From a virus (lineage: Duplodnaviria; Caudoviricetes): a DNA stretch of 64,000 nucleotides. The notes below the pieces were generated by a model, which did no database searches, had not been told where the DNA came from, and saw only the letters and a list, made by a program, of their open reading frames with translations. Shown here one piece after another: positions 1 through 64,000 of this stretch. Location: IMG/VR virus record IMGVR_UViG_2756170246_000001, positions 4,509-68,508 of that record. One strand, written 5' to 3'. A program made the position numbers and the translations under genes. Every line of letters begins with the position of its first letter. Within the stretch, counting starts at the first letter, position 1.

Positions 1-210
1 GACAAGAACTTCGCCGGCCAGTTGGCGATCATCGACGCGATCTTCGGCACGTTTCAGGTTCCGCCAGGGGCCGAGACACCGGTCAAATACGGTGTCGACG
101 ACCCGATCCCGGCGAATTATTTTGGCCAGATCGGCTATCCGTTTTTGCCGCGAAAAGCTGAAATTGAGACAGATCAGCCCCATGCGCTAAAGCCAGATGG
201 CGGCGTCTGA
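1..210 (+). CDS. Sterol desaturase / fatty acid hydroxylase family protein, C-terminal part (5' end outside window)
   Basis: Frame 1 is open from base 1: DKNFAGQLAIIDAIFGTF matches the family's C-terminal N(F/Y)G...WD..FGT motif that follows the last His box. Confidence 0.7.
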   Translation, partial: DKNFAGQLAIIDAIFGTFQVPPGAETPVKYGVDDPIPANYFGQIGYPFLPRKAEIETDQPHALKPDGGV

Positions 211-1436
211 TTGAAGGCGCTGGCACCCAAGTTAACCGTGCCTTGATCGCCCGCTCCCGACAACGACAGGCCCGCGAAGAAACTTCCTGACGTCATTCCT
301 GTCGGCAGGGCAATGCCGCCAACTCCGGTAGCCGGATCAGCTGATCCATTGTTGTTCCAGTTGCCGGCGCCTTTGCGGCACCAGAACAAATTGGCTCCCC
401 GGTCGATCGCGATCGGAACGATGTTCCCTATCGTCAGTGCCCCAATCGACCCGGCTGAGGACCCGTTTTTATAGACGTTCCCGTCGTTATAGATCGCAAT
501 CCCGTTGGCATCGATGCCGAGAAGTGACGCCAACACGGCCGAGGAATTTCCAAACCCGGCACCAAAGAAGGAGCCAGAGCTATTCACGGTCCACTCAAAG
601 TAGAGCTTCTCGCTGCCGCTATATGAGTTGGTCGTTTTGACAGTGCTGCTGCCTGCGCTCAGAGCCGTTGCGGTTAAGTTGATGTTCGACAGCGATATCG
701 GGCCTGCCTTGTCAGCAGGGTTTAACATTCCGCCGACATGCACGAAGAACGAAGCCGCCAGGCCCCAGACCGCGTTGCTCAAAGCCAGCGTGGCCGCGAC
801 GTCGTTGGTGTCCGCGTTTTCCGTTGTCAGGAATGACTTTGATAGAACCTTCAGGAAACCCGATGTCGTGAGGTCATCCTGTGTCGGCGTGTCGATGCCG
901 GAATAGGTGAGACCCAGCGTATCCGTTGCGCCAGCACGCGCATGAGCGAGAACGAAGCCGCCAGCGGCCACGGCAAGGTCACTCAAGGCCATTGACGTCG
1001 TGCCGCTGTCGAAGTTGGCAAGGACATCCAACAGGACCATGTTGGCCGTGGTCGTCTCATAGGCCGAGCCTACGCATGTCGTGCAGGCAGCGCTCGTGGT
1101 GATGACAAAGGTTGCAGCCACGCCGGCCGGGACGTCGGAGTAGTAGAGACCCTGGCGACCTGCAGTGGAACCAGGGCCGTCAGTGATACGCGTGGCCCCA
1201 ACGCTGTTGTTGACCACGGACGTAATGTTGGTCGATGCACCGCCAACGGCGAAACCGAGAAAAACACGCCTAGCATAGCCGACTGTGCCGAACGACAGGA
1301 TAAACGTCGTGGATGCCGCTGCGGTGTCGACCTGTGTCGAGAGGAATTCATAAATCACAGGCCCGCCGCCGCCTCCAGATGGGCGCCGGCCGCCAAATCC
1401 GATTAGGTTGTTGACCTTAAGCATCGTTGGCGGCAT
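174..1436 (-). CDS. Tail fibre/receptor-binding-like protein with C-terminal SPRY/concanavalin-like domain
   Basis: Last gene of the tail operon; G/S/T-rich beta protein; C-terminal LNPADK...LSN.NLTA...YFEWTV...GAGFG pattern resembles SPRY. Confidence 0.6.
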   Translation of the reverse strand: MPPTMLKVNNLIGFGGRRPSGGGGGPVIYEFLSTQVDTAAASTTFILSFGTVGYARRVFLGFAVGGASTNITSVVNNSVGATRITDGPGSTAGRQGLYYSDVPAGVAATFVITTSAACTTCVGSAYETTTANMVLLDVLANFDSGTTSMALSDLAVAAGGFVLAHARAGATDTLGLTYSGIDTPTQDDLTTSGFLKVLSKSFLTTENADTNDVAATLALSNAVWGLAASFFVHVGGMLNPADKAGPISLSNINLTATALSAGSSTVKTTNSYSGSEKLYFEWTVNSSGSFFGAGFGNSSAVLASLLGIDANGIAIYNDGNVYKNGSSAGSIGALTIGNIVPIAIDRGANLFWCRKGAGNWNNNGSADPATGVGGIALPTGMTSGSFFAGLSLSGAGDQGTVNLGASAFNQTPPSGFSAWG

Positions 1437-3213
1437 TCGTCGTGTAGAAGAGCTTGATACCGATCAGACGCATGTCCTCGCTCATGTCGTCATTGCCATC
1501 CGAAACAACACGCTGTACCCGGAAAAGGCATAGATCCCCCTCCACAGGCGAACCGGCGATTGTCACCGCCGAGCTCTCGGCCGTCACCAGCAACTCAAGC
1601 GCGCCAGACTGCGCATCGTCAGTCACGACAACGGGTGTTCCAACCGCCGTGTCGAGCGCTTCATTGTCGGACATAGCCACGCCCGCCAGCGAGATCGCCA
1701 CGCCGTCGGTGTCTGTTGCCGACGTCGTCCACCATGCCTGGAAGGTGACGGTACCTTCATCCCAGCCCTTCGGCATGGCGATATCGAACCACGCCTGCTC
1801 GGCCGTCGTGGCATCGAAGTCGAGGACGGAGAAGTTGACCTTATTCGAAGACGTCTCGACCTGCCCCGTAGACGGCCCGTTTGTCGTGGCGGCGAGCATC
1901 GCCGAGGCTGGCACCCAAATGGTCTGCTTGCCCGTCGCCGCACCGGAGACGACAGCTGTGCCATCGGCGCGGGTGTAGTAAAGGCAGATGACATTGTCGC
2001 TGGCATCCTGAGCGAAGCAGGCGCGATCCCCTGCGGCCGTGGTGATGTTTGCCCCACCTGGCAGCTTCAGCGTCGTCGCGTTGTGGGTAAGCGTCAGGAT
2101 GCCATCAAAGATCACCCATGCTACTCGCCCATCCTTCGCCGTCGCCCAATCGATATCGGTGATCGTGGTCGTACCGGTGATGTGGAAGAAGCCGCCTTCG
2201 CCCAACGCGGTGGTTGTCGCGCTTGCGACGTCGGCGCCCTTCTCCCATAGGGCGGCGAGGGCATCGGCGGTGACACCCTTTGAAGTGTCGGTGCCAGTCA
2301 GGACTTCAGTTGTCGAGGCGGCGGTGAAGCCGCCAATGCCTGCCTGGGCGAAGGCCAGCGAGGTCGATCCGACCGTGATCGGGGCGTTGGTCGTGCACGT
2401 CCATTGCGTGTCGGCCAGCGTCGTGCCTTCGCTGACATAGACTGATGCATTGACCAACTCGGCTCCGGCATCCGCGTCGGTCGCGCGCGTCGGTGCACCG
2501 CTGGCATTGACCGTGTAGATGCCGTTTTCAGAGGCGCTGGACTGGTTCTTGATGAGGATGCGATCGCCGGTGGCGAGGGTGACGCCATCGATCGCGTCAC
2601 CATTCTCGAACGAGCTCGCCAGCGTGCCGGCGACCGTGGTGGCGGCGCGCACCGCCTGTTTCCAGGACAGACCGGTGACCTTGCCGTCGACATAGGTCTT
2701 TATGCCTTTTTCGGTGGTAACCTTGGCGTCCGACGCGGAGGCCATCGTGCCGTCGGTCGAGATCGCGACGCCGCCATCCTGAATGGTCTGGCCGTCGGTA
2801 CCGTTGAACGTCGCGATGTTGCCGCTGACCGAACTCCCTGGACCGGTGACGTTGCCCAAGCCGCCGCTTGAGCCGACGAGCACCCATGTGCCGCCGACGT
2901 CATAGTAGTAGAATGCATCCTCGTCGGCGGCATAGGCCTGTGCGCCTGGAAGCGCCGGGATGAACTGCCACGCGCCATTGAAGAAATTGGCGATCGCCTC
3001 ACCATGGCCCGACCATGCTCCCGTCGGTGATCCGCCGAGCACATACTGATCGCCCTCTGCGGGAGATCCCGGCGGACTGGTGTCGCCGACGGACACACAG
3101 CCGTACAGGGCGGCGCCGGCCTCGAGCTTGGCGACCGCCTCATTGACCGTGGTGTGTCGATTGTTCTGCGTCTCGGCAAGTTCGGTGATGCCGAGCCGAT
3201 TGGAAGTCGTCAT
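1417..3213 (-). CDS. DUF2793-domain tail fibre protein
   Basis: N-terminal RLGITELAETQNNRHTTVNEAVAKLE and PPGSPAEGDQY..GG.PTGAWSG...W.F motif; internal WKQAVRAATT...DGVTLATGDRILIKNQ fibre module. Confidence 0.8.
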   Translation of the reverse strand: MTTSNRLGITELAETQNNRHTTVNEAVAKLEAGAALYGCVSVGDTSPPGSPAEGDQYVLGGSPTGAWSGHGEAIANFFNGAWQFIPALPGAQAYAADEDAFYYYDVGGTWVLVGSSGGLGNVTGPGSSVSGNIATFNGTDGQTIQDGGVAISTDGTMASASDAKVTTEKGIKTYVDGKVTGLSWKQAVRAATTVAGTLASSFENGDAIDGVTLATGDRILIKNQSSASENGIYTVNASGAPTRATDADAGAELVNASVYVSEGTTLADTQWTCTTNAPITVGSTSLAFAQAGIGGFTAASTTEVLTGTDTSKGVTADALAALWEKGADVASATTTALGEGGFFHITGTTTITDIDWATAKDGRVAWVIFDGILTLTHNATTLKLPGGANITTAAGDRACFAQDASDNVICLYYTRADGTAVVSGAATGKQTIWVPASAMLAATTNGPSTGQVETSSNKVNFSVLDFDATTAEQAWFDIAMPKGWDEGTVTFQAWWTTSATDTDGVAISLAGVAMSDNEALDTAVGTPVVVTDDAQSGALELLVTAESSAVTIAGSPVEGDLCLFRVQRVVSDGNDDMSEDMRLIGIKLFYTTNAANDA

Positions 3214-6200
3214 GCCGCTTCTCTCAGTTCGATGCCGTCGCCATAGACCGCGGAGACCTGGGCGAGACCGAATTCAAGGGTTGTCTGGGGTGAGCCGAAA
3301 TCGGTCGTCTGATCGGCGGCGGTATAGGTATAGGTTTCGGTGGCGGCGTCGTAGCTGTTCAGCAGGACGCCCATGCCGTCGTAGATGTTGATGGCATAGG
3401 CCTCCGATGCCTCGCTCATCGGCGGTGTCTCCGGCCCGCTCTCCGGCCATGCCTGGCCGAGCCGATCGCGACGGTTGAAGACGAAGGTCCAGTCACCGGT
3501 GCCAGCGTCTCTGGTCGCGCTCACGAGCTGCGGCGACCATGGCCGCAGACCCTTGCCGTTGTTGGTGAAGGTGACGGCTCCTGTGGAATCGAACACCGTC
3601 GAGGTCGGCACCGCGACATAGATGCGCGCCAGCGTGCGGTCTCCCTCCAGGCTTCGCGTCATCGCCTGGTCATCGAGGTGATAGACCGTGGCGCCGGCGG
3701 CGTGCCCAGCCATGGCGAATTCGGTACCCTTCAAGCCGCGCAGCAGCGTCGACAGCGTCCAGGTGCCGTCCATGTTGTCGACGACGGAAGCGGCGCGGAT
3801 ATACTCCCAATCGCCAACGCTGGCGTTCCAGACGGCGAAGCCGTTGGTGGTCTCGCTGGCGAGCAGCGCGTCCTCGCTGACGCTGGCGGGCGGGCTGCCA
3901 ATCGGAACCGCGATGTTGAAGGCCGTTGCGCGATCCCATGCGGCGGGATGCGCGCGATCCGGCAGCGCGTCGAGCGCGATGCCACGGATCATGCCGTTGA
4001 CGAAGCCCGCCCACGGCAAGTACGTGGAACCGCCATCCTCTGACCGATAGATCGAGGCTGAGCGGAACGTGCCGGCCGAGGTCACCGCGACGCCGGTGTA
4101 AAAGCCGTCATTGTTGTCGGCGCCGCGCAGCAGGTGGCCGTCGATCAGCACCGGGGTGGCATCAGCGATCCCGAGCAGCGAATCGATGACGTAAGGTGTC
4201 TGGCCGCCGACGGCCTCCGATGTGAAGCTGTCGCCGCGCTTGCGGAACTCCATCTCGACGACGGTGTCGCCGCTCATCTTGGTCAGCACCGCCTTAGCGG
4301 TCCTTCCCTCATCCAATGGCAAGGTGACGACCTGACCGGGATGCAGATCCATGTGCTTCGGGCCGACATTGGTCTTGTAGACCGTGGCGGCGTCGAGCAA
4401 CGAGTTGAACATCACATCCGCCACCTGGGCGGCGTCGTCATCCTTGAGGACCTGAGATGTCGAAAACGCAAGGCCTCGCTTGCGTCTCACCTTGATCGGC
4501 GCACCGGTTTCGTCGGCCTGCGAGGGTTCGTCGTTGAACTTCTCGTCTTCCTTCGTCGTTCCCGCCTGCGCACCGATGCGGTAGGCGGCGTCATAACTCG
4601 GATAGGTGATGATAACCTGTTCCGGCATGTCGAGCGCCGAGGGATATTCTTCGCTGATCGAGACAGGATCCGGTTCCGCATTGAGCGCGACGCCGACATC
4701 ATCGATCGACAGCGTGCGAAACGATGCGGTCTGGCGCGGAAAAAAGGTCTGGATGCCATCGATCTGCGCCCAATCGACGAAGTTGACGCGGGTGAGATCC
4801 TCGATGACACCGCGCGGTGGTGTTCCGGCGCGATCGCCATAGCCATAGATGCCCGATGTCACCGCGGAGGCATCACCGATCAGACCCGCATAGTCGCATT
4901 CCGCCTCGAGCACTTCCGACAACAGGACGGGTGTGCGAGCGAGGCGAGGGACGAACATCAGGTAGCCTTCAAGCGGCTGCCAGATCACCCCGAATCCGGC
5001 CGATACCCCGGAGAGGTAGCCAGGGGCATCGAAGCCCCATGTGCCAGCCGTTGACGTCGTCGCATAATCAGCCAACTTGGTGAGATCGGAAATGCGGTAC
5101 TCGACGATCCGGTGATCTTCCGGCGCCGAAAATACCAGCGTGTTTGAGGCGCCAAGAGCGCGACGCGACAGCAGTTGATCCGGTATACCTGACGCGTTCC
5201 AGCCGCCATTCGAGATCGATCGAAGCAGCGTCCCCATATCGGCCGAATAGACGTAAATATTTCCCTTCGCGCCGAACACGACGACGCTGTCGGATTCATC
5301 GTCGTAGAAGATGGCGCGGATACCCTGAACTGTGCCGAGCACGGGCAGCGTGAAACTGGCGTCGACGATGGAGAGAGAATTGGTATCCCATGAGGAATGA
5401 TGCAGGACCGTCGAATTGCCGGTGCTCCAATAGATACGATCAGGCCCGCAGCTCAGGATTTGCGGTTTGCCGGCAAGATCGAGAGACCAGCCCAGGTTCC
5501 AGCCGGTACCGATGTTGCTGAGCAGCGAAAGCTTGTCCTCACGCGCCATCAAAATGTAGGAGACGCCGCCGATCGAGGTCTCGCAGGAGCAATTGATGTT
5601 GTCCTTTGGCAGGGATTGCAGCACACCGGTCACGACCTGCTTCTGAGCGCCGGTGGCGAGGTCGTACACATGGACTTCATCGGCATTTATATTGCCGACA
5701 AGCACATCGTTGCGCGATGAAATGATGACGCCGGTCGGCGGGAAACCGAGATCGATGGCCTTGCGCACCGTGCCCGAAGGCAGCGAATAGATGGTCAGTA
5801 TCCCGCCCAATCCATCATTGGCTGCCATCGCAAAGGCGTCACCGTTGATATCGGTGAGGTGGCTTGAGACGGTGGAACCAACATCGATGCTGAGATACGC
5901 GCTCGCGCTTTGCTTGAGCAGTTCACCTTCCATGTTGGGGATACGAAGGCCGAACTCGTCGAGCGGCAGGTTTTTCACCACCACATAGACGATGCCGGGC
6001 CATGCGGGAACGTTGCCGGCACCGCGGTCGGCCTCGATATCAGGATCCGGCTCCTGGTCATCGGTGCCGAGGTAGACCTTGATCGAGGCGCCCTTGGCGA
6101 CGCCGATGCCCTTGCCGCCATTGGCGATGGCGTGCTGGAGCGATTCCGCCGAGATGTCGAAGATCAGCTTGTCGTCGGCCCAGATGCGCGTGACACCAGA

Positions 6201-6551
6201 TGCCGGCCCGTTCCAGGCAAAGGCAACGGCAAAGGTTGCGGTGTAACTGTAGGTCGTCACCTCCGGACCGAGGGCTTTACCCTGGCGTTCCGTCTTGACG
6301 TGCTCGTCGATATGGTTGCCCTTGAGCCATATGACAGCTCCGGCCGTTCGGATCGCACCATGCCAGCGGGTGAGCTGGTCGCCATATTGCGAGGTCTGCG
6401 CCTTCAGGCTTTCGGCGCGCGGGCCTTTGATCTTCTGTGGGAAGAGGAAGGCGACGGCGAGCTTGAGGCCGAAGCCAACGGCGGTTTCAACGATGCCACC
6501 CAGCAAACCACCACCAACAGCGGCACCGGCGGCAGCGGCTATGAAGGCCAT
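3210..6551 (-). CDS. Tail tip / host-specificity protein (gpJ-like, GTA orf15-like)
   Basis: Start reassigned to MAFIAAAAGAAVGGG (ATG 6551). Contains SQYG..L.R.HG..R..G.VIW, RIWADDKLI, VPAWPGIVYVV..NLPLDEFG.RIPN, and late LSTLLRGLKGTE and RRDR motifs. Confidence 0.85.
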   Translation of the reverse strand: MAFIAAAAGAAVGGGLLGGIVETAVGFGLKLAVAFLFPQKIKGPRAESLKAQTSQYGDQLTRWHGAIRTAGAVIWLKGNHIDEHVKTERQGKALGPEVTTYSYTATFAVAFAWNGPASGVTRIWADDKLIFDISAESLQHAIANGGKGIGVAKGASIKVYLGTDDQEPDPDIEADRGAGNVPAWPGIVYVVVKNLPLDEFGLRIPNMEGELLKQSASAYLSIDVGSTVSSHLTDINGDAFAMAANDGLGGILTIYSLPSGTVRKAIDLGFPPTGVIISSRNDVLVGNINADEVHVYDLATGAQKQVVTGVLQSLPKDNINCSCETSIGGVSYILMAREDKLSLLSNIGTGWNLGWSLDLAGKPQILSCGPDRIYWSTGNSTVLHHSSWDTNSLSIVDASFTLPVLGTVQGIRAIFYDDESDSVVVFGAKGNIYVYSADMGTLLRSISNGGWNASGIPDQLLSRRALGASNTLVFSAPEDHRIVEYRISDLTKLADYATTSTAGTWGFDAPGYLSGVSAGFGVIWQPLEGYLMFVPRLARTPVLLSEVLEAECDYAGLIGDASAVTSGIYGYGDRAGTPPRGVIEDLTRVNFVDWAQIDGIQTFFPRQTASFRTLSIDDVGVALNAEPDPVSISEEYPSALDMPEQVIITYPSYDAAYRIGAQAGTTKEDEKFNDEPSQADETGAPIKVRRKRGLAFSTSQVLKDDDAAQVADVMFNSLLDAATVYKTNVGPKHMDLHPGQVVTLPLDEGRTAKAVLTKMSGDTVVEMEFRKRGDSFTSEAVGGQTPYVIDSLLGIADATPVLIDGHLLRGADNNDGFYTGVAVTSAGTFRSASIYRSEDGGSTYLPWAGFVNGMIRGIALDALPDRAHPAAWDRATAFNIAVPIGSPPASVSEDALLASETTNGFAVWNASVGDWEYIRAASVVDNMDGTWTLSTLLRGLKGTEFAMAGHAAGATVYHLDDQAMTRSLEGDRTLARIYVAVPTSTVFDSTGAVTFTNNGKGLRPWSPQLVSATRDAGTGDWTFVFNRRDRLGQAWPESGPETPPMSEASEAYAINIYDGMGVLLNSYDAATETYTYTAADQTTDFGSPQTTLEFGLAQVSAVYGDGIELREAA

Positions 6552-6940
6552 TTGGGCCTCCACAGCATCAGCGGCGGGAACTGCAGACCAGTATCGACGA
6601 CATTGGATTTGGGGCCGAGCGCCTGGATGACACGCTTCGGCGCCAAACCGTCGACCTCGGAGACGATCGCCATGTGCAGGGTTTGCGTCGTCTTGAACAG
6701 CACGACATCGCCGATCTCGGGTGCACCGACACGATCGCAGAACACCTCGAGATATCGCCTGGCCTGCCGATAGTCCTGCATCCGGCCGTAGTCGGCCGCC
6801 AGCGGGGCGTCGATGCCGATGGCGCGCATCGACAGCACGATGAGGCCAACGCAATCCATGCCCTTGTCGGTGCGGCCCTGGTGCACCCAGGGGACGCCGA
6901 GAAAGCCGCGTGCCGCGGCGACGAAGGCTTCAGCGCTCAT
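6539..6940 (-). CDS. NlpC/P60 family tail-associated peptidase
   Basis: ARGFLGVPWVHQGR...GMDCVGL (catalytic Cys) plus downstream HMAI His; canonical position before the tail tip gene. Confidence 0.88.
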   Translation of the reverse strand: MSAEAFVAAARGFLGVPWVHQGRTDKGMDCVGLIVLSMRAIGIDAPLAADYGRMQDYRQARRYLEVFCDRVGAPEIGDVVLFKTTQTLHMAIVSEVDGLAPKRVIQALGPKSNVVDTGLQFPPLMLWRPKWPS

Positions 6941-6941
6941 G

Positions 6942-8006
6942 TCAGCCCTTCGGTGCGGTTGCGGTGATGTTTTCGCCGGCGAGGAAGTCGAAGCCGCCGT
7001 AGCGAAGCGTCAAGGTGCGCGAGTTGTGCGCGTTGTCGTGTTTGCCGACGCAGTCCTCGAGGCGCCGATGCCGGCAGCCGACAAGCGCCTCGAAGGTGTC
7101 GCCGATCTGGATGTCATCGTAGGCGCCGAGGTGCAGCACCAGCGTTCCGGTGCCGTTGTCGGAGCGGACACGGCGCTTGTCGCCGGCGTTGTCGCCGGTC
7201 AGGAAGGTGATGAAGCCCTCGCCGAAATAGTCGCCGACGACCGTTATCCCGGTCGCAACGATGGTGCGGCGATCGACCAACGCCGTCACCGTGCCGATTA
7301 GGCGGCGGGCGCGGACCGCGGTCCAGGTCACGGTGCCATCGACCACGGTGCCGCCGAGTGTGGTCGGCCATGTCGGTTCGGCGACATCGCTGGTGCCCGC
7401 GACCGTCGCCTTGAACCAGTAGATCCCGGCGCCGGTCAGCCGCTTGACGAGACCATGGAGCGCATAGTCCGTCGTGTCAGCCCAGGCATCGGCTCGGGTC
7501 GGGATACCGCAATCGAGATCGCCGTAGGATTTATAGCAGTTCGCCGACAGCGTGACGCCGACAGGCTGCTCGAGGCGCTTCTCCGGCCCCATCATCTCCA
7601 GCCGCGAGACCATTCCCTTGATGTCGGATTGACCGAAATCATAGGTGCAGTAGAGCCAGGGGTGCGCCAGATCGGTCGGCACCACATAGCCGATGATGGC
7701 CATGGCGTTGTCGAAGCGGCCGCGGCGGACGTCGCTCGCCGTCATTGTCGTGGCGCCGAGGATGATCGTGAAATCGCGGTCGTCGATCGGTGCGTTGATC
7801 TGCGCGGAAAACGCGGACAACTGCTGGAACTGGAACGGTGAGAACGTCTCGACGCCTTCACCATCGAGATCGACGTCGAGCGGTTCGTCCCATTCGGTGA
7901 GCGCTATCCTGGTGCCGTTGGCGAGGATGATCAGCACGATCGCGGGCAGCGCGAAGGAATCGGAATTGATCGCTGCCAGGACGCTCGCCGGTACTGTCCT
8001 AGGCAT
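6942..8006 (-). CDS. DUF2163 / BR0599-family baseplate hub protein (GTA orf13-like)
   Basis: ANCYKSYGDLDCG motif and C-terminal GDTFEALVGC...DCVGKHDN...YGGF motif; position between DUF2460 and NlpC/P60 genes. Confidence 0.85.
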   Translation of the reverse strand: MPRTVPASVLAAINSDSFALPAIVLIILANGTRIALTEWDEPLDVDLDGEGVETFSPFQFQQLSAFSAQINAPIDDRDFTIILGATTMTASDVRRGRFDNAMAIIGYVVPTDLAHPWLYCTYDFGQSDIKGMVSRLEMMGPEKRLEQPVGVTLSANCYKSYGDLDCGIPTRADAWADTTDYALHGLVKRLTGAGIYWFKATVAGTSDVAEPTWPTTLGGTVVDGTVTWTAVRARRLIGTVTALVDRRTIVATGITVVGDYFGEGFITFLTGDNAGDKRRVRSDNGTGTLVLHLGAYDDIQIGDTFEALVGCRHRRLEDCVGKHDNAHNSRTLTLRYGGFDFLAGENITATAPKG

Positions 8007-8658
8007 CGAACGGCACCTCGACCAGCGGGATCGACGGCACCGATCCGACGCGGAAGAACTCCATGACGTGACCGAGATCGTTGGTGTCGAAGCGGACCTT
8101 CTCGTTGAAGGCGAAGCCGGCGGTCACAGCCTTCGTATCGGCGGGCTCGTGCCCAGCAATGAAGGTCAGGGCGCCGGTCGCATAGTCGATGATGTAGTCG
8201 ACCGCTTCGGTCTTCAGCACGCCATCGACGGCAACCAGAACGGTCCCCAATACCGGCAGATAGATGGTGCGATCGACAGCGATGACCGAGGCGTCAACCT
8301 TGGTGACCTTGTATTGCTTCTTCAACTGGAAGGCGAGATTGACGCCGTCGCCTATGCCGATCGCTGCATCGAGCGCCGTGACGGTGCCGGACGGCTTGCA
8401 GGTCTTGTAGTCGATCAGGTTCTGGATGGCGAACGAGTGCGCCGGACCGTCCATCACCTCGAAGAACGACAGGATGTCGTAGACGTCGTCGACGGTGCGG
8501 ATGTTCTTGCCGATGTTGCAGCGCCGCAGCCTGCGGGAACGCCTCGAACGGCGCTGGTCGTGGCCGGTGGGACCTCTGGCGATATCGACCAGGCTGACCG
8601 GTGCGAATTCGCTGCCCTGCGAGATCGAGCCCGGCAGCTTGGCATTGTAGAACGTCAT
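7999..8658 (-). CDS. DUF2460 distal tail protein (GTA orf12-like)
   Basis: GDGVNLAFQLKKQY, VLVAVDGV, VTAGFAFNEKVRFDTNDL motifs; directly after the tape measure gene. Confidence 0.85.
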   Translation of the reverse strand: MTFYNAKLPGSISQGSEFAPVSLVDIARGPTGHDQRRSRRSRRLRRCNIGKNIRTVDDVYDILSFFEVMDGPAHSFAIQNLIDYKTCKPSGTVTALDAAIGIGDGVNLAFQLKKQYKVTKVDASVIAVDRTIYLPVLGTVLVAVDGVLKTEAVDYIIDYATGALTFIAGHEPADTKAVTAGFAFNEKVRFDTNDLGHVMEFFRVGSVPSIPLVEVPFDA

Positions 8659-11600
8659 GCCGTCCTCTGCGCGCGGGACACCCCATCCAAGGCGCGCGCC
8701 GCGATCTGCGACTGGCTTCTCGGTGCCTCCGGCTGGCCGGAAAGGACAAAGGTCTGATTGACGTTCATGGGCCGCTCGTTGTTGTCGCGAGAGCGGCCAG
8801 AGGTGGCGCCAGACGGACTATCGCTGTGCCGGCCTTCGTAGCGCATGCGTGGCCGCACGACGCCGCCGTCGGCATACCCGGCGTAACCACGGCGCATGCC
8901 TTCGACGACGTGGACGCCGCCGGCGCGCGCGACGTCATCCTGGCTCCAGACGACTTCGCCACGATGCACGATGCCGGCCGGATCCTTGCGGCCGCCGGCC
9001 CCGGTAAAGCCGCCGTCGTCGAACAGGCCCCACGATCCGGAGAGGATATCTGAGGTCGCAGCCGGCGAGATCGAGTTCATGAAGCCGAGAGCACCGGAGG
9101 AGCCACCGAACATGCCGGAGAGACCCTGGAACCAGCTTGAGCTGCTCGTCGCCGACGTCAGCTGCGACATGAGGCTCTGCCCCATCTTGCTGAACTGCGC
9201 GATCAGGCCTTCCGAGGCGCCGCCGAGGCTGCTGATAGATCCGGTGGCCTGCTGCGCGGTCCCGGTGACCTTCTGCAAGGCAGTGTTGAACTTGTCGACA
9301 TATTGCGAGCCGGTGGTACCGAGGACGTCGGATTTACCGGCGCCCTTCGAAAGCGGGCCGCCGGTGAACCATGCCGACGCCGCATCGTTTGAGTTGCCAT
9401 ATTTTGAGAGAAGCTTGCCGAACTGCTGCTGGAAGATGGCATCCTGCGCCGCAGGATCCGACATGAACTGGCTTTTCGACATCGGGCTGCCGAAGGCTTG
9501 CGTCGACCACGACGGCAAATTGCTGTTCATGACCTGGTAGGCGCCGAGCGCCTGGTCGCCGTTCCTCAGCACCGGGCCGAGCGCCGAGTAACCGCCGCTG
9601 CCGGCGCTCTCAATCATCTTGATCGCGCTCGCGTAGGACGACATGCTGCCGGACAGCCCACCGCTGCCCCCGCCGAGCACGCTGGCGAACCCGCCAGACG
9701 GGGAGAAGATACCGCCCAGGCCGCCAGAGGTGGTTCCGAATGCTTGATCGATCCGGCTCTGGATCAGGGATTGCGCGGAGCCTCCGGTCCCAAATGCTTG
9801 ATCGATACGCGACTGGATCATGCTCTGGTTGTCGTTCGCCGCACCACCACCAAAGCCGAGGATGTCGGACAGCGTGGTATCAGCCTTGAAGCTCGGGCTG
9901 CCAAGCTTTGAGAGGATATCGCTGAGGCCACCGCCAACACCACCGACACCGCCATTCACATTGACGACGGCCGCCTGGACCTGCATGGAGGCGACGGACT
10001 GCCCGCCTGTCCCGAACAGCTTGCTGAGGAATGACCCGCCGGAGGTGCCCTGCTGCTGCCCATTCTGAGATGATGAAGAGCCGTTGCCGCCGAACAGGCT
10101 GCCCAGCAACCCGCCGCCGCCGTTGGCCTGATCGCCGCCGAAAAGCGAATTGAAGATGCCGTCGAGGCCGCGATCGATCAACTTGTCGGCGATCTTTGCC
10201 AGTGCGTTCTTCGCGGCATCACCGAAGCTTTCCCAGAGCGATTTGCCCTGCTGCAGGCTCGACAGCATGTCGGTGGCAAAACCCTTGAAGGTATCCTTGG
10301 TCTCCTGCAGCGCCATGTTGTAGCGCATCATGTTGGCTTCGGCAGAGTTGAGATCGATCGGGAGACCAGCGCTTTGCAGGCGGGAGGCGATGGCTTGGTC
10401 GTCGGAGTTGCGCAGGATCTGCGAGCGCTCGAACAGCAGATCGGCCTGCAGCGAGGCCTTCGCTAGCGCAGCAGCCTGGTCGGACAGCGCCGCCGTGTTG
10501 GCGCGCATCGCGTTGGCTTCCTGGCCGTAGAGCGGAATGCCGAGTTTGCGGATGTCCTGTTCGGTCTTCAGTGCCGCGGCGGAACGCTGGCGGGCCAGCG
10601 TGTTCTCACCAACGGTGGCGACTTCGGCGCGCTGGGTCTCGAGGTCGATCTCCTGGCCGTGGATGGTGTCACGGGCTTCCTGCAGGGCCTTGAGCTTGCC
10701 GTATTCCTCGGCCTTCTGCTTGATGCGCGCGATCTCGGCTTCGTCGACCTTCGTGTTGCTCTGCGCCGCCGCCTCCCTGACCTCCTGCTCGAGCTGGAAG
10801 GCCATGCGCAGACCTTCGGTGGCAGCTGTGGTCTTGCCGATCAGGTCGACGTCGAGCTTCGCAGAAGCCAAGGTGTTGTCGAGCGAGCGTTTCCGCTGAT
10901 CCTGTGCCTCGGTTAGCGCTATTTCCTTCTGGCGCTGCTGCTCGCGCTGCGCCGCGAAGGGATCATCACCAAACCGCTGGCTCATCACGGATTGGTCGCG
11001 GCCGGCCTGCTGGGTCCGATCGAAGTTGCCGATCGAGCCGCGATTGATGTCCTTGATCGCTTCCCCGGTGTTATGGAGCTGCGCGGCCGCCGCGGTCGCC
11101 GCCGCGACGATGGCAAGGATCTTGTCGGCTGTGGTCTGAAGTCCAGGGTTCTGAGCAACAACGCCAGAGATCGATTTTTCGAACGCGGCGTAATCGGGAC
11201 GTCCCGCCTTGATCTGGCCATTCAGGATGCTGATGGCTTCGCCGAATTGGGCGAACTCCGGCTTCACGCCATAGAAGGTCTCACGGCCGCGACCAATCGT
11301 GAACGGTGAGCCAAGTTCGTTCTGGACCGACTTATCAGCGGCCGCCGCAGCCTTCTGCAGATCGTCGGTCTTGCGGCGCGCATCGGATTCAGACGCGATG
11401 ACCGACTTTTTGTAAAAATCGTCGGCCTTCAAACTGGCGTTGCCGTAGGCGGAAGCGAGATCGTCGACGGATTTGCGCTGGGCGTCGGTTGCATCCTTCA
11501 ACGATTTCGTCTGGGGAAGAAGCTTCGAGCCGAACTGGATGCCGGCGGCGACGACGGCGGTCAGGCCTATAGCAACCAGGTTGATGGGGCTGAACAGGCC

Positions 11601-13211
11601 GGTCAGACCGGCGAGCAGCGCTTTTGCACCACCGGCGGCGCCTTGCTCGCCGAGCGACATCTGCAACGCCATGCCGAGCTGCGTGCCCTGCTGCAACGCA
11701 ATCGTCGGGATCGACTGCCCCATCATCGATGTGATCGCGATGTCCTGGAACTGGCTGGTCGCGTTCATGCCGGCGAATTTATTGGCGCCGCCCTGGCTAT
11801 TCTGATTGGCGGCAAGCCTGCCGCGCGCCATCGCCTGAGCCTGGGCAAGTTCATCGGCAGAGATCGCGCCTTTGGCCGCCAGTGCCGAGTATTCCGCCAG
11901 TTCCGCATTGACGCGGTCTTGTACCGCCGCCAGCGGGTTGAGCTCAGCGCGCAGTGCGGCGACGCGCGACGCCATCTGGTCGGCCTCACGGCCGGCCTCT
12001 TCGAAGACTGAGGCGGATGCACGGGCTGAATTACCCCCGGAGCCGATCCCGAACGATGCGTTGAGATCGCTCTGGAACGTCGAGCCGATCTGTTCAGCCT
12101 TCAGTTTGGCGATGGTATCGAGGCGGTCCATTTCGGCCGTGAAGACCGATGCGGCATCTCGTGCCGATTTCGCGATCCCAGCGACGAGGCTGGCATCCAA
12201 CTCGGTACCAAAAGCCTGCCCGGCTTGTTGAGCCTTGAGGCCTGCGATTTCTTCGATCTGTGCGAAATCGGCGGAAAAGACGGCCGCTGCGTCACGCGCG
12301 GATTTCGCGGTGCCGGCTACAAGGGAGGCTTCGAGGTCGGCACCGAACGCTTGGCCAGCCTGCTGCGCCTTCTGGCGGGCAACCTCTTCCATTTGGGCGA
12401 AGTCGGCTTCAAAGACCGATGCCGAGGCTCGCGCTCCGGATGATGGCGCCGAGACGCCAAGCACCGAATTGAAGCTGCCCTGGTTCGCCGCCGCGATCTG
12501 CCTGCTGTTTTCGGCGGCCTGATCGGAGCGGGCGGCGGCGAGAAACTGCTTGTGCGCATTTGCGGCCGTGGCGGCCGCCGCAGCGGTCTGATCATACTTG
12601 AGCACAAGATTTTCGAGCGCGGTTGCGTATCCGCCGGTGATCTGGGTACCGCTACGCTCCAGTTCGGCCAGATCGGCCAGTTCTGAATTCATCCGCTGAC
12701 CAGCCGCATAGGTCTGGTCATATTTCTGCCGGATGGTCTCAAGGCGCTCCGCCTGCGCCGCCGCAGTTGCCGCCGCTTGCGCCATGGAGGCGGCCTGCCC
12801 CTCGATCTGGGCGTTCGCCTTGCCCACAGCGGCGGCCAGATGAACCTGCCCTTTCGCGGCGAGCTCTGAAACATCGGCGGTGAGACCGAGCTTCTGGTTC
12901 ATGCCGACGAGCAGGCGGGTGGCGCCCTCGATGTCAGTCTTGCCACTGTCGAGCTGCCGCCCGATCTGGCGCAGACCTTGCTCGAAGCGCTCCTGGTTCT
13001 TGAACCCGTCGATGTATTGGCGCGACAACTTGGCGAGAGTGTCGCCAGCTGAACTGATCTTGGTGTCGGTCTGCGAGATCGCGGCGCCAACCGCCTGGGC
13101 CGACGCCGTCATCTCGCGGTCGGATACGATCTTCTGGTCAGCGCCGGTCTTGTATTTCGAGGCATCGATCTCGGCGGCGACGCGGAGGCTGCTCAACGCG
13201 ATGTCGTTCAT
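8655..13211 (-). CDS. Tail tape measure protein with embedded lytic transglycosylase-like domain
   Basis: 1518 aa, Ala/Gln-rich helical; QFQDIAITSMMGQS..TIALQQGTQL tape-measure motif; AIKMIES...ALGAYQVM...Q(D)AIF...AASAWFTG lysozyme-like segment. Confidence 0.93.
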   Translation of the reverse strand: MNDIALSSLRVAAEIDASKYKTGADQKIVSDREMTASAQAVGAAISQTDTKISSAGDTLAKLSRQYIDGFKNQERFEQGLRQIGRQLDSGKTDIEGATRLLVGMNQKLGLTADVSELAAKGQVHLAAAVGKANAQIEGQAASMAQAAATAAAQAERLETIRQKYDQTYAAGQRMNSELADLAELERSGTQITGGYATALENLVLKYDQTAAAAATAANAHKQFLAAARSDQAAENSRQIAAANQGSFNSVLGVSAPSSGARASASVFEADFAQMEEVARQKAQQAGQAFGADLEASLVAGTAKSARDAAAVFSADFAQIEEIAGLKAQQAGQAFGTELDASLVAGIAKSARDAASVFTAEMDRLDTIAKLKAEQIGSTFQSDLNASFGIGSGGNSARASASVFEEAGREADQMASRVAALRAELNPLAAVQDRVNAELAEYSALAAKGAISADELAQAQAMARGRLAANQNSQGGANKFAGMNATSQFQDIAITSMMGQSIPTIALQQGTQLGMALQMSLGEQGAAGGAKALLAGLTGLFSPINLVAIGLTAVVAAGIQFGSKLLPQTKSLKDATDAQRKSVDDLASAYGNASLKADDFYKKSVIASESDARRKTDDLQKAAAAADKSVQNELGSPFTIGRGRETFYGVKPEFAQFGEAISILNGQIKAGRPDYAAFEKSISGVVAQNPGLQTTADKILAIVAAATAAAAQLHNTGEAIKDINRGSIGNFDRTQQAGRDQSVMSQRFGDDPFAAQREQQRQKEIALTEAQDQRKRSLDNTLASAKLDVDLIGKTTAATEGLRMAFQLEQEVREAAAQSNTKVDEAEIARIKQKAEEYGKLKALQEARDTIHGQEIDLETQRAEVATVGENTLARQRSAAALKTEQDIRKLGIPLYGQEANAMRANTAALSDQAAALAKASLQADLLFERSQILRNSDDQAIASRLQSAGLPIDLNSAEANMMRYNMALQETKDTFKGFATDMLSSLQQGKSLWESFGDAAKNALAKIADKLIDRGLDGIFNSLFGGDQANGGGGLLGSLFGGNGSSSSQNGQQQGTSGGSFLSKLFGTGGQSVASMQVQAAVVNVNGGVGGVGGGLSDILSKLGSPSFKADTTLSDILGFGGGAANDNQSMIQSRIDQAFGTGGSAQSLIQSRIDQAFGTTSGGLGGIFSPSGGFASVLGGGSGGLSGSMSSYASAIKMIESAGSGGYSALGPVLRNGDQALGAYQVMNSNLPSWSTQAFGSPMSKSQFMSDPAAQDAIFQQQFGKLLSKYGNSNDAASAWFTGGPLSKGAGKSDVLGTTGSQYVDKFNTALQKVTGTAQQATGSISSLGGASEGLIAQFSKMGQSLMSQLTSATSSSSWFQGLSGMFGGSSGALGFMNSISPAATSDILSGSWGLFDDGGFTGAGGRKDPAGIVHRGEVVWSQDDVARAGGVHVVEGMRRGYAGYADGGVVRPRMRYEGRHSDSPSGATSGRSRDNNERPMNVNQTFVLSGQPEAPRSQSQIAARALDGVSRAQRTA
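11995..12437 (-). repeat. Three-and-a-bit tandem 45-aa (135-bp) repeats within the tape measure gene
   Basis: Units of the form SARDAAAVFSADFAQIEEIAGLKAQQAGQAFGTELDASLVAGIAK; boundaries approximate. Confidence 0.8.
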
Positions 13212-13570
13212 GTCGCAGCCTCCTTCCTTTTTTCAGCGAGATGGATCAGCCATTCGTCGTCTATTGCGGAAACGAAGGCGACGAAGCGATCGAAGGCTTC
13301 ACCCTCGATGCAGTAGCGGCGGGCGTAGGCGTCGAAGGCGAGGAAGCTGATCGGGGTTTCGCCGCCGCCTTCGGTGTATTGCCGGTCGTAGCGAAGGGTC
13401 TGCCAGGCGCGACGGTAGAAATCGTGCCAGGTCTCGTATCTGGCTTCATCCGGCCTGGTCGGAAGCGATTCCGTTGGTACCTCGTCCGGGTACTCCCGGT
13501 TGAGGTCAGCCAGCCATTCGTGATGGCCTCTCCGCTCCAGGTCGTAGCGGAAGGCCGCCTTCAGTTTCCC
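13208..13570 (-). CDS. Tail assembly chaperone gpT-like segment, expressed as a gpGT fusion by -1 frameshift
   Basis: Opens in the -1 frame at the slippery site (GKLKAAFRYDL...); C-terminal PISFLAFDAYARRY...F...ID.EW motif; ends overlapping the tape measure start. Confidence 0.8.
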   Translation of the reverse strand, partial: GKLKAAFRYDLERRGHHEWLADLNREYPDEVPTESLPTRPDEARYETWHDFYRRAWQTLRYDRQYTEGGGETPISFLAFDAYARRYCIEGEAFDRFVAFVSAIDDEWLIHLAEKRKEAAT

Positions 13571-14001
13571 GAGGCGGTTTCCTCGAACTGGACCTGACGC
13601 TTGCCGACGACGCCGGCGCACCAACGCACCATGGCGCGGACTGCGCGATGTTCTTCCGCCATGAGGACGGAACCGACGATCTCAGGAGAATAGGGGACGT
13701 CGAGGCCACGCCAGCCCAGCAGCAGATGCTCGACGGCAAGCTTGCCTTCGGCTTTGGCCTGCGCATCGGCGGGGATGGTGCCGCTCGGGAACGCCTGGCG
13801 AAGCTTCTCCAGCTCCACCTGGTAGGCGGCGGCGTACGGCGGGTAATTGATGGAGCGCGTCAGGAACGCGAGGCCGGGCAACGGGACCTGCTCGTAGGGC
13901 TTGTCCGGGTTGAGACCGGGCCATTCCTTCGGCTCGATCCAGTCGCCTTCCCGTTCCTTGACGAGGTCGGCGGCCAAGCTGGCCAGTTTGATGATGCTCA
14001 T
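13561..14001 (-). CDS. Tail assembly chaperone gpG-like
   Basis: Start MSIIKLASL with AAGGA RBS; between tube and tape measure; HLLLGWRGL motif; ends TCG GGA AAC TGA. Confidence 0.8.
   Translation of the reverse strand: MSIIKLASLAADLVKEREGDWIEPKEWPGLNPDKPYEQVPLPGLAFLTRSINYPPYAAAYQVELEKLRQAFPSGTIPADAQAKAEGKLAVEHLLLGWRGLDVPYSPEIVGSVLMAEEHRAVRAMVRWCAGVVGKRQVQFEETASGN
13564..13570 (-). promoter_or_regulatory. -1 programmed ribosomal frameshift heptamer G GGA AAC
   Basis: In-frame X XXY YYZ heptamer immediately before the gpG stop; the -1 frame stays open to 13208. Confidence 0.85.
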
Positions 14002-14011
14002 GTCGGTATCC

Positions 14012-14090
14012 TTTGTCGGGAGGTGTGGCGGCGGGCCCGACAAAAACCCGCCGCCTTTGCGCGCAAGCTATGTCCCGTTGTCGGACGGGA
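14012..14090 (-). promoter_or_regulatory. Structured 5' leader of the chaperone gene (putative H-type pseudoknot plus upstream hairpin)
   Basis: mRNA GGCGGCGGG-UU-UUUGUCGGG-CCCGCCGCC-ACACCU-CCCGACAAA-GGA: two interleaved perfect 9-bp stems abutting the SD. Confidence 0.55.
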
Positions 14091-14097
14091 TTCAGTC

Positions 14098-15567
14098 TCA
14101 GGCCTCAAAATATTCCAGGCGATCGAGCAGAATTGTCGCGTTCGTCAACGTGTCGATCGACGCCATGCTTGTGAGAGGCAATTTCGTATCGGTGTTCTTC
14201 GCCGTCGCGTTGGCCTGCCCGTCGGTGTAGGTGAGACGCGGCGCCGCAAACACCATCGCCTGGCTGTTCTTGGCGGTGCGGATGTTGATGTTGGTTGCCG
14301 TCCCGGCGAAGAGCTTCGCCAGCAATGCGTTGGAGCCGAAATAGGTGCCCATGGTGACGGTGACGTCGACGGAGCCCTTTCCGATGTCCTCGGCGCCGAC
14401 AAGACCGTCGGACCGGATGCCACCGATCATGCGCAAATTGTTCTTGATGGTGATGACGGACGATTCGATGAAGTTCGGACCACCGACCGGCGTCCCGTTC
14501 TCCGCGATGCGGCCGACATTGACCGCCGCCGACATGATCGCATTGGTTGTCGCCGCATCGGGGGAGGCATCCAGCGAGGTGGTATCCTGGGTGCCGGTCA
14601 TGCCGGCGAAGGTCATCGTCCAGGTGGTGACCTGCTCCTTGACGAAGTTGAAGACGCCCTGATCGACCACCATGCCGCGCTGCGCGATGTAGGTTGGAAC
14701 CGTCTGGTCCATGAAACCGCGTTCCAGCGTGTTACCCAGCGTGAGAAGACCGTTCTTCAGCTGGTCGCCGAACCAGACCTTGATCGTCTTCGAGGTGCCC
14801 GCATCGGTCGTCCAGCCCGTCGGCAGATTGTCGAGGGTGATCGCATGCGCGGCGATCGCCGTGATGCGAGCCCAACCATTGCAGACCGCTGTGGCGAACT
14901 TGTCGATCGTTGCGGTGCCGCCAAGCTTCAGCCATCCGCCGACGTTGAGGCCGAGCGTGGTGAAGTCGAGCGATGCCGACGTCAGGCTGCTGGCGGCCGC
15001 GGCGATATCGCCAGAGGCGCCCTGGAAGCCAACCACCTTCATGCGTGCTGCCGCTGGCGGGGCGGCTTCATCGGTGATGCCCGAGCCGACAAATGCGGGA
15101 ACCGTCGCGGACCCGGTCGTGCACTTGAAGACGCCATTGTTGCCGGCGACGCCAAAATCGCTGAACCGCACCAGTTGGCCGGCAACGAAGGCATCGCCAG
15201 TCGTGACGGTGGCCACGGTGCCCGAAGTGGCGAGCCCGGTGATGACACTATCAGCGGTGCCGTCGTTGTCACGGAACGGCGTGTTGTCCCAGGTGCTGCA
15301 GAACAACGATTCCAGCCAGTCCGAGAACGGCGAGCCATTCGGTGGCCAGGAAAGCTCACCGTTGATCGGACCGTCGTTCATCTCGTTGACCTTGATCGGA
15401 TCCGAATTCATGCGGTCCGACCGGATCTCCTCAGAATTGACGAAGGCCGGCGCGAAGCGAAGCGTCTCGCCCTTGAGGCGCACGGTGCGCATCCGGGGTG
15501 TATTTGGTGTCGTTCCGAGCGTGACCTCGCGGACCGAGGACACGCGAACTCTGTTTGCGTCCGACAT
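14098..15567 (-). CDS. Major tail tube protein
   Basis: Start MSDANRVR with GGAGA RBS; SEEIRSDRM..D motif; 489 aa with an internal beta-rich insertion; upstream of the chaperones. Confidence 0.8.
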   Translation of the reverse strand: MSDANRVRVSSVREVTLGTTPNTPRMRTVRLKGETLRFAPAFVNSEEIRSDRMNSDPIKVNEMNDGPINGELSWPPNGSPFSDWLESLFCSTWDNTPFRDNDGTADSVITGLATSGTVATVTTGDAFVAGQLVRFSDFGVAGNNGVFKCTTGSATVPAFVGSGITDEAAPPAAARMKVVGFQGASGDIAAAASSLTSASLDFTTLGLNVGGWLKLGGTATIDKFATAVCNGWARITAIAAHAITLDNLPTGWTTDAGTSKTIKVWFGDQLKNGLLTLGNTLERGFMDQTVPTYIAQRGMVVDQGVFNFVKEQVTTWTMTFAGMTGTQDTTSLDASPDAATTNAIMSAAVNVGRIAENGTPVGGPNFIESSVITIKNNLRMIGGIRSDGLVGAEDIGKGSVDVTVTMGTYFGSNALLAKLFAGTATNINIRTAKNSQAMVFAAPRLTYTDGQANATAKNTDTKLPLTSMASIDTLTNATILLDRLEYFEA

Positions 15568-15699
15568 GACATTTCTCCATGGCAAAGAGCGCCGCGGTCA
15601 GGCCGGGCGGTGGTTGATCGGTTGCGTGGATGGTCGAGACGCGGCAGCGTTTCTCGGCTATATTGCCGATCCAGAGACCGACAATTCAGGACTAAGACG

Positions 15700-15984
15700 A
15701 TGTGCTACGGGTGCTATAAAGAAGCGGGCGAGCCGAAGATTTTCTCTGGCTTAGTCATGGTCGCCGCTGCCATGGCCAAAGAGATCGACAACTACGGCGC
15801 TTTTCACATCGTGGTCGACGACATGAACATCGAAGATCATCATCTCGAATATTGTATCGAGCACGCCGAAGCGACCGAAGCCGAGATCGAGTTTGGCCGG
15901 CTAATGCTGACCATGGACGAAGATGCCAGAATGTCGGCGCTGGCTTTGGCGGATGGTATGTGGTCGATGAGCCTGAAGGTTTAG
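15700..15984 (+). CDS. Small acidic hypothetical protein (moron) antisense to the late operon
   Basis: MCYGCYKE...YGAFHIVVDDMNIEDHHLEYC; occupies its own gap between tail genes; AGGA 9 nt upstream. Confidence 0.65.
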   Translation: MCYGCYKEAGEPKIFSGLVMVAAAMAKEIDNYGAFHIVVDDMNIEDHHLEYCIEHAEATEAEIEFGRLMLTMDEDARMSALALADGMWSMSLKV

Positions 15985-16175
15985 GCTTGCTCGGCTGGCA
16001 TTTCGGCCTGCTTGGATTTCGCAGACTTCGGCGCTGACGGCGCCTGCAGGAAGCCGCGTTCGGTGAGACCGCCCACGGGATGCGGCGAGAGATCGGTGTC
16101 GTCGGGGATCTCGTCGCCGGCCTTGAAGCGCTGGACCCGCGTGTTGAACGCTTTCAGAACCTTGAGCATGGTCAT
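15981..16175 (-). CDS. Small hypothetical virion-region protein
   Basis: 64 aa; ATGA-coupled to the upstream gene. Confidence 0.65.
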   Translation of the reverse strand: MTMLKVLKAFNTRVQRFKAGDEIPDDTDLSPHPVGGLTERGFLQAPSAPKSAKSKQAEMPAEQA

Positions 16176-16582
16176 TCGTCCCTTTGCCAGTTGATGGTTG
16201 CGGTCATGGCGTAGTAGTTCGCCTTGTATTTTCCGGCTTCACCGGCACCGAGCGAAGCCTCACGGAAGATCACCGTTCCGATCTCCATGCCCCGGAAGAG
16301 ATCGATCAGCTGTCCGGCGAGCTCACGCGCCTTCCGGGTGCCGATGTTGTTCCTGGTCATGACGTTCAGGTAGAGCTGGCCAACCTCGCGCCATAGGTTT
16401 GCGGAACGCGTCTCCGCACCGATCGACGCCTGATCGAAGAAATCGCCGAAGATCTCGACGAAGACGAAATGGGCGGGATCGTCGGGGAGATCGTCGGGCA
16501 TGTTCTCGAAGATCAGCGGCGTCGTCGTCCATTGAGCGGTGAGATACTGCTCGATGGTGTCGTAGGTGGTGAGGCTGGACAT
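16172..16582 (-). CDS. Tail terminator-like protein (DUF4128-like)
   Basis: Position before the tube gene; G..KARELAGQLIDLFRG motif typical of terminators. Confidence 0.65.
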   Translation of the reverse strand: MSSLTTYDTIEQYLTAQWTTTPLIFENMPDDLPDDPAHFVFVEIFGDFFDQASIGAETRSANLWREVGQLYLNVMTRNNIGTRKARELAGQLIDLFRGMEIGTVIFREASLGAGEAGKYKANYYAMTATINWQRDE

Positions 16583-17202
16583 CAGAGCGCGTTGATCACG
16601 AGGGCTGGATAGGTCAGCGCGGTACCAGCGGCACGGCGTTTGGTCGTCCGCTTGAGGCGGTACGGCGCCAGCGGAGATATGCCGCCGGGCACCTCCACAT
16701 ACTTCATCTCGATCTTGAATGCGGCGCCGAAACGCGCGCTGAGAGCGTTCTTGGCGGCATCGAAATGACGTCTCCCCGGGCCGTTGTAGCCGGTTTCGAT
16801 CTTGCGAGTGGATGGGTAGGGGTTGAAGATGATGACCTCCGCATCCGGCCGCAGCTTCGAAAAATCCGTCGCCACTGTGCGCCCGCCGACGATGACCATG
16901 AATGACCCCGCATACCTTCCGGTCCGACGCGGGCTGCGCTTCACCAACTCGGCCTTGGCCGCGTTGATCACCAGAGGCCAGTTCGAAAACACGTAGAGGA
17001 TGGAGCCCGGGACCTGGACCGTCTCTTCGGCCGCTCCTTCAACGCTGTTGACGAAGCGCGTGTACTGCGGCGATGCACCCGCTGCAATGGCTTTGGCGAG
17101 CTCGGCGCGCGCAAACTTGGCCAGCGCCGCACTGATCGCGGCTGGCTCCATGCCGGCCGTGGCAAGCTTCAGGTCGCGTTCGAAGGTGTCGAAGCGGGCC
17201 AT
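16582..17202 (-). CDS. Neck/tail completion protein (HK97 gp10-like position)
   Basis: Start MARFDTFERDL at 17202 coupled to the upstream stop; SPRRTGRY...FNPYP.TRKIE.G motif. Confidence 0.65.
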   Translation of the reverse strand: MARFDTFERDLKLATAGMEPAAISAALAKFARAELAKAIAAGASPQYTRFVNSVEGAAEETVQVPGSILYVFSNWPLVINAAKAELVKRSPRRTGRYAGSFMVIVGGRTVATDFSKLRPDAEVIIFNPYPSTRKIETGYNGPGRRHFDAAKNALSARFGAAFKIEMKYVEVPGGISPLAPYRLKRTTKRRAAGTALTYPALVINAL

Positions 17203-17465
17203 CAGCGGGCGCCCAGAAAGGTTCGCAAGGAGCCGGCCAGCAAGTTCGCCAAAACCTCGCTGCAGCCGGTCGTGCCCATTATGCACGCGCTCTCGGGCAG
17301 CACGCCGGTATAATCGGGGAACTCCACTTCGAACATCTTGCCGTCTTTCGAGGAGATGGTCACAGTGAATGGCCCCTCGGGCGCCTCGATGCGCTCCATC
17401 TCGATGCCTTCGAGGAAAGCCACCTTGAGCGGGCGCCGCGCCGAAAGATCGACAACGTCCGCCAT
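17202..17465 (-). CDS. Hypothetical protein
   Basis: MADVVDL...; TGATG overlaps on both sides. Confidence 0.55.
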   Translation of the reverse strand: MADVVDLSARRPLKVAFLEGIEMERIEAPEGPFTVTISSKDGKMFEVEFPDYTGVLPESACIMGTTGCSEVLANLLAGSLRTFLGAR

Positions 17466-17818
17466 CACCCACCAACCATCAGTTCGATGCGGACCACGAC
17501 GTTCTGCACCCGGATATGCTTCGGGAACTCGACGTTGCGTACCTTGCCGGCCTGCACGATCTTATCATCCTTGCGAATTGGCAGCCTGAACTGCGCCAGG
17601 TTGACATCGGTCGGGCTCAGGATGACGCGCGACCATGTCTGATCGATCTGACCGACCAGTTCTTCCGCCTTCAGCGGCCGGATCGAAGCGCGGACATCGG
17701 CATCGAACGGGATCTGGGTCGAGTTCGGGCCCAGTGTCAGTCGACGCAGCACAACATCCTCGCCGGCATCGAGCAGCGCGGCGTCGAGGTCGGCGATGAG
17801 CGAGTCCGGATCGGTCAC
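17465..17818 (-). CDS. Head-tail joining (stopper, gpFII-like) protein
   Basis: GTG start (TDPDSLIADLDAALLDAGEDVVLRR); size and position. Confidence 0.6.
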   Translation of the reverse strand: MTDPDSLIADLDAALLDAGEDVVLRRLTLGPNSTQIPFDADVRASIRPLKAEELVGQIDQTWSRVILSPTDVNLAQFRLPIRKDDKIVQAGKVRNVEFPKHIRVQNVVVRIELMVGG

Positions 17819-18228
17819 CGCGCCACCATTCTCGCGGAAAGCACCGTGCTGCCCGCATAGGTGCCTGTCGACACCACCTTGAGCCGCATGCGGTCGGTGA
17901 TGAGGCCGTCGACGGCGGTGTCGTCGGCCAGTGCGCCGTCGGTTGGCGTCACCTGTGTCGTCTTCGGTGTCAGCGCGGAGAGGTTGAGCAGCGCGACCTC
18001 GGATGCGGTGCCGAACAGGACGCAGGCGACGTCGTACCAGGTCGTGGCCTGATCGGCGGAACATTGCACATAGGCGCGGATCGTGCTGCCACCGGAGCCA
18101 TAGGCGAGCCGCAGCTGCAGCAACGCGGACTGCATGCCGTCGAGTTCGATGATGGCATCACCGATCAAGGTCTGCGCCGTGGTGATCGTGAGATCGCCAA
18201 GGTTGAACGTACCCGGGTTATCCATCAT
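17815..18228 (-). CDS. Hypothetical virion protein
   Basis: MMDNPGTFNLGDL...; ATGA overlap; beta-rich. Confidence 0.65.
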   Translation of the reverse strand: MMDNPGTFNLGDLTITTAQTLIGDAIIELDGMQSALLQLRLAYGSGGSTIRAYVQCSADQATTWYDVACVLFGTASEVALLNLSALTPKTTQVTPTDGALADDTAVDGLITDRMRLKVVSTGTYAGSTVLSARMVAR

Positions 18229-18887
18229 GCCCCCATCGTGTTGCGGAAACGGGTGAGCTGGCCGGCGACGACGTCGGGGACCGGCCCCTCGGTCGATTGC
18301 CCGGGCACGGAACCCACCCAATAGGTTTGCTCGACGCGCCGGACATCCGGAATGAGAACGACCTCGGATTTCAGAGAGGGATCACGTTTCCGCTCGAACC
18401 AGAGCAGTCGCATGAAGTCCGTCGCGGCCTGCTTCAGATCCTCGGGGATCGTGGCGAAGCCGGCGGCGTAGGTGACCACGATCTTCCTGGCGATCCACAC
18501 CGTCGGCTGGTCGATGCGCAGTCTGGATACCAGCCCCGATTCCGGATCGACGAGATAATCGGTGTCGACCACGGTTTCGGTATCTTCGACAAGGCTCGCG
18601 ATCTCGACGTCATGCCGGCGCGCCAGGATCAGCGCGTCGGGGAAGTCGTAGAACCCGAAATCCTGCCGGAAGGTCTGCGTCACGGTTTCGCGATGCAACG
18701 TTGGTGGCGATCCCGCGCCGATGGCGATGCCACACTCCGACATGATCGCGGCGGCGACGCGCCTTTCCATAGAGCGAAGCGTGGCGTCCTGACCGTTGCC
18801 GGTGACATTGGTGGCGGCGCGCATCTCGTCGAGCGTCAGCAGCGTCAGATCCGTCGCCGGCGTCGTGATGGTCAGGAGGGATTTCAT
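18225..18887 (-). CDS. Head-tail connector (gp6/gp15-like adaptor)
   Basis: LLTLDEMRAA...I..ECG and VVTYAAGFATIPEDLKQAA motifs. Confidence 0.82.
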   Translation of the reverse strand: MKSLLTITTPATDLTLLTLDEMRAATNVTGNGQDATLRSMERRVAAAIMSECGIAIGAGSPPTLHRETVTQTFRQDFGFYDFPDALILARRHDVEIASLVEDTETVVDTDYLVDPESGLVSRLRIDQPTVWIARKIVVTYAAGFATIPEDLKQAATDFMRLLWFERKRDPSLKSEVVLIPDVRRVEQTYWVGSVPGQSTEGPVPDVVAGQLTRFRNTMGA

Positions 18888-19681
18888 CAGTCGCTCGGGC
18901 TGGTTGAGGCGTTGGTGAGAGAGCCGGTCGGCGTGAAAGCGCCGCCTGTTCCTTTGTTGGTCGCGAAACTGCTGGCATCCCCCGAAAAGAAGATCGCCGG
19001 TGCTGTTCCAGTCGGTATAGAACCATCGCTGCCAAGAAAGACCGGCTTGCCGTCAGCCTCCACAAATTTGGCGATTTTCGCCGGGTCGGTAAGGTCCAGG
19101 TACTGCCCCGGTGCGAAATAGAAATCCACGACGTCACCCTTCGGGATGTACCCGTCAGCGGCGTTTCCGAACGCCGTGAATATGCCGCTATAGTCGACAT
19201 CGAAAGCGTCGTGGGCGTCGTTCACGGTCAGGACTGAATGGTCTATCAGCGCGCCATTAACCGCACATTCGAATAGCTTTTGCCCGGCTGGAAAATTCGT
19301 ATCCCATGCGATAAGCAGATTCATCCACCCAGAGAGCGGGTACAAGAATGATGTGTTCGGGAAGAAACTGAACTGGTTGGTGAAGTCGGCGTCATTGAGG
19401 TTCAGGATCATGTCCTGCGCCACGAGATTGGGGTCGAAGGGCCAATCCAGTTCGAAGTTGTATCCGGCATTCGTCGCCAGAAAACGGAAATCACTCCCGG
19501 TCTCAGCCGTCTTCCACCAAACAGATAATATGCCTCTGCTTGGCGTCGAAATTCCAGCCAAGGGAGCGCTGCTGACCAGTTGGGCCGAGCCATCGAAATG
19601 CACAGCCTGCGCCACATATGGCGCACCACCCCCGCCCGCACCGATATTCGCCGCGCTGGCGATGGCGCCGGGACCGCGCAT
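18887..19681 (-). CDS. LamG/concanavalin-like domain protein (head fibre/decoration candidate)
   Basis: AVHFDGS, ILSVWWK, W.NLLIAWD, VVDFYF pattern; lower GC than neighbours. Confidence 0.55.
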   Translation of the reverse strand: MRGPGAIASAANIGAGGGGAPYVAQAVHFDGSAQLVSSAPLAGISTPSRGILSVWWKTAETGSDFRFLATNAGYNFELDWPFDPNLVAQDMILNLNDADFTNQFSFFPNTSFLYPLSGWMNLLIAWDTNFPAGQKLFECAVNGALIDHSVLTVNDAHDAFDVDYSGIFTAFGNAADGYIPKGDVVDFYFAPGQYLDLTDPAKIAKFVEADGKPVFLGSDGSIPTGTAPAIFFSGDASSFATNKGTGGAFTPTGSLTNASTSPSD

Positions 19682-20110
19682 TTAGGCGGCGACCTGGTAG
19701 CCGGAACAATGCCAATGGTTGGCACCGACGCGGACGAGATACAGCACCGCGAATTGCTTCGCGGTCACCAAAGTTTCAGCCGTATCGACGGTGACCCCGG
19801 CGGCAAACAGGATGGTCACCGCCCCGGCACCGGCCTGCTCGACCTCGAATGCATTCGGAGCGCCGTCCTCGAAACTGCCATCTGCATCCGTCGGGATGAC
19901 GACCGAACTGGCGCCGTCGTTCATCATGCGGATGCGGGCACCTCCATCGGAGATCCGCACCTTCCGCGAGGTACCCTCATGCTCGATGATGCGGACACGG
20001 TTGGAGAGGTCGCGCAGCTGGACGAGGATCTTCACGCCGTTCTTGATCACCTCGACCAGTTCGGAGCCATCAAGACCGGCCATCGTTACCTCCAATGCTC
20101 CGAAATCCAT
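19682..20110 (-). CDS. Fibre/decoration-like protein
   Basis: C-terminal EQAGAGAVTI..AAGVTV...AKQFAVLYLVRVGANHWHCSG resembles phage fibre terminal modules. Confidence 0.55.
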   Translation of the reverse strand: MDFGALEVTMAGLDGSELVEVIKNGVKILVQLRDLSNRVRIIEHEGTSRKVRISDGGARIRMMNDGASSVVIPTDADGSFEDGAPNAFEVEQAGAGAVTILFAAGVTVDTAETLVTAKQFAVLYLVRVGANHWHCSGYQVAA

Positions 20111-20697
20111 GGCTCATCGAGTTCATCCATCTTTGGCCGGCCGTGGAAGTAAACGATCCGGGTGGCGCCGAGTCCGTGATCACGGACGCAGCCCTTGTAT
20201 GACTCGGCCTGGCCCGGAAAGACGTCGTCGATGAAGACGTGCGGCTGTTTCCGCATGTGCTCCATGTCGTCGCCGCCTTGATAGGACCACCAGACGCCGT
20301 CGTTGCCAGCCGGGACCAACTGGACCCCGGTGCAGGCGCGGTGAGGCGCATAGGGGTCGCGCGGCAGCGCAATGGTGTCCGAGGTCAGCGCGTACTCCGC
20401 CATGGCATCACAGTTGCCGGTGACCACGGTATCGAGGCCGACCAGGATCATCGGTTCGCCGAGGAGGTAAGGATCGATCAGGGTGCCGTAATCAGGGATT
20501 CTCTCCCCTGTCAGCTCCTGCTCGATGCCGGCCGAGAACTCGCGCTGCCGTTCGGTGAAGCAGACGAAGCGAAACGGCACCGTCAGATTGCGGGTGAAAC
20601 CGCGATGGAGCCGCTCCACCCACTCCTCGGTGTAGCACCGGCTGAATTCGAACGACGCCTCGTTGGCGTCCCAGAAGACACAGGCGACGGTCAGCAT
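20086..20697 (-). CDS. Putative glycosyltransferase (GT-A fold, GT8-like)
   Basis: MLTVACVFW...Y..EWVERL.RG..RNLTVPFRFVCFTE; LVGLDTVVTG (DxD-like position); C-terminal IVYFHGRPK. Confidence 0.7.
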   Translation of the reverse strand: MLTVACVFWDANEASFEFSRCYTEEWVERLHRGFTRNLTVPFRFVCFTERQREFSAGIEQELTGERIPDYGTLIDPYLLGEPMILVGLDTVVTGNCDAMAEYALTSDTIALPRDPYAPHRACTGVQLVPAGNDGVWWSYQGGDDMEHMRKQPHVFIDDVFPGQAESYKGCVRDHGLGATRIVYFHGRPKMDELDEPWISEHWR

Positions 20698-20702
20698 GTG
20701 GC

Positions 20703-20951
20703 TTACATGCCCCTCAGTATCTCGTTGAAAGCGACACGTGCCGACGAGATCACAACTGCTTGCCGATTGGCCGCAACCTGTGCCGCTATTTCGCTGTCGA
20801 CGACACCGCCGGCATCCCACCAAACCTGTTCTGCATAGGCCTCCGAGACGAAGCCACCGCAAGATTTCCGCGCGGCAAGATCCCAGCACGCTTGTCTAAT
20901 CTCGGACTCACTGGCGTTGACGGGGTTCCAGTCCTTGACCCGTTTCTTCAT
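20703..20951 (-). CDS. Hypothetical protein
   Basis: 82-aa ORF filling the gap, ATGA-type coupling to the acyltransferase gene. Confidence 0.55.
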   Translation of the reverse strand: MKKRVKDWNPVNASESEIRQACWDLAARKSCGGFVSEAYAEQVWWDAGGVVDSEIAAQVAANRQAVVISSARVAFNEILRGM

Positions 20952-21466
20952 TTACAGAGCCTCATCCGCCGCGACCGGTAGCCATCCGGGAAAGCACCGG
21001 TCCAGCCATTGCGCCGCCAGACCATGTTCGGCGGCACGTTCTTAGTCACCACCGCGCCGGCGGCGACAAAGGCGCCGGCCCCGATGATGACGCCCGGCAA
21101 GATGGTCGCATTGGCGCCGATCGAGGCCCCATCCTCGACGCGGATCGTGCAGCCGGCGGCGATCACCTCGTGATCGATCCCGTCCTTGGTGGCATCCGGC
21201 CACATGTCGTTGCAGAATACCGCGCCAGGCCCGACGAAAACACTGTCGCCGATATCGACACCATGCGGGATCGAGACACCGTTCTGGATGTGGCAGTCGT
21301 TGCCGATCGAGGCGCCATCGATCTGCGCGCTGGCGCCGATGATGCAATCCTTGCCGATGCGTGCACCGCGGATCACGCTGGCGAACTGCCAGATCTTGGT
21401 GCCTTCACCGATTTCGACTATGGAAGCATCGATATGCGCCAGCGGGTGGATCATGCCGGCATCCAT
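20948..21466 (-). CDS. Hexapeptide-repeat (left-handed beta-helix) acetyltransferase, WbpD/WxcM-like
   Basis: IHPLAHID...IGEGTKIWQFASVIRGARIGKDCIIG...IGDSVFVGPGAVFCND...GASIGANATILPGVIIG..AFVAAGAVVTKNVP. Confidence 0.9.
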   Translation of the reverse strand: MDAGMIHPLAHIDASIVEIGEGTKIWQFASVIRGARIGKDCIIGASAQIDGASIGNDCHIQNGVSIPHGVDIGDSVFVGPGAVFCNDMWPDATKDGIDHEVIAAGCTIRVEDGASIGANATILPGVIIGAGAFVAAGAVVTKNVPPNMVWRRNGWTGAFPDGYRSRRMRLCK

Positions 21467-22239
21467 TCCATGGGCCTGTAGAGCACCAGGTCGTTGCCGT
21501 CGGCGGCACCCCAGAAGCGTTCGGGCCGCCCCGTCCAGACCACGACCTTCTCGCGGTAGGGATAGTCGGTCTCGCGCGACCGGATCGGCGAGCCGTCATA
21601 CGGTGCCTCACCCATCGGCCGCCAGGTCAGACAATCTTCCAGCGACCGGAACGGGAAGCATGGGATCGCGCTGCCCGGCGTCGCGTTGATGATCTCGATA
21701 TCGAGCAGCAGAGCCAGGGCCTGCCAGCCAGGCATGAACTGACCTTCGAAGACAGGCAGATCATTGAGGCTGTTGTAGTCGTTGTGCCCATGGGTGCGGC
21801 CGTCGACGACGCGGCAATCGAACCCCGTCAGGATGAGCCGTGCGGCACCCATGAGCTGCAACAGGCAGGACAGGATGTGTCCGCTGGAGGCCTGCACATG
21901 ATGGGAGAGCCCGCCGATGCGCGCCGTCAGATCATTGATGTCGATGCAGCGGATCCTGTCGCCGAGCCGGTTCTTGGAATGGCGGTTCGCGCAGATGACC
22001 GGACCCGGCCAGCCCTCGATCAGATCGCCATGCTGCTCGCACCAAGAGTTGTCGGTGAAGTAGAGGATATCCTTGGCCGTCGCGATCGGGCGGACCTTGC
22101 GGCACCCGCTGTTGATCGCGGCGAAGCGGTGGCCCTTGAGCAGCGCGAGATCGATTTCCGCGTGAGAGGGACCGCCACCGATGAGAACGACGGTCTGCCC
22201 TTCAAGCGAACGGTCCGGCGCCCAGTATTCCACGCTCAT
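21451..22239 (-). CDS. Nucleotide-sugar transferase-like protein (GT29/Maf-DUF115-like Rossmann fold) with a C-terminal DUF551-like tail
   Basis: VVLIGGGPS...AIN...YFTD..W; SSGH....L..LMGAARLILTGFD; IINATPGSAIPCFP; then WRPMGEAPYDGS. Confidence 0.6.
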   Translation of the reverse strand: MSVEYWAPDRSLEGQTVVLIGGGPSHAEIDLALLKGHRFAAINSGCRKVRPIATAKDILYFTDNSWCEQHGDLIEGWPGPVICANRHSKNRLGDRIRCIDINDLTARIGGLSHHVQASSGHILSCLLQLMGAARLILTGFDCRVVDGRTHGHNDYNSLNDLPVFEGQFMPGWQALALLLDIEIINATPGSAIPCFPFRSLEDCLTWRPMGEAPYDGSPIRSRETDYPYREKVVVWTGRPERFWGAADGNDLVLYRPMEWMPA

Positions 22240-22244
22240 CAGGC

Positions 22245-22646
22245 TTACGAGGCGCGGCGGTTCGCTTCGATCTCGATCGCCTTGATGGCGTCATCCTTGC
22301 TTCGGATCGGCTCGTCGGTCAGCTGGACGGCTAGCGCGCGAAGGTCAACGAACGACAGTTCGGCGACATCGTCCGGGATAACGACCTCGGAGCGGGCCTT
22401 GAGCTTGTCGGCTTCGGCCTGCAGCCTGGCGGCCTCAGCGGCCGCAGCGGCGGCGGCTTCGTCAGCTTCGGTCGATTGCACCTCCGTAACGGATACCGGC
22501 GGAGTGATATCCTCGGCCCAGCCGCGATCGATGTATTTGCGGCCATAGGCCTCGTCGCGGCCGTGGAACTCGAGCTCCTGGCCGATCTTGAATTCCGGCC
22601 GGCCGAGCGGCTTGGCGGTGAACTTGATCTTCATCTTGCGCTCCAT
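22245..22646 (-). CDS. Hypothetical head-associated protein with Rho-N/HeH-like C-terminus
   Basis: LSFVDLRALAVQL...SKDDAIKAI. Confidence 0.6.
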   Translation of the reverse strand: MERKMKIKFTAKPLGRPEFKIGQELEFHGRDEAYGRKYIDRGWAEDITPPVSVTEVQSTEADEAAAAAAAEAARLQAEADKLKARSEVVIPDDVAELSFVDLRALAVQLTDEPIRSKDDAIKAIEIEANRRAS

Positions 22647-22700
22647 TGGGGGAAGTACGGCCCCGGCTCATCGCCGGGGCGCATTGCGGTGGATGTCAGA

Positions 22701-23234
22701 TCAATCGACGATCGCCGATTCCAGGGTCTCTTTCTGGTTCTTCGGGTCGTAGAGCATGTAGAGCACGCAGCCGAGCTGCGCGTTGGTGCCGACATCGCCG
22801 ACCGAGGCGCGGATGCAGTCATAGCCGCCATTGGCGTCGAGCATCTCGGCCTTGACGTCGATCAGCACGATGGCGGCCTGTTCCGCGAGATCGCTGTTGG
22901 TCCAGGTGTTGGTCGAGAAGGTGTCATGCGTCGCCGGCACGTCCGACGTCGATTTCGTGTAGGTGCCGACCGCCAGCAGGTTCGTGGCGGCCTGCTTCTT
23001 GTCGACGCGGGTGATGTTCAGCGCCTTGTTGGTGCCGAAGGCGACGTCGGTGCCCTGCAGGAGGGTAACGGTGGGATCGTCGCCGGCGGTGCCGACAGCC
23101 TTGTAGAGGATGATGAGGCAGCCGCCGTAGCCCTTCAGGCTGACGACGTCGGCGGTGTTGGCGGCAGTGTTCATCGCCACGGGCAGGAAGCCCTGGGCGA
23201 AATTGAACTGCTCCGCAGCGTGCTGGTTGAACAT
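22701..23234 (-). CDS. Capsid decoration/accessory protein (putative)
   Basis: Directly downstream of the capsid gene; beta-rich, 177 aa. Confidence 0.6.
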   Translation of the reverse strand: MFNQHAAEQFNFAQGFLPVAMNTAANTADVVSLKGYGGCLIILYKAVGTAGDDPTVTLLQGTDVAFGTNKALNITRVDKKQAATNLLAVGTYTKSTSDVPATHDTFSTNTWTNSDLAEQAAIVLIDVKAEMLDANGGYDCIRASVGDVGTNAQLGCVLYMLYDPKNQKETLESAIVD

Positions 23235-23288
23235 GTGCTTGGCTTTCTCAGAGTTGTGCGCCGTGGCGGCGCCGTGTTGCGGGGAAAA

Positions 23289-23310
23289 CCGGCCGGATCA
23301 TTCCGGCCGG
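23289..23310 (-). terminator. Intrinsic terminator-like hairpin after the capsid gene
   Basis: CCGGCCGGA-4nt-TCCGGCCGG perfect 9-bp stem followed by TTTT on the minus strand. Confidence 0.6.
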
Positions 23311-23323
23311 CGTTCTGGCGCTA

Positions 23324-24781
23324 TCAGCGCGCCTGCAGGGCGACGGCCCAGGAGAGGTCGTTGCCGCCGTTCTGGCGGGTGATCGTGCTCGACCATGCGG
23401 GCTGACCGTTGACGCGGAAGATGAAGCGGAACGCGGTCAACGCCTGGTCGAAATAGAGATGGATCGAGGTGTCGGACTGGATGCCGCCCGATTTGGTCAG
23501 AGCCCAATACTGGTTGAAATCGGCGAAGATGATGTCGCCGAGATCGCCGATGGCGGAACATGCCTCGATCGGAACAACGGGACGGCCCTTGAGGGTGCCA
23601 TACGCCGACGCCGACAGGCCGCCCGGCGGCAGATAGGCCGGAACCGGATTGGTGCCAGGCAGCAGCGAGGTTGCCCCGCTGGCCTGGAATGCCATGCCGG
23701 CGAGCTGCGGTTCCAAATCCTGGTTGATCAGCCAGACACCATTGCGGCGCCACGGCGCGTACATGCGGGCATGCATGGCCTCGATATTGGCCATCCAGAT
23801 GGTATCGGCCGGCTGCGAAGTCGCCTTCGAAACCTGGATGACCGAAGCGCCGACTGCCGAATAGCCGGGGATGATGCCAAGCGGCTGGCCGACACCGGTG
23901 CCGGCGATGATCGCTGTGTTGAGCTTCGCCGCCATCTTGCCAGGCGCCTTGGCGCGCAGCCAGGATTCCAGACCGGAGGCGTCGGACAGCAGTTCGTCGC
24001 TGATCGGCACCAATGCCATTAGCTTGGAGAGACGCAGGGCACCCATTTCGAAGGCAGGCTTGGAAGCCGACGGCGCCTGGGCTTCACCTTCCCAGTAGAC
24101 CTGGACGCCACCGGAGGTCTGCCAGGGGGTGGTCTCGTCCTTCGGGATCATCATCGAGTTGCCATCGGTGACGAGCGGGGTGCAGCGGTTCAGCAGGTTT
24201 TCTTCCGCCTGCACCTTCTGCCAGATCTCGGTCGAGAACGATGGAGGCACCAGGAAGCCGCCATCGGTACCGACGCCTTCACCGCCATAGGTCGTGGCGA
24301 CGTTGCGCAGCTTGGTGACGCTGTCGTTGTCGATCTGCTTGTAGTGCTGCATGACCGTCTGGGCGAAGGCGCCGAACGACTGGAAGCCGTGTTTCGCGTT
24401 GTCTAGGCGCGGCTGCGCCGGGATGACGGTGCGACCGCCATTGCCGCCGCCGGCACCACGGTTCTGTGGTTCTGCGGTGGAACGACGCCCGGCACCCTGC
24501 GGCGCCAGCGCCTTGCGGGCGTTTATCTGTTTGTCGAGCTTCTCGATTTCGACACGGTTGGTCTCGATCGTGGCGAGATCCTCGTCGGAAAGATCGACCT
24601 CGTCGGTGTCGGCTGCATCGATCAGCGCCTGGGAGGCGTTGAACATCTCGAGACGACGATCCTCGAGCGCGGCGAGCGCCGAGGCGGCATCCATCAGGAT
24701 CGGGCCGAAGTAGGCGGCGCCGACAAACGCGGCGCCGAGGGCGAGCAAGCCACTGCTGGCCCGCACAATGTGCTTGGTCAT
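23324..24781 (-). CDS. HK97-family major capsid protein with N-terminal delta/scaffold region
   Basis: GGFLVPPSFSTEI, VYWEGEAQA, LMALVPISDELLSDA, GDIIFADF...TAFRFIFRVNG motifs; AGGAGA RBS. Confidence 0.93.
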   Translation of the reverse strand: MTKHIVRASSGLLALGAAFVGAAYFGPILMDAASALAALEDRRLEMFNASQALIDAADTDEVDLSDEDLATIETNRVEIEKLDKQINARKALAPQGAGRRSTAEPQNRGAGGGNGGRTVIPAQPRLDNAKHGFQSFGAFAQTVMQHYKQIDNDSVTKLRNVATTYGGEGVGTDGGFLVPPSFSTEIWQKVQAEENLLNRCTPLVTDGNSMMIPKDETTPWQTSGGVQVYWEGEAQAPSASKPAFEMGALRLSKLMALVPISDELLSDASGLESWLRAKAPGKMAAKLNTAIIAGTGVGQPLGIIPGYSAVGASVIQVSKATSQPADTIWMANIEAMHARMYAPWRRNGVWLINQDLEPQLAGMAFQASGATSLLPGTNPVPAYLPPGGLSASAYGTLKGRPVVPIEACSAIGDLGDIIFADFNQYWALTKSGGIQSDTSIHLYFDQALTAFRFIFRVNGQPAWSSTITRQNGGNDLSWAVALQAR

Positions 24782-24874
24782 TACATTCTCCTATCGTTTG
24801 GGGAACAGCGGCTGCGCCGCATTGAAACGCTTGCCCAAGGCGCAATGCGGGCACCACCGGCTTTCGCCGAGGAT

Positions 24875-25555
24875 CTACTTGGCCAGCGCTGCCAGTGCTG
24901 CCACCGCGGCGTTGCGGCGGGGGCGCAGGGCGACGGGAAGATTCTTGAACATGGCGGGCCGCTTCACGGAGGCGGCGACCTTGAGATTGCCGACCATGCG
25001 GTCAGCGAACTTGTTGGCGACAGCATCCTTGCCGCTCATCCAGGTTTCATCCTTCATCCACTTCTTCACCGTCGCGGCGTCATTGCCGGTGCGGGAGACG
25101 TAGACGTCGACGACTGAGCCGTTGGCGGCGTCGAGCAGGCTGGCATAGGACCGCATGTCCTCGGCGCGGCCGTAGCAGCCGCCGGTGCAGTCATGGATCA
25201 TGATGAAGGCGCCCTCGGCGATCTCGATTTCGTCGCCGGCCATCGCGATGAACGACGCCGCAGAAGCCGCCAGCCCATCGACATGCACGATGATCTTGGC
25301 GGCATGGCCGTTCAGCAGCGTGTACATCGCCTTGCCATCGAAGACGTCGCCACCTTCGGAGTTGATCCGGACGTCGATCGTGGTGACGGCGCCAAGCGCC
25401 TTCAGATCGTCGGCGAAGATCTTGGCCGAGATGCCGTCGCCCCAGAAGTCCTGGCCGATCGGGCCGTAGAGGAAGATTTCGCCGCGGCCGCCGCCCCTGT
25501 TGATCATGCGGTAGCCCTCCGGCGTCTTCACGCCGGCGCGATTCTTGACAGGCAT
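24875..25555 (-). CDS. ClpP-type (S14) head maturation protease
   Basis: EIFLYGPIG, VRINSEGGDVFDG, VDGLAASAASFIAMAG, IMIH, DETWMSG.DAV...FAD. Confidence 0.92.
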   Translation of the reverse strand: MPVKNRAGVKTPEGYRMINRGGGRGEIFLYGPIGQDFWGDGISAKIFADDLKALGAVTTIDVRINSEGGDVFDGKAMYTLLNGHAAKIIVHVDGLAASAASFIAMAGDEIEIAEGAFIMIHDCTGGCYGRAEDMRSYASLLDAANGSVVDVYVSRTGNDAATVKKWMKDETWMSGKDAVANKFADRMVGNLKVAASVKRPAMFKNLPVALRPRRNAAVAALAALAK

Positions 25556-25565
25556 GGTGGCTCCC

Positions 25566-26618
25566 TCAGTCGATGGTGAGAAGGCGGTGCTCGACGCCGG
25601 CGGCGTCGACGACGGAGATAAAGCGGAGATTTCCGATATCCTTGGCGGTGAGGCCCGCCGGTTCGGATCCGTCGAACGCGATTGCCGGACCAGCCGGGCC
25701 TGGCTCGCCGGCCTCACCGCGGTCGCCTTTCAGACCGCGAGCGCCGGCGAGGCCTTGAGGTCCTGGTGGGCCGATATCGCCGCGCTCACCAGCTTGGCCG
25801 GCCTCGCCAGGCATACCCTGCGGACCTTGCCGACCTTCGGGTCCAACAACGGTGCCGACGATTTCCTTGCTGCCATCCGTGTAGGTGAGAACGAGGCGGC
25901 TTTCGTCGTCGATCAGGCTCGATACGATGGAACGGCCAGCGATGCCGTCGCGACCGTCACGGCCAGCGTCACCGCGTTCACCGGTGGCGCCGCGCGGACC
26001 TTCTGGACCGATCTCACCGGCGGGGCCGATGGCGCCGGGCTCGCCGCGGGCACCCTCGACACCCTGGGGGCCGGCGTCACCACGCTCGCCACGCGGGCCT
26101 ATCTCGCCGGGCTCACCACGCGGGCCAATGGCGCCATCAATACCGGGGGCGCCCTGTTCGCCGCGAGGACCGGGTTCGCCGCGCTCGCCGACAGGGCCAA
26201 TCTGGCCATGCTCGCCGGAGGGACCGGGCAGCCCATCGTTGCCAGCGGCGCCTTGTGGACCTGCCGGGCCGATATCGCCCTTTGGTCCGGGTAGACCCTG
26301 GTCGCCTTGGCGGCCGTCGATTCCTTGCGGTCCAGCTTCGCCGCGCGGTCCGGGCTCGCCCTGGGCCCCGATTGGACCCACGGCACCCTGTGGACCAGCA
26401 TCACCACGATCGCCGGGGAGACCACGCTCACCCTGCGGACCGACGGCGCCGGCGATACCGGGCAGGCCGTCGCGACCGTCGCGCGGAAGCCGCTGTTCGA
26501 GCGCGACGAGGCGGCCGGCGAGACCCTTCATTCCCGTCCAGATATCGGCGAACGGGTTCGTTTGCGGCTTCTCCGGCGGCGGGGTGATCGCCCGGTTCTG
26601 GATCGGCGCCTTAGACAT
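25566..26618 (-). CDS. Collagen-like (Gly-X-Y) protein
   Basis: About 61 uninterrupted G-X-Y triplets, a short globular spacer (LIDDESRLVLTYTDG), then about 18 more triplets; start overlaps the portal stop. Confidence 0.88.
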   Translation of the reverse strand: MSKAPIQNRAITPPPEKPQTNPFADIWTGMKGLAGRLVALEQRLPRDGRDGLPGIAGAVGPQGERGLPGDRGDAGPQGAVGPIGAQGEPGPRGEAGPQGIDGRQGDQGLPGPKGDIGPAGPQGAAGNDGLPGPSGEHGQIGPVGERGEPGPRGEQGAPGIDGAIGPRGEPGEIGPRGERGDAGPQGVEGARGEPGAIGPAGEIGPEGPRGATGERGDAGRDGRDGIAGRSIVSSLIDDESRLVLTYTDGSKEIVGTVVGPEGRQGPQGMPGEAGQAGERGDIGPPGPQGLAGARGLKGDRGEAGEPGPAGPAIAFDGSEPAGLTAKDIGNLRFISVVDAAGVEHRLLTID

Positions 26619-27957
26619 GAGCGGGCTCCGATGCCAGGATCCGGTTGAAATCGGCCATGGCATCCGCAGCGGCCTGGTCGGGGACCGGCTGATCGAGCGG
26701 CGGTCCGCCGTTGTGACCGATCGGCGGAGGAGGGGTCTCACCGATCTTGTCGAGTGTCGTGAACTGCGACTGCATCACATGGATATCGCCGTCGGGACCA
26801 AGCGTGTTCTCGTCCTCGAGCTCCAGGATCTTGTTCGGCGAGTAGGCCCCGACGTACTGCATGCCCTTGTAGAATTCCATGCGGGACTTCATGTCGCCGC
26901 GCAGCAGGGCATTGACGTTCATCTTGGTGTAGAGCCCCTGGCGGTTCTGGCCGAACAGCTTGAAATCGGCCTCATCCTCGAAGCGCTTCGCCCATGGCGT
27001 GATGCTGTCGACGACGACCTCGATCGCCTGATGCTCGATGTTCGAGAATGTTGCCCGCAGCAGATGCATGATCTTGTGCGGCGGCACCCCGAACCAGCGG
27101 CAGATCTCCTCGACGAGGAATTGGTGCGTCTCCAGCAGCTGCGTCTGTTCCGCGTTCAGCCCGATCGTCGAGATATCGGCGTCGTTGTCGAGAAACGCCG
27201 TCTTGTTCGCCCGGTACGGCCCCTTGTAGAGCTGCTCGAACTCGGCGCGCTGCTTCTCCAGCCCCTTCGGGGAGAGTCCCTTCTTGTTCTTGACAACCGT
27301 CGTCGGGGTCGCCCCGTTGCCAAAGAATGAGGCACCAAACATCTGCGCGGCCTTCGCCCAGCCAAGCGATTGTGCCGCGTAGTCGATGACATTGACGCCA
27401 ACAACGCCTTCGCCGAAGCCGCGGAGGTGGAACATATCGGCGGCTTCGATCTCGATGCCGTCGCCGCCACCAGGCCCGTTGCTGACCTCGTAGAAGAGGA
27501 TGCCGGTGTCGGGGTCACGGCAGACCTTGACGCGATCAGGATGGATCGGCCACAGCGCGAACGGGCGGCCGAGCTGGTCGCGCTCGATCTCGGCGTATCC
27601 GTTGCCCCAGCGCAGCGCCCAGTGAAGCATCGTCTCCCGGAACTGGAACGACGACCATTCCGGGTTCGGCCGCTTGTAGAGCAGCCAGTCGACCGGGTTC
27701 TTGGCCTGGATCTCGGCACCGTTACCGCCATCCTTCAGTGCATGCCAGGGCAGCACGGCAACAGTCTGGGTGAGGAACCTGAAGCAGGCCCAGACCGCTG
27801 GGATCGTCAGCGCGGAATCCGGAGTGATGAGAACGCCGGCCAGCGTCCGCGGTGTCGAGGGGACGCGCCGCTGGTTCGGCCAGCGCGGTTCCGTCGAAAC
27901 GCGCTGCGCGAGGATCGAGATCCCTTGCGCCATGGCGTTGCGGAAACCTTCAAGCAT
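26611..27957 (-). CDS. HK97-family portal protein
   Basis: AL.IPAVWAC, PNPEWSSFQFRE, GNGY..I.R, MFHLRG, EEICRWFGVPPH..., SNIEHQ; start MLEGFRNA overlaps the terL stop. Confidence 0.93.
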   Translation of the reverse strand: MLEGFRNAMAQGISILAQRVSTEPRWPNQRRVPSTPRTLAGVLITPDSALTIPAVWACFRFLTQTVAVLPWHALKDGGNGAEIQAKNPVDWLLYKRPNPEWSSFQFRETMLHWALRWGNGYAEIERDQLGRPFALWPIHPDRVKVCRDPDTGILFYEVSNGPGGGDGIEIEAADMFHLRGFGEGVVGVNVIDYAAQSLGWAKAAQMFGASFFGNGATPTTVVKNKKGLSPKGLEKQRAEFEQLYKGPYRANKTAFLDNDADISTIGLNAEQTQLLETHQFLVEEICRWFGVPPHKIMHLLRATFSNIEHQAIEVVVDSITPWAKRFEDEADFKLFGQNRQGLYTKMNVNALLRGDMKSRMEFYKGMQYVGAYSPNKILELEDENTLGPDGDIHVMQSQFTTLDKIGETPPPPIGHNGGPPLDQPVPDQAAADAMADFNRILASEPAHV

Positions 27958-29821
27958 ACTGGTCAAAATCCTGATCTGCGTCGGCGAGCCGCTGTTCGTA
28001 GCGCTCCCGCATCTCTTGCCAGCGCGGATGCCGGTGATCGGCGAGGATCGCCGCCTCTTCGGCACGCGTTGGCTCAGTTTCGGCGTCTGTTTCGTCGTCT
28101 CGATCTGCCAGCTGATCGTAGACGGACCGTGATGACTGCGGATTGAGCCCCATCAGCACCTTCGCGTGTAGTACCGCCATCAGCGGATCGATCTTGGCGG
28201 ATCCTGAGACCTGTTTGTCGATCGAGACGGCGTTGCCGTGCTGAACGGTCTTCGCGTTGCCGACAGCGAAATTCATCAGGGCGCCGCCATTGTGGACGAT
28301 GACACCGCCGGCGAGATCCCGCTCGGTATCCTTGATGGCACCATTCAGCTTCCAACCCTGCGGGATGCCGATGATCCGATCCTTATCGATCGGACTGTTC
28401 TCACCGGTTTTCGGATGCTGCCCAGTCAGAGCCTTCGTGATCGCGGCAACGCCGAAGGAGTCGACGCCGATCGCGTTTTCCGATGCCAGCAACCCGGAGG
28501 CCTCGACCTCGATGACGTGGTCGGCGAGTTCGTAGACATCCTCGCCAGGCAGCTTGACGAAGGTGAGTTCTTTCAGATCGGCGAGCTCGTCGAGCTTGGA
28601 CGCGATTTCGGTGCGGCGCTGTTTCACGATCTCGTGCGCCCAGGCATGCGTCCAAAGCAACAGCTTGCCGGTCCCGATCTCGCGGCCGAGGACGGCGAGG
28701 CCAAGCAAGTCGTCGAGGCCGCCACCGTCAATCCCGATCGTGATGACTTCGGATCGCCGGATCAGCTCCTGCAGCGTGAGCGTCTTGTCGACGTTTGATG
28801 CGCCGGTTTTAGGGTTGCCGAGCCAGAATTCGGCACCGGCCCAGCTGCCGGACTTCAGCCCAAGACCGGCCTCGATGTTGAAATGCTTCGAAACGAAGAG
28901 GCTGAGCGAGGCGGTCCCCTCGAGCTCCTTCTTCTTCAGTTCGGTGGTCAACCACTGAAGATCGACGGAGTAACCGAGACTCGGGTTCGGGATGTGCCAG
29001 GTCTTAGGATCGCGCCAGGCCTGCGCCTTGGCCATGGCGTCCGGATATTCATAGATCAGAGGCAGCGAGGTCGGATCGTCGATCTTCCCGTCGCGAATGC
29101 CGCGGTGGTAGAGCAATTTCTGACTGAAGACCCCGGTCGGAGGGTCATCGCTTTGCGTCGTCGCGTAGATCGTGAAGCCTTCCGGCCTTGATGCCTGCGA
29201 ACCGGTGACTTCCGACAGCACGTTTGCCGATGAGGCCTTCTTGCCGAAGAGCCAGAGCTCGTCGACGAAGGAGCTGATCGCCTTCTGCCCGCCAACGACA
29301 TCGGCGTCGGCTGATTTCACCGCCAGGACGGAGCCGTCGAGCCGGTTGGTGATTTCCCGGGTGGAATCGCTAGGCTTGAAGCGCTTGAAGAGCGCGTTGT
29401 CCTCGGTGATCATGCCGTGAGCCGGCAGGAAACTGTTGTCGGCGACGTCCTTCGTCGGCGCCAGGATGAGATATTCCCCCATCGCGCGGAGGTTCATGAT
29501 CAGCGCGGTGACCATGATGCCGGCCGCGATCGTCGATTTCGCGTTCTTCTTGCTGATCAGCACCAGGAATTCCCGGATCAGCTGGCGGCCAGCTACACTG
29601 TCGTGGGCACCGAAGACCACCCAGACGAGATCGAATATCCACTGCGGACAGACCTCGCCCAAGGTCGGCTTGCCAATGATGTCCTTCACCTTCAACCGCT
29701 TGAAGATGCGCAGCGCCTTCTCGGCGCGCGCCACATCGATAGGCAGGCCATCCGGGATGAGGCTCCGGCCGGCGATGATGCGGGTCTCCCAGTCGAGACA
29801 CGCCGTCGACCATTGCAGCAT
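27950..29821 (-). CDS. terL: Terminase large subunit
   Basis: LISKKNAKST Walker A, FVDELW Walker B, GIDGGGLDDL nuclease, KIDPLMA. Confidence 0.93.
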   Translation of the reverse strand: MLQWSTACLDWETRIIAGRSLIPDGLPIDVARAEKALRIFKRLKVKDIIGKPTLGEVCPQWIFDLVWVVFGAHDSVAGRQLIREFLVLISKKNAKSTIAAGIMVTALIMNLRAMGEYLILAPTKDVADNSFLPAHGMITEDNALFKRFKPSDSTREITNRLDGSVLAVKSADADVVGGQKAISSFVDELWLFGKKASSANVLSEVTGSQASRPEGFTIYATTQSDDPPTGVFSQKLLYHRGIRDGKIDDPTSLPLIYEYPDAMAKAQAWRDPKTWHIPNPSLGYSVDLQWLTTELKKKELEGTASLSLFVSKHFNIEAGLGLKSGSWAGAEFWLGNPKTGASNVDKTLTLQELIRRSEVITIGIDGGGLDDLLGLAVLGREIGTGKLLLWTHAWAHEIVKQRRTEIASKLDELADLKELTFVKLPGEDVYELADHVIEVEASGLLASENAIGVDSFGVAAITKALTGQHPKTGENSPIDKDRIIGIPQGWKLNGAIKDTERDLAGGVIVHNGGALMNFAVGNAKTVQHGNAVSIDKQVSGSAKIDPLMAVLHAKVLMGLNPQSSRSVYDQLADRDDETDAETEPTRAEEAAILADHRHPRWQEMRERYEQRLADADQDFDQYA

Positions 29822-30267
29822 CAGTTCGGTTTCGTGCCCGGGATCGGTGCGAGATCCTCACCCCATTCCGAATTGGTGCCGGCGCTGAACGCTTCGTCCC
29901 GCTGGACTTCCTTCTTGCCCCGCTTGGTGGCGCGCGATGGAGCGACCGGCGCCTCAGTGGCACCAGGCTGCTTCGATTTCTCTTCGAACTCAACCGCGGC
30001 GCCGGCGAGCCGGGTCATCTCCTCGAGGCGCTTCTGTGCCGTCACGTTCCCGCTGCGCGCGCTCTTGTAGAGCAGCCCGATCACCTCGCGCCGGCGGTGG
30101 GAGAAACCATTGTCGAGTTCATCTGCGCAATGCTTGCGGAGGGTGTCCGCATCGATGCCGAGCGACCGCGCGATCGTGGCTTCACTCTCGCCGCAGGACC
30201 GCATCTCCTCGACCGTGCGCCTGATGGCCGTGGTCGGCTTCCATGCTGGCCTTCCTCGTTTTGCCAT
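29821..30267 (-). CDS. terS: Terminase small subunit
   Basis: GRPAWKPT...VEEM..CG.SEATIARSLGIDADTLRKH HTH; directly upstream of terL. Confidence 0.82.
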   Translation of the reverse strand: MAKRGRPAWKPTTAIRRTVEEMRSCGESEATIARSLGIDADTLRKHCADELDNGFSHRRREVIGLLYKSARSGNVTAQKRLEEMTRLAGAAVEFEEKSKQPGATEAPVAPSRATKRGKKEVQRDEAFSAGTNSEWGEDLAPIPGTKPN

Positions 30268-30269
30268 GC

Positions 30270-30391
30270 TTTTTCGGTCACTTTCGGCAAATCAGCCGGA
30301 TTTTGAGGGCGGCAGAAAAAATTTCATGAACATGAGCCCCGAGCGGTTGGACCCCCGGATCGACCCAGAGATCGAGACCCCCCCCCCCCGG
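30270..30391 (-). other. Putative cos/packaging region
   Basis: Non-coding gap between HNH and terS with a G12 run (C run 30378-30389 on +) and a T6 tract; HK97-like phages place cos here. Confidence 0.5.
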
Positions 30392-30715
30392 TCATCTCAT
30401 CCTTGCGTCGCGTGCCCTGATGCCCTTGAGGGTGTTGTGGGCGACGCAGAGGCACTGACCATTGGCTGGATCGAGGGGGGCTCCACCATCCTTGCGTTCG
30501 ATGATGTGGTCCGCGATGAGCCTGTCATGAGGTGCCGACTTGATGCAGCGACGACCATCCTCGATCCACTGGCATCTATAGCCGGCGCGTTGCAGGACCC
30601 CGGTCCGCCACGCCCTATGCTCAGGGGTGAGCAGTTCCGCATCGGCCTTCTTCTCGATAGGACGAGCGGTGCGCATGTCGAGCTGCCGGACCTGCGGACC
30701 GATCTGCTTCGCCAT
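30392..30715 (-). CDS. Terminase-associated HNH endonuclease
   Basis: WR..VLQRAGYRCQ...ADHIIERKDGG...D..NGQCLC..HN. Confidence 0.85.
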   Translation of the reverse strand: MAKQIGPQVRQLDMRTARPIEKKADAELLTPEHRAWRTGVLQRAGYRCQWIEDGRRCIKSAPHDRLIADHIIERKDGGAPLDPANGQCLCVAHNTLKGIRARDARMR

Positions 30716-30818
30716 TACACGCTGACCTTTGATGACGGCTGTACCCCGCAGACGATGAGCTCGCGCAAGCGAGCGCTCTTCTCTTCTACGGTTCTTCAGA
30801 TAGCACTGACCTTGAGAA

Positions 30819-30832
30819 CGTAGAGCTCTACG
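30819..30832. promoter_or_regulatory. Perfect 14-bp palindrome CGTAGAGCTCTACG upstream of the late operon
   Basis: Direct reading; near-identical copy at 49343-49356. Confidence 0.55.
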
Positions 30833-31115
30833 ATGGCGTCATCGCGCTAGCGCGCTCGCCGTAAGGTCTCGGCTTCTCAGAACTTGGCGTCTACGCGATG
30901 AGGGGGAAGACGCGAAGAGAACTCGATTCCGAGGTCGGAAGTCCAATCACGTTTTTCGAAATGTGGGCGCCGTACCCAAACGGGCTGTTTCCGTACCCGG
31001 AGATGTCCCCATTTCGACGGACACATAAGGGTTCGCGGGTCGTCAGGGACATCGCCATGTACCTGGGCGTGTACCCCTGCTGGAAGCGATTTAGCTTGAC
31101 GGCATCCGGTGCGAA

Positions 31116-31778
31116 TCAAGCAACCGATGCTGCCTTGGCCTTTCGGCGTCGCAACTTGTTCGCCTTTTCGAGGCGCCTCACCAGAGCGGCGATCTCTTCC
31201 CGGGTGGGGTAGCGAGGGCGTGCGCCTGGCTCGATAAAGCTCGATGGTGTCGACGGCGCCGGGCTGGAACCAGGGGCGAGGTATGTCGGGGTTCCATCTT
31301 TTTCGATAGTGGCAGACGTCTCGGAAGATACCGTTTGTGATGCGGGTTCTGGCTCGATTTCGGCAACGTCGTCAATGTGTTGGTCGAGCCACGCGATTTT
31401 CTGCTGGTTGTTGCGATCCGCAATGTCTTGGCAGATACGGGTTATCGTCCAGCGGAGCGTTCGGGAATTGACGCCTTCCCGTGAGGCGAAATCGTTGAGG
31501 AACCTTCCCTTGCGGGTCTTCGTCCATGCCCACGCGTAGAGGAGACGCCGATCCTTCTCGGATTGCAACGCGTTTATCCATGCCCAAGTGGCGAGCATTC
31601 TGGTGAGGGCACCGGGGGAAGGACGGATTCTGATCTTCATGGCGCGCGGGTAGTGCGGGATGTATTCCGGCCAGCCGCCACCTCCGGCGCCGCCTACGCG
31701 GGTGTCCGGTGTGAGCATCAGCGTCTCCGCGGCGTCGAGGACGCGGTATTCGACGGCTTTGGCGGTCCAGGCTGTCAT
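31116..31778 (-). CDS. DUF6362-like protein, putative late gene regulator
   Basis: VEYRVLDAAETL...WPEY...RPSPGALTRM..TW.W; last early gene before the late operon (Q-like position). Confidence 0.6.
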   Translation of the reverse strand: MTAWTAKAVEYRVLDAAETLMLTPDTRVGGAGGGGWPEYIPHYPRAMKIRIRPSPGALTRMLATWAWINALQSEKDRRLLYAWAWTKTRKGRFLNDFASREGVNSRTLRWTITRICQDIADRNNQQKIAWLDQHIDDVAEIEPEPASQTVSSETSATIEKDGTPTYLAPGSSPAPSTPSSFIEPGARPRYPTREEIAALVRRLEKANKLRRRKAKAASVA

Positions 31779-32194
31779 TCGGGGTCGGACACCTTAGGGA
31801 GCGGCATCCAGCGGTCCACGCTCGCCTCGGGTACGGTCTGGAAGAACTGGAAACTGGCGCCCTGACTGTCGGCGGCGCCGTCCTCCATAAAGCATACGTT
31901 CCAGCCCTCGCCATCTTCCCACCATGCGATGACGACACCGATCTCGCGCCACGGCGCGTAGCCGTGGAGATCGTTGCTTTTCATCGTGTAGTCGATCAGG
32001 ATTGGGGTGCCGTCGCGGGGTGCTGTCTCGATCGGTTGCCATTCCTCCGGGCTCTCCGATGGCACAACTGAGTAGCCTTCGCTGTGTAGGTGGGTGAGTA
32101 ACTGCCTAGCGTGCGCACCACTGGATGCGTCGACCGTCTCCGGATCGACTACGTTGTTCAGCCAGTGAGCTATCAGTTCAAAAGGTTCTTTCAT
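31775..32194 (-). CDS. DUF551-like phage protein
   Basis: WQPIETAPRDGTPILI ... RWMPLP; start at the ATGA overlap. Confidence 0.7.
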   Translation of the reverse strand: MKEPFELIAHWLNNVVDPETVDASSGAHARQLLTHLHSEGYSVVPSESPEEWQPIETAPRDGTPILIDYTMKSNDLHGYAPWREIGVVIAWWEDGEGWNVCFMEDGAADSQGASFQFFQTVPEASVDRWMPLPKVSDPE

Positions 32195-32742
32195 GCAGGC
32201 CGCTCCGTCTTCGGCGCGCGGCCTTCGCGCCAAGGATCATGAGAATCAATGGCACGGCTACGATGCCGCCAAAGGCCGGTATCGCGGCTCATGTCGCGTT
32301 GCTCTTCGTAGGGCGACCCGACGGAGGTGAGGTCCATCCAGCGAGCGCCTTCGATGTCGAAATCGACAGCTACCTCGGGCCCATACGCGCCGTCCTCTAT
32401 CATGTAGGCGGTCGCGCCCAGCGATTCCGCGATATAGAACTTGCGGTAGCATTCGAGTGCCAATCGATCGCCAGTCCTTACGAACTCCTCCAAGAGATCA
32501 TCGCGACCTTTCCCTTTCCCGTGGTGCGCAGCATTCTGGAGGTTAATTCGTGCTTGGTCGCGCAAGTGGGCAACGACCTTAGATCGTTCTTCCGCCAGCG
32601 CAGCGATTGCGCAGTCATAAATGCGCCTCGCCGACGCTTCGGTGCGGATGGCGCGATGCGCCTCCGTAACACCGATCCCGAACGCCTTGTCCATTGCCGC
32701 AACCGCGCTTGCCCGCACTTCATTTTCGCTCTTCTCGTTCAC
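32191..32742 (-). CDS. Hypothetical protein
   Basis: GTGA-coupled ORF in the early operon. Confidence 0.55.
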   Translation of the reverse strand: MNEKSENEVRASAVAAMDKAFGIGVTEAHRAIRTEASARRIYDCAIAALAEERSKVVAHLRDQARINLQNAAHHGKGKGRDDLLEEFVRTGDRLALECYRKFYIAESLGATAYMIEDGAYGPEVAVDFDIEGARWMDLTSVGSPYEEQRDMSRDTGLWRHRSRAIDSHDPWREGRAPKTERPA

Positions 32743-33167
32743 GCCGCCCTCCTGTCGTCTCGAACTATACCATCGCTCAACCGTACCGCCAGCAGCACGC
32801 GCATGACGTGCGCCAGCGGCAGCCCGACTGCGAGCCCCTTGGCTTGATGCCGGACCTCACCGAGGCTGATCCTATCGAATTGCTCGAACAGCGCGCCACC
32901 GCGAGCCTCGATCGAGGGGTTCGCCACCAGCGCGGAAACCGCCTGGATGGTCTCCGAATAGAGTTCTGCCGCGTTGCCATATGTCTCGACGATGAGGCGC
33001 AGCGTGAGGGCGAGATGGGCTTCACCATGTCGCTGCCCGATCTTCTTCAGCGTTTTCTTGGCGAAGCATTCGCGCGGCCGACGGTGCAGCGGCCGGTGAT
33101 CGGCGGGGTGCAGCAAGCGGATGCCGCACTGCTCCGCAACCTTGAAGATATCGCAGCGGTGCCTCAT
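32739..33167 (-). CDS. Hypothetical phage protein
   Basis: Coupled ORF; coding-like composition. Confidence 0.65.
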   Translation of the reverse strand: MRHRCDIFKVAEQCGIRLLHPADHRPLHRRPRECFAKKTLKKIGQRHGEAHLALTLRLIVETYGNAAELYSETIQAVSALVANPSIEARGGALFEQFDRISLGEVRHQAKGLAVGLPLAHVMRVLLAVRLSDGIVRDDRRAA

Positions 33168-33649
33168 CGCCGCCGCACCTCCACCGGGACGACGCGGCCG
33201 TCGACAACGACACCACCGAGCGCCTCGATCTGCAGGGCGGCTTCAGCGGCGGCGCGGATTTCGTGGAAGCGCCCGGCGCCAAGGATGTCCTCATCGGTGA
33301 CTAGCACCGGCCGGCTGAAGTGCAGCGCCATCTCGGCCGCCTTGATGGCGGCTGTTGCAGAGGCGAAGCGCTCCGGTTTTCCTTCAGCATCATCGAGGAG
33401 GACGTCAGGGGCGCCATCACGCCGATATGCGGCGCAGTAGTAGGTGCCGAAGCCGATCGCTTCGATGCGCAAAGCGGGTACGGGCGTGGGTACATTTTCA
33501 GGCGATTTGGGTACATTGTGGGTACGGCGAGCCGATGAGGGCTCGCCGAGCATTTCCTGCACTTCCACCGCAATCCCTTGCGCTACAAGGCGTTGCGTCG
33601 AATTCGTCGAAAACTGGTTGGGTACATCGGCGGGTACGCGCTCGCTCAC
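33164..33649 (-). CDS. Hypothetical phage protein
   Basis: Coupled ORF after the primase-helicase. Confidence 0.6.
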   Translation of the reverse strand: MSERVPADVPNQFSTNSTQRLVAQGIAVEVQEMLGEPSSARRTHNVPKSPENVPTPVPALRIEAIGFGTYYCAAYRRDGAPDVLLDDAEGKPERFASATAAIKAAEMALHFSRPVLVTDEDILGAGRFHEIRAAAEAALQIEALGGVVVDGRVVPVEVRRR

Positions 33650-35919
33650 AGCTGGATATCTCCATCGGCGAGTTCCTGCATCGCCGCCAAGGTCTGGGCG
33701 TCCTCCTGGCGTGGTGGTTCCATCTCGGTGCTGTTCTTCGCTTTGTAGCCCGGGATCGGTCTCCCGGTGAGCCAGATGAACCGATCGGCGCGCCCGATGA
33801 ACTTGCGGCCGTAGAAGGCTTCGCCGGCACGCTTCAGCGCCGACTTGATGCGCTCCCGCTGCTTCTTCTCGTCTTCGTCATCAACGAAGGACAGCTTCTC
33901 GAATTCGGAGCGCCAGTGCTTGTATTGCACCACGGACTTGATGCTGCGCGGCAGCTTGAGCAGATCGGGGGTGTCCTCGCCAAACCGCTCGAGCGCAAAC
34001 ATCAAAGCCTGCATCGCGATGTTCTGCTGGTCACTCAGTCGCTTGTCGTCGTTGGTCTCCGGGGTCTGCCCACCTGGTGGGGCGCATACCACCGATGTGA
34101 TCAGCTTGCCGTTTGGTCGGGTGCCGAGGACGACCTGCTTGAGGATGAAATCCCAGCCGTGACCACGTTCCCCATCCTTGTTCTTCTGGATGGTGGCGCG
34201 ATGGATCTGGCGGGTCAGCTGGGTTCCGTCTGCCCTGAAGGCGATATCGAGGCGTGGTGTGATCTCAAGCTCGATCGCGTTGTCGACGTTGGCGAACAGG
34301 CTGGAATGACCACGCGGGTTGTTGCCGTTCCTCGGCTTGTGATGGACCATCATCACGGTGCATCGGCATTCATCCCGGATCCGCTCCAGATTGGTGAGCA
34401 CCACGGACATGTCGGTGGAGGCGTTTTCGTTGGCGCCCGGCGTCGCCGTCGCCAGCGTATCGATGACGACGAGCTCGAGTGGGACCGCAAAGGTCTCCGA
34501 CCACGCCTTGATCTCGGCGATCAGCGCGTCGGTGCCCCGGCTGGTCTCGACATCCTGCTCCCCGGGCTTCGCGAAGAGATCGACACGGGCGGGCAACAAG
34601 ACGAAGTCGACGCGCTCCCCGGGCTCCATGTAGGTCTGTCGGTAGGCGCGGAGGCGCTGCTTCACGCCGATGCCTCCTTCGCCGGCCTGGTAGACGACGC
34701 CGCCGCGTCTCACCTCTTTGCCGTTGAATGTGGCGCCGCGATTCACCGACATCGCCATATCGATGGCCTCGAATGACTTCCCCGAACCGGATTCACCGTA
34801 GATCACGGCGACCTCATGTCGGGTCAGGATGTCCTCGATGAGATACTCGTGTTCCTGTCCGGCTTCGTCGAGGCGATCCCAGGTGACGGCGCCGAACCGG
34901 GACTTCGGTGGCTCCTTCGTCCATGGTCGGGCGTACCTATCTTCGATGTCGAACAGATCGGCGGGATCACCACCGGCCTGAACCCAATCCCAGATATCCC
35001 CCTTGGCGGGCACCTCGGGCCAGAACAGCCTGATATCCAGCAGCAGCACCGATGCCGCGATCCCGGTCATCTGCGAGCCGACGAGCTGCATATGCATCCG
35101 GCCGGCGTCGTCGTTGTCCGGGATCAGGATGAGATGGGCGCCGCGTAGGAGCTCGGAATAATATGGCGTCCACTTCTTGGCCCCGCCGGCGTTGCAGGTC
35201 GCCGGGATGCCGGCGGCCCATAGCGCATCTGCCTTCTTTTCCCCTTCGACGAGACGGACCGCCTGTCCCATGGCGATGGCTTCCGCGACCTCCGGCCAGC
35301 GGTACAGCGGCAGCTGCTCGATGCCATCGAAGGAACGACGCTCCTTCATCCCCCATTTGTCGAAGGTCTTCGAATCGTACCGGGTCCAGTTCTGGCCTGG
35401 CCCCTTGCGCATGTATTCGCCGTCGAGGAGGCCGTTGATCCAGACGTCCTTTTCCTCGGTGAAGCGGCGGCGCTGCGCGAAGGTCTTATCGATCTTGCCG
35501 TGCTTGTTCAGCCGCCAGGTCCCGTCGGGCTGCTTGAACTGCATCCTGGCGACCTGGAAGACGAGGCCGCCCTCGGCGTCGACATAATCGTAGGTGGCGA
35601 CGATCTCCTTCTTGCCGGGGCCCGCGTTCTGGTTTGAACCCGGGGCGGCTCCGCGACCGTCAGGGATGTCGAACCCGTTGTCCTTCAGCCAGTCCACGGC
35701 GCCGTCGTCGCCGCAGCCCGTCAGCTTGGCGACAAGCCAGAGGACACCGCCACCCTCGCTGTTCTCGTGATCGAAGGCGGTGTTCTTCTCGATGTCGACG
35801 GAGAGCGAGCCGTTGGTGCCGTAGCGGTGGTCGTTGCCCTTACTGTGGTGCGGGTTCGGCGCCCCCAGCAACATGCTGGCGACCTCCGGCATCAACGCTC
35901 CGAAATCAAATCCTGACAT
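33646..35919 (-). CDS. Primase-helicase (TOPRIM plus AAA_25/RepA-like SF4 helicase)
   Basis: LVEGEKKAD and IPDNDDAG TOPRIM motifs; GESGSGKS Walker A; VVIDTLA Walker B; VHHKPR...RGHSSL. Confidence 0.9.
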   Translation of the reverse strand: MSGFDFGALMPEVASMLLGAPNPHHSKGNDHRYGTNGSLSVDIEKNTAFDHENSEGGGVLWLVAKLTGCGDDGAVDWLKDNGFDIPDGRGAAPGSNQNAGPGKKEIVATYDYVDAEGGLVFQVARMQFKQPDGTWRLNKHGKIDKTFAQRRRFTEEKDVWINGLLDGEYMRKGPGQNWTRYDSKTFDKWGMKERRSFDGIEQLPLYRWPEVAEAIAMGQAVRLVEGEKKADALWAAGIPATCNAGGAKKWTPYYSELLRGAHLILIPDNDDAGRMHMQLVGSQMTGIAASVLLLDIRLFWPEVPAKGDIWDWVQAGGDPADLFDIEDRYARPWTKEPPKSRFGAVTWDRLDEAGQEHEYLIEDILTRHEVAVIYGESGSGKSFEAIDMAMSVNRGATFNGKEVRRGGVVYQAGEGGIGVKQRLRAYRQTYMEPGERVDFVLLPARVDLFAKPGEQDVETSRGTDALIAEIKAWSETFAVPLELVVIDTLATATPGANENASTDMSVVLTNLERIRDECRCTVMMVHHKPRNGNNPRGHSSLFANVDNAIELEITPRLDIAFRADGTQLTRQIHRATIQKNKDGERGHGWDFILKQVVLGTRPNGKLITSVVCAPPGGQTPETNDDKRLSDQQNIAMQALMFALERFGEDTPDLLKLPRSIKSVVQYKHWRSEFEKLSFVDDEDEKKQRERIKSALKRAGEAFYGRKFIGRADRFIWLTGRPIPGYKAKNSTEMEPPRQEDAQTLAAMQELADGDIQL

Positions 35920-35920
35920 G

Positions 35921-36685
35921 CTAAGCGGCGACCTCCACCGGCTTCCATTTGTCGAAGTCGGCCTCGATCTGGATCCAGTTCACCGGGTGCTGCGCCTTCA
36001 GGTCTGGGGTATATCGCCCCGTGACGAACTGGCCGCGTTCGGTCCCACGCTCCAGCCAATCACGGGTCCAGCGGCTGGGATCAATCTTGACGTGCTTAAA
36101 GTCGGCCTTCGTGACGTAACCGCGGCGCTCCAAGATGATGAGCAGTTTAATGGCCTGGATCTTCCAGTTTGTGAGCGCCACCGGTGCGGAATGACCGGCG
36201 CCGACGTCGGGGATGTATTCGGGGAGGACGCATCGCGCCGCGGGGCAGCGGTCATACCAGTCGTGCTCGCGGCCGCTCCAGTACATGCGGGAATCGAGTG
36301 AGGGCAGATCAGGCCTGAATGCAGGCGGCCGCCAGCCGTAGCGCTTCTCGGTATCGTCGTCGGGGTGCATCGCTGTGATGACGGTGATGCCAAGCATGGC
36401 GCAGATCGCTGACATGTGGTTTTGGACGTGCCCCGCGGGCACCAGTGCGGCGCGGAAGTCGGGGCCCGGCGTCAGCGGGGCGTAACCCCATTCCTTCGAT
36501 GCCTGGACGACGACTTCCGGGTTAAGCCTGAGTTTCGCTTCGACGCCGATCTGTAGGCCGTCGGCGCGCACCAGCAAGATGTCGAAGCCGGCTGTCTCGT
36601 TGAAGGCGGTCCAGCCCGCCGGCAACGCGGCGACGAACGCGGAGCAGAGATCCGCTTCTGTCTTGAAGAAAACTCCCTTGCTCAT
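35921..36685 (-). CDS. Hypothetical phage protein (possible PD-(D/E)xK-like fold)
   Basis: ET.GFDILLV...IGVEAK motif. Confidence 0.6.
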   Translation of the reverse strand: MSKGVFFKTEADLCSAFVAALPAGWTAFNETAGFDILLVRADGLQIGVEAKLRLNPEVVVQASKEWGYAPLTPGPDFRAALVPAGHVQNHMSAICAMLGITVITAMHPDDDTEKRYGWRPPAFRPDLPSLDSRMYWSGREHDWYDRCPAARCVLPEYIPDVGAGHSAPVALTNWKIQAIKLLIILERRGYVTKADFKHVKIDPSRWTRDWLERGTERGQFVTGRYTPDLKAQHPVNWIQIEADFDKWKPVEVAA

Positions 36686-36969
36686 CGGCGCTCCACCTGC
36701 ACCGTCTTGCCGCCGCCACGCAGAAGCTTGCCGAACTTCTCCTCGGCCTGGCTGAGCGCCGCCGAGGCCTTATCCCCGCTGCCGACTATCTGGCTCTGAA
36801 GATGTGCGCGGAGGGCATGCCAGGCCGCCAACTCGGCTTCACCGGCGGTGGCGAACAGGATGGGGATACCGTTCTCGTTGACGGTCTCGTAGTCGGACCT
36901 GTGGACCTTGCGGAGGAGACCATGGTGGCCGCCGGCGACTGGCCGCGACTTGGCGTTGACCTCGTTCAT
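36682..36969 (-). CDS. Hypothetical protein
   Basis: ATGA-coupled ORF. Confidence 0.6.
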   Translation of the reverse strand: MNEVNAKSRPVAGGHHGLLRKVHRSDYETVNENGIPILFATAGEAELAAWHALRAHLQSQIVGSGDKASAALSQAEEKFGKLLRGGGKTVQVERR

Positions 36970-37508
36970 GCCACCGCCGTCGAGACGATGTGGAATGGCG
37001 CGCGCACGCCGGCACTGAGGCGTTCAGCCGCTTCTAGAGCCAGCGTGAGCCGATCGTTAGGCTTTGCCGCAGGAGTGGCAAAAAGTGCGCCGAGGGCGAT
37101 CTCAGCACCGCACCCACAAGCGTCGAACCCGTCGAGCGCCTCGCCAACCTGGTAGTCGCTGTCGATTAGAAACAGCCGCCCTTGATAGCCGACGAGGAAA
37201 GTTCCGCCCTTCTCTGCCTCATGGTGCTTTTCAGCATAACCGCCTGTCTTCAGGCAGTCGCGGACGGCGTTGATGAAGTCCGTGACCATGAACTTGTAGA
37301 CATCGGTGTCGGGGTGCCTTTTGGGTGGCGTAAACGACTGAGCAAGCAACTGCCCCATCCGGAACGACGAAGTGAAGCCCATGATGAAATCGCCGTTGCT
37401 GAAGACCTTGCGATCTGCCCGGACTGTCAGCGAGTAGCCGGCGACACCAGCGCTATCACCGCCGATATAGACCTTGCCTGCGTCGATCACTCCTACGATG
37501 CATGTCAT
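36966..37508 (-). CDS. HslV/proteasome-beta-like Ntn hydrolase
   Basis: MTCIVGV...IGGDS; DRKVF; GFTSSFRMGQLL; ACGCGAEIALGAL; ALEAAE. Confidence 0.75.
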   Translation of the reverse strand: MTCIVGVIDAGKVYIGGDSAGVAGYSLTVRADRKVFSNGDFIMGFTSSFRMGQLLAQSFTPPKRHPDTDVYKFMVTDFINAVRDCLKTGGYAEKHHEAEKGGTFLVGYQGRLFLIDSDYQVGEALDGFDACGCGAEIALGALFATPAAKPNDRLTLALEAAERLSAGVRAPFHIVSTAVA

Positions 37509-37510
37509 GG

Positions 37511-39352
37511 TCAGGCGGCCTCTTCTTCGTCGATCTCGTCGAAGTCGGGATCGTGCTCCGTTGGCGGAGCCTCACTCAGCACCGGGATCGCGCCGGGCCC
37601 GGTATAGGTCGGCGCCCTCAACTCTGGAGGAAGCCAGCCGGTCTGCGGGACGTTGGCGAGGGCGAAGGCGGTGAGTTCCGCCTTCTTCATCTTCTCCGCC
37701 TTGCGAGCTTCATCGTCGTTGAGGGCTTCGCGGATCGCGGTGATGACGAACGGCTTCGAGGCACCACCGAAATAGTCGGCAGCATCGAACGCCTCCAGGA
37801 GCGCGCCGGTCAACTTCACGGGGTTAATGGCGGAGGCGAGCGGTGCCCCATCAGAGTTGAACGGAGGCCTGCCGATAGATGTCCGCTCCAAGTGCACGGC
37901 TTCAGCTGCGCAGCCGGCGGCCACCGTGAACAACTCCTGATCGGTCATGTCGGACAGGCGGGCGAAGACGCCAGCGAATGTCTCCTTGTCCTCGCCATGC
38001 TTCTTCGCGAAGCCTTCATGGTAGATGCGGACCGGGCTGTCCGCATGCAAACGCCTGTGCGTGATGAAACCTGCCAGCAAGGCAACCAGACCGACGCGAG
38101 GCTCCTGCTGCAAGGCCTGACGAACCGCAAGGGTGGCCTGTCCGCTCAACCGCTGGTGCAGCGCATTGGAGATCGTCGGCGGCCCCTTCTCCTTCGGTGC
38201 GCCAGATGATGATGCCGATGACGCCTTCTTCTCCGCCGCAGGCTTCACGACGCCGCGCACAATCTCGACATCACCGTGATAGCCGATCTCGACAACGGCA
38301 CCGGCCTTGGCGAATTGTTCGGACGTCCACTGCCGGCTTGCGATGTCGATCAAGAGCGCGCCGAGCTCACCTTTGGCGCCCTCCGTTCCTTTGGCCTCGG
38401 CCTTCTCCAGTTTCTTGATCCGCTTCTTTTCATCGGCTGTCGCCTTGCCGTCGCCGGGTTTCTCGCGCTTCCAGCTATGCTTCCAGTAATAGCCGAGGTC
38501 CTTGTCGGTGCTCACCCAGGACCAGCCTTCCGCCTTTAGCCCATCCAGTTTCGCCTGAATGGATTCCTGGGCGACTCGATGCATCAGCGCCTTATCGGCC
38601 ACGATGTGATCGTCGCCGAAGAGATCGGTGGTGACGGCGCCACCAGCAGCCTTGTAGGCGTCGAGCCCCGCCATCTTGACCCATTTCTTGACGTCGCCAT
38701 CGGCGCCACCGAAGGCCAGCATGACGGCGTGGCCGTGAAGATTGCGGTCCTTCGTCAGTTTAGTGAAGACGCGTTCCTGTTCCTCGATCGAGGGTGCCAA
38801 GGTAAAGGCTCGCACGGTCTCGATGGCACGACCGCGCTCATCGAGGGTGCCCTCGCGCCAAGCATCAAGGATCAGCGGCGACAGCCTGCCCAGAGCCAGC
38901 ATGCGGCGCACCCGCTTCGGCTCAATGCCGAACCGTGCCGCGATCTGGCTCTCATCGAGACCGCGATCGGCGAGATCGCGGAAGGTCTCGTAGGTGTCGG
39001 CCTCATGCTGTGGGAGACGGATCAGGTTTTCGGCCTGGCTGATCTCTCGGGCGGTATTGTCGTCGACGTCGCCGATCAGCACGGGGACCTCAAAGCCGGG
39101 CGTCACCGGTTCATCGGCGGCGGTATCACCATCGGTGGCGAGCTCGCAGAGGACGCGGTGGCGACGGCTGCCCGCTATGATCTTGTATCTCTTGGCTGCG
39201 GCATCCCATCGAACCCGGAGCGGCTGGACGATGCCGTGCGCGCGGATTGAGGCTTTCAGCTCATCAATACCTTCATCGCTGCGGGTGCGGCGGGCATTGA
39301 TGGCGTCATCGGGCTCGATGTCGGCGAGCGCGACCATTCTGATCGAGGTCAT
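37511..39352 (-). CDS. parB: ParB/RepB/Spo0J family protein
   Basis: NARRT...IDELKASIRAHGIVQPLRV...IIAGSRR; SQAENL.R; HTH IAARFG......RRMLALGRL. Confidence 0.85.
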   Translation of the reverse strand: MTSIRMVALADIEPDDAINARRTRSDEGIDELKASIRAHGIVQPLRVRWDAAAKRYKIIAGSRRHRVLCELATDGDTAADEPVTPGFEVPVLIGDVDDNTAREISQAENLIRLPQHEADTYETFRDLADRGLDESQIAARFGIEPKRVRRMLALGRLSPLILDAWREGTLDERGRAIETVRAFTLAPSIEEQERVFTKLTKDRNLHGHAVMLAFGGADGDVKKWVKMAGLDAYKAAGGAVTTDLFGDDHIVADKALMHRVAQESIQAKLDGLKAEGWSWVSTDKDLGYYWKHSWKREKPGDGKATADEKKRIKKLEKAEAKGTEGAKGELGALLIDIASRQWTSEQFAKAGAVVEIGYHGDVEIVRGVVKPAAEKKASSASSSGAPKEKGPPTISNALHQRLSGQATLAVRQALQQEPRVGLVALLAGFITHRRLHADSPVRIYHEGFAKKHGEDKETFAGVFARLSDMTDQELFTVAAGCAAEAVHLERTSIGRPPFNSDGAPLASAINPVKLTGALLEAFDAADYFGGASKPFVITAIREALNDDEARKAEKMKKAELTAFALANVPQTGWLPPELRAPTYTGPGAIPVLSEAPPTEHDPDFDEIDEEEAA

Positions 39353-40179
39353 GTCGGTGTCCTTTCTGTTTTGCGGTTGCGGCGCGCCGCGACGGCGTGC
39401 TCAAGCTTCGCCACCGCCATGATGGTGGGCTTCAACTCGGCCGGGGCGCGGTCATAGTCGCGGTTGGATTTGCCGTTCAGGCGAGGGAGAAGGCCGATCG
39501 GAACCGGCTCCCAATTCGACGGGTCGGTGTTCAACCTCTCGCCAAGGCACTTCAGCACCATGCCGTCCGGCACCGGGCCGTTGGCCTGCTCCCAAAGCCA
39601 GCGATGCTTGTGGACACGCCACGTCGATGCGCCAGTCCAAGGGTTGCGTCGGTCGGTGACGATCCAGATATAGCCGTCATCACCAAGCGATTCGTGGCCA
39701 GGGCCACGCCGGTTGTGAGGCTTCAACCCCTTTTTGAATTGGGTCACCGCACTATTCGGGTTGAACGGCAGCTTCTTGCCTTTGCTCCACGGTGCGACGC
39801 CTTTGTCGAACTGGCCGGTCCTGCCTGTCTTCCATCCCTCACGCTTGCGCAGAGCATGCAGCTTCGAAGGCGTCACATCGTGCCGGCCGAACGCCACCTG
39901 GAAGGCGCGGCACCACTCGTTGATTTCCATCGTGGAGTTGTCGCGCAGCCATCCGATCTCGGCGGCTGTATATTTCAGGCGACGGCCCTTGGTCCGGCCC
40001 TTTGTCGGACCGACCTTCCAGCCTAGCCGCTTGCGGAGGCCGTGAAGGTTTATTTGCAACACATCTGGCCGGCCGAACTCGGCTTGGAAGGCGCGATGAT
40101 AGTCGCTGATCACCATCATCCGGTTGGCTTCAAGCCATGCCATCTCGGCGGCGGTGTAGGAGATGCGGACGCCCCTCAT
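39349..40179 (-). CDS. HNH_3-type protein with duplicated N-terminal repeat
   Basis: Two YT.AE..WL..N repeats; GQFDKG..PW.KG; HRWLWEQANGPVPDG...LNTDPSNW. Confidence 0.75.
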   Translation of the reverse strand: MRGVRISYTAAEMAWLEANRMMVISDYHRAFQAEFGRPDVLQINLHGLRKRLGWKVGPTKGRTKGRRLKYTAAEIGWLRDNSTMEINEWCRAFQVAFGRHDVTPSKLHALRKREGWKTGRTGQFDKGVAPWSKGKKLPFNPNSAVTQFKKGLKPHNRRGPGHESLGDDGYIWIVTDRRNPWTGASTWRVHKHRWLWEQANGPVPDGMVLKCLGERLNTDPSNWEPVPIGLLPRLNGKSNRDYDRAPAELKPTIMAVAKLEHAVAARRNRKTERTPT

Positions 40180-40802
40180 GGTGCGCGCTCCCGAGCGGCA
40201 TGCTCCAGCTCGGCGATCGCAAGGATCGTGGGCTTGAGGGCGGATGGTGCGTGGTCATATCCGCGACCGTAGCGACCGCCGAGGCGCGGGAGCAGCGCGC
40301 GCGGTATCGCTCGCCAGTTCGACGGCTCCGTGTTGAGGCGATTGCCGTCCAGAGATTTGAGAACCGAGCCTTCTGGCAGCGAACCGTTCAACTCTTCCCA
40401 ACGGAGGATGTGCACCAGCCGCCAGCGCGATTGCAGTGGCATGCCGTCATGAATCTTGCGCTCGAGGTATCCATCCTTGTTGAAGCGCTCGGTCCCGATC
40501 GGCTTGTATTTGGCGGCCGCCGCGCCGGTCATGCTTCCCTTTTTGAACTGCGTCTCAACTGCTCTGCCACGCGCGGGGTGAGGTTTCCCCTTGTTGAACG
40601 GGACCGATCCCTTTTCGAAGCCGCCAGTGCGCCCGGTGTTCCATTTCCTGCGTGAGCAAAGAGCCTTGATGTCTTCAAGTCTGATGTCGGCGCGTCCGAA
40701 CTGAGCGACAAAAGCGGCGTGCAGCGCGCGACGGCTCATCGCCTGCCGCCACTCGATGAACGAAAGCTCCTCGTCGCTATATCGGATCTGCCGGCCTTTC
40801 AT
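40176..40802 (-). CDS. HNH_3-type protein, paralog of 39349..40179
   Basis: YSDEE..FI; GGFEKG..PFNKG; HILRWEELNG.LPEG..LKSLDGNRLNTEPSNW. Confidence 0.78.
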   Translation of the reverse strand: MKGRQIRYSDEELSFIEWRQAMSRRALHAAFVAQFGRADIRLEDIKALCSRRKWNTGRTGGFEKGSVPFNKGKPHPARGRAVETQFKKGSMTGAAAAKYKPIGTERFNKDGYLERKIHDGMPLQSRWRLVHILRWEELNGSLPEGSVLKSLDGNRLNTEPSNWRAIPRALLPRLGGRYGRGYDHAPSALKPTILAIAELEHAARERAP

Positions 40803-41050
40803 TTGCCCTCGATCTCCTTCGGCGCGGAGAGCATCGGGAGATCCTTGCGGAAGCGGTCGCCGTGGTTCGCCACCAGCGTTGCCGCCTGGATACCGAGGCG
40901 GGCGTTATCGACGATCATGTCGGCGACTTTGACCATGGCATCGGTGCGTTGGACCTCCGCTTCCAGCTGCTCCTTGGAGAGACCTTCTGCGGACAATCGC
41001 TCGATCTGCGCGAAGAGATGGTCGTTGAGGTCGGTGATGCGGTTCTTCAT
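40799..41050 (-). CDS. Conserved phage protein (DLNDHLFAQIERL type)
   Basis: MKNRITDLNDHLFAQIERL; in my recollection usually found upstream of HNH_3 genes. Confidence 0.7.
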   Translation of the reverse strand: MKNRITDLNDHLFAQIERLSAEGLSKEQLEAEVQRTDAMVKVADMIVDNARLGIQAATLVANHGDRFRKDLPMLSAPKEIEGK

Positions 41051-41238
41051 GTTTGAAATCTCCTGTCGGCTGTGGGATTTCGCCATTCCGTCGCACTCTC
41101 GACGTCGCGCATCGCTGCGAGATCGAGCGCGCCGGCCATGTCGTCAGCGGTGCGGCGGAGGAGTTCGGCGGCCCAGTCCGAGGTGCTGTCGATGAGCTCC
41201 TCGAGCTGGCGGCTGGCGGTGGAGAGTGAGCCCGTCAT
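41047..41238 (-). CDS. Hypothetical protein
   Basis: Coupled small ORF. Confidence 0.5.
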   Translation of the reverse strand: MTGSLSTASRQLEELIDSTSDWAAELLRRTADDMAGALDLAAMRDVESATEWRNPTADRRFQT

Positions 41239-41714
41239 TTGCCGCCACCCATGCCGGCGGCGTTGAGGCGATAGATTTCGACGGCCGCGGCGAGCTGCTT
41301 GCCTAGATCCTTGATCGCCTTAGCGGCGGGATCGCCGGTTAGCACCAGGCCGGCGTTGACTATCACATCATTGAGTGTGAAGGCCTGCTCAATTGTGGAC
41401 TGGCCCGCTTTGACGGCGACGATCGAGAAGCCGCGTTCTTCGACGCGGACCTCGCGCATGGTATCGGGCTGCGCGTAGACCTGGTTGGCAACGATGGTTG
41501 GTGACGTCGGCGCCGCAACCGGGGCGGGCTCGCCGGTCTGCACAAGCTGGACGCCGGCGTCGGACAGGATGCGCATGAGATGGTCGGCGCGGCGGCGAAC
41601 CTCTTCGGCGGCGGCATCGTCGACGCCGGCTAGATCGGACCACAATGGCCGAATCAATCCGTAGCGCTCACGGCGCATGCACTCGGCCAGGATGTCTCTG
41701 ATGGCGCGCGTCAT
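41235..41714 (-). CDS. Hypothetical phage protein
   Basis: Coupled ORF. Confidence 0.6.
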   Translation of the reverse strand: MTRAIRDILAECMRRERYGLIRPLWSDLAGVDDAAAEEVRRRADHLMRILSDAGVQLVQTGEPAPVAAPTSPTIVANQVYAQPDTMREVRVEERGFSIVAVKAGQSTIEQAFTLNDVIVNAGLVLTGDPAAKAIKDLGKQLAAAVEIYRLNAAGMGGGK

Positions 41715-41965
41715 GGCCGCCCCCGTGGAACCGACCGCCAGTGCTCGACCACGGTCTCATCCCGGTCCTGGCGGCCTTGCTTCGACCATGGGTGACGGCT
41801 GGTCCAGCCGCAGGGGCAGACCGCGAGGGCTTCACCAGTTTTCGGGTCGGTCTGCATCGAGACGACATGCGCCGCGAAGAGCGGCTCGCACCGCTCACAG
41901 AACGGGATACCGCGTTCGTCGTTGAAGCGGCGGCCGTCGCATACGACGCAATCGGGGAGGCTCAT
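41711..41965 (-). CDS. Small Cys-rich (CxxC) protein
   Basis: CVVC...CERC...CPCG. Confidence 0.55.
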   Translation of the reverse strand: MSLPDCVVCDGRRFNDERGIPFCERCEPLFAAHVVSMQTDPKTGEALAVCPCGWTSRHPWSKQGRQDRDETVVEHWRSVPRGRP

Positions 41966-42681
41966 CGCGGCACCCTCACGCGGTGCCGGAACACCGGCTC
42001 GAAGCCCTTCGGTTCGAACTGATAGCCGCGACCCCAGACGGTGCGGACGACATCGAGGCCATCATTCATCTCGAGCAGCTTGTGGCGGAGCTTGCAGACG
42101 AAGACGTCGATGATCTTCTGCTCCGGCTCGTCCTCACCGCCGTAAATGTGATCCATCAGGTCGGCTTTGGAAAACACCTTGCCGGGGTCGAGTGCCAGCG
42201 TGGTGAGCAGCTTCGCCTCCGCCGGTGCCAGCCGGCTCTTCCTGTCGCCGGCTTCGACAAGGCCGGTGTCGGCGTCATAGATGCAGCCCGGCATCTTGAT
42301 GAAGAGGTGGTCGTTGTAGGTGCCGCGCCGCACCAGCGCCTTCAGGCGCGCGATGAACTCGTCGCTATGGATCGGCGCGGGCTGGACATCATCGGCGCCG
42401 CAGCGGAGGATCGTTGAGGCGGCGAGGGAGGTGCACTCATCGGCGTCGAGCAGGACGAACAGGATGTTTTTCACGTCGGCGCGACGGAAGTCGCGGCAGG
42501 CCATTGCGGCGAAGCCGCTGTTCGCCGCCCTGATGACGCCGACCGCCTCGGGGTCACGGAAGAGCGCGCTGCACAAATCCTGCGGGAGTGGCTCGCCAGC
42601 GCTCTCGAAGCCGGCGTCCTCGGCCGCGGCGCGCAGCGCGCTCTCGATCTCGCGGGATGGGGCGGAGACGACGACACGCAT
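41962..42681 (-). CDS. ctrA: CtrA-like response regulator with degenerate receiver domain
   Basis: GADDVQPAPIHSDEFIARLKALVRR and HIYGGEDEPEQKIIDVFVCKLRHKL...TVWGRGY closely match CtrA as recalled; acidic pocket, phospho-Asp and Lys not conserved. Confidence 0.85.
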   Translation of the reverse strand: MRVVVSAPSREIESALRAAAEDAGFESAGEPLPQDLCSALFRDPEAVGVIRAANSGFAAMACRDFRRADVKNILFVLLDADECTSLAASTILRCGADDVQPAPIHSDEFIARLKALVRRGTYNDHLFIKMPGCIYDADTGLVEAGDRKSRLAPAEAKLLTTLALDPGKVFSKADLMDHIYGGEDEPEQKIIDVFVCKLRHKLLEMNDGLDVVRTVWGRGYQFEPKGFEPVFRHRVRVPR

Positions 42682-43088
42682 CAGGCCGCCCTCGCATTGA
42701 GCAACGCCCGCGCCTTCGCGCGGCATGCTTCATCCATCTCGAAGCCGAAGGCGTAGACCGTCGTGAAGTTCAATCCGTGCGGCCGAAGCTTCTTGCGGAT
42801 CCGCTTGATGTGGGACCGAATCGATTCTCCGATGTCGCTGATCGTATCAAGCTGGTCGAAGGTGTAGATCGCGGCCTGGATTTGGCCGTAGGTACCGACG
42901 CCGCAGTGGACGAGCAGGGCGAAGATCAGCGACTCCGCTTCGGTGAGATCGAAAGCCAACCGGGCGGTCTGGGCGATATCCAGACCACTGAGCTTGGCGA
43001 TCGTCGCTTTCAGCTGGCGGTTTTCCTCCTCCAGGATCTCGATGCGATCGCGGAGGCCGTGGTTCCCGAAGACCTCGTGCCTGCTCAT
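42681..43088 (-). CDS. Orphan OmpR/PhoB-type winged-helix protein with N-terminal coiled coil
   Basis: RIEILEEENRQLK; LTEAESLIFALL...IRSHIKRIRKKL...TTVYAFGF. Confidence 0.75.
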   Translation of the reverse strand: MSRHEVFGNHGLRDRIEILEEENRQLKATIAKLSGLDIAQTARLAFDLTEAESLIFALLVHCGVGTYGQIQAAIYTFDQLDTISDIGESIRSHIKRIRKKLRPHGLNFTTVYAFGFEMDEACRAKARALLNARAA

Positions 43089-43306
43089 GCGAATTCCTCC
43101 GGCCGGCGCAGGACAACAACGGTCTTGGCGGCGATACGACGGACGAACCGGCCGGCGATCAGCTGGTTCAGGCAGACGTTGTAGGTGTTGTGATCAAGCC
43201 CGAGATCGGCCAGCACCTCGACGCGACGTAGCGCAACGGGCTGGCCTACTGGCCCGAGGCCTGTGAAGTAAGAGAGGAGTTCGATGGCGCGCGCGGCGGT
43301 GCTCAT
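43085..43306 (-). CDS. Small winged-helix-like protein
   Basis: VLADLGLDHNTYNVCLNQLIAGRFV; TGATG-coupled. Confidence 0.5.
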   Translation of the reverse strand: MSTAARAIELLSYFTGLGPVGQPVALRRVEVLADLGLDHNTYNVCLNQLIAGRFVRRIAAKTVVVLRRPEEFA

Positions 43307-43677
43307 CAGAATCCCCGGTCTGGTACGTAGAGGCAGAACGAATGCGGCGACGACATATCGCCGGCCGGCTTGCACTCGTGGTAGAATTCATCCTTGGATC
43401 GGTGGATCCGGTGATCGCCGTAAGGGATCAGTTCGCCGGTCGAAAGCTTGTAGCCGGCCGGTGTCTCCTTCACGTCATTGGCCGGCGCCTGTTGGCAATC
43501 CATTCCGGAGCAGCATGCCGCATCGTATTGCCAGCCCGTTGGCGCGTCATGTGCGCGGGCACCACCGCACATCACGAAGATGATGAACGCGACCGAGGCA
43601 ACCAGCACCGCGATCGCCATGGCCAGGCTGAGCGAATGGTTGCCGCGCATCCGGCCGTTGGCTGGGCGCGCGCTCAT
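43306..43677 (-). CDS. Exported/membrane-anchored Cys-rich protein
   Basis: Hydrophobic N-terminus then AHDAPTGWQYDAACCSGMDC. Confidence 0.7.
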   Translation of the reverse strand: MSARPANGRMRGNHSLSLAMAIAVLVASVAFIIFVMCGGARAHDAPTGWQYDAACCSGMDCQQAPANDVKETPAGYKLSTGELIPYGDHRIHRSKDEFYHECKPAGDMSSPHSFCLYVPDRGF

Positions 43678-43976
43678 GCTGGCACCCGATCGACCGGCGC
43701 ATGCTGCTGGCGGAAGACGTCGAGCCGCTTCGGATCGAGTGGTAGGAAGGAGCGGGCGTCGAAGACCGGCTCAAATGGCCCGGTCGGGCTCGGCAGTTCC
43801 GAGTTGTGGATCTCGTCGAAGAGGAGGAATAAGTACGACTGCAGGAACACCCTCGACCGGATTCGGTAGACTTGCCCTTTGCGGGGTAGCGTCACCCCGT
43901 CCGGGTTTTGCCCAGGCATGTTGTACTGCCAATTCCCATCGACGCAGGCGACGAGTTGCCCGAGGTGGTAGTCCAT
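43674..43976 (-). CDS. Hypothetical phage protein
   Basis: MDYHLGQLVACVD...KGQVYRIR. Confidence 0.6.
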   Translation of the reverse strand: MDYHLGQLVACVDGNWQYNMPGQNPDGVTLPRKGQVYRIRSRVFLQSYLFLLFDEIHNSELPSPTGPFEPVFDARSFLPLDPKRLDVFRQQHAPVDRVPA

Positions 43977-43977
43977 C

Positions 43978-44601
43978 TCAGAACCTTTCCGGTACGGGTG
44001 CGGGTTGATATCGGCGGCTGAGTTCTTCGGCCTCGCGCTTGCGGCGCTCTGAGGCCACCCACAAATCGTCAACAGGTTGAGCGATTGCCGGCGCTGCGTA
44101 GAGGCAGGTGGCGTACCAGCCGGCCACGGCATCGGACCTGTCGAAGGAGAGGTCTTCGGCGTCGTGCGGTATCCAGCCGAGCGCGAGACACTTTTGAAGG
44201 ATCTGTGGTTTCGCGATCTCGCCCTTGAGGTTCCCGCGTCCGATGAACTTGGATCGGATTGTCGAGATCGGCATTTCAACCGGCCGATAGATGCGGTGGT
44301 GGCCGGCCATCGCGAATAGACAGGCGATCACGCCGTACTTCAGATGGCTGGTAGCGGCGTTCGTCTGGCGCTTGAGATGCGAATCCGGAACGGGCTGCTC
44401 GACGGCGAAGACATCGACGGGATGCTGCGCGATGAACTCCTGAAGCCAGCGCTGGGCACCGCAATAGATCATCTGGTGCGACGCCACCTTCGCTTTTTTG
44501 GCGAAGAAGTCGCTTCCCGATATCGGGATGCTACCAACAGGGCCGTAGCACCAACCGAAGCGGGAGCCGCCGTCGACGAAGAGGACGCGGGGCGGGCTCA
44601 T
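43978..44601 (-). CDS. RuvC-like Holliday junction resolvase
   Basis: VLFVDGG..FGW; VFAVEQP; DRSDAVA acidic motifs. Confidence 0.72.
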   Translation of the reverse strand: MSPPRVLFVDGGSRFGWCYGPVGSIPISGSDFFAKKAKVASHQMIYCGAQRWLQEFIAQHPVDVFAVEQPVPDSHLKRQTNAATSHLKYGVIACLFAMAGHHRIYRPVEMPISTIRSKFIGRGNLKGEIAKPQILQKCLALGWIPHDAEDLSFDRSDAVAGWYATCLYAAPAIAQPVDDLWVASERRKREAEELSRRYQPAPVPERF

Positions 44602-45266
44602 GCGCGGGCCTCGGCCCTTGGGCGCTGAGCCGGCGACACAATGGGGGAGGAAGCCTTCTCCAGCGACCAGCCGCGCGACAGCCGCTGGTGCACTATCTTG
44701 TAGGTGAGGCCTTTGCGCTCACAATATTCAGCTAGCGAGACGCGCTCGCCGTCGAGATCAACCTCGACCGTCGTGCGCCGATTCCTGGCCTGCTCTACAT
44801 CTAAAGCCCAATGGCAGTTACCGGGTTCATAGTTGCCGTCTTTGTCCTTGCGCTCGATCGAGTGCTCCGGTGTCGGCTTCGGCCCCATGTCTTCTACGAA
44901 GCATTGGAAGCCAGGCTTGCCGTCGGCGCCATTCAGCCAGCGGTCGCAGACTGTGATGCCGCGCCCTCCATACCGATTGTAGCGCTGAGCATTTGGATTG
45001 AAGCAGCGCTGCTGGATACCGCTCCACGTCCCGGCTAGCGGATGTGTCCCGCCGGTGTTCAGCCCGTGAGTGGTGTTGCCGCGACCCTTCCGTTGGTTGC
45101 ATCCGCATGAAATAGCGATGCCCTTGCGGAGCCCTTCGCCGCTGACCTGGCATTCTGCCCCGCATGCGCAGATACAATTCCAACGAAGATGCTTGTTGAC
45201 CATGCTCGCCGGGCCAAGCACGCGAAGCTGGCCGAACTGCTGACCTGATAAGTCGATGCGCTTCAT
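44598..45266 (-). CDS. Free-standing HNH homing-endonuclease-like protein
   Basis: DLSGQQFGQLRV...WNCICACG...SCGC...RC.NP....Y..YGGRGITVCDRW...F..DMG...SIER.D.DGNYEPGNC.WA. Confidence 0.85.
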   Translation of the reverse strand: MKRIDLSGQQFGQLRVLGPASMVNKHLRWNCICACGAECQVSGEGLRKGIAISCGCNQRKGRGNTTHGLNTGGTHPLAGTWSGIQQRCFNPNAQRYNRYGGRGITVCDRWLNGADGKPGFQCFVEDMGPKPTPEHSIERKDKDGNYEPGNCHWALDVEQARNRRTTVEVDLDGERVSLAEYCERKGLTYKIVHQRLSRGWSLEKASSPIVSPAQRPRAEARA

Positions 45267-45328
45267 CTGATCTGAACCACAAGGTGAGCCGGCCGCAATG
45301 GCGGCCACAGGTCTTTACGATTGGAAAT

Positions 45329-45829
45329 TCAGTGCTGCGCCTTGGCTGCAGCGTCCCATTCTTCTTGGCTGACGGAGCCCTTAACGGCGTCGACAACAGC
45401 GGTTGTCGTCTCGTCCTGGTCATCGTCGCTCTCTTCGCGGCTGACGGCCGCCGCACCCAGCCCAAAACTGGCAAAGTTGCTTCCCAGCGCCGTGCGAATG
45501 TCCGTAGCAAAGTCGCGATCATCCGATTCCAGACCGTCGACCTTGCCGTCGGCGCGCTCGATCATGGCTTCGGCTTTGCGCTTCAGCTTCTGGGCATCGA
45601 CGATCGCCCGGATGACGCCCTTGTTGACGCCATGCTTTTTGGCGTCGCCGAGGATCTCTTTCTGGTCGGCGTCGGTCGCCTTCTGGATCGCCCGCTTCTT
45701 CACCTTGAACTCGGCGTCGAGAACGCGGAGCTTCTCCTCGCGCTCCTGTTCGAGGCGGTCGAACTCCTCGACGAAGGAACCCGCCTCGGATGGGGATGCG
45801 CGGTTCGGGCGCTCATGCACTTTCGTCAT
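45329..45829 (-). CDS. GapR/DUF2312-like nucleoid-associated protein
   Basis: SFVEEFDRLEQE...KEILGDAKKHGVNKGVIRAIV...ALG resembles DUF2312 with an insertion. Confidence 0.6.
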   Translation of the reverse strand: MTKVHERPNRASPSEAGSFVEEFDRLEQEREEKLRVLDAEFKVKKRAIQKATDADQKEILGDAKKHGVNKGVIRAIVDAQKLKRKAEAMIERADGKVDGLESDDRDFATDIRTALGSNFASFGLGAAAVSREESDDDQDETTTAVVDAVKGSVSQEEWDAAAKAQH

Positions 45830-45851
45830 GCCGGTTTCCTTCTGGCTGGGG

Positions 45852-46460
45852 TCAGGCGTCCCTGGGGACGCTCAAACGATGGATGGGTGGTGCGGAGGCG
45901 AGGCGGGCGTGATACCGGCAGTAGGGTCCGGTCTCGGCGGCATCGTTCCCACAGAACCCGAAGTCCTCGGCCTGGGGGTCGCCGTTCGGCCATTTGCAGG
46001 TTTGTTCCGTCAGCTCGGTGAGCGCGAGCTTGCGCGATACCGGCACGATCGACAGATCGATAGCTGAGCGACGCGGCTCACCGGTGAGGAGGTGGGCGGG
46101 GAGACCGGGCGACTTCGCGCGCTGTTCCGCGCGAGCCTTGAAATCCGATGCCGGCGGATTGTTGGCGCCGCGCCATGAACTGGTCTGCTGGACGAGCTTG
46201 GAGGCGCGGACCGGCTTGGCCTTTGCTACCTTTGGTGCGGGGTCCGCGTCGGCCTTGCGCCGACCGGTCATACCCTTGCGTGGCTGGCCGTTGCCGAGAG
46301 AGAGCTTTTTACGATGGACGCGGCCTATTACCGCCGACCGGCTGGCATTCAGGAATTTCTTGGCGATCGCCGAGGCGGTGAGACCTTCCTCGCAATAGCC
46401 GACGAGCAGGCGGTCGAGTTCAACCCGTGGGATCGTCGTCCAGTCTGGAAGGATCGTCAC
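45852..46460 (-). CDS. gcrA: GcrA family cell-cycle regulator
   Basis: EGLTASAIA...SRSAVIGRVHR N-domain; LTELTEQTCKWPNGDP...FGFCG...GPYCRYHARLA C-domain. Confidence 0.9.
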   Translation of the reverse strand: MTILPDWTTIPRVELDRLLVGYCEEGLTASAIAKKFLNASRSAVIGRVHRKKLSLGNGQPRKGMTGRRKADADPAPKVAKAKPVRASKLVQQTSSWRGANNPPASDFKARAEQRAKSPGLPAHLLTGEPRRSAIDLSIVPVSRKLALTELTEQTCKWPNGDPQAEDFGFCGNDAAETGPYCRYHARLASAPPIHRLSVPRDA

Positions 46461-46969
46461 CGGGCGACTCCGCCATCGGCTTTGATTCCGGCGCGATCCA
46501 GTGCGCCAGCGAGTCGCCCCAATTCGCGACGTTCTTCGCCATCCAGAGCCGCGTCCTCAGCGGCAATAAGCGCTGCCAGACGGTTAGCCGTGGCGGCGAG
46601 TTCGAGCCTTGCACGTCGTGCCTCCTCCAGCGCCTCGATCTCGAGCAGCGCCTTCATCTCGTACCATTCGACGCGGCGAGCGTCATCGTTGTAGATCGCC
46701 CGGACACGACGAGGTGTCACCTTGCGGGCAAATGTCGTCGGGACGCGCTTGCACAGCTCCGAGTAGATCTTGCCGTACTGCAGCCGAGCCGGGGTCTTCG
46801 GGAGCAGCAGCTCGCCGACGGCGCGGATGACATCGCGTGGTGCCCGGTCGTCGGGAGAAAAGGCGATGGCTACTCTAGACATTCCGCCACCGCCCACCGT
46901 CGGCCCGCTGTGGGCCTTGGTAAGATTTTCCAAGCTCGCGCTCGAAGTTTCCAAGTCCGCGTTTCGCAT
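46457..46969 (-). CDS. CII-position regulatory protein (hypothetical)
   Basis: Follows cro and the tR1-like hairpin; RRVRAIY..DARRVEWYEM. Confidence 0.55.
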   Translation of the reverse strand: MRNADLETSSASLENLTKAHSGPTVGGGGMSRVAIAFSPDDRAPRDVIRAVGELLLPKTPARLQYGKIYSELCKRVPTTFARKVTPRRVRAIYNDDARRVEWYEMKALLEIEALEEARRARLELAATANRLAALIAAEDAALDGEERRELGRLAGALDRAGIKADGGVAR

Positions 46970-47139
46970 GGCTGCTATCTCCATTTCCAGCGACGGAACA
47001 CGGAGATGCGAGCAATGCCCGGGCGGAGACAAAAAAGCGGTGGCCCATGCCAAACAGGACAGACAGGGCCACCAAGCCGGCGTGGGTTGGGGTGCGCCGG
47101 CAATCGCGCGACAGGGCGACACGCGAAATCAAATCAAGG

Positions 47140-47166
47140 GCGGCTCCGGCGAAAGCGCGGAGCCGC
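47140..47166 (-). terminator. tR1-like hairpin
   Basis: GCGGCTCCG/CGGAGCCGC 9-bp stem; followed on the minus strand by CCTTGATTTGATTT. Confidence 0.5.
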
Positions 47167-47186
47167 AAGCTTATCGGGGTAGGAAA

Positions 47187-47324
47187 ATGGACCTGGAGAC
47201 GGTCATCAAAGAGCTGCAGAAGCGGGTCGCCCATCTCGAGACGGAGATCGAGACCGAGCAGCTGCTCAAAGCTCTGCGGCCCGGCCTGCTGGCGCGACTG
47301 GCGGAGGTCTTTGGGCTGCGCTGA
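47187..47324 (+). CDS. Small coiled-coil protein antisense to the early operon
   Basis: AGGA RBS; MDLETVIKELQKRVAHLETEIE; sits in an otherwise empty gap. Confidence 0.55.
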   Translation: MDLETVIKELQKRVAHLETEIETEQLLKALRPGLLARLAEVFGLR

Positions 47325-47326
47325 CA

Positions 47327-47815
47327 TCACCGGGTGACCTGCCGCTTAACCAGGCTGTCAAACGGCACGGCGCCTTCGGAAAGCTTGCTGATCTTCGTCG
47401 CTGTATCGAGCGACGCTCCAGTCTCGCCGGCTTCCAACATGGAGATGAATGAGGTGTTGACGCATAGCAGCCCGGCAAGCTCCTGCTGTTTCATACCTGC
47501 GCGCTTGCGCCATGCGGCTAAGGGCGAATCGGTATCCAGGACTGCGAACCGCCTACCTCGATGGGCAGGCACTACATGCTGCGAGACGAACGACAGGAGT
47601 TCTTCGGTTGCGACGAACCATTCTCCGCGCGCTCTGGTCGATTGGAACTTCTGGTGAATGTCCAGTTCATCCGCCTTGGTGCCCGGCCAGTAGCCAAGCA
47701 GGTCGCACGGGAAGGGCGTGTCGGCCGCGATCTTGTTCAGGCGTCGTTCCGGATTTTCGGAATAGCCGAGCTTGACGTGACCTGCGCATTCGATGGCGTA
47801 GATGTGTCCGGTCAT
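47327..47815 (-). CDS. T5orf172/GIY-YIG-like domain fused to an XRE HTH
   Basis: GHIYAI...VKLGYS.NPERRL...E..IH..F...R.RGEWF; then LAAWRKRAGMKQQELAGLL...ISMLEAG. Confidence 0.8.
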   Translation of the reverse strand: MTGHIYAIECAGHVKLGYSENPERRLNKIAADTPFPCDLLGYWPGTKADELDIHQKFQSTRARGEWFVATEELLSFVSQHVVPAHRGRRFAVLDTDSPLAAWRKRAGMKQQELAGLLCVNTSFISMLEAGETGASLDTATKISKLSEGAVPFDSLVKRQVTR

Positions 47816-48057
47816 TCGGTGGTGACCTCCACCACGGGGCGCGAGATACCTTCAGGCCATTCCGCGCCGACAGGCCAGTTCGTCGAGAACCACCAGACCG
47901 CGGCGTTGTAGCGTTCGGTGGTGAGATCGCCTCCGGCGCGGAGCGCGTCGATCTTCTTGCCATCGTTGAAGACCCGGCTGCTCACAGTTTTATCCTCGAC
48001 GCCAGTTGCGGCGCGGTAGGCATCGACGATGGAGAGCAGGTGCTTAATTTCGAACAT
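47812..48057 (-). CDS. cro: Cro-like repressor
   Basis: 81 aa, divergent from cI; LLSIVDAY..ATG...TVSSRVF..G pattern of alphaproteobacterial Cro-like proteins. Confidence 0.72.
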   Translation of the reverse strand: MFEIKHLLSIVDAYRAATGVEDKTVSSRVFNDGKKIDALRAGGDLTTERYNAAVWWFSTNWPVGAEWPEGISRPVVEVTTE

Positions 48058-48068
48058 GCAATATGGAT

Positions 48069-48140
48069 CGGTTAAAAAACCGGCATTGTCAATGGTTATC
48101 TTACCGAATGCAAAAGCGAGGCTGCTCGGTCAAAATACCG
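48069..48140. promoter_or_regulatory. OR-like region: three 14-bp operators (48069-82, 48093-106, 48127-140) and TTGACA -35 (48092-48087, minus strand)
   Basis: CGGTTAAAAAACCG, TGGTTATCTTACCG, CGGTCAAAATACCG between cro and cI. Confidence 0.8.
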
Positions 48141-48142
48141 GC

Positions 48143-48502
48143 ATGCTAAAAGACATACTCGCAAGGATAGATCGGAGGTTGCAGGAACTCGGCTTGAACG
48201 AGTCCCAGGCTGCGAAGATGGCTGGGCTCGGCGTCGACGGTATCCGCAATACCCGCCGCAGAATCGGGAGTGGCAAGGAGGATGCCGGGGTGTCCAGCAC
48301 CACACTGGCAAAGCTGGCGCCGGTGCTGCAGACCACAGCGGGTTGGCTTATCGACGGTTCTGGCCCCGAGCAGATGCCGAACGAAAAGCTCAGGATGGTG
48401 CTGATCGAGGCATCTGCGTTCCCGACCGAGATCCAGGAGCGCATAGTGGATTTCGCAAACTTCCAGATGAGTAATCAGCAGCGGCGAGAAACCGCTGCGT
48501 AG
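48143..48502 (+). CDS. cI: CI-like XRE repressor, short (no S24 peptidase domain)
   Basis: IDRRLQELGLNESQAAKMAGL...TLAKLAPVLQTTAGWLIDGSG; ATG 2 nt after operator 3, no SD. Confidence 0.75.
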   Translation: MLKDILARIDRRLQELGLNESQAAKMAGLGVDGIRNTRRRIGSGKEDAGVSSTTLAKLAPVLQTTAGWLIDGSGPEQMPNEKLRMVLIEASAFPTEIQERIVDFANFQMSNQQRRETAA

Positions 48503-48708
48503 TGCAGTTCGTGGCTGATCTGGACAGCCCACTCTCCACCGTGAAGAGCATGCATTGAAGCAGCAAGAGCTGCGGCATCTCGCTTTACCGCCGCGTGCGG
48601 ATCGATAGGAGCTGGCTCTGCTGAAATCGGCACGACTGCAGCCGCAACAAACATTCCTGAAAGCACTGCACGTCTGCTCGGCTCGAAAGCCTTCTCTGCC
48701 GTTGCCAC
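48475..48708 (-). CDS. Small protein with twin-arginine-like N-terminus
   Basis: GGGAG RBS, GTG start; SRRAVLSGMFVAAAVVP. Confidence 0.55.
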   Translation of the reverse strand: MATAEKAFEPSRRAVLSGMFVAAAVVPISAEPAPIDPHAAVKRDAAALAASMHALHGGEWAVQISHELHYAAVSRRC

Positions 48709-48945
48709 TTTCTCTCCCTAGCCCCTTTCTTGTTCTTGTTTGTTGCCAGCACCCCACAATGCTTTGTGTAGTGTCCCGTTTTAGGACGAATGTACGAATA
48801 GAACCATTTGGCTGCTCTTAACAGGAAATATCCAACTGTAATAATCCGCCTGTGAATAGCGGGGACAAGTAGTACCAGTTTTGCCCTTTTCTGGGTCAAT
48901 TCTGGAACCATTTCGGCGCAAGGTGCCATCGGCCATAAAGTGGGC

Positions 48946-49221
48946 ATGTCCGATCCCGAGCCGCCCAGCTTCCACATCCGCTTCTTCCCTGGCTTGAAAG
49001 AGAAGCTCGAGGGCGTGCGCGGCTCGCGGAGCCTGAACAGGGAGATCAACGAGAGACTGCAGCGATCGTTCGAGGCCGACGTGCTGGCGAAGCTGGCCGA
49101 AACGATTCGGCCGATCTTGGGCCAGATGAGCGAGGCAGAACGATCCGATCTCACGGAGGCGATCACCTCGGTCGTGCGAGACCTCGCGAAAACCCCACGC
49201 AAGCGCCAACCGCGGAAGTAA
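48946..49221 (+). CDS. Arc-like ribbon-helix-helix DNA-binding protein
   Basis: SFHIRFFPGLKEKLE....SRSLNREINERLQRSF. Confidence 0.82.
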   Translation: MSDPEPPSFHIRFFPGLKEKLEGVRGSRSLNREINERLQRSFEADVLAKLAETIRPILGQMSEAERSDLTEAITSVVRDLAKTPRKRQPRK

Positions 49222-49280
49222 TTCCAGCTCTACCTTTTCGACCTTCCGAGATTGAAAACAGCCGTATTGACAAGCGCCGA

Positions 49281-49301
49281 GCGGGCGGTCTACCCGCCCG
49301 C
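49281..49301. terminator. GC-rich hairpin downstream of the Arc-like gene
   Basis: GCGGGCGG-TCTAC-CCGCCCGC; no clear U tract. Confidence 0.35.
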
Positions 49302-49342
49302 GCTCTCACGCGCTCGGTTGGAGATTATATCTAAACCTTAGA

Positions 49343-49356
49343 CGTAGAACTCTACG
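49343..49356. promoter_or_regulatory. Near-palindrome CGTAGAACTCTACG
   Basis: One mismatch to 30819-30832, same flanks (A...AT); half-site CTCTACGATTC repeated at 49420. Confidence 0.55.
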
Positions 49357-49487
49357 ATTCACCGTTTCCGTGTCCCGCAGCGATTCAGTGTGATTGCTGG
49401 TGCAATCACTGTGTCGGCGCTCTACGATTCAAGGTTATCAATTCCGCGCGAGGCTGCGTTCCGAGCGATGACGGATTAAAAGAAATC

Positions 49488-49538
49488 CGGTCAAATTACC
49501 GAAATAGGCTTGACGGTCGGTTATTTTACCGCATAGGT
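49488..49538 (+). promoter_or_regulatory. OL/PL-like region: operators 49488-501 and 49518-531 with TTGACG -35 (49510-15)
   Basis: CGGTCAAATTACCG and CGGTTATTTTACCG flank the -35, ahead of the rightward early operon. Confidence 0.78.
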
Positions 49539-49560
49539 TTCGGCAAAGGGAGACATCCTG

Positions 49561-49920
49561 ATGCCAGCGCCCAAGCACACACCGGCCCCATGGAATTCGT
49601 TCAACAGCCTCGGCGAGCTTGGCGTGCGCACCTTCGGCGCCGGCAACACCATCGTCGCTTCAAAGCCTACCGGTTTCGCCAGTGACCCCGATAGCTTCCG
49701 CGTCCCTGACGTCGCCGAAGCGAAGGCCAACTTCCGGCTGATCGACGCCGCGCCGGAGATGCTGGCGGCCCTGCATGTAGCGTCCGACGCGCTCGCCGGC
49801 ACCTTGAAGGCTCGCGGCTATGTGCCCGGTTCGAGCATCGATGGCTGGGCTCCCGAGGTTCAGGTCGAACTGCGTTCGCTGGTGGCCGTCCGCGCAGCCA
49901 TCTCCAAGGCCTGGGGCTGA
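49561..49920 (+). CDS. Hypothetical phage protein
   Basis: GGGAG RBS; KHTPAPW...AKANFRLIDAAPEMLAAL motif typical of phage early genes. Confidence 0.75.
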   Translation: MPAPKHTPAPWNSFNSLGELGVRTFGAGNTIVASKPTGFASDPDSFRVPDVAEAKANFRLIDAAPEMLAALHVASDALAGTLKARGYVPGSSIDGWAPEVQVELRSLVAVRAAISKAWG

Positions 49921-49923
49921 CCG

Positions 49924-50181
49924 ATGGCAACCGTCTTCCTCGATAGCCCAACGAACAGCACGCTGTTCACCACCTGTTGCGAAGTCGCAATTTGTGACGA
50001 TCAGCAGGTCTGTCCGCGTTGCCGGCAGGCCGTGGTGCCTGGGACGCGAACGGCCAGATGGGAGGCCGCATACGGCCCTGTCCGGCGCGGGCATGGTGGT
50101 TACGGCAACTGGTATCCAAACCACGGGGAGGGGCGCGGCCATTACGAGCGCACCCACGCTGGCAAGGTGGCCGTGAAATGA
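49924..50181 (+). CDS. Small Cys-rich protein
   Basis: TTCCEVAICDDQQVCPRC. Confidence 0.6.
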   Translation: MATVFLDSPTNSTLFTTCCEVAICDDQQVCPRCRQAVVPGTRTARWEAAYGPVRRGHGGYGNWYPNHGEGRGHYERTHAGKVAVK

Positions 50182-50363
50182 ACACGCCATCCCTCGTCCC
50201 CACTCTCGACGACCTCCGCAGTGAACTCTCCCGCGCCGAACGCGACCTCGTCTGCGCCGACATGATCGACGACTTCAAGCGGCGGCAGGCCGAGATGGGA
50301 ACCGCGCAGCGGCGCGTCGACGACCTCAAGGCCCAGATCGCTCGTTTGGAGGAATCGTTCTGA
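50178..50363 (+). CDS. Small coiled-coil protein
   Basis: MNTPSLVPTLDDLRSEL; ATGA-coupled. Confidence 0.6.
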   Translation: MNTPSLVPTLDDLRSELSRAERDLVCADMIDDFKRRQAEMGTAQRRVDDLKAQIARLEESF

Positions 50364-50677
50364 TGACTGACATCAAGGACACCCCGGAGAACATGCTTCG
50401 CGCCTGGGCTGACGCCGGTGTGATCTCGTCGGCGAGGTTCGTCGAGGAAATGGAGCGGCGCAACGGCCGCACCACGATGACGGCCCCACCGCTCGACTAC
50501 GCGCTCGATGACGAGCTCGCGATCTCATTCCTTCACCACGACGATTTCCCGGGCCTTGATCTGTCGGACTTCGATGACGACACGATCGGCCCGTTGCTGC
50601 TGCCACCACCGGTGAAGTGGATTGCCCTGATCGCGGCGACGCTGATCATCGTTGCGGTCTGGATGGTGCTGCCATGA
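50363..50677 (+). CDS. Hypothetical protein with C-terminal transmembrane segment
   Basis: WIALIAATLIIVAVWMVLP. Confidence 0.6.
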   Translation: MTDIKDTPENMLRAWADAGVISSARFVEEMERRNGRTTMTAPPLDYALDDELAISFLHHDDFPGLDLSDFDDDTIGPLLLPPPVKWIALIAATLIIVAVWMVLP

Positions 50678-50856
50678 GCACGCCACGTCTCACCGCCGAG
50701 CAGCTGCAGGCGCTCGCCGTCGACTCGTTCGACGTCATGAACTGGGCCCGACGCATGGGCCTGAAGCGCGAGGCCCAGATCGCCGAACTGGTGAAGACCT
50801 TCGAGGTCCAGCTCGGCTACCGCGAGGCGGTGAAGCCTGCGGAGGCCGCAGAATGA
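50674..50856 (+). CDS. Hypothetical protein
   Basis: ATGA-coupled. Confidence 0.55.
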   Translation: MSTPRLTAEQLQALAVDSFDVMNWARRMGLKREAQIAELVKTFEVQLGYREAVKPAEAAE

Positions 50857-50990
50857 TCGCCATCCTCGGCCTCGGCGCCGTCACCGCCGCGTTCCTCGCT
50901 CTGGCCGTCACGCTCGGTCATTGGCGTCCGGCGCCCGTGCGCTCCGGGTTCGAGGTCCGTTACGAGCACCGGCCCAGGAGGTCAAGATGA
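50853..50990 (+). CDS. Small membrane protein
   Basis: MIAILGLGAVTAAFLALAVTLG; ATGA-coupled. Confidence 0.5.
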   Translation: MIAILGLGAVTAAFLALAVTLGHWRPAPVRSGFEVRYEHRPRRSR

Positions 50991-51376
50991 TGCCCGGCCC
51001 GCAAGCCTGCCGCGAATGTGGCTGCACCCAGGACCGCGCCTGCGTCACCGACGGCGTCGCCTGCCATTGGGTCCAGCCCGACCTCTGTTCCGCATGCGCC
51101 GATCAGCCGACGGCGGACGAGGTCAAGAAGGCCGCCCTGTTCTTCGACATCCTGCAGGACGCCCGCAACGCCGGCAAAGGCTGGTGGGCAAGCAGCCAGT
51201 ATCGCCAGATCGAGTTGTCGATCGAGCAGGACAGGAAGATCGTAGTTCTCAGAACCGCGCTGCTGGCCGCCTCCAACGCCCTGCGCTCCTACCAGTACGG
51301 CAACGGCGCCACAGATCTGGCAAAGTCTATCGCCGATTCCTGCGACGCAGCTCTCAAGGCGGCGATGGCGCCGTGA
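50987..51376 (+). CDS. Hypothetical protein with N-terminal Cys cluster
   Basis: CRECGCTQDRAC...CHWVQPDLCSAC. Confidence 0.7.
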   Translation: MMPGPQACRECGCTQDRACVTDGVACHWVQPDLCSACADQPTADEVKKAALFFDILQDARNAGKGWWASSQYRQIELSIEQDRKIVVLRTALLAASNALRSYQYGNGATDLAKSIADSCDAALKAAMAP

Positions 51377-52311
51377 CCATCCAAATCATCAGACCCGCCG
51401 ACAGGACAGCCTGGCTTGCCGCCCGGCAGCAGGATGTCACCGCCTCCGTCGCGGCCGCCGTCCTCGGCGCACACCCCTACACAACCCCATACTCGCTCTG
51501 GGCGGAAAAGACCGGCCGCCTTCCCCCCGACGACGAAGAAACCGAGGCGATGGAACGCGGCAACCTGATGGAGCCCGTTGTTGTCGTCATGATCCGGAAG
51601 CGGTTCCCAGAGTGGGAGGTCACCTATGAGAACGACCGCGCCTATTTCCGCGATCCCGCCCGTCGCATCGGCGCCACCCCCGATGCCTTTGTCGACAGGC
51701 CCGATCGCGCCGGGACCGGCAACTGCCAGATCAAGTCCGCCTCGGAAGACGCCTTCAAGGAATTCTGGCTCGACGCCGATACCGGTGAGGTCGTGCCGCC
51801 TACCTGGATTGCAATTCAAGCAATTTGCGAAGCCCAGCTGACCGGCTGCGCATGGGCATGCGTCGCCCTCGTCGTGATCACCTGGCGTGGCACCTTCCAG
51901 CTGCACATCATCGATATCCCGATCCATCTCCGGCTTTGGAACCGCCTCATTACCAAGGTCGACGAGTTCTGGACGATGGTGGCAAGCGGCGAGGAGCCTT
52001 CCCCGGACTGGCAGCGCGATGGTGAAGTCGTGATGGACGTCTACCGCGACAGCATGCCGGAGAAGCGCGATCTCACCGCGAGCACCGAGCTTGACGCGCT
52101 GGTCCATCAATTTGACCGCGCCCGAGTTGAAGCCGCCGGCGCGAAGGCCGTTGTCGACCAACTGCGTCCCCACATCATTCACGCCCTCGGCAACGCCGAG
52201 ATCGGCCTGACCGCCAACTGGGAGGTTTCCGCGCGGACCACATTCCGGTCGGGATCGCAATCGCGCGTGCTGCGCGTCAAACCACGGAGAGATCTCGATG
52301 CAAGTTTCTGA
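51373..52311 (+). CDS. YqaJ-like viral recombinase exonuclease
   Basis: WLAARQQDVTAS..AAVLG..PY.T...LW.EKTG...MERG..MEP; GATPD; QIKS; Q...E. Confidence 0.88.
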   Translation: MTIQIIRPADRTAWLAARQQDVTASVAAAVLGAHPYTTPYSLWAEKTGRLPPDDEETEAMERGNLMEPVVVVMIRKRFPEWEVTYENDRAYFRDPARRIGATPDAFVDRPDRAGTGNCQIKSASEDAFKEFWLDADTGEVVPPTWIAIQAICEAQLTGCAWACVALVVITWRGTFQLHIIDIPIHLRLWNRLITKVDEFWTMVASGEEPSPDWQRDGEVVMDVYRDSMPEKRDLTASTELDALVHQFDRARVEAAGAKAVVDQLRPHIIHALGNAEIGLTANWEVSARTTFRSGSQSRVLRVKPRRDLDASF

Positions 52312-53068
52312 CGCCCCACCAATCGTTGGCCCCGGCCACAATCTGGCGACAACAGCCGACATCCTTCGCGACCGCTTCAAGCCGGTGCTTGATGAGGTCG
52401 AGGATCTCGCGAAGCGCGCCACTGCCGCCAAGAATGCGCTGACCGACGGGACGATCGCCAACGACAACGAGCGTGATGGCCTCATCGCCTTGGGCATCGA
52501 GGCGCGGAAGCTTGCGAAGCGGCTCGGCGAAACCAAGCTGGCGACGACGAAGCCGTTGCGCGATGAAGTCACCGAAACAAACCGGTTCTTCGATACCGTC
52601 ACGATGCGGCCGGAGACCATCCAGAGCGCCTTCGAGACGATCGTCGGCAAGTACAACGACAAGAAGCGCGAGGAGGCGAGGATCGCGGCCGCCGAGGTCG
52701 CACGCCTCGCCCAGGAAGAGGCGAAACGCAAGCTCGAGGAGGCCGCCGCATCAAGCCATAGCGTGCTCGGCGACGTCCTCATGCAGGAAGCTGCCGACGC
52801 GGAGAACCGCGCCGCCGTCCTCGTCAACGAGGCGATCACGGCAGGCAGCGGTCCGACGCGCACCTCTGCCGGAACGGTATCGGCAACGGCCAAATGGAAG
52901 CACCGCATCACCGACGCCTCGAAGATCCCGCTCGAAAAGCTGCGGCCTTACATGTCGCTCGACGACCTCGACAAGTTCCTCCGGGCGTTCGTGGCGAAGA
53001 ACAAGAACACCGTGGCGTTGCCCGGCGTCGAAATCTTCGAAGACACCAAGACCTCATTCCGCGGCTGA
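52298..53068 (+). CDS. Coiled-coil phage recombination-module protein
   Basis: Helical; C-terminal LPGVEIFED; between the exonuclease and the SSAP-like gene. Confidence 0.7.
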   Translation: MQVSDAPPIVGPGHNLATTADILRDRFKPVLDEVEDLAKRATAAKNALTDGTIANDNERDGLIALGIEARKLAKRLGETKLATTKPLRDEVTETNRFFDTVTMRPETIQSAFETIVGKYNDKKREEARIAAAEVARLAQEEAKRKLEEAAASSHSVLGDVLMQEAADAENRAAVLVNEAITAGSGPTRTSAGTVSATAKWKHRITDASKIPLEKLRPYMSLDDLDKFLRAFVAKNKNTVALPGVEIFEDTKTSFRG

Positions 53069-53097
53069 CCGCCGGCGGCAAACAGGAGACCGACACG

Positions 53098-54285
53098 ATG
53101 AACACCCAATCGAAAGCCGTCGAGACCGTCGACCGCAGCACCGGCGAACTCACCCCGCTGCCACCAGGCATGGGGGGCAACCAGAGCCTCGCCGTCCAAC
53201 TCGCGATGGCGGAGCTCAACCAGGACGTCATCACGGCGAGGGCGTTCCCGCGCTCCGTCGCCAACGTCATGCGCAACATCACCGAGCTCGTCATGCTCGA
53301 CGAGCAGACCGCCAAGGAATGCGTCTACGCGGTGCCGCGTGACGGCAAGACGATCCGTGGACCCTCAATCCGCCTCGCCGAGATCATCGCGTCACAATGG
53401 GGGAACTGCCACTGCGCCTCCCGCGTCGTCCACGTCGACAAGATCGAGAAGTATGTCGAATCCGAAGGCATCTTCCATGATCTCGAAACCGGGCTGAAGC
53501 GGACGGCGAGAACACGCAAGAACATCTCGAAGCGCGATGGCGGTCTATACTCCCAGGACATGATCATGACGGCGGGCAACGCGGCGGCCTCGATCGGCAT
53601 GCGCGAAGCCATCCTGAAAGGTGTTCCGAAAGCGGTCTGGCGGCAGGCGTTCGAGCATGCCGAAAAAGTCATCCGTGGCGACGTTACCACGCTGCTGGAG
53701 CGCCGCGAGGAAGCGATGAAGGCGCTCGCCGGCATCGGTGTCGCCCCGGAGCGTGTCTTCGCCGCGGTCGGCGTCGCCGGCCTCGAAGAGATCGGCCTCG
53801 ATGAACTCGCCGATCTCTACGCGATGTACCAGGGTGTCAAAAGCAAGGAGACCGACGTCGATGAGGTCTTCCCGGCCGTGAAGAAGAACGGTGACCAACC
53901 CGCCGGTCTGAGGGGCAAGCTTGACCAGCTCGCCGGCGATGCCACCGACAAGAAACCCACCGCCGACAAAGCGGCCCTGAAATCGGATGCCGCTCCCCCG
54001 GCGGGCTCCGAGCAATCCGGCGGCAAGGCCACCCCCAAGGCCGCCGCCGGAACCCAGCCGTCGTCCGGCACCTCCCAAGCCCAATCCCAGCCGGACGACG
54101 GCGATCCCATCGCGAAGGCGACCCGCATGGGTCGCGCCGCCTACCGCCGCAACATGTCGAAGAAGGCGATCCCGGTCGACTTCAAGGCGGAAGGCAGGGA
54201 GGCCGAAAGGCAGGCCTGGCTCGACGGCTTCGTCGCCGAGGAAGACGCCGAGGCGCCGGAGTCCGGCTCGGTCGAGGAGGATTAA
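53098..54285 (+). CDS. Putative single-strand annealing (recombinase) protein
   Basis: AGGAG RBS; ARAFPRS...YAVPRDGKTIRGPSIRLAE; position next to YqaJ; disordered C-terminus. Confidence 0.6.
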   Translation: MNTQSKAVETVDRSTGELTPLPPGMGGNQSLAVQLAMAELNQDVITARAFPRSVANVMRNITELVMLDEQTAKECVYAVPRDGKTIRGPSIRLAEIIASQWGNCHCASRVVHVDKIEKYVESEGIFHDLETGLKRTARTRKNISKRDGGLYSQDMIMTAGNAAASIGMREAILKGVPKAVWRQAFEHAEKVIRGDVTTLLERREEAMKALAGIGVAPERVFAAVGVAGLEEIGLDELADLYAMYQGVKSKETDVDEVFPAVKKNGDQPAGLRGKLDQLAGDATDKKPTADKAALKSDAAPPAGSEQSGGKATPKAAAGTQPSSGTSQAQSQPDDGDPIAKATRMGRAAYRRNMSKKAIPVDFKAEGREAERQAWLDGFVAEEDAEAPESGSVEED

Positions 54286-54288
54286 TCC

Positions 54289-54636
54289 ATGTGGTTGCTT
54301 CGCAAAACCAAACGGCAGGACGATCTCACCGAGGCCGACCTGAAGCCCGACACGCTGACCGGCTCGCTTCTCGACCGCAGCGCGAACTCGGTCACCAACA
54401 TGCTAGATCGCTTCAGGGCCGACGAGGTCGCGTTGGAACGCGAGATCGCCGAGCTGACCGAACGGTTGCGGCAGACCCGCGTTGCGCTTACCGCGTTCGA
54501 ATCTGCCGGCGCCATCATTGAGGGAGGCAAGGATGTCGCCGCATCACCGCCGGCCAAGATCGGGCGGTTGGTGCCGCGCGCTGCCCCAGCCGTTGAGAAG
54601 CCCATCGTCCACGTCCATACGGACATCCGGGCATGA
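54289..54636 (+). CDS. Hypothetical coiled-coil protein
   Basis: GAGGA RBS; operon-coupled. Confidence 0.65.
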   Translation: MWLLRKTKRQDDLTEADLKPDTLTGSLLDRSANSVTNMLDRFRADEVALEREIAELTERLRQTRVALTAFESAGAIIEGGKDVAASPPAKIGRLVPRAAPAVEKPIVHVHTDIRA

Positions 54637-54977
54637 GCGTCGAGATCCACGCCGCGGATGTCGCTAAATTCGCGAACGGCCGCAAGGTCGTCACGGTGAC
54701 GCGACCCGGCACCCGGAAGGTGCCGAGCAAGGTCGGCGATCCCGTCGATCAGCGGTTCAATGTCGGCGACGTCATGCTCGTCGATGCCGCCGGCAAGGCC
54801 ATAGTAGGGCCGCTCAACTTTGCTGGCGCCACCGATATCGCCCGGGCCGTCATTGAGGGTGATCCCCATGCGGTGACTGACAGCCACTCGCTGCGCGCGC
54901 TGGCGACCGCCGTGATCGGGTTTGCGGCGCAAGTTGTGGCGCCGGAGCCCATATCAACCACAGAGAAGACAGTTTGA
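54633..54977 (+). CDS. Hypothetical protein
   Basis: ATGA-coupled. Confidence 0.6.
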   Translation: MSVEIHAADVAKFANGRKVVTVTRPGTRKVPSKVGDPVDQRFNVGDVMLVDAAGKAIVGPLNFAGATDIARAVIEGDPHAVTDSHSLRALATAVIGFAAQVVAPEPISTTEKTV

Positions 54978-55399
54978 TGGGAAAGTTTCGTAAAGGCGAT
55001 GTCGTCACCATCGAAGGCACAATCGACAGCGGCTTCGAGCATGAAGGCAAGATCAAGGTTCGCATCGGGTCATTCAGCGATGCCTTCGCGAGCGTGTCTG
55101 ACATCAAGATGGTCCGTCCGATCATCGAAGTCGGCGACCGTGTGGCCTACCCCGCCGATGGGTACAATGCCGGCGAAGTGGGCGAAGTGCTGGCGATCAT
55201 CGACGGCTATTGCTGGGTGAAGCTCGCAACCGAATATGGCAGCGGCCGCGTCAGTTGGCCCGTCGCCTGCGTCAATCGCGTCGATCCGCCCGATCCAGCA
55301 TCCGTCGAACCTCCGGCACCTGCCGTCGCCGACGAAATGGAAATCCCAGCGGCGCCCGAGCCGGTGACTGTGGATGACACCGACCCGCTCCCATTCTGA
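54977..55399 (+). CDS. Hypothetical protein (tandem SH3/KOW-like repeats possible)
   Basis: FRKGDVV...; IEVGDRV...[13 protein letters not shown]. Confidence 0.6.
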
Positions 55400-55418
55400 A
55401 ACCCCGAGGAACCGACCA

Positions 55419-55649
55419 ATGACCATCGCAGACCGCGTGAAGAAGATCATCGCCAATCATCTCTGTGTCGAAGCCGACAAGGTGATTGATCAGGCAAGCT
55501 GGGATGACCTCGGCGCCGATAGCCTCGACACAGTCGAACTGATGCTCGCATGGGAAGAGGAGTTCGATATTCAGATCCGCGATGAGGACGCCGAGAAGTT
55601 TCTGACCGTCGGCGACGCCATTACCTACGTCGAGAAGGCGATCGGGTGA
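55419..55649 (+). CDS. acpP: Acyl carrier protein
   Basis: RVKKIIA.HL.V...V...[39 protein letters not shown]; phosphopantetheine Ser intact. Confidence 0.93.
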
Positions 55650-55909
55650 TGACCGGCGAAGCGCTTCAGATCATCGGCGAGATCGGCCACGTCAGGTTGG
55701 AGCCGGGCGATGTTCTGATCGTCACATGCCCGCATGCGATCACCCGCGAGGCGCATGCCCGAATTCAGCAGACCGTTGCGAGCATCTTCGCCGGCCACAA
55801 AGTCATCGTGGTCGACAGCGGCGTGAGGATCGAGGTCGCCCGCGAGGCGCCGCCGCAGAAGACGACCGAAGAAACCGACTACGACATGGACAGGTATAGC
55901 GCGCGATGA
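55649..55909 (+). CDS. Hypothetical protein
   Basis: TGATG-coupled to ACP. Confidence 0.6.
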   Translation: MTGEALQIIGEIGHVRLEPGDVLIVTCPHAITREAHARIQQTVASIFAGHKVIVVDSGVRIEVAREAPPQKTTEETDYDMDRYSAR

Positions 55910-56697
55910 CCGCTCCGCTCACCCTCATCCGCGTCGTCGACACGGAGACTACGGGTCTCACCGATCCGAAGGAGCTCGTCGAGATCGGCTGGACCGACGT
56001 CCGATTCTTTCCCACCGGCTGGGCGATCGAGAGCGGACCGCATTCCCGCCTCGTCAACCCGGGGATACCGATCACGCCCGGCGCGCGTGCGGCGCACCAC
56101 ATCACCGACGAAGAAGCCGCCAGCGGTATGCCTCCGGATCACGCTCGCGCGCTGATCTCTCCCGGTCCGGACTACATCTGCTGTCACAACCTGTCCTATG
56201 ACGCGCCGCTATTGAAGACCGGGAAGCCGGGCATCTGCACGTTCAAATGCGCGAAGGAAACCTATCCGAACCTCGAAAGCCACAAGAACGGCGCGATCTG
56301 GTACGCGCTCGGGCTTGGCGGCGGCGCCAAGCAGATGGAGCCCGTGCACCGCGCCGGCCCCGACAGTTGGACGACAGCGCACATCCTTCTCGATCTTCTC
56401 CGGGTGCTGGCCGTAGAGACGATGGTCGAGATCTCGGCGAACCCGCTCCGGCTGCTGAAGATGTCCTTCGGCAAGCATGCCGGTCTGTCGTTCGGCGAAC
56501 TGCCGACCGACTACTTGGATTGGGTCCTGCATAAATCGGACATGCGGAATGACCCCGACAAAGCCGACGTCGTCCACACCGCGCGTCTCGAATGGGTGAA
56601 GCGGACCTCCGATCCCCAACCGCAGCCGCAAGCCCGGCCGCAGGTCGAAGTCGTCGATCCGGATGCGTGGCGCAAAGACATAGGGAAGGCGTTCTGA
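55906..56697 (+). CDS. DEDDh 3'-5' exonuclease (ExoX-like) with DUF3820-like C-terminus
   Basis: VVDTETTG; HN..YD; HRAGPD; MSFGKHAG..F.ELPTDYL.W. Confidence 0.88.
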   Translation: MTAPLTLIRVVDTETTGLTDPKELVEIGWTDVRFFPTGWAIESGPHSRLVNPGIPITPGARAAHHITDEEAASGMPPDHARALISPGPDYICCHNLSYDAPLLKTGKPGICTFKCAKETYPNLESHKNGAIWYALGLGGGAKQMEPVHRAGPDSWTTAHILLDLLRVLAVETMVEISANPLRLLKMSFGKHAGLSFGELPTDYLDWVLHKSDMRNDPDKADVVHTARLEWVKRTSDPQPQPQARPQVEVVDPDAWRKDIGKAF

Positions 56698-57089
56698 TGG
56701 AAACCGAGACTGAAACCGTCCAACCGATCGATGACAGCTTCGAATGGGCGATCGTCGAAATCTTCGGTCACCGCAAGCACGCTGGCCGGATGCGCGAGGA
56801 GGAGCGTTTCGGCGCCAAGATGTGCCGGATCGATGTTCCGACGCTCGTCTCCGACCCGATCGAGGAAGGCAAACCGACGTCATGGTCGGTCACCGGATGG
56901 GTTAGCCATTGTTACGGCGGCCCGGCGATCTTCTCGATCACGTTGACGGACGTGGAAACCGTCATGCGCATCAACCGGCCCTACCAGTCGGCCTCGCGTT
57001 ATATCGCGCCGCCCGACCGATACGATGGTGATGCCGCCGAGGATGTCTCCGTACTGGATGACACAGACGACGGCGAGCCGAGGTGGTGA
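56697..57089 (+). CDS. Conserved phage hypothetical protein
   Basis: EWAIVEIFGHRKHAGR...FGAKMCRIDVP. Confidence 0.7.
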   Translation: METETETVQPIDDSFEWAIVEIFGHRKHAGRMREEERFGAKMCRIDVPTLVSDPIEEGKPTSWSVTGWVSHCYGGPAIFSITLTDVETVMRINRPYQSASRYIAPPDRYDGDAAEDVSVLDDTDDGEPRW

Positions 57090-57091
57090 CG

Positions 57092-57310
57092 ATGGCCTAC
57101 CACCGCGCAACCAAGGCAAGCGAGGTTCTCGCCATGCTCGGCGACCACGAGGTCACAACGGCGCCCAAGCTGGCCGCTCACCTGAAGGTCAGCGAACGGA
57201 CCATCCATCGCTACATCAAGGATCTCCGCGCTGGTGGCGCACCGATCCGAGGAGAGGCCGGTACGGGCTTCCAGCTTCGCCGCAAGCCGGAAGGCGACAC
57301 CCATGGCTGA
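57092..57310 (+). CDS. HTH_11 (YafY/BirA-type HTH) protein
   Basis: TAPKLAAHLKVSERTIHRYIKDL...G.PI.GEAG.G. Confidence 0.8.
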   Translation: MAYHRATKASEVLAMLGDHEVTTAPKLAAHLKVSERTIHRYIKDLRAGGAPIRGEAGTGFQLRRKPEGDTHG

Positions 57311-58430
57311 CGCACCGATCTGGTCGCCACAGCAAGATGGTGCGCTGAAGGCTGTCGCCGCCTGGTACGGCAGCGGCTTGGCGCGGCGACAGGTCTTCCG
57401 CGTCTTCGGCTACGCCGGCACCGGCAAGACGACGCTGGCCCGCCACTTCGCCGATGCCCTGAAAGGCGGCGTCATGTACATGGCCTACACCGGCAAGGCG
57501 GCGATGGTGATGCGCAAGAACGGCTGCCGCAACGCCATGACGATCCACGCCTCGATCTACGACGTCGATTTCAATCACCAGACCGGCGTCAAGAAATTCG
57601 TGGTCAAGGATGTCGACGAGCTCGCCGATGTCGCCCTTTTCGTAGTCGACGAGTGTTCGATGGTCGACGAGGAGATCGGCAAGGATCTCTTGTCGTTTGG
57701 AGTTCCTGTGCTTGTTCTCGGCGATCCGGCGCAGCTTCCGCCAGTAAAGGGCGGCGGCTTCTTCACCAATGCGGATCCCGACATCATGCTGACCGAGATC
57801 CATCGGCAGGCCGCCGAGAATCCTATCGTCGCGATGGCGACGACCATCCGAGAGGGCGGTCGGCTCGAATACGGCAGCTATGGCGTCAGCGAGGTGATCC
57901 GACGCTCCGCGCTCAACCAGGACCACGTCATGAACGCCGGCCAGGTCCTCGTCGGCTTGAACAAGACGAGGTCGACCTACAACACGAGGATGCGCGAGAT
58001 CCTCGGCCGCGCCAGCAAGATGCCGGAGCCCGGCGATCAGCTGGTCTGCCTGAAGAACGACCGCAACAAGGGCATCTTCAACGGCGGCCTCTGGCGCGTC
58101 GTCGAGTTGCTGAAGCGCCGCAAGGGCCACCTCAACGACCACTGCATCAGGATGCATGTCAGCTCGCTCGATTTCGATTCGACGGAGCCGGTCGAGATCA
58201 AGGTGCGCAAGGAATTCTTCGAGGGCGCCGGTAACGAGATTCCCTGGAAAGAACTGAACGGCACTCAGCAGTTCGACTACGGCTACGCGCTGACCGTGCA
58301 CAAGGCCCAGGGCTCCCAGTGGGAGACCGTCTGCCTCTTCGATGAAAGCGCCAATTTTCAATCCGACCGCGCCCGCTGGCTTTACACCGGCCTGACCCGT
58401 GCGGCCGAGAAGATCACGGTGGTGATGTGA
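57303..58430 (+). CDS. RecD/Dda-like SF1B helicase
   Basis: GYAGTGKTT; AYTGKAA; VVDECSMV; [10 protein letters not shown]; EIHRQA; [13 protein letters not shown]; YTGLTRA. Confidence 0.92.
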
Positions 58431-59011
58431 TGGATGCCCAAGCCTTCCCGCTGACCTGGCCCGACACGATGCCGAGGACGCCAAACAAGGTGGCATCGAA
58501 GTTCAAGACCGAACTGTCCGCAGCGCTGAAGAACGTGCGTTCCTCGCTCGGGCTGTTCTCCGGCGACAGCGGAAAGAAGGTCGACAACCTTGTGATTTCA
58601 TCGAACGTCACGCTTGGCGTCGAACGTCCAGCCGATCCCGGCGTCGCCGTCTGGTTCGTCTGGGATGGTATGCAGGTCTGCATCGCCGTCGACCGCTACG
58701 CCAAGGTCGAGGACAACCTGCAGGCGATCCACCACATCGTCGAGGCTCGCCGTACCGAGATGCGTCACGGCGGGCTGCACATCGTGCGCGCCACGTTCCG
58801 GGGCTTCACCGCGTTGCCGGCGCCGAAGCGGCGATCGTGGCGCGAGATATTCAAGGTCGACGGCACCTTGCCGACCACAGCGGCAGGCCTCGAAAGCCGA
58901 TATCGCTCCCTCGCGAAGGAGCGTCACCCCGACAGCCCGGGCGGGTCGCACGACGCGATGACCGAACTCAACCAAGCAAAATCAGAAGCTCTCAAGGAGA
59001 TAGGTGCGTAA
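58430..59011 (+). CDS. Phage J-domain (DnaJ-like) protein
   Basis: AFPLTWP N-terminus; C-terminal [22 protein letters not shown]. Confidence 0.85.
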
Positions 59012-59523
59012 TGGCCGGTTCACTAAACAAAGTCCTTCTCATCGGCCACCTTGGCGCCGACCCAGAGATCCGCCGGCTCAACTCCGGTGAGCCCGTCGTC
59101 AACATCCGGATCGCCACCTCAGAGTCCTGGCGGGACAAGAATTCCGGCGAACGCAAAGAGAAAACTGAATGGCATAACGTGGTGATATTCAACGACAACA
59201 TCGCCAAGGTCGCCGAGCAATATCTCAAGAAGGGCATGAAGGTCTACGTCGAGGGCCAGCTGCAAACCCGCAAGTGGCAGGATCAATCCGGGACGGATCG
59301 CTACACCACCGAAATCGTCCTGCAGAAGTTTCGCGGTGAGCTCCAGATGCTGGAGACCAAGAACGGCGGCGACGATCCCAGTGACGATCGCGGCGGCCGT
59401 CAGGAAAGCCGATCGAGCGGTGGCAATCGTGGGAGCGACTTCGGCGGCGGCGGACAGGGTGCCGGTCGCCGTTCCAACAGCGAATTAGACGACGACATAC
59501 CTTTCGCTCCGGAATGGCGATGA
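59011..59523 (+). CDS. ssb: Single-stranded DNA-binding protein
   Basis: [19 protein letters not shown]...[20 protein letters not shown]...EGQLQTRKW; DDDIPF tail. Confidence 0.96.
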
Positions 59524-61523
59524 TGGTCGAGTTATTCGACTATCAACGAAAGGCACTTCAGGAGGTCAACGCCTCGCTGGATGAGCACAGGCGCGTCGTG
59601 CTCCAGATGCCGACTGGCTCCGGGAAAACCGTAACTGCGGCCGAGTTTGTGCGGCGCGAGGCCCAGAAGCACGTCGTTTGGTTTATTTGCCATCGACGCG
59701 AGATCATCCGACAGGCTTCGCGCGCGTTCTCAGAACTCGGTATCCGTCACGGCATCATCGCCCCTGATGCTGAGAAGATGAGGCTTGGCTTTGCGTTTGA
59801 TCCCACGGCCAGGGTCAAGATCGCTTCAATCCAGACGCTTGCCAACCGCGTCGATGAGTTCGACCCGCCTGCGGTCGTCGTTTGGGACGAATGCCACCAT
59901 ATCGCAGCCGATAGTTGGGCGCGCCTTTTGGCGCGGTTCCCGGAGGCCAAGCACGTAGGGCTGACCGCTACACCCGAACGCTTGGACGGCAAGGGTTTGG
60001 TGACTTGGTTCCCGGAAATGGTACTTGGCCCCTCGATCCGGCAGCTGATCGATAAGGGGCGCTTAGCACCTTACCGCATGTTCGCGCCGACGGAACCGGA
60101 TATGAGATCGGCGCGGATCAAGCTTGGCGACTACCTTCAGGCCGACACTGAACGGATCATGAGCGCGCCCGTGATTATCGGCGATGCTGTCGAGCACTAC
60201 AAGCGCGCGATCCCGGCAAGCCGCGCACTCGTCTTTGCCACGTCAGTAGCGGCCAGTCTGGCGGTTGTAGAACAATTCGGAGCAGAAGGCATTGCGGCGC
60301 AGCATGTCGACGGCACCACGCCCGATGAAGTTCGCGACGAGGCGATCTCGAATCTCGTCGCCGGAAAGATCAAAATCCTATCGAGCTATGGTGTCTTCAC
60401 CGAAGGCGTCGACGTGCCAGAGGTTGACGCCGTCATCCTGCTGCGCCCTACCAAATCACTCCAACTTTATCTTCAGATGATCGGTCGCGGGCTGCGATAC
60501 GTGCCAGGCAAGGTTCTAACGATCATGGACCATGCCGGGCTCTACCACGAGCACGGCTTGCCTGACGCTGATTGGCAATGGTCGCTTGAAGGAGGTGCGC
60601 GCAACAGGCGCGTGGAGGCGTTCCGCGCCGGAGCTGAGCGGCTACGAAAATGCCCTAACTGCAAGCATGTTCACGTCCCCGCCGCGACATGCGCACAGTG
60701 CGGATTCGATTATCCGACCGGGCGATACGCTGAGCAATTTGACGGCATATTGATCGAGGTCGGCGCTATTCCACCGGGTTGCGAAACATTTTCCGCCTTT
60801 GCGAGGCATGCAGGCATCTCTCGAACTGGCTTGCGGAGATTGATTGCGAAAGGTCTGCCCGTTGTCGACGGCAGGTATGTCGCAACCGCCGATGGTGAGG
60901 GTTGGCTTGCGTCGAATTATAGCGCTCGCAAATACCAAGCCGTTCCGGAGCCGATTATCGGTCATATCAGCCTTGCGGAGTTCGGACGGCGGTTTTCGAT
61001 TTCCGGCACGGCTGTCAGGGGGTTGGCAAAGAGAGGCTTACCCCTCGACCGGGACGGGATGGTGATCATCGACGATGCCGCTCGTTGGCTGAAAGAGAAC
61101 TGGAATTCGATCAAACGCGCTCCTGTCGATGCGGATAGAGCCGAAGTGCTCAATAAGACAGATTTTGCCAGACTCGCAGGGATTTCGAAGACTCTCCTCT
61201 ACCGCAGCATCTCGGCCGGCATGCCGACTACTTCCAACGGCTGGATACGGGTCCAAGACGGCCTCGATTGGCTGAAGGTGGAGAACAGAAAGTACCTTCC
61301 TCCCCGTGTGCGGAATCCCGCCGAGTTTGAAACGAGAACAAATTTTGCCAAACGCATTGGCGTGTCCCAGCCCATGCCTGCGTATTGGGCGAAGAGAGGC
61401 CTGCCTTGCGCGCCAAACGGATGGGTCCACATCCAGCGCGGCCTCGAATGGGTCCGCGACAACACCGAATTGGTTGTTCCTGTTGAAGCTTGGCCTCCGA
61501 TACATCAAGAGGCTGCTGAATGA
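59520..61523 (+). CDS. SF2 DEAH helicase with Zn ribbon and four C-terminal HTH-like repeats
   Basis: MPTGSGKT; DECHH; [11 protein letters not shown]; TEGVDVP; QMIGRGLR; CPNC...CAQC. Confidence 0.9.
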
Positions 61524-61651
61524 AGCCTCAGATCATCGCCGCCGCTATCACCATGATCGCGCTCGCCGCATGCGCGACGGCGCCCGACATGTCGCGGCGC
61601 GAGGCCAGCAACATCACCAATCTCGCCATCGTCATGGGGCCCCACCCATGA
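61520..61651 (+). CDS. Small predicted lipoprotein (43 aa; not in the ORF track)
   Basis: [18 protein letters not shown]: basic N-terminus, hydrophobic core, LAAC lipobox; ATGA overlaps at both ends. Confidence 0.65.
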   Translation: MKPQIIAAAITMIALAACATAPDMSRREASNITNLAIVMGPHP

Positions 61652-61830
61652 GCAAGCGCAAGACCGACTTCCGATCGCTGAAGGCCCGCCGCGACATCGC
61701 CATGGCCCGTCCGGAGCTTCGCGGTACCGAAGCGACAGTCGTCATCGTCGATGACTTCGCCATCCAGGAAGCCATCAAGGCGGGTCGCTATAGGAAGCTG
61801 CCGCCAAAGAAGCGATGGCGCTACCAATGA
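61648..61830 (+). CDS. Small basic protein
   Basis: MSKRKTDFRSL; ATGA-coupled. Confidence 0.55.
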   Translation: MSKRKTDFRSLKARRDIAMARPELRGTEATVVIVDDFAIQEAIKAGRYRKLPPKKRWRYQ

Positions 61831-62048
61831 GCGCCGCCGCCGTCATCGCCCGCCTCCGCGCCGGCCAGAAACTGCACATGCAGATTGTCGACGGCCGCCG
61901 GCAGTGGTGGTTCGACGAGCCGTTCCAGGATGTCCCCGACGCCGTGGTGCAGGCGATCCGAGCGAGCGGTGAGGCCAAGATAGGCGAACTCGGCGACAGC
62001 CTTTTCGGGCTGCCGGAGAATTCTCAAACCTGGGAGCGCTCATCGTGA
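61827..62048 (+). CDS. Hypothetical protein
   Basis: ATGA-coupled. Confidence 0.6.
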   Translation: MSAAAVIARLRAGQKLHMQIVDGRRQWWFDEPFQDVPDAVVQAIRASGEAKIGELGDSLFGLPENSQTWERSS

Positions 62049-62497
62049 CCCCGCAAATCGTGCACCGCTACGCCTGGCCGATCCGTGATGCGATTGAGCA
62101 CCTCCTCGGCGAAGCCGCCGGCGATTGCGAGGCCTGGCGCATCCGGATCGAGGGCGAGGAGCTCGTCATCGACGTTGTTGCGCCGGCCGCGCGCGAGGTT
62201 GTGGCGGCTCCCTCGATCGAGACCCCAGCGGAACCGCAGCCGGAAGAGCCCGCGAAGCCGGAACGCAAAGGCGGCAAACTCGCCCAGACCGCCGGCATCA
62301 TCTGTGCCGAACGTGGCTTCTGGAAGTTCCTGGCGGAGAAGTATGACGCGAGAATCGAGACTGCCGACGCCGCCGCGGAATGGCTTCGCGCGCAATGTGG
62401 TGTCGCCAGCCGCGCCGATCTCGATCATGAGCCCCTGAAGGCGGAAACCTTCCGGGACGTCGAGAAGGCCTATCGTTTCTGGCTTGACGGATACTGA
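62045..62497 (+). CDS. Hypothetical phage protein
   Basis: AGIIC.ERGFWKFL...CGVASRADLD motif. Confidence 0.65.
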   Translation: MTPQIVHRYAWPIRDAIEHLLGEAAGDCEAWRIRIEGEELVIDVVAPAAREVVAAPSIETPAEPQPEEPAKPERKGGKLAQTAGIICAERGFWKFLAEKYDARIETADAAAEWLRAQCGVASRADLDHEPLKAETFRDVEKAYRFWLDGY

Positions 62498-62498
62498 G

Positions 62499-62813
62499 AT
62501 GTCTCGCCGCGCGATCCCGCCGCCACCATTGAGGCTCGATGATCTCCCGATGTTCGCCAGCGACATCGAGATCGCGGAGGCCATCGTGGGGCGGGACAAC
62601 GCGGAAAAATGGATGCGGGAACGGTTGCCGGCCCTTGCCAACAAGCCCGGTTTCCCGGCTATTGATGAATTTCACGGCGGACGGCCGGTCAAACACGTCA
62701 TCCGGTTCTACGAGAAATGGCTCGGAACGGATGCGTCGAACGCGACGGCACCGCCCGGCAAAGCGGATCCTGGGCAATGGAAGACGAAGAGCAGATCAAA
62801 GCACCCGGCCTGA
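62499..62813 (+). CDS. Putative excisionase / recombination directionality factor
   Basis: Small protein overlapping the integrase start; assigned by position only. Confidence 0.45.
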   Translation: MSRRAIPPPPLRLDDLPMFASDIEIAEAIVGRDNAEKWMRERLPALANKPGFPAIDEFHGGRPVKHVIRFYEKWLGTDASNATAPPGKADPGQWKTKSRSKHPA

Positions 62814-64000
62814 AATGGGCGAAGCGCGCCAAGGGGCGGGTTCCAACCTGGGTAGCCGACGAGGACGACGTCAAGAGAGGCTATGTCCCGAAAACGGTGA
62901 ACCTTCAGTTCCTCGCCGACCAGCCAGAAATGCTAAGGGCGAAGTGCGATTCCCTTCAAGCCGAGATGGTGCTTTGGCGAACCGGGTATCGAGCCGATCC
63001 CTTGAAATTCGATGGCACCGTCAAATCGCTGCTTTCCATCTATGAGACACATCCTCGAAGCCCATACCACAAGCTGAGGCCGGGCTCGCTGGTGCCCTAC
63101 AATCACTATCTGAGGAGCCTCAAGGGCCACATCGGTACGGTCCGAGTCGACGATATCAGTGGCGTCGACCTCATGGACTGGCATGACGTCTGGTCGGAAA
63201 ACGGGCGCTATCTCGCCGCCGCCGCAATGGCACGGGCAGTGCTATTCGCGGCGACGAGCTTCGCCATAATGCTGCGGCTGCCCGGCTGCGCGGAACTGAA
63301 GGTCGTCCTTATGGAGGCCGGCAAGACGATGCCGCAACCGAAGCCCCGGAAACAAGCCGCCACGGCGGCACAGATCACCGCCGCCCGAGCGGCAGCGCAC
63401 GTCGCCGGCCGGCCGTCATCGGCGCTTGTCTATGCTCTGTGTTTCGAGACCACGCTACGTCTGTGGGATGTCATCGGACAGTGGTGGCCGATGGATATGG
63501 GAGGCATCTCCGAGGTTCTGGATGCCGGTCGCGAGTTGAAATGGTTTGGCCTCCGCTGGGAAGACATCGATGCCGATCTCGTGCTTCGGTATGTCCCGTC
63601 GAAAACTGCGGATAGCTCCGGGGCCGAGATCTCCTATTCGCTGAAGAAGGCGCCGATGGTGATGGAGGAGCTGAAGCACTGGCCGGTCGATATCAGAACG
63701 GGGCCGATGATCGTCGCTGAGGAGACCTCGCTTCCGTACCGGGCCAAGATCTTTGGGCAGCGGTGGACCGTCGATCGGAAAGCCGCCGGGCTGCCGGCAA
63801 AGCTCTGGGCGCGCGATCTGCGGGCCTCCGGCATCACCGAAGGGCGTGCCTCCGACGCCTCTCTGGCGGATGCGCAGAAGGTCGCCGGCCACTCAAACAT
63901 CGGCACAACCGAGAAATATGACCGTGCCGTGCTGGAGGCCGCTGACCGTTTTGCCGACGCCAGAATGCGGCGCCGTGAACAGCAAAAGGGCAGGGAATGA
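62777..64000 (+). CDS. int: Tyrosine recombinase (integrase)
   Basis: TTLRLWD (Arg I), ARDLRASG (Arg II, with His replaced by Arg), GHS...TTEKY (His, Tyr). Confidence 0.88.
   Translation: MEDEEQIKAPGLKWAKRAKGRVPTWVADEDDVKRGYVPKTVNLQFLADQPEMLRAKCDSLQAEMVLWRTGYRADPLKFDGTVKSLLSIYETHPRSPYHKLRPGSLVPYNHYLRSLKGHIGTVRVDDISGVDLMDWHDVWSENGRYLAAAAMARAVLFAATSFAIMLRLPGCAELKVVLMEAGKTMPQPKPRKQAATAAQITAARAAAHVAGRPSSALVYALCFETTLRLWDVIGQWWPMDMGGISEVLDAGRELKWFGLRWEDIDADLVLRYVPSKTADSSGAEISYSLKKAPMVMEELKHWPVDIRTGPMIVAEETSLPYRAKIFGQRWTVDRKAAGLPAKLWARDLRASGITEGRASDASLADAQKVAGHSNIGTTEKYDRAVLEAADRFADARMRRREQQKGRE

Follow-up and report, generated by a model that had tools for sequence, protein, structure and literature searches.

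A putative virion glycosylation cassette within the head operon of a Mesorhizobium-type prophage

Four minus-strand open reading frames, designated A-B-C-D, occupy positions 20086–22239 of a 64,000-nucleotide stretch of a caudoviral genome (IMG/VR record IMGVR_UViG_2756170246_000001, positions 4,509 to 68,508; hereafter the window), with the outer limits given in the initial annotation. The virus is a prophage within a 7.45-Mb Mesorhizobium-type genome, and the cassette lies inside its late structural operon, between capsid and head-tail genes. We interpret it as a putative late-expressed, soluble, cytoplasmic glycosylation module with a conserved core of B and D, which probably decorates the phage's own virion proteins, most plausibly those of the head. 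This is the best of the readings considered, with a probability that we place at about 0.55. The three enzyme identities first proposed for A, B and D were upheld by profile searches and AlphaFold models, with refinements described below, and the coordinates of the cassette and its neighbours are given in Table 1.

Upstream of the cassette lie terS, terL and the genes for portal, protease and major capsid protein, while adaptor, terminator, tube and tape measure genes lie downstream. The co-orientation and translational coupling noted at the outset are evident throughout: A starts 5 nt after the stop of g133 (sequence reading), the A/B and B/C junctions are both ATGA overlaps (−4), D starts 5 nt after the stop of C and the next gene 2 nt after the stop of D. 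A pattern scan of positions 16000–31500 detected no terminator-like or promoter-like signals above chance. RNA-seq assemblies from the same organism include contigs covering 18900–21191 and 21206–24938, which span the cassette and extend into the flanking structural genes; these are assembled contigs only, carrying no information on strand, start or level and possibly including DNA carry-over, and the parts left uncovered mean nothing. Transmembrane or signal segments were absent from the cassette proteins, whose hydrophobic maxima fall within the Rossmann core in A and within the beta-helix in B according to the AlphaFold models. Among the neighbouring genes, g177 has no family match and is conserved together with the capsid gene whether or not a relative carries the cassette, and g133 is kept in type-1 relatives. 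In PHROG, gene E matches the C-terminal regions of tail-fibre and virion proteins, and its Atlas structure matches (TM 0.72–0.79) comprise Mtd_N, collagen-fibre and DUF2793 proteins.

Table 1 Coordinates of the cassette genes and their neighbours within the window.
Feature	Position	Strand	Best family match	Remarks
Head-tail adaptor	18225..18887	-	phrog_442 1.7e-16	Downstream boundary of accessory slot
Gene F, 264 aa, unknown, Ser/Thr-rich C-terminal tail	18887..19681	-		Context; speculative acceptor
Gene E, 133 aa, fibre-knob-like beta-sandwich	19682..20083	-		Context; directly after D
Gene D, 203 aa, GT-A fold, GT8-like (glycogenin-like) retaining-type glycosyltransferase	20086..20697	-	phrog_1962 5.6e-37	
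Gene C, 82-aa ORFan	20703..20951	-	Without Pfam, PHROG or NCBIfam match	Between B and D
Gene B, 168 aa, left-handed beta-helix (LbH) nucleotide-sugar N-acetyltransferase, QdtC/FdtD/WlbB type	20948..21454	-	Hexapep 1.5e-25	
Gene A, 262 aa, single-domain Maf/GT42-like (MptE-like fold) transferase	21451..22239	-	phrog_4603 2.6e-23	
g133, small protein	22245..22646	-		Context; directly upstream of A
g177, small head-module protein	22701..23234	-		Context; after capsid gene; possible decoration protein
Major capsid protein	23324..24781	-	phrog_10 8.8e-45	Candidate acceptor, unproven

The start of D is the ATG at 20697, where PHROG and homologue alignments begin, and not the mechanical ORF start at 20889 adopted in the initial annotation. 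Its model (pLDDT 97.7) shares the GT-A fold with the protein-glycosylating enzymes glycogenin, S. pneumoniae GlyE and the Skp1 galactosyltransferase AgtA, which are among its top structural matches (Foldseek to glycogenin-1/2, AgtA and GlyE, ~1e-6, TM 0.54–0.62). Profile comparison with glycogenin (5.8e-6) aligns D89, D144 and an HG..KP motif: D144 falls on the Asp of glycogenin GGDQG in the catalytic region, H185-G186...K189 on FLGQTKPW with the His two positions out of register, and the invariant D89 corresponds to the second Asp of glycogenin DAD, the first Asp being replaced by Gly. D nevertheless departs from GT8 enzymes in being only 203 aa long, in having GLD in place of DxD and in missing the PF01501 (Glyco_transf_8) threshold, with no Pfam family recovered at E <= 0.1; one distant fused relative, P0329, matches PF01501 at 9.8e-4, under the cut-off. 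D has 851 relatives and its nearest language-model clusters are 81–94% viral; judged by sequence, it belongs to a mostly viral, putative GT-A family without a curated name, which PHROG places in the category 'moron, auxiliary metabolic gene and host takeover'.

Gene B starts at 21454, where its MIHPLA aligns with MIHKLA of PDB 7s3u. Like the LbH enzymes acting on 3-amino sugars (H. pullorum 7s3u, S. denitrificans FdtD N-domain 4mzu, WlbB 3mqg and QdtC 3fs8; E 1e-30 to 1e-21), with which it aligns from residue 1, B is similar end to end to its PDB matches (7s3u 2.5e-30 over residues 1–146, 4mzu 1.1e-29, 3mqg 9e-21) and equals 7s3u in size. The hexapeptide beta-helix and this full-length similarity confirm its predicted class as an LbH nucleotide-sugar N-acetyltransferase. 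The initial comparison had been to WbpD, of which we take WlbB to be the counterpart. Within the class, the NeuD/PglB/VioB subfamily matched at 3.1e-23, under the cut-off, and no NCBIfam equivalog cut-off was reached. Unlike the O-antigen enzymes, which are accompanied by dehydratase, isomerase or aminotransferase genes, B has none of these, and in phage head modules its partner is instead a glycosyltransferase; the substrate of B must come from host amino-sugar pools.

For gene A, the initial description as a GT29/Maf-like transferase was upheld. The AlphaFold model (pLDDT 92) contains the central Rossmann-like fold of Maf, GT42 and MptE, with VIA Z-scores of 14.6 to Maf 5mu5 (194 residues aligned), 13.1 to Cst-II and ~9 to GT29 sialyltransferases, and also of 12.7 to the MptE-type HPPK of M. 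jannaschii (8sd5), 11.4 to SteA and ~9 to thiamin pyrophosphokinase. A GxGPS motif corresponds by alignment to the nucleotide loop of Maf and GT42 (Cst-I, Cst-II): a profile match to Cst-II (1.2e-3) aligns GGGPS with GNGPS, and A further shares an SSG...G(F/I)D block with Maf/GT42, while N43 aligns with the Asn of Cst-II RCNQ. H150 and H152 are nearly invariant among homologues, and either may correspond to the Cst-II catalytic His. In contrast to the three-domain Maf architecture, A is a single domain without the flanking N- and C-terminal domains (residues 1–211 align to 253–517 of the 632-residue Maf chain), and it ends in a lineage-specific beta extension of ~55 aa. PF01973 (MptE-like) is found in many A homologues at 29–50% identity, while A itself falls below the PF01973 cut-off, has no Pfam match and likewise yields nothing in a six-frame genome search. 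The host genome contains no NeuB-type nonulosonic-acid synthase, so that nonulosonic acid would be unavailable to A, but does encode a KdsB-like cytidylyltransferase, and CMP-Kdo is therefore the likely donor; a Maf enzyme able to use Kdo as donor sugar is described in PMC11339370.

A-like proteins with 28–29% identity also occur in late or morphogenetic regions of other phages, namely P1 (PmgO), P7 (HdmB) and Citrobacter phage phiNP. In the lambdoid phage phiNP, the A-like and D-like genes phiNP_031/030 are adjacent in the late region, between lysis genes and terS. These loci differ from the cassette in having no B partner, in belonging to phages of enterobacterial hosts and in being annotated with a 'putative morphogenetic function'. 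P1 PmgP, CcrSC gp515 and phiNP_029 were ruled out as relatives of D (hhalign probability <1%).

The 82-aa gene C, listed initially as a member of the cassette, is outside the conserved system: it was absent from all 107 related loci and found only itself among 5.8 billion proteins. With a GC3 of 0.65, compared with 0.81 in its neighbours, it is a lineage-specific insert and possibly without function.

Neighbourhood conservation, proposed initially as a check, is strong. Relatives of D occur on 299 IMG/VR viral contigs, and B directly precedes D (<=300 nt upstream) in 95 of the 103 loci with room upstream. A accompanies D relatives less regularly (42 of 107 loci), and in six long representatives of D-family clusters a PF01973 domain follows at the C terminus, making a D-A fusion. 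Among loci of at least 8 kb (n = 90), 77 have a structural gene on the same strand and 43 are flanked on both sides, the 13 without a structural gene being counted with a limited query panel. The B-D pair resides among head or other structural genes in phages of at least four unrelated capsid lineages (phrog_10, phrog_29, phrog_247 and phrog_1328). Between g177 and the adaptor, relatives that share this capsid type have B-D-A, A alone or no insert at all, which makes the cassette an accessory element occupying a constant place among the structural genes. In the closest sequenced relatives whose loci were examined, the gene order is B-D-A and not A-B-C-D, and the nearest relatives of A and D (85% and 81% identical) are both on one 7.4-kb Logan contig. 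As anticipated, no close relative was found among 50,697 cultured phage records, in which the cassette DNA had no similarity and the D protein only three weak matches (25–27% identity). A DNA search of 60 related genomes returned generic hexapeptide-repeat matches only, hence no close copy of the cassette exists among the species representatives searched, and D gave only marginal matches in an even class-wide sample of 300 genomes.

In the proposed mechanism, B would use acetyl-CoA to N-acetylate a host-made amino-sugar nucleotide, and D would transfer the nucleotide sugar, presumably the product of B, to the acceptor. A, as a frequent third component, would add a further sugar, likely from CMP-Kdo. 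Virion proteins as acceptors, the donor sugars and the order of reactions are what we infer from the genes. The closest precedent is provided by mycobacteriophage systems of the Che8, Rita and Corndog type, in which soluble phage glycosyltransferases act on the phage's own structural proteins, with the capsid as the documented target; for Che8 and Rita, capsid glycans made by phage glycosyltransferases are mentioned in PMC11256854 (citing Freeman et al. 2023). As in those systems, the cassette is associated with structural genes, both here, between capsid and adaptor, and in the 77 of 90 related loci noted above. It differs in its Gram-negative alphaproteobacterial host, in its enzyme families (GT8-like GT-A, LbH and Maf/GT42-like) and in having no Ser/Thr-tail acceptor signature, and it also contrasts with F1 phage Maravista, the glycosyltransferases of which are placed near the genome 3' end and not beside the capsid gene according to the same source (PMC11256854). 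The cassette is thus a variant of the mycobacteriophage-type system, with the B-D adjacency, the spread across structural modules and the D-A fusions being new here; consistent with the initial supposition, no paper was found that describes such a cassette for alphaproteobacterial phages.

Neither the capsid loop nor Ser/Thr tails yielded an acceptor signature. The Ser/Thr/Gly variable loop of the capsid protein is no guide to whether a phage carries the cassette, and C-terminal tails rich in Ser/Thr are no more frequent in cassette loci (10 of 1415 ORFs, 0.7%) than in cassette-less controls (2 of 309, 0.65%). The tail of gene F, which ends ...TPTGSLTNASTSPSD, is of a type common to F and its counterpart in a Mesorhizobium jarvisii prophage only; that prophage has A, B and D.

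The competing account with the best claim is modification of an envelope glycan (serotype conversion or receptor masking), in which B and D would make an N-acetylated amino sugar and attach it to an undecaprenyl-linked or core LPS/EPS intermediate, and the altered surface would block superinfection or stop progeny from re-adsorbing to debris. The phage is temperate, its host genome encodes three DegT-type sugar aminotransferases, and LbH N-acetyltransferases such as WlbB, QdtC and FdtD normally serve O-antigen pathways; in addition, GT8 takes in LPS enzymes, Cst-II-type enzymes act on LOS, and the PHROG category of D's family is compatible with such a role. However, classical conversion genes adjoin int/att, and the cassette does not match the serotype-converting type (gtrABC, oac), with its membrane-embedded enzymes beside int/att, lying instead midway in the late operon with 2–5 nt gaps or overlaps and without a promoter of its own. 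The soluble nature of its proteins, the company of head genes in unrelated structural backbones and the little time in which late envelope remodelling could presumably act all argue in the same direction, and we regard this account as unlikely.

A more specific form of virion glycosylation, which we consider rather unlikely as formulated, is that B-D constitutes a minimal two-gene pathway tapping a lipid A precursor. Host UDP-GlcNAc3N, the product of GnnA/GnnB, would be N-acetylated by B, giving a 2,3-diacetamido sugar that D would attach to head proteins and to which A would add a terminal Kdo taken from CMP-Kdo. UDP-GlcNAc3N is made in Mesorhizobium, Bradyrhizobium and Acidithiobacillus for GlcN3N-based lipid A. 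The proposal would explain why two genes suffice, why B and D stay together and why the hosts named belong to lineages with GlcN3N lipid A; Rhizobium leguminosarum, Sinorhizobium and Agrobacterium are not among the named hosts of the D relatives listed. The host genome has 23 Gfo/Idh/MocA genes and three full-length DegT aminotransferases, with no member of the first group next to a member of the second, which tells nothing about GnnA/GnnB because gnnA and gnnB are unlinked in M. loti (PMC5644692). None of the three aminotransferases was named above an NCBIfam cut-off, and FdtA gave one borderline match only. If true, the virion would show envelope-type sugars drawn entirely from LPS precursor pools.

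It is improbable that the target is a host or other non-virion protein (flagellin, a pilin receptor or a defence protein), glycosylated on Ser/Thr by a Maf-like A late in infection. The best structural match of A is indeed the flagellin glycosyltransferase Maf, A-like genes lie beside tail genes in flagellotropic giant Caulobacter phages as well as being present as P1 PmgO, and the host genome has no PF01973 protein; on the other hand, A, at 262 aa against 632 for the 5mu5 chain, lacks the Maf terminal domains, it is the head module and not any host-interaction gene that constantly accompanies the cassette, and no result suggests a specific host target.

Non-glycosyl chemistry for A is conceivable because its fold is common to pyrophosphokinases, the Z-scores to HPPK, SteA and thiamin pyrophosphokinase and the Pfam 'MptE-like' classification of its homologues being in keeping with an MptE- or thiamin-type pyrophosphokinase or a SteA-like regulator in a cassette that makes a phosphorylated or activated small molecule. 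The alignment of sialyltransferase-type motifs (GGGPS to GNGPS and the SSG...GFD block), the fusion of A-type domains to a GT-A glycosyltransferase and the linkage of A to a sugar N-acetyltransferase make this quite improbable.

Glycosylation of phage DNA bases for restriction evasion, an alternative raised initially, is highly improbable: phage GT-A enzymes that glycosylate 5hmC exist, in systems adjoining C5-methyltransferase plus 5mYOX or ThyS-like genes (bioRxiv 10.1101/2023.12.21.572611), but the C5-methyltransferase family PF00145 has 0 matches in the whole genome, the sole thymidylate synthase (ThyA) is on contig 6 outside the prophage, ten large early-region ORFs contain no base-modifying domain, and the cassette neighbours are head genes and not replication genes. 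Tet_JBP also gave no match in the genome, but this carries no weight, as it gave none in control genomes either.

In the literature found, experimental virion glycosylation in tailed phages is that of mycobacteriophages. The presence of a compact, strongly conserved two- or three-enzyme cassette in the head operons of hundreds of uncultured or prophage alphaproteobacterial genomes suggests that self-glycosylation is widespread in Gram-negative phages, and an inducible prophage with three genes of interest, harboured by a cultured rhizobial strain, makes for a small and tractable system. The analysis also provides a probable biochemical role for the viral GT-A family phrog_1962 and for the family of P1 PmgO ('alpha-2,3-sialyltransferase-like'). 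It opens the question of what role a capsid glycan may play outside the reach of an immune system, for example in soil stability, in escaping adsorption to debris or EPS, or in evading lectin-like defences.

The window lies within a 7.45-Mb genome in 52 contigs (G000:C1:187283–251282), with Mesorhizobium providing the nearest named relatives of its proteins, and carries a single long late operon extending on the minus strand between ~30.3 kb and 0.2 kb. The four ORFs at 20086–22239, described in the initial annotation as translationally coupled, are real and tightly packed and require small corrections only: B starts at 21454, and D at ATG 20697, giving a protein of 203 aa; the mechanical ORF is longer (from 20889) and overlaps C in a different frame. 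Five nucleotides separate the stop of g133, the second of two small head-module proteins, from the start of A, and the stop of C from the start of D; ATGA overlaps join A to B and B to C, and protein E, preceded by GGAGG, begins 2 nt after the stop of D. A consensus scan gave no promoter- or terminator-like signal above shuffled expectation. A–D are all free of membrane segments and signal peptides; their most hydrophobic stretches are core elements of the modelled folds.

Late-operon features of the window, in order of transcription
Feature	Coordinates	Strand	Remark
Small terminase	29821–30267	−	
Large terminase	27950–29821	−	
Portal	26611–28065	−	
Collagen-repeat (GxY) protein	within 25566–26741	−	
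Head protease	24875–25717	−	
Major capsid protein	23324–24781	−	phrog_10
g177	22701–23234	−	small conserved protein
g133	22245–22646	−	small conserved protein
A	21451–22239	−	262 aa
B	20948–21454	−	168 aa
C	20703–20951	−	82 aa
D	20086–20697	−	203 aa
E	19682–20083	−	133 aa, no named function
F	18887–19681	−	no named function
Head-tail adaptor	18225–18887	−	
Tail terminator		−	
Tail tube protein	14098–15585	−	495 aa, Phage_tube_2
Tape measure		−	
Distal-tail proteins		−	DUF2460/BR0599 type

The collagen-repeat gene occupies an unusual place between portal and head protease, and its mechanical ORF shares ~130 nt with the portal gene, so that the real start is probably internal; collagen-like sequence also occurs at the corresponding position in two relatives sharing the phrog_10 capsid backbone (L011, L012). 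The tail tube protein is long, with 19% Ser/Thr, and its Phage_tube_2 match is confined to residues 251–456, which points to a large extra N-terminal domain. Three RNA-seq runs from one study of the same organism contain 43–98% of sampled words from 19000–25000, and assembled RNA contigs (18900–21191 and 21206–24938) extend through the cassette and on into structural genes that flank it; these contigs, which carry no information on strand or level and may include DNA carry-over, are compatible with co-transcription during spontaneous induction. At 18929–19602 and 22448–23878, same-organism DNA and RNA contigs join across with diverged or replaced sequence, a pattern suggestive of another, related copy of the prophage at a different place in the genome, with short identical segments in common.

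Relatives of D, typically 55–64% identical and distributed across Alphaproteobacteria, numbered 851 among 5.8 billion proteins (748 representatives in an exhaustive search); they occur on 299 IMG/VR viral contigs, and the language-model clusters nearest D are 81–94% viral. Comparison of 107 loci from genomes and viral contigs placed B directly upstream of D in 95 of the 103 loci with room (within 300 nt, mostly 0–70 nt), while A was present in 42 of the 107. The B–D pair occurs in structural modules of at least four unrelated gene sets: MCP(phrog_10)-g177-g133-B-D-A-adaptor (type 1, that of the window); portal(phrog_146)-minor head-A-B-D-protease(phrog_530)-MCP(phrog_29) in Henriciella (type 2); portal(phrog_145)-B-D-x-scaffold(phrog_206)-MCP(phrog_247) in Caulobacter (type 3); and portal(phrog_1216)-scaffold-MCP(phrog_1328)-x-B-D followed by two virion proteins (phrog_2941 and phrog_3287; type 4). 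A same-strand structural gene was found in 77 of the 90 loci that were 8 kb or longer, with flanking on both sides in 43 of the 90, as detected with a limited query panel. What lies between g177 and the adaptor differs among phages whose capsid proteins are related: close relatives have B-D-A, many at 40–50% capsid identity have A by itself, and distant ones have an empty slot (capsid-g177-adaptor). The order in the window is A-B-C-D, in contrast to B-D-A in its type-1 relatives. D of the Caulobacter-type backbone is always followed by a conserved protein of 183 aa with no family match (L021:8612–9163 and counterparts); some loci have it twice, and it may be the acceptor or another component of the cassette.

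Gene C is a true ORFan, with no relatives among 5.8 billion proteins, no family match and no occurrence in the 107 loci. Its GC content (57%) and GC3 (0.65) are both below those of its neighbours (GC3 of 0.81–0.83 for A, B and D, like the capsid gene), its ATGA overlap with B being nonetheless kept, and it resembles a recent insertion at a B–D junction that is otherwise invariant.

A matched phrog_4603, 'alpha-2,3-sialyltransferase' (2.6e-23). A Pfam search with A itself gave no match; PF01973 (MptE-like) is present in many of its 143 homologues. For the AlphaFold model of A (pLDDT 92), the highest-scoring alignment was to the central domain of Maf, the flagellin glycosyltransferase of Magnetospirillum (Z 14.6), followed by Cst-II (13.1), the archaeal HPPK MptE (12.7) and then Cst-I, SteA and GT29 sialyltransferases (~9). 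The A-family profile retrieved Cst-II at 1.2e-3, aligning GGGPS with GNGPS and SSG...GFD with TSG...GID. Residues 208–262 make up a small beta extension that is confined to the nearest relatives (Mesorhizobium). A is tied to D by their shared loci, by fusions in six long D-family cluster representatives (P0247, P0250, P0297, P0343, P0356 and P0377) with a C-terminal PF01973 (Maf/MptE-like) domain, and by the lambdoid Citrobacter phage phiNP, in which A-like and D-like genes are adjacent between the lysis genes and terS (L140 5415–7252). A-like proteins also include P1 PmgO (L142 3944–4606) and P7 HdmB, annotated 'putative morphogenetic function'; giant Caulobacter phages carry an A-like gene after their tail genes, and one A-type protein (P0072) has an extra C-terminal domain of ~200 aa with a VGADS motif reminiscent of D.

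D matched phrog_1962, 'glycosyltransferase' (5.6e-37), and no Pfam or NCBIfam model. Its model (pLDDT 97.7) shows a GT-A fold, whose nearest structural neighbours are glycogenin, pneumococcal GlyE and AgtA, the Skp1 galactosyltransferase. The D-family profile retrieved glycogenin at 5.8e-6, with invariant D89 at the second Asp of DAD, D144 at the GGDQG Asp and HG..KP opposite FLGQTKPW, and the family is therefore considered GT8-like. Assignment to GT8 proper was rejected, as the family keeps only half of the DxD motif and does not pass the Pfam model.

B is a hexapeptide-repeat acyltransferase by profile match, aligned from residue 1 with the N-acetyltransferase 7s3u from H. pullorum (2.5e-30), FdtD-type 4mzu (1.1e-29), WlbB (9e-21) and QdtC, all left-handed beta-helix acetyltransferases of sugar pathways. 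Enzymes of these types act on 3-amino sugar nucleotides. The phage encodes no partner dehydratase or aminotransferase for B, so the amino-sugar nucleotide on which B acts must be supplied by the host, whose genome (marker-gene completeness 100%) encodes three full-length DegT-family sugar aminotransferases. An attractive candidate is UDP-GlcNAc3N, putatively diverted from the lipid A pathway. This GnnA/GnnB product is used to build the GlcN3N lipid A backbone of Mesorhizobium, Bradyrhizobium and relatives, not of Rhizobium or Sinorhizobium (PMC4103559, PMC5644692), a distribution that the named B–D prophage hosts (Bradyrhizobium, Mesorhizobium, Phyllobacteriaceae-type genera, Caulobacter and one Acidithiobacillales MAG) fit, though the association is a speculative one. 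A NeuB-type synthase is absent from the host genome (control genomes gave matches) and one strong KdsB-like cytidylyltransferase is present, so that CMP-Kdo would be the one evident CMP-ulosonic donor open to a Maf-type enzyme; for the C. botulinum Maf, transfer of both Kdo and Neu5Ac has been reported (PMC11339370).

The proposal that the phage builds a glycan on its virion stands as the best-supported reading, at slightly better than even odds (roughly 0.55), given the enzyme identities and the unusually consistent gene neighbourhood; a search for an acceptor yielded none. The capsid variable loop did not separate cassette-plus from cassette-minus phages, and Ser/Thr-rich tails were not enriched in cassette loci. 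F, encoded two genes downstream of the cassette, is the only protein with a Ser/Thr-rich C-terminal tail (...TGSLTNASTSPSD), and a nearly identical tail ends a 333-aa protein (L025:9609–10610) from a prophage of Mesorhizobium jarvisii in which A, B and D are present too. As in gene C, GC3 of F is low (0.67). E, a stand-alone beta-sandwich of fibre-knob type encoded within the head module, resembles Mtd_N, collagen-fibre tips and DUF2793 proteins in structure; it could serve as a fibre or decoration on the head.

Among alternatives to virion glycosylation, modification of a host protein is possible, as is a non-glycosyl chemistry for A. Glycosylation of phage DNA is disfavoured, since known systems of this kind lie beside C5-methyltransferase/5mYOX or ThyS-like genes (bioRxiv 10.1101/2023.12.21.572611), whereas this genome has no C5-methyltransferase, its sole ThyA is encoded on a different contig, and the domains seen in the large early ORFs are those of replication, recombination and partition only. 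Serotype conversion is likewise disfavoured by the position, coupling, solubility and head-module association of the cassette. As a candidate virion glycosylation system, the cassette differs from known phage self-glycosylation in both its enzymes and its host clade. Comparative genomics supplies the main new evidence: given the variable filling of the slot and the recurring head-gene neighbourhood, the cassette is a mobile accessory module that is consistently accompanied by the head-assembly block.

What the first reader, a model, noticed from the sequence alone, without database searches (positions are those of the whole stretch)
41962..46460. Cell-cycle hijack suite: GcrA, GapR-like, orphan wHTH and pseudo-CtrA in one early operon
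Seen: within 4.5 kb of one cro-controlled operon are GcrA (45852-46460), a GapR/DUF2312-like gene directly downstream, and a coupled pair of an orphan OmpR-type wHTH and the pseudo-CtrA. No DNA methyltransferase is visible in the window. Established: GcrA (sigma70 cofactor reading GANTC methylation), CtrA and GapR (binds overtwisted DNA, stimulates topoisomerases) are core alphaproteobacterial cell-cycle factors, and GcrA and GapR homologues occur singly in phages. Inference: a coordinated system that reprogrammes the host cell cycle into a phage-replication state. This is the best candidate for an undescribed system here.
Basis: partly seen in the sequence, partly recalled or inferred. Interest (0 to 1): 0.85.

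Follow-up and report, generated by a model that had tools for sequence, protein, structure and literature searches.

The report
Phage copies of host cell-cycle regulators
A 69-kb Mesorhizobium prophage carries, side by side in its early operon, its own diverged versions of three host cell-cycle and chromosome proteins: GcrA, a distant GapR relative, and a CtrA that can no longer be phosphorylated. The trio is fixed in one phage lineage and similar pairs recur in other phages, but what it does to the host is untested.

Summary

- **GcrA (45852-46460):** a clear family member (Pfam E 5e-30) with both domains.
- **Pseudo-CtrA (true start 42681):** closest to host CtrA. It keeps a receiver fold but has lost every phospho-acceptor residue.
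- **Orphan (42681-43088):** a coiled coil plus an OmpR-type winged helix.
- **GapR-like (45329-45829):** below Pfam's cut-off, but profile comparison, an intermediate orthologue and language-model neighbours all point to a long, phage-specific GapR branch.
- **Methyltransferase:** none in the window.

Co-occurrence holds for three of the four genes. GcrA, GapR-like and pseudo-CtrA are syntenic in about 20 related Mesorhizobium/Aminobacter prophages. Tight GcrA/GapR/CtrA-type pairs also recur on other viral contigs. The orphan is sporadic (4 of about 22 loci).

Each gene class is already known singly in phages. No paper in the searched library holds the terms GcrA, GapR and phage together. This scan has noted the module before on other DNA, including this same lineage (e1-5900154).

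Host cell-cycle take-over remains inference; regulation of the phage's own genes is a live rival. Two extras:
- The prophage's 16-bp att core is a perfect CtrA box, and the phage has none inside.
- Seven other phage CtrA homologues carry Glu at the phospho-acceptor position.

The parts
46457..47122 (-). Conserved gene of unknown function directly upstream of gcrA. Its stop overlaps the GcrA GTG start (GTGA). The true start is probably internal to this ORF.
   Evidence: phrog_26665, E 3.9e-7. Present upstream of GcrA in most lineage loci. Junction read.
45852..46460 (-). Phage GcrA homologue, 202 aa, with an N-terminal DNA-binding domain and a C-terminal sigma70-binding domain.
   Evidence: PF07750 E 4.7e-30. 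41% identical to host GcrA. Aligns to 7ye1/5yix in both domains. The CKWP..FCG..PYC..H motif is conserved (A3).
45329..45829 (-). Long GapR-like protein, 166 aa. It has a GapR-like helix-turn-helix core with a 19-residue insertion in helix 1, plus an 80-residue C-terminal extension with a conserved ALG..F..LG motif and an acidic tail.
   Evidence: Pfam GapR E 0.043. hhalign 81-84%. AF2 helices 13-65, 70-98 and 102-115. ESM Atlas neighbours. Family of 52 clusters, the named ones from Mesorhizobium/Aminobacter.
44598..45308 (-). HNH endonuclease inserted between the GapR-like and RuvC genes. It is not part of the conserved module.
   Evidence: phrog_374 E 3.3e-60. No counterpart in related loci apart from one 29-aa fragment.
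43978..44601 (-). RuvC-like Holliday junction resolvase, a conserved member of the block.
   Evidence: phrog_159 E 5.7e-6. 47-49% identity in 5 of 6 related loci.
42681..43088 (-). Orphan regulator, 135 aa: an N-terminal coiled coil followed by an OmpR-type winged helix, with no receiver. It is translationally coupled to both neighbours.
   Evidence: Junctions ATGA and TGATG. Orthologues only in L064, L065 and L296.
41962..42681 (-). CtrA-derived atypical response regulator, 239 aa from the Met at 42681. It combines a pseudo-receiver with a CtrA-type winged helix.
   Evidence: 33% identical to host CtrA over the full length, E 7e-35. DNA-binding domain 43% identical to CtrA against 32% or less for other host regulators. 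Acid pocket, D51, S/T and K all replaced. AF2 gives a (beta-alpha)5 fold at pLDDT 86. Foldseek matches full-length OmpR-family regulators at 1e-13.
41235..41714 (-). Conserved gene of unknown function that follows the pseudo-CtrA in the lineage.
   Evidence: Present in 15 of the CtrA-anchored viral loci and in 6 of 7 genus loci. No Pfam, PHROG or Atlas match.

Best explanation
This is a conserved early-operon module of a lineage of roughly 60-70-kb temperate phages of Mesorhizobium and Aminobacter. It supplies phage-made versions of three host regulators that no longer depend on host signalling. The likely effect is that phage transcription and replication stop depending on the host's cell-cycle phase.

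Shown:
- The genes lie in one co-directional, translationally coupled operon. It starts beside the immunity region and runs on to the replicative helicase and then the late genes.
- The GcrA copy keeps both the DNA-binding domain and the sigma70-binding domain.
- The CtrA copy keeps the receiver fold and a recognition helix almost identical to CtrA's, but has no phospho-acceptor.
- The orphan replaces the receiver with a coiled coil.
- The GapR-like protein keeps the GapR core motifs.

Inferred:
- On induction or infection, phage GcrA binds host sigma70-RNA polymerase and drives GcrA-type (GANTC-methylated) promoters.
- The GapR-like protein binds DNA and helps replication and transcription cope with overtwisting.
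- The pseudo-CtrA, and where present the coiled-coil wHTH, occupy CtrA-type sites without needing the CckA-ChpT phosphorelay, either mimicking or displacing CtrA~P.
- The phage itself has no CtrA box except the one in its att core. The pseudo-CtrA's targets are therefore most likely host CtrA boxes and/or the att site.
For: Gene identities.

Operon structure: overlapping or closely spaced junctions. No terminator signal above chance. An AAA_25 helicase (33646-35919) lies further down the same strand, followed by the terminase.

Conservation:
- GcrA, GapR-like, RuvC, pseudo-CtrA and p41235 are syntenic in L016 and 14 IMG/VR loci, with pseudo-CtrA identity falling from 90% to 29%.
- In 7 of 200 other species' representative genomes of the host genus (Mesorhizobium by its nearest named relatives) the GapR-like gene is found, always next to GcrA, and next to pseudo-CtrA in 6.
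- L068 carries GcrA, a canonical GapR and a CtrA-like gene, so a true GapR can fill the GapR-like role.

Recurrence outside the lineage, confirmed by Pfam in a sample:
- GcrA followed by a stand-alone wHTH 330-520 bp downstream: L145, L146, L158, L159.
- GcrA next to a full response regulator: L084, L086.
- GapR next to a CtrA-like gene at 140-630 bp: L083, L087, L104, L122-124, L286.
- GapR next to GcrA at 0-100 bp: L225, L233, L257, L288.

In the host genome gcrA, ctrA and gapR are on different contigs or far apart, so this clustering is not host synteny.

Loss of phospho-control is a general trend. Of 80 viral CtrA-like genes, 11 keep Asp at the acceptor position and 7 have Glu there; D51E is the phosphomimetic allele (PMC6363796). 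Others have A, N or G, the lineage is fully degenerate, and about 37 are wHTH-only.

There is no TTAA-N7-TTAA in the 64-kb window or in 23 related 20-kb loci, while the host has 30, two of which are the att cores.
Against:
- The specificity of the pseudo-CtrA is inferred from helix similarity only and may have drifted.
- The absence of CtrA boxes in the phage fits host targeting, but it fits an altered motif equally well.
- GANTC density in the prophage (1.23 per kb) matches the host's (1.38 per kb), so there is no special enrichment.
- The GapR-like protein fails the Pfam threshold, found no GapR in a PDB sequence search and has no Foldseek match.
- Co-occurrence is confounded by common descent and mosaicism: single-linkage clustering on shared genes merged 52 of 69 multi-gene loci (68 plus the window).
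- The universe of alphaproteobacterial phage contigs is unknown, so no proper enrichment statistic could be computed.
- The orphan wHTH is dispensable in most relatives.
Confidence: 0.5

Rival explanations
1. The proteins are regulators of the phage's own programme, not of the host. The CtrA-type proteins would act as middle or late gene activators, or as att-site and recombination accessory factors. GcrA would drive methylation-sensitive phage promoters, and the GapR-like protein would coat or organise replicating phage DNA.
For: - The block sits between the immunity region and the replication and late genes, where lambdoid phages keep their regulators.
- In roseophage RDJL-Phi1 a receiver-less CtrA homologue lies between gafA and rcc01866, two genes known as regulators of gene transfer agents (PMC6363796; annotated as ctrA).
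- GANTC sites cluster just upstream of phage gcrA (three in 50 bp at 46466-46515). At least one lies within 150 bp upstream in 14 of 23 loci, where a uniform density predicts about 1 in 5.
- Three more GANTC sites lie in the 49.3-kb intergenic region inside a repeated TCTACGATTC motif.
- The only CtrA box associated with the phage is its att core.
Against: - No CtrA box lies upstream of the late operon or anywhere else in the phage or its relatives.
- No GafA-like partner was detected next to the pseudo-CtrA; p41235 has no detectable relatives outside the lineage.
- The sigma70-binding domain of phage GcrA is nearly identical to the host's, so host promoters cannot be excluded as targets.
Confidence: 0.3
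2. The genes are independently acquired accessory genes, picked up from hosts and kept in the gene-dense early region. Their proximity would reflect where such cargo accumulates rather than joint function.
For: - GapR alone is on at least 544 IMG/VR stretches, GcrA on 124 or more and CtrA-like genes on 182. Most GcrA- or GapR-anchored loci carry only that one gene (61 of 80 and 65 of 80).
- The orphan wHTH and the HNH gene come and go within the lineage.
- An earlier scan note on a Methylobacterium prophage reached this conclusion for its own set (e1-5352536; not checked here).
Against: - The order GcrA then GapR-like is invariant across the lineage while protein identities fall to about 30-40%.
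- Same-strand adjacency of different pairs recurs on contigs that share no other lineage marker.
- In GapR-anchored loci a CtrA-like gene is present in 3 of 10 with GcrA but in 5 of 70 without.
Confidence: 0.13
3. The module acts in the lysogen rather than in lytic growth. It would provide lysogenic conversion or superinfection exclusion, for example by repressing CtrA-dependent pili or flagella that serve as phage receptors.
For: - CtrA controls pili and flagella in Alphaproteobacteria, and several phages are tuned to CtrA (PMC9437464).
- A constitutive CtrA-type binder could change receptor expression.
Against: - The genes lie in the operon that diverges from the repressor gene, together with RuvC, ParB-like and helicase genes. 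They should therefore be off in the lysogen.
- No separate promoter was found above chance.
Confidence: 0.07

Closest known systems
GcrA homologue gp222 of Caulobacter phage phiCbK and its relatives (Gill et al. 2012, PMC3556154)
   Same: Both are phage-encoded members of PF07750. The phiCbK protein was proposed to switch the host to a replication-competent state. The phiCbK group is the only set of cultured phages hit by this GcrA.
   Different: phiCbK is a virulent 200-kb phage, and its hit covers only the C-terminal 55 residues at 47-49% identity. Here the gene is in a temperate phage, is full length, and is fixed next to GapR-like and CtrA-derived genes.
Receiver-less CtrA homologue of roseophage RDJL-Phi1/Phi2 and of Rhodobacter phages (Huang 2011; Fogg 2019, PMC6363796)
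   Same: Both are phage-borne CtrA-type winged-helix proteins uncoupled from phosphorylation (42-49% identity in the DNA-binding domain).
   Different: Those phage proteins have lost the receiver altogether and sit between gafA and rcc01866. This protein keeps a folded but dead receiver, and its neighbours are GcrA, GapR-like and RuvC genes.
Atypical, phosphorylation-independent OmpR-family response regulators (HP1043, RitR, GlnR)
   Same: They share the two-domain architecture, with a receiver fold that lacks a working phospho-acceptor. 2hqr, 5u8k and 8hih are among the Foldseek matches.
   Different: Those are cellular regulators unrelated to CtrA in their DNA-binding domains. This protein is specifically CtrA-derived and phage-encoded.
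GapR (DUF2312, PF10073) of Caulobacter, and GapR in Erythrobacter phage R34L1 (PMC12185513)
   Same: The core motifs are shared: an FIERIERLE-like helix and the AK-x-G-x-x-K..R turn. The topology is a long helix, a turn and a second helix.
   Different: This protein is twice as long, with a 19-residue insertion in helix 1 and an 80-residue tail. It falls below the Pfam cut-off. Canonical GapR genes are far more common on viral contigs, at 544 or more stretches.
CtrA-mediated 'lytic deferment' of phiCbK-like, Brevundimonas and Mesorhizobium phages (Mascolo et al. 2022, PMC9437464)
   Same: Both are alphaproteobacterial phages whose development is tied to the CtrA system.
   Different: Those phages carry clusters of CtrA boxes and listen to host CtrA. 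This phage has no internal CtrA box and instead brings its own CtrA-type protein, which is the inverse strategy.

Membership tests
GcrA (PF07750) | Whole-protein score above the Pfam gathering cut-off | tested here: met
   105.5 bits against a cut-off of 26.9, E 4.7e-30, profile positions 10-147 of 155.
GcrA (PF07750) | Both the N-terminal DNA-binding domain and the C-terminal sigma70-interacting domain are present | tested here: met
   Two aligned stretches to 7ye1 chain G (residues 24-94 and 150-192) and a match to 5yix. Conserved columns in A3.
GcrA (PF07750) | Binds sigma70 region 2 and prefers m6A-GANTC promoters | not testable with these tools
   Needs biochemistry.
CtrA (OmpR-family cell-cycle response regulator) | OmpR-type winged-helix output domain that is closest to CtrA among the host's regulators | tested here: met
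   Trans_reg_C E 4e-18. The best non-self hit in the genome is CtrA (43% identity, E 1.8e-28), against 32% or less for 20 other regulators. The recognition helix KIIDVFVCKLRHKL compares with KIIDVFICKLRKKL in CtrA.
CtrA (OmpR-family cell-cycle response regulator) | Functional receiver: acidic pocket, phospho-acceptor Asp51, conserved Ser/Thr and Lys | tested here: not met
   All four positions are replaced in the window protein and in 13 lineage homologues. There is no Response_reg hit at E 0.01 or better. It is therefore not a CtrA orthologue.
CtrA (OmpR-family cell-cycle response regulator) | Receiver fold, (beta-alpha)5 | tested here: met
   The AF2 model (pLDDT 86) has five strand-helix units in residues 2-119. 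Foldseek aligns about 228 columns to full-length PrrA, KdpE and MtrA at 1e-13.
CtrA (OmpR-family cell-cycle response regulator) | Binds TTAA-N7-TTAA | not testable with these tools
   Only sites could be counted: 0 in the window, 30 in the genome, 2 of them at the att cores.
GapR (PF10073, DUF2312) | Score above the Pfam gathering cut-off | tested here: not met
   13.9 bits against a cut-off of 22.6, E 0.043. Not detected by the family search of the genome.
GapR (PF10073, DUF2312) | Homology detectable by profile-profile comparison | tested here: inconclusive
   hhalign 80.7% and 84.5%, E 1e-5 and 7e-6, over 54-55 columns with a 19-residue gap. Orthologue L301 hits a GapR profile at 2.9e-5. 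Atlas neighbours carry PF10073 on 14-36% of members. No GapR appeared in the PDB sequence search and there was no Foldseek match.
GapR (PF10073, DUF2312) | Small protein (about 90 aa) that forms a tetramer encircling overtwisted DNA | not testable with these tools
OmpR/PhoB-type winged helix (PF00486), for the orphan | Effector-domain homology | tested here: met
   The single sequence is below the cut-off (16.3 against 26.2 bits). The family profile hits BaeR (5e-4), AdeR (7e-4) and DrrD across the whole domain, and the pseudo-CtrA family at 88%. Member P0065 carries PF00486.

The most novel reading that the evidence does not exclude
Alphaproteobacterial temperate phages have assembled a dedicated take-over module from captured host genes.

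- A CtrA stripped of phospho-control would compete with CtrA~P at host CtrA boxes. It occurs in several forms: dead receiver, Glu at the acceptor position, or the receiver swapped for a coiled coil.
- A phage GcrA would switch on the S-phase programme.
- A GapR-type protein would keep replication forks moving.
- Together these would lock the cell in a non-dividing, replicating state. CtrA depletion produces that state in Sinorhizobium (PMC4433202).
- The same CtrA-type protein would read the CtrA box in the att core, tying integration or excision to the cell cycle.
Probability: 0.2. Interest if true: 0.8.

Novelty: new variant of a known kind. Interest (0 to 1): 0.55.

Why it matters
Phages are known to borrow single host regulators. 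A conserved, co-transcribed set of three homologues of the alphaproteobacterial cell-cycle and nucleoid circuit would be a natural experiment in rewiring that circuit.

- It offers ready-made phosphorylation-independent CtrA variants, a second GcrA and a long GapR form for testing how each factor works. They come from rhizobia, where CtrA loss drives the endoreduplication seen in bacteroids.
- The recurrent Asp-to-Glu change and the receiver decay in phage CtrA copies suggest a general route by which viruses escape host signalling.
- If the genes only serve phage transcription, the value is more modest: a new class of phage early regulators derived from CtrA and GcrA.

Tried and rejected
- **Sequence and fold searches for the GapR-like protein.** A family-profile search of PDB sequences found no GapR. 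Foldseek on its AF2 model found nothing at E below 1. Extended all-helical models are poor queries, so this is not counted against homology.
- **Order-level search.** 400 genomes searched with the GapR-like protein gave 0 hits outside the own genome. It showed only that the family is narrow.
- **Single-protein scan of genome contigs with the pseudo-CtrA.** This returned just one true relative, M. ventifaucium, plus unrelated Firmicutes regulators.
- **Clustering loci by shared ORFs to count independent lineages.** Single linkage at 3 or more shared stop-to-stop ORFs merged 52 of 69 loci (68 plus the window). The threshold was too loose for mosaic, high-GC phages, so no lineage count is claimed.
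- **Exact search of the 16-bp att core in viral contigs.** It gave 15 hits, none related to this phage. That is chance level for a 16-mer.
- **Other 'mimics' noted elsewhere in the scan.** Searches for DnaA domain IV and MucR found none in this window.
- **Unpublished genome.** The GapR profile used contained one sequence from the unpublished genome G440.

Full report
**Setting**

The window is G000:C1:187283-251282 of a 7.45-Mb genome. The nearest named relatives of its prophage genes are in Mesorhizobium and Aminobacter.

The finding lies on the minus strand, in a run of overlapping or closely spaced genes. This run starts beside a divergently oriented cI-like repressor gene (48029-48502; phrog_8/phrog_4). 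In order it contains:
- an 81-aa protein of unknown function (phrog_7669);
- a T5orf172/HTH_3 protein;
- the four genes of the finding;
- two HNH_3 genes and a 613-aa ParB_N protein;
- an HslV-like peptidase;
- an AAA_25 helicase at 33646-35919, after which the terminase and late genes follow.

It is therefore the early/replication operon. A true Cro was not identified.

**The four genes**

*GcrA (45852-46460).* It is a clear family member: PF07750, E 4.7e-30. It is 41% identical to the host's own GcrA, which lies on another contig. It aligns to solved Caulobacter GcrA in both the DNA-binding domain and the sigma70-binding domain. Its GTG start overlaps the stop of the upstream conserved gene and follows a GGAG.

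*Pseudo-CtrA.* The true start is the Met at 42681, whose ATG overlaps the orphan's TGA as TGATG.
- It aligns end to end with host CtrA (L007:1231-1926): 33% identity, E 7e-35.
- In the DNA-binding half, CtrA is by far its best match in the genome: 43% identity, against 32% or less for other regulators.
- The recognition helix is nearly identical to CtrA's.
- The acidic pocket, Asp51, the conserved Ser/Thr and the Lys are all replaced.
- Pfam finds no receiver in it or in 12 of its 14 aligned homologues.
- The AlphaFold model (pLDDT 86) still has a five-unit strand-helix receiver fold.
- Foldseek aligns both domains to full-length OmpR-family regulators at about 1e-13, including the phosphorylation-independent HP1043 and RitR.

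It is thus a CtrA-derived atypical response regulator, not a CtrA orthologue.

*Orphan (42681-43088).* The single sequence is below Pfam's Trans_reg_C cut-off. Its family has 15 clusters, and those with an organism name are from Mesorhizobium; one already carries PF00486. As a profile, the family hits the effector domains of BaeR, AdeR and DrrD across their full length, and hits coiled-coil peptides at its N-terminus. It matches the pseudo-CtrA family at 88%. A coiled coil in place of a receiver suggests constitutive dimerisation; that is inference.

*GapR-like protein (45329-45829).* This is the weakest call. Against it:
- Pfam gives 13.9 bits against a cut-off of 22.6.
- A search of the genome with the GapR family sees only the host GapR.
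- PDB sequence and fold searches were blank.

For it:
- Family-to-family hhalign gives 81-84%, E about 1e-5. It aligns the FIERIERLE-type helix and the AK-G-K-R turn, with a 19-residue insertion.
- The model is a long helix, a turn and two further helices.
- One orthologue (L301) reaches a GapR profile at 2.9e-5.
- The nearest language-model clusters are viral and carry GapR_DNA-bd on 14-36% of members.
- In L068 a canonical GapR accompanies GcrA and a CtrA-like gene.

I read it as a long, phage-specific branch of the GapR family, with moderate confidence.

*Methyltransferases.* None of the three main DNA methyltransferase families has a match in the window. The host's two N6_N4 enzymes are on contig 2.

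**Co-occurrence**

The tightest set is the lineage itself.
- L016 (M. ventifaucium) and 14 IMG/VR loci carry the order: upstream gene, GcrA, GapR-like, RuvC, small genes, pseudo-CtrA, p41235, and usually ParB.
- Across these loci pseudo-CtrA identity falls from 90% to 29% and GcrA identity falls to about 30%.
- In a sample of 200 other species' representative genomes of the host genus, the GapR-like gene occurs in 7. GcrA is adjacent in all 7, the pseudo-CtrA follows in 6 (the seventh copy is truncated), and the orphan is present in 1.
- In all, the orphan was seen in 4 lineage loci: the window, L064, L065 and L296.

Three anchored scans of IMG/VR gave the wider picture. Each kept the best 80 loci with 10-kb flanks.

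| Anchor | Stretches found | Other classes within 10 kb |
|---|---|---|
| CtrA-like | 182 | GcrA in 21 loci, 15 of them the trio loci; true GapR in 14 |
| GcrA | 124 | CtrA-like in 10, of which 6 are trio loci; GapR or GapR-like in 15 |
| GapR | at least 544 | GcrA in 10; CtrA-like in 8 |

In the GapR-anchored set, a CtrA-like gene is present in 3 of 10 loci with GcrA, against 5 of 70 without.

Outside the lineage the pairs are often immediate, same-strand neighbours:
- GcrA then a stand-alone wHTH: L145, L146, L158, L159.
- GcrA then a full response regulator: L084, L086.
- GapR then a CtrA-like gene: L083, L087, L104, L122-124, L286.
- GapR then GcrA: L225, L233, L257, L288.

Pfam confirmed every pair sampled. 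In the host these genes are unlinked.

So the association is real at the level of gene neighbourhoods. However, these phages are mosaic relatives, and I could not define the background universe. I therefore give no p-value.

**Receiver states in phage CtrA homologues**

The 80 viral genes were aligned to host CtrA.
- 11 keep Asp at the acceptor position.
- 7 have Glu there within an otherwise intact receiver: L068, L070, L074, L078, L082, L090, L092. These are 47-69% identical to one another.
- Several have Ala, Asn or Gly.
- The Mesorhizobium lineage is fully degenerate.
- About 37 are wHTH-only, as in roseophage RDJL-Phi1.

D51E is the standard phosphomimetic allele (PMC6363796). Escape from the phosphorelay therefore looks like a recurring outcome.

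**Targets**

There is no TTAA-N7-TTAA in the window or in 23 related 20-kb loci. The host genome has 30. Two of those are an identical 16-mer, TTAACCCGCCCTTAAA, at C1:182384 and C1:251791.

These two copies are the prophage ends:
- Inside lie a ligase and a GH108 lysozyme on the left. On the right lie a helicase, an integrase (phrog_1, E 3e-16) and a T5orf172 gene.
- Outside lie a host ORF on one side and a PBP1A gene 75 bp away on the other.
- In other genomes of the host genus, homology to the right flank starts exactly at the core. In G471 and G488 the two flanks are contiguous.

So the 69.4-kb phage integrates into a conserved CtrA box. This is compatible with the pseudo-CtrA acting on host CtrA boxes, on the att site, or on both. 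It may also be coincidence.

GANTC is about 4.6-fold rarer than in shuffles (79 sites against 366), but its density equals the host's. Small clusters lie just upstream of phage gcrA and in the 49.3-kb intergenic region.

**What is known**

- GcrA in phiCbK-like phages: PMC3556154.
- Receiver-less CtrA in roseophages: PMC6363796.
- GapR in an Erythrobacter phage: PMC12185513.
- Phages that read host CtrA through CtrA boxes: PMC9437464.

No paper in the searched library holds the terms GcrA, GapR and phage together. This scan has noted similar sets in at least six other genomes. One follow-up report covers this same Aminobacter/Mesorhizobium lineage (e1-5900154) and agrees with what I found independently. 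Those notes are not counted as evidence.

**Verdict**

The fourth gene is optional. The host cell-cycle mechanism remains an inference, with a serious phage-internal rival.

This is a new variant of a known kind: phage-borne homologues of host regulators. Interest is moderate to high because it is directly testable.

Noticed in passing
L302:2885-2900 and L303:4792-4807 (G000:C1:182384 and C1:251791; about 4.9 kb before and 0.5 kb after the window): The prophage is bounded by a 16-bp direct repeat, TTAACCCGCCCTTAAA, 69.4 kb apart. The repeat is a perfect CtrA box, one of only 30 in the genome, and lies 75 bp upstream of a PBP1A gene. An integrase (phrog_1) sits 500 bp inside the right end. Two other genomes of the host genus (G471, G488) show the flanks contiguous, and homology to the right flank starts exactly at the core.
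   Followed up: yes
L068, L070, L074, L078, L082, L090, L092 (CtrA-like genes near position 10000 of each locus): Seven diverse viral CtrA homologues (47-69% identical to one another) have Glu in place of the phospho-acceptor Asp, in otherwise intact receivers. This is the classical phosphomimetic change. Others have Ala, Asn or Gly.
   Followed up: partly
window 46466-46515 and 49356-49430: GANTC is 4.6-fold under-represented in the window, at the same density as the host. Three sites cluster within 50 bp just upstream of the phage gcrA start, and three more lie in the 49.3-kb intergenic region. At least one GANTC lies within 150 bp upstream of gcrA in 14 of 23 related loci.
   Followed up: partly
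window 49335-49430: An intergenic, operator-like motif. The palindrome CGTAGAACTCTACG is followed by GATTC, and a second CTCTACGATTCA lies 70 bp downstream, so GANTC sites are embedded in the repeat. A related CGTAGAGCTCTACG lies at about 30818-30831, upstream of the late genes.
   Followed up: no
window 44598-45308, 40176-40802, 39349-40179, 30392-30715: There are four HNH-type endonuclease genes in one prophage. The one at 44598-45308 is an insertion between the GapR-like and RuvC genes and is absent from relatives.
   Followed up: partly
window 40799-41086: A 95-aa protein matches phrog_2044, annotated 'RNA polymerase beta subunit' (E 5e-23). It is conserved at 70-93% identity in relatives. 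It may be a small RNA-polymerase-binding protein.
   Followed up: no
It had no counterpart in the six close relatives checked by tblastn.
   Followed up: no
L068 (IMGVR_UViG_3300023211_000126), about 5716-10486: A metagenomic phage carries a canonical GapR, a GcrA and a CtrA homologue with Glu at the acceptor site within 5 kb. It looks like an intermediate form of the module.
   Followed up: partly
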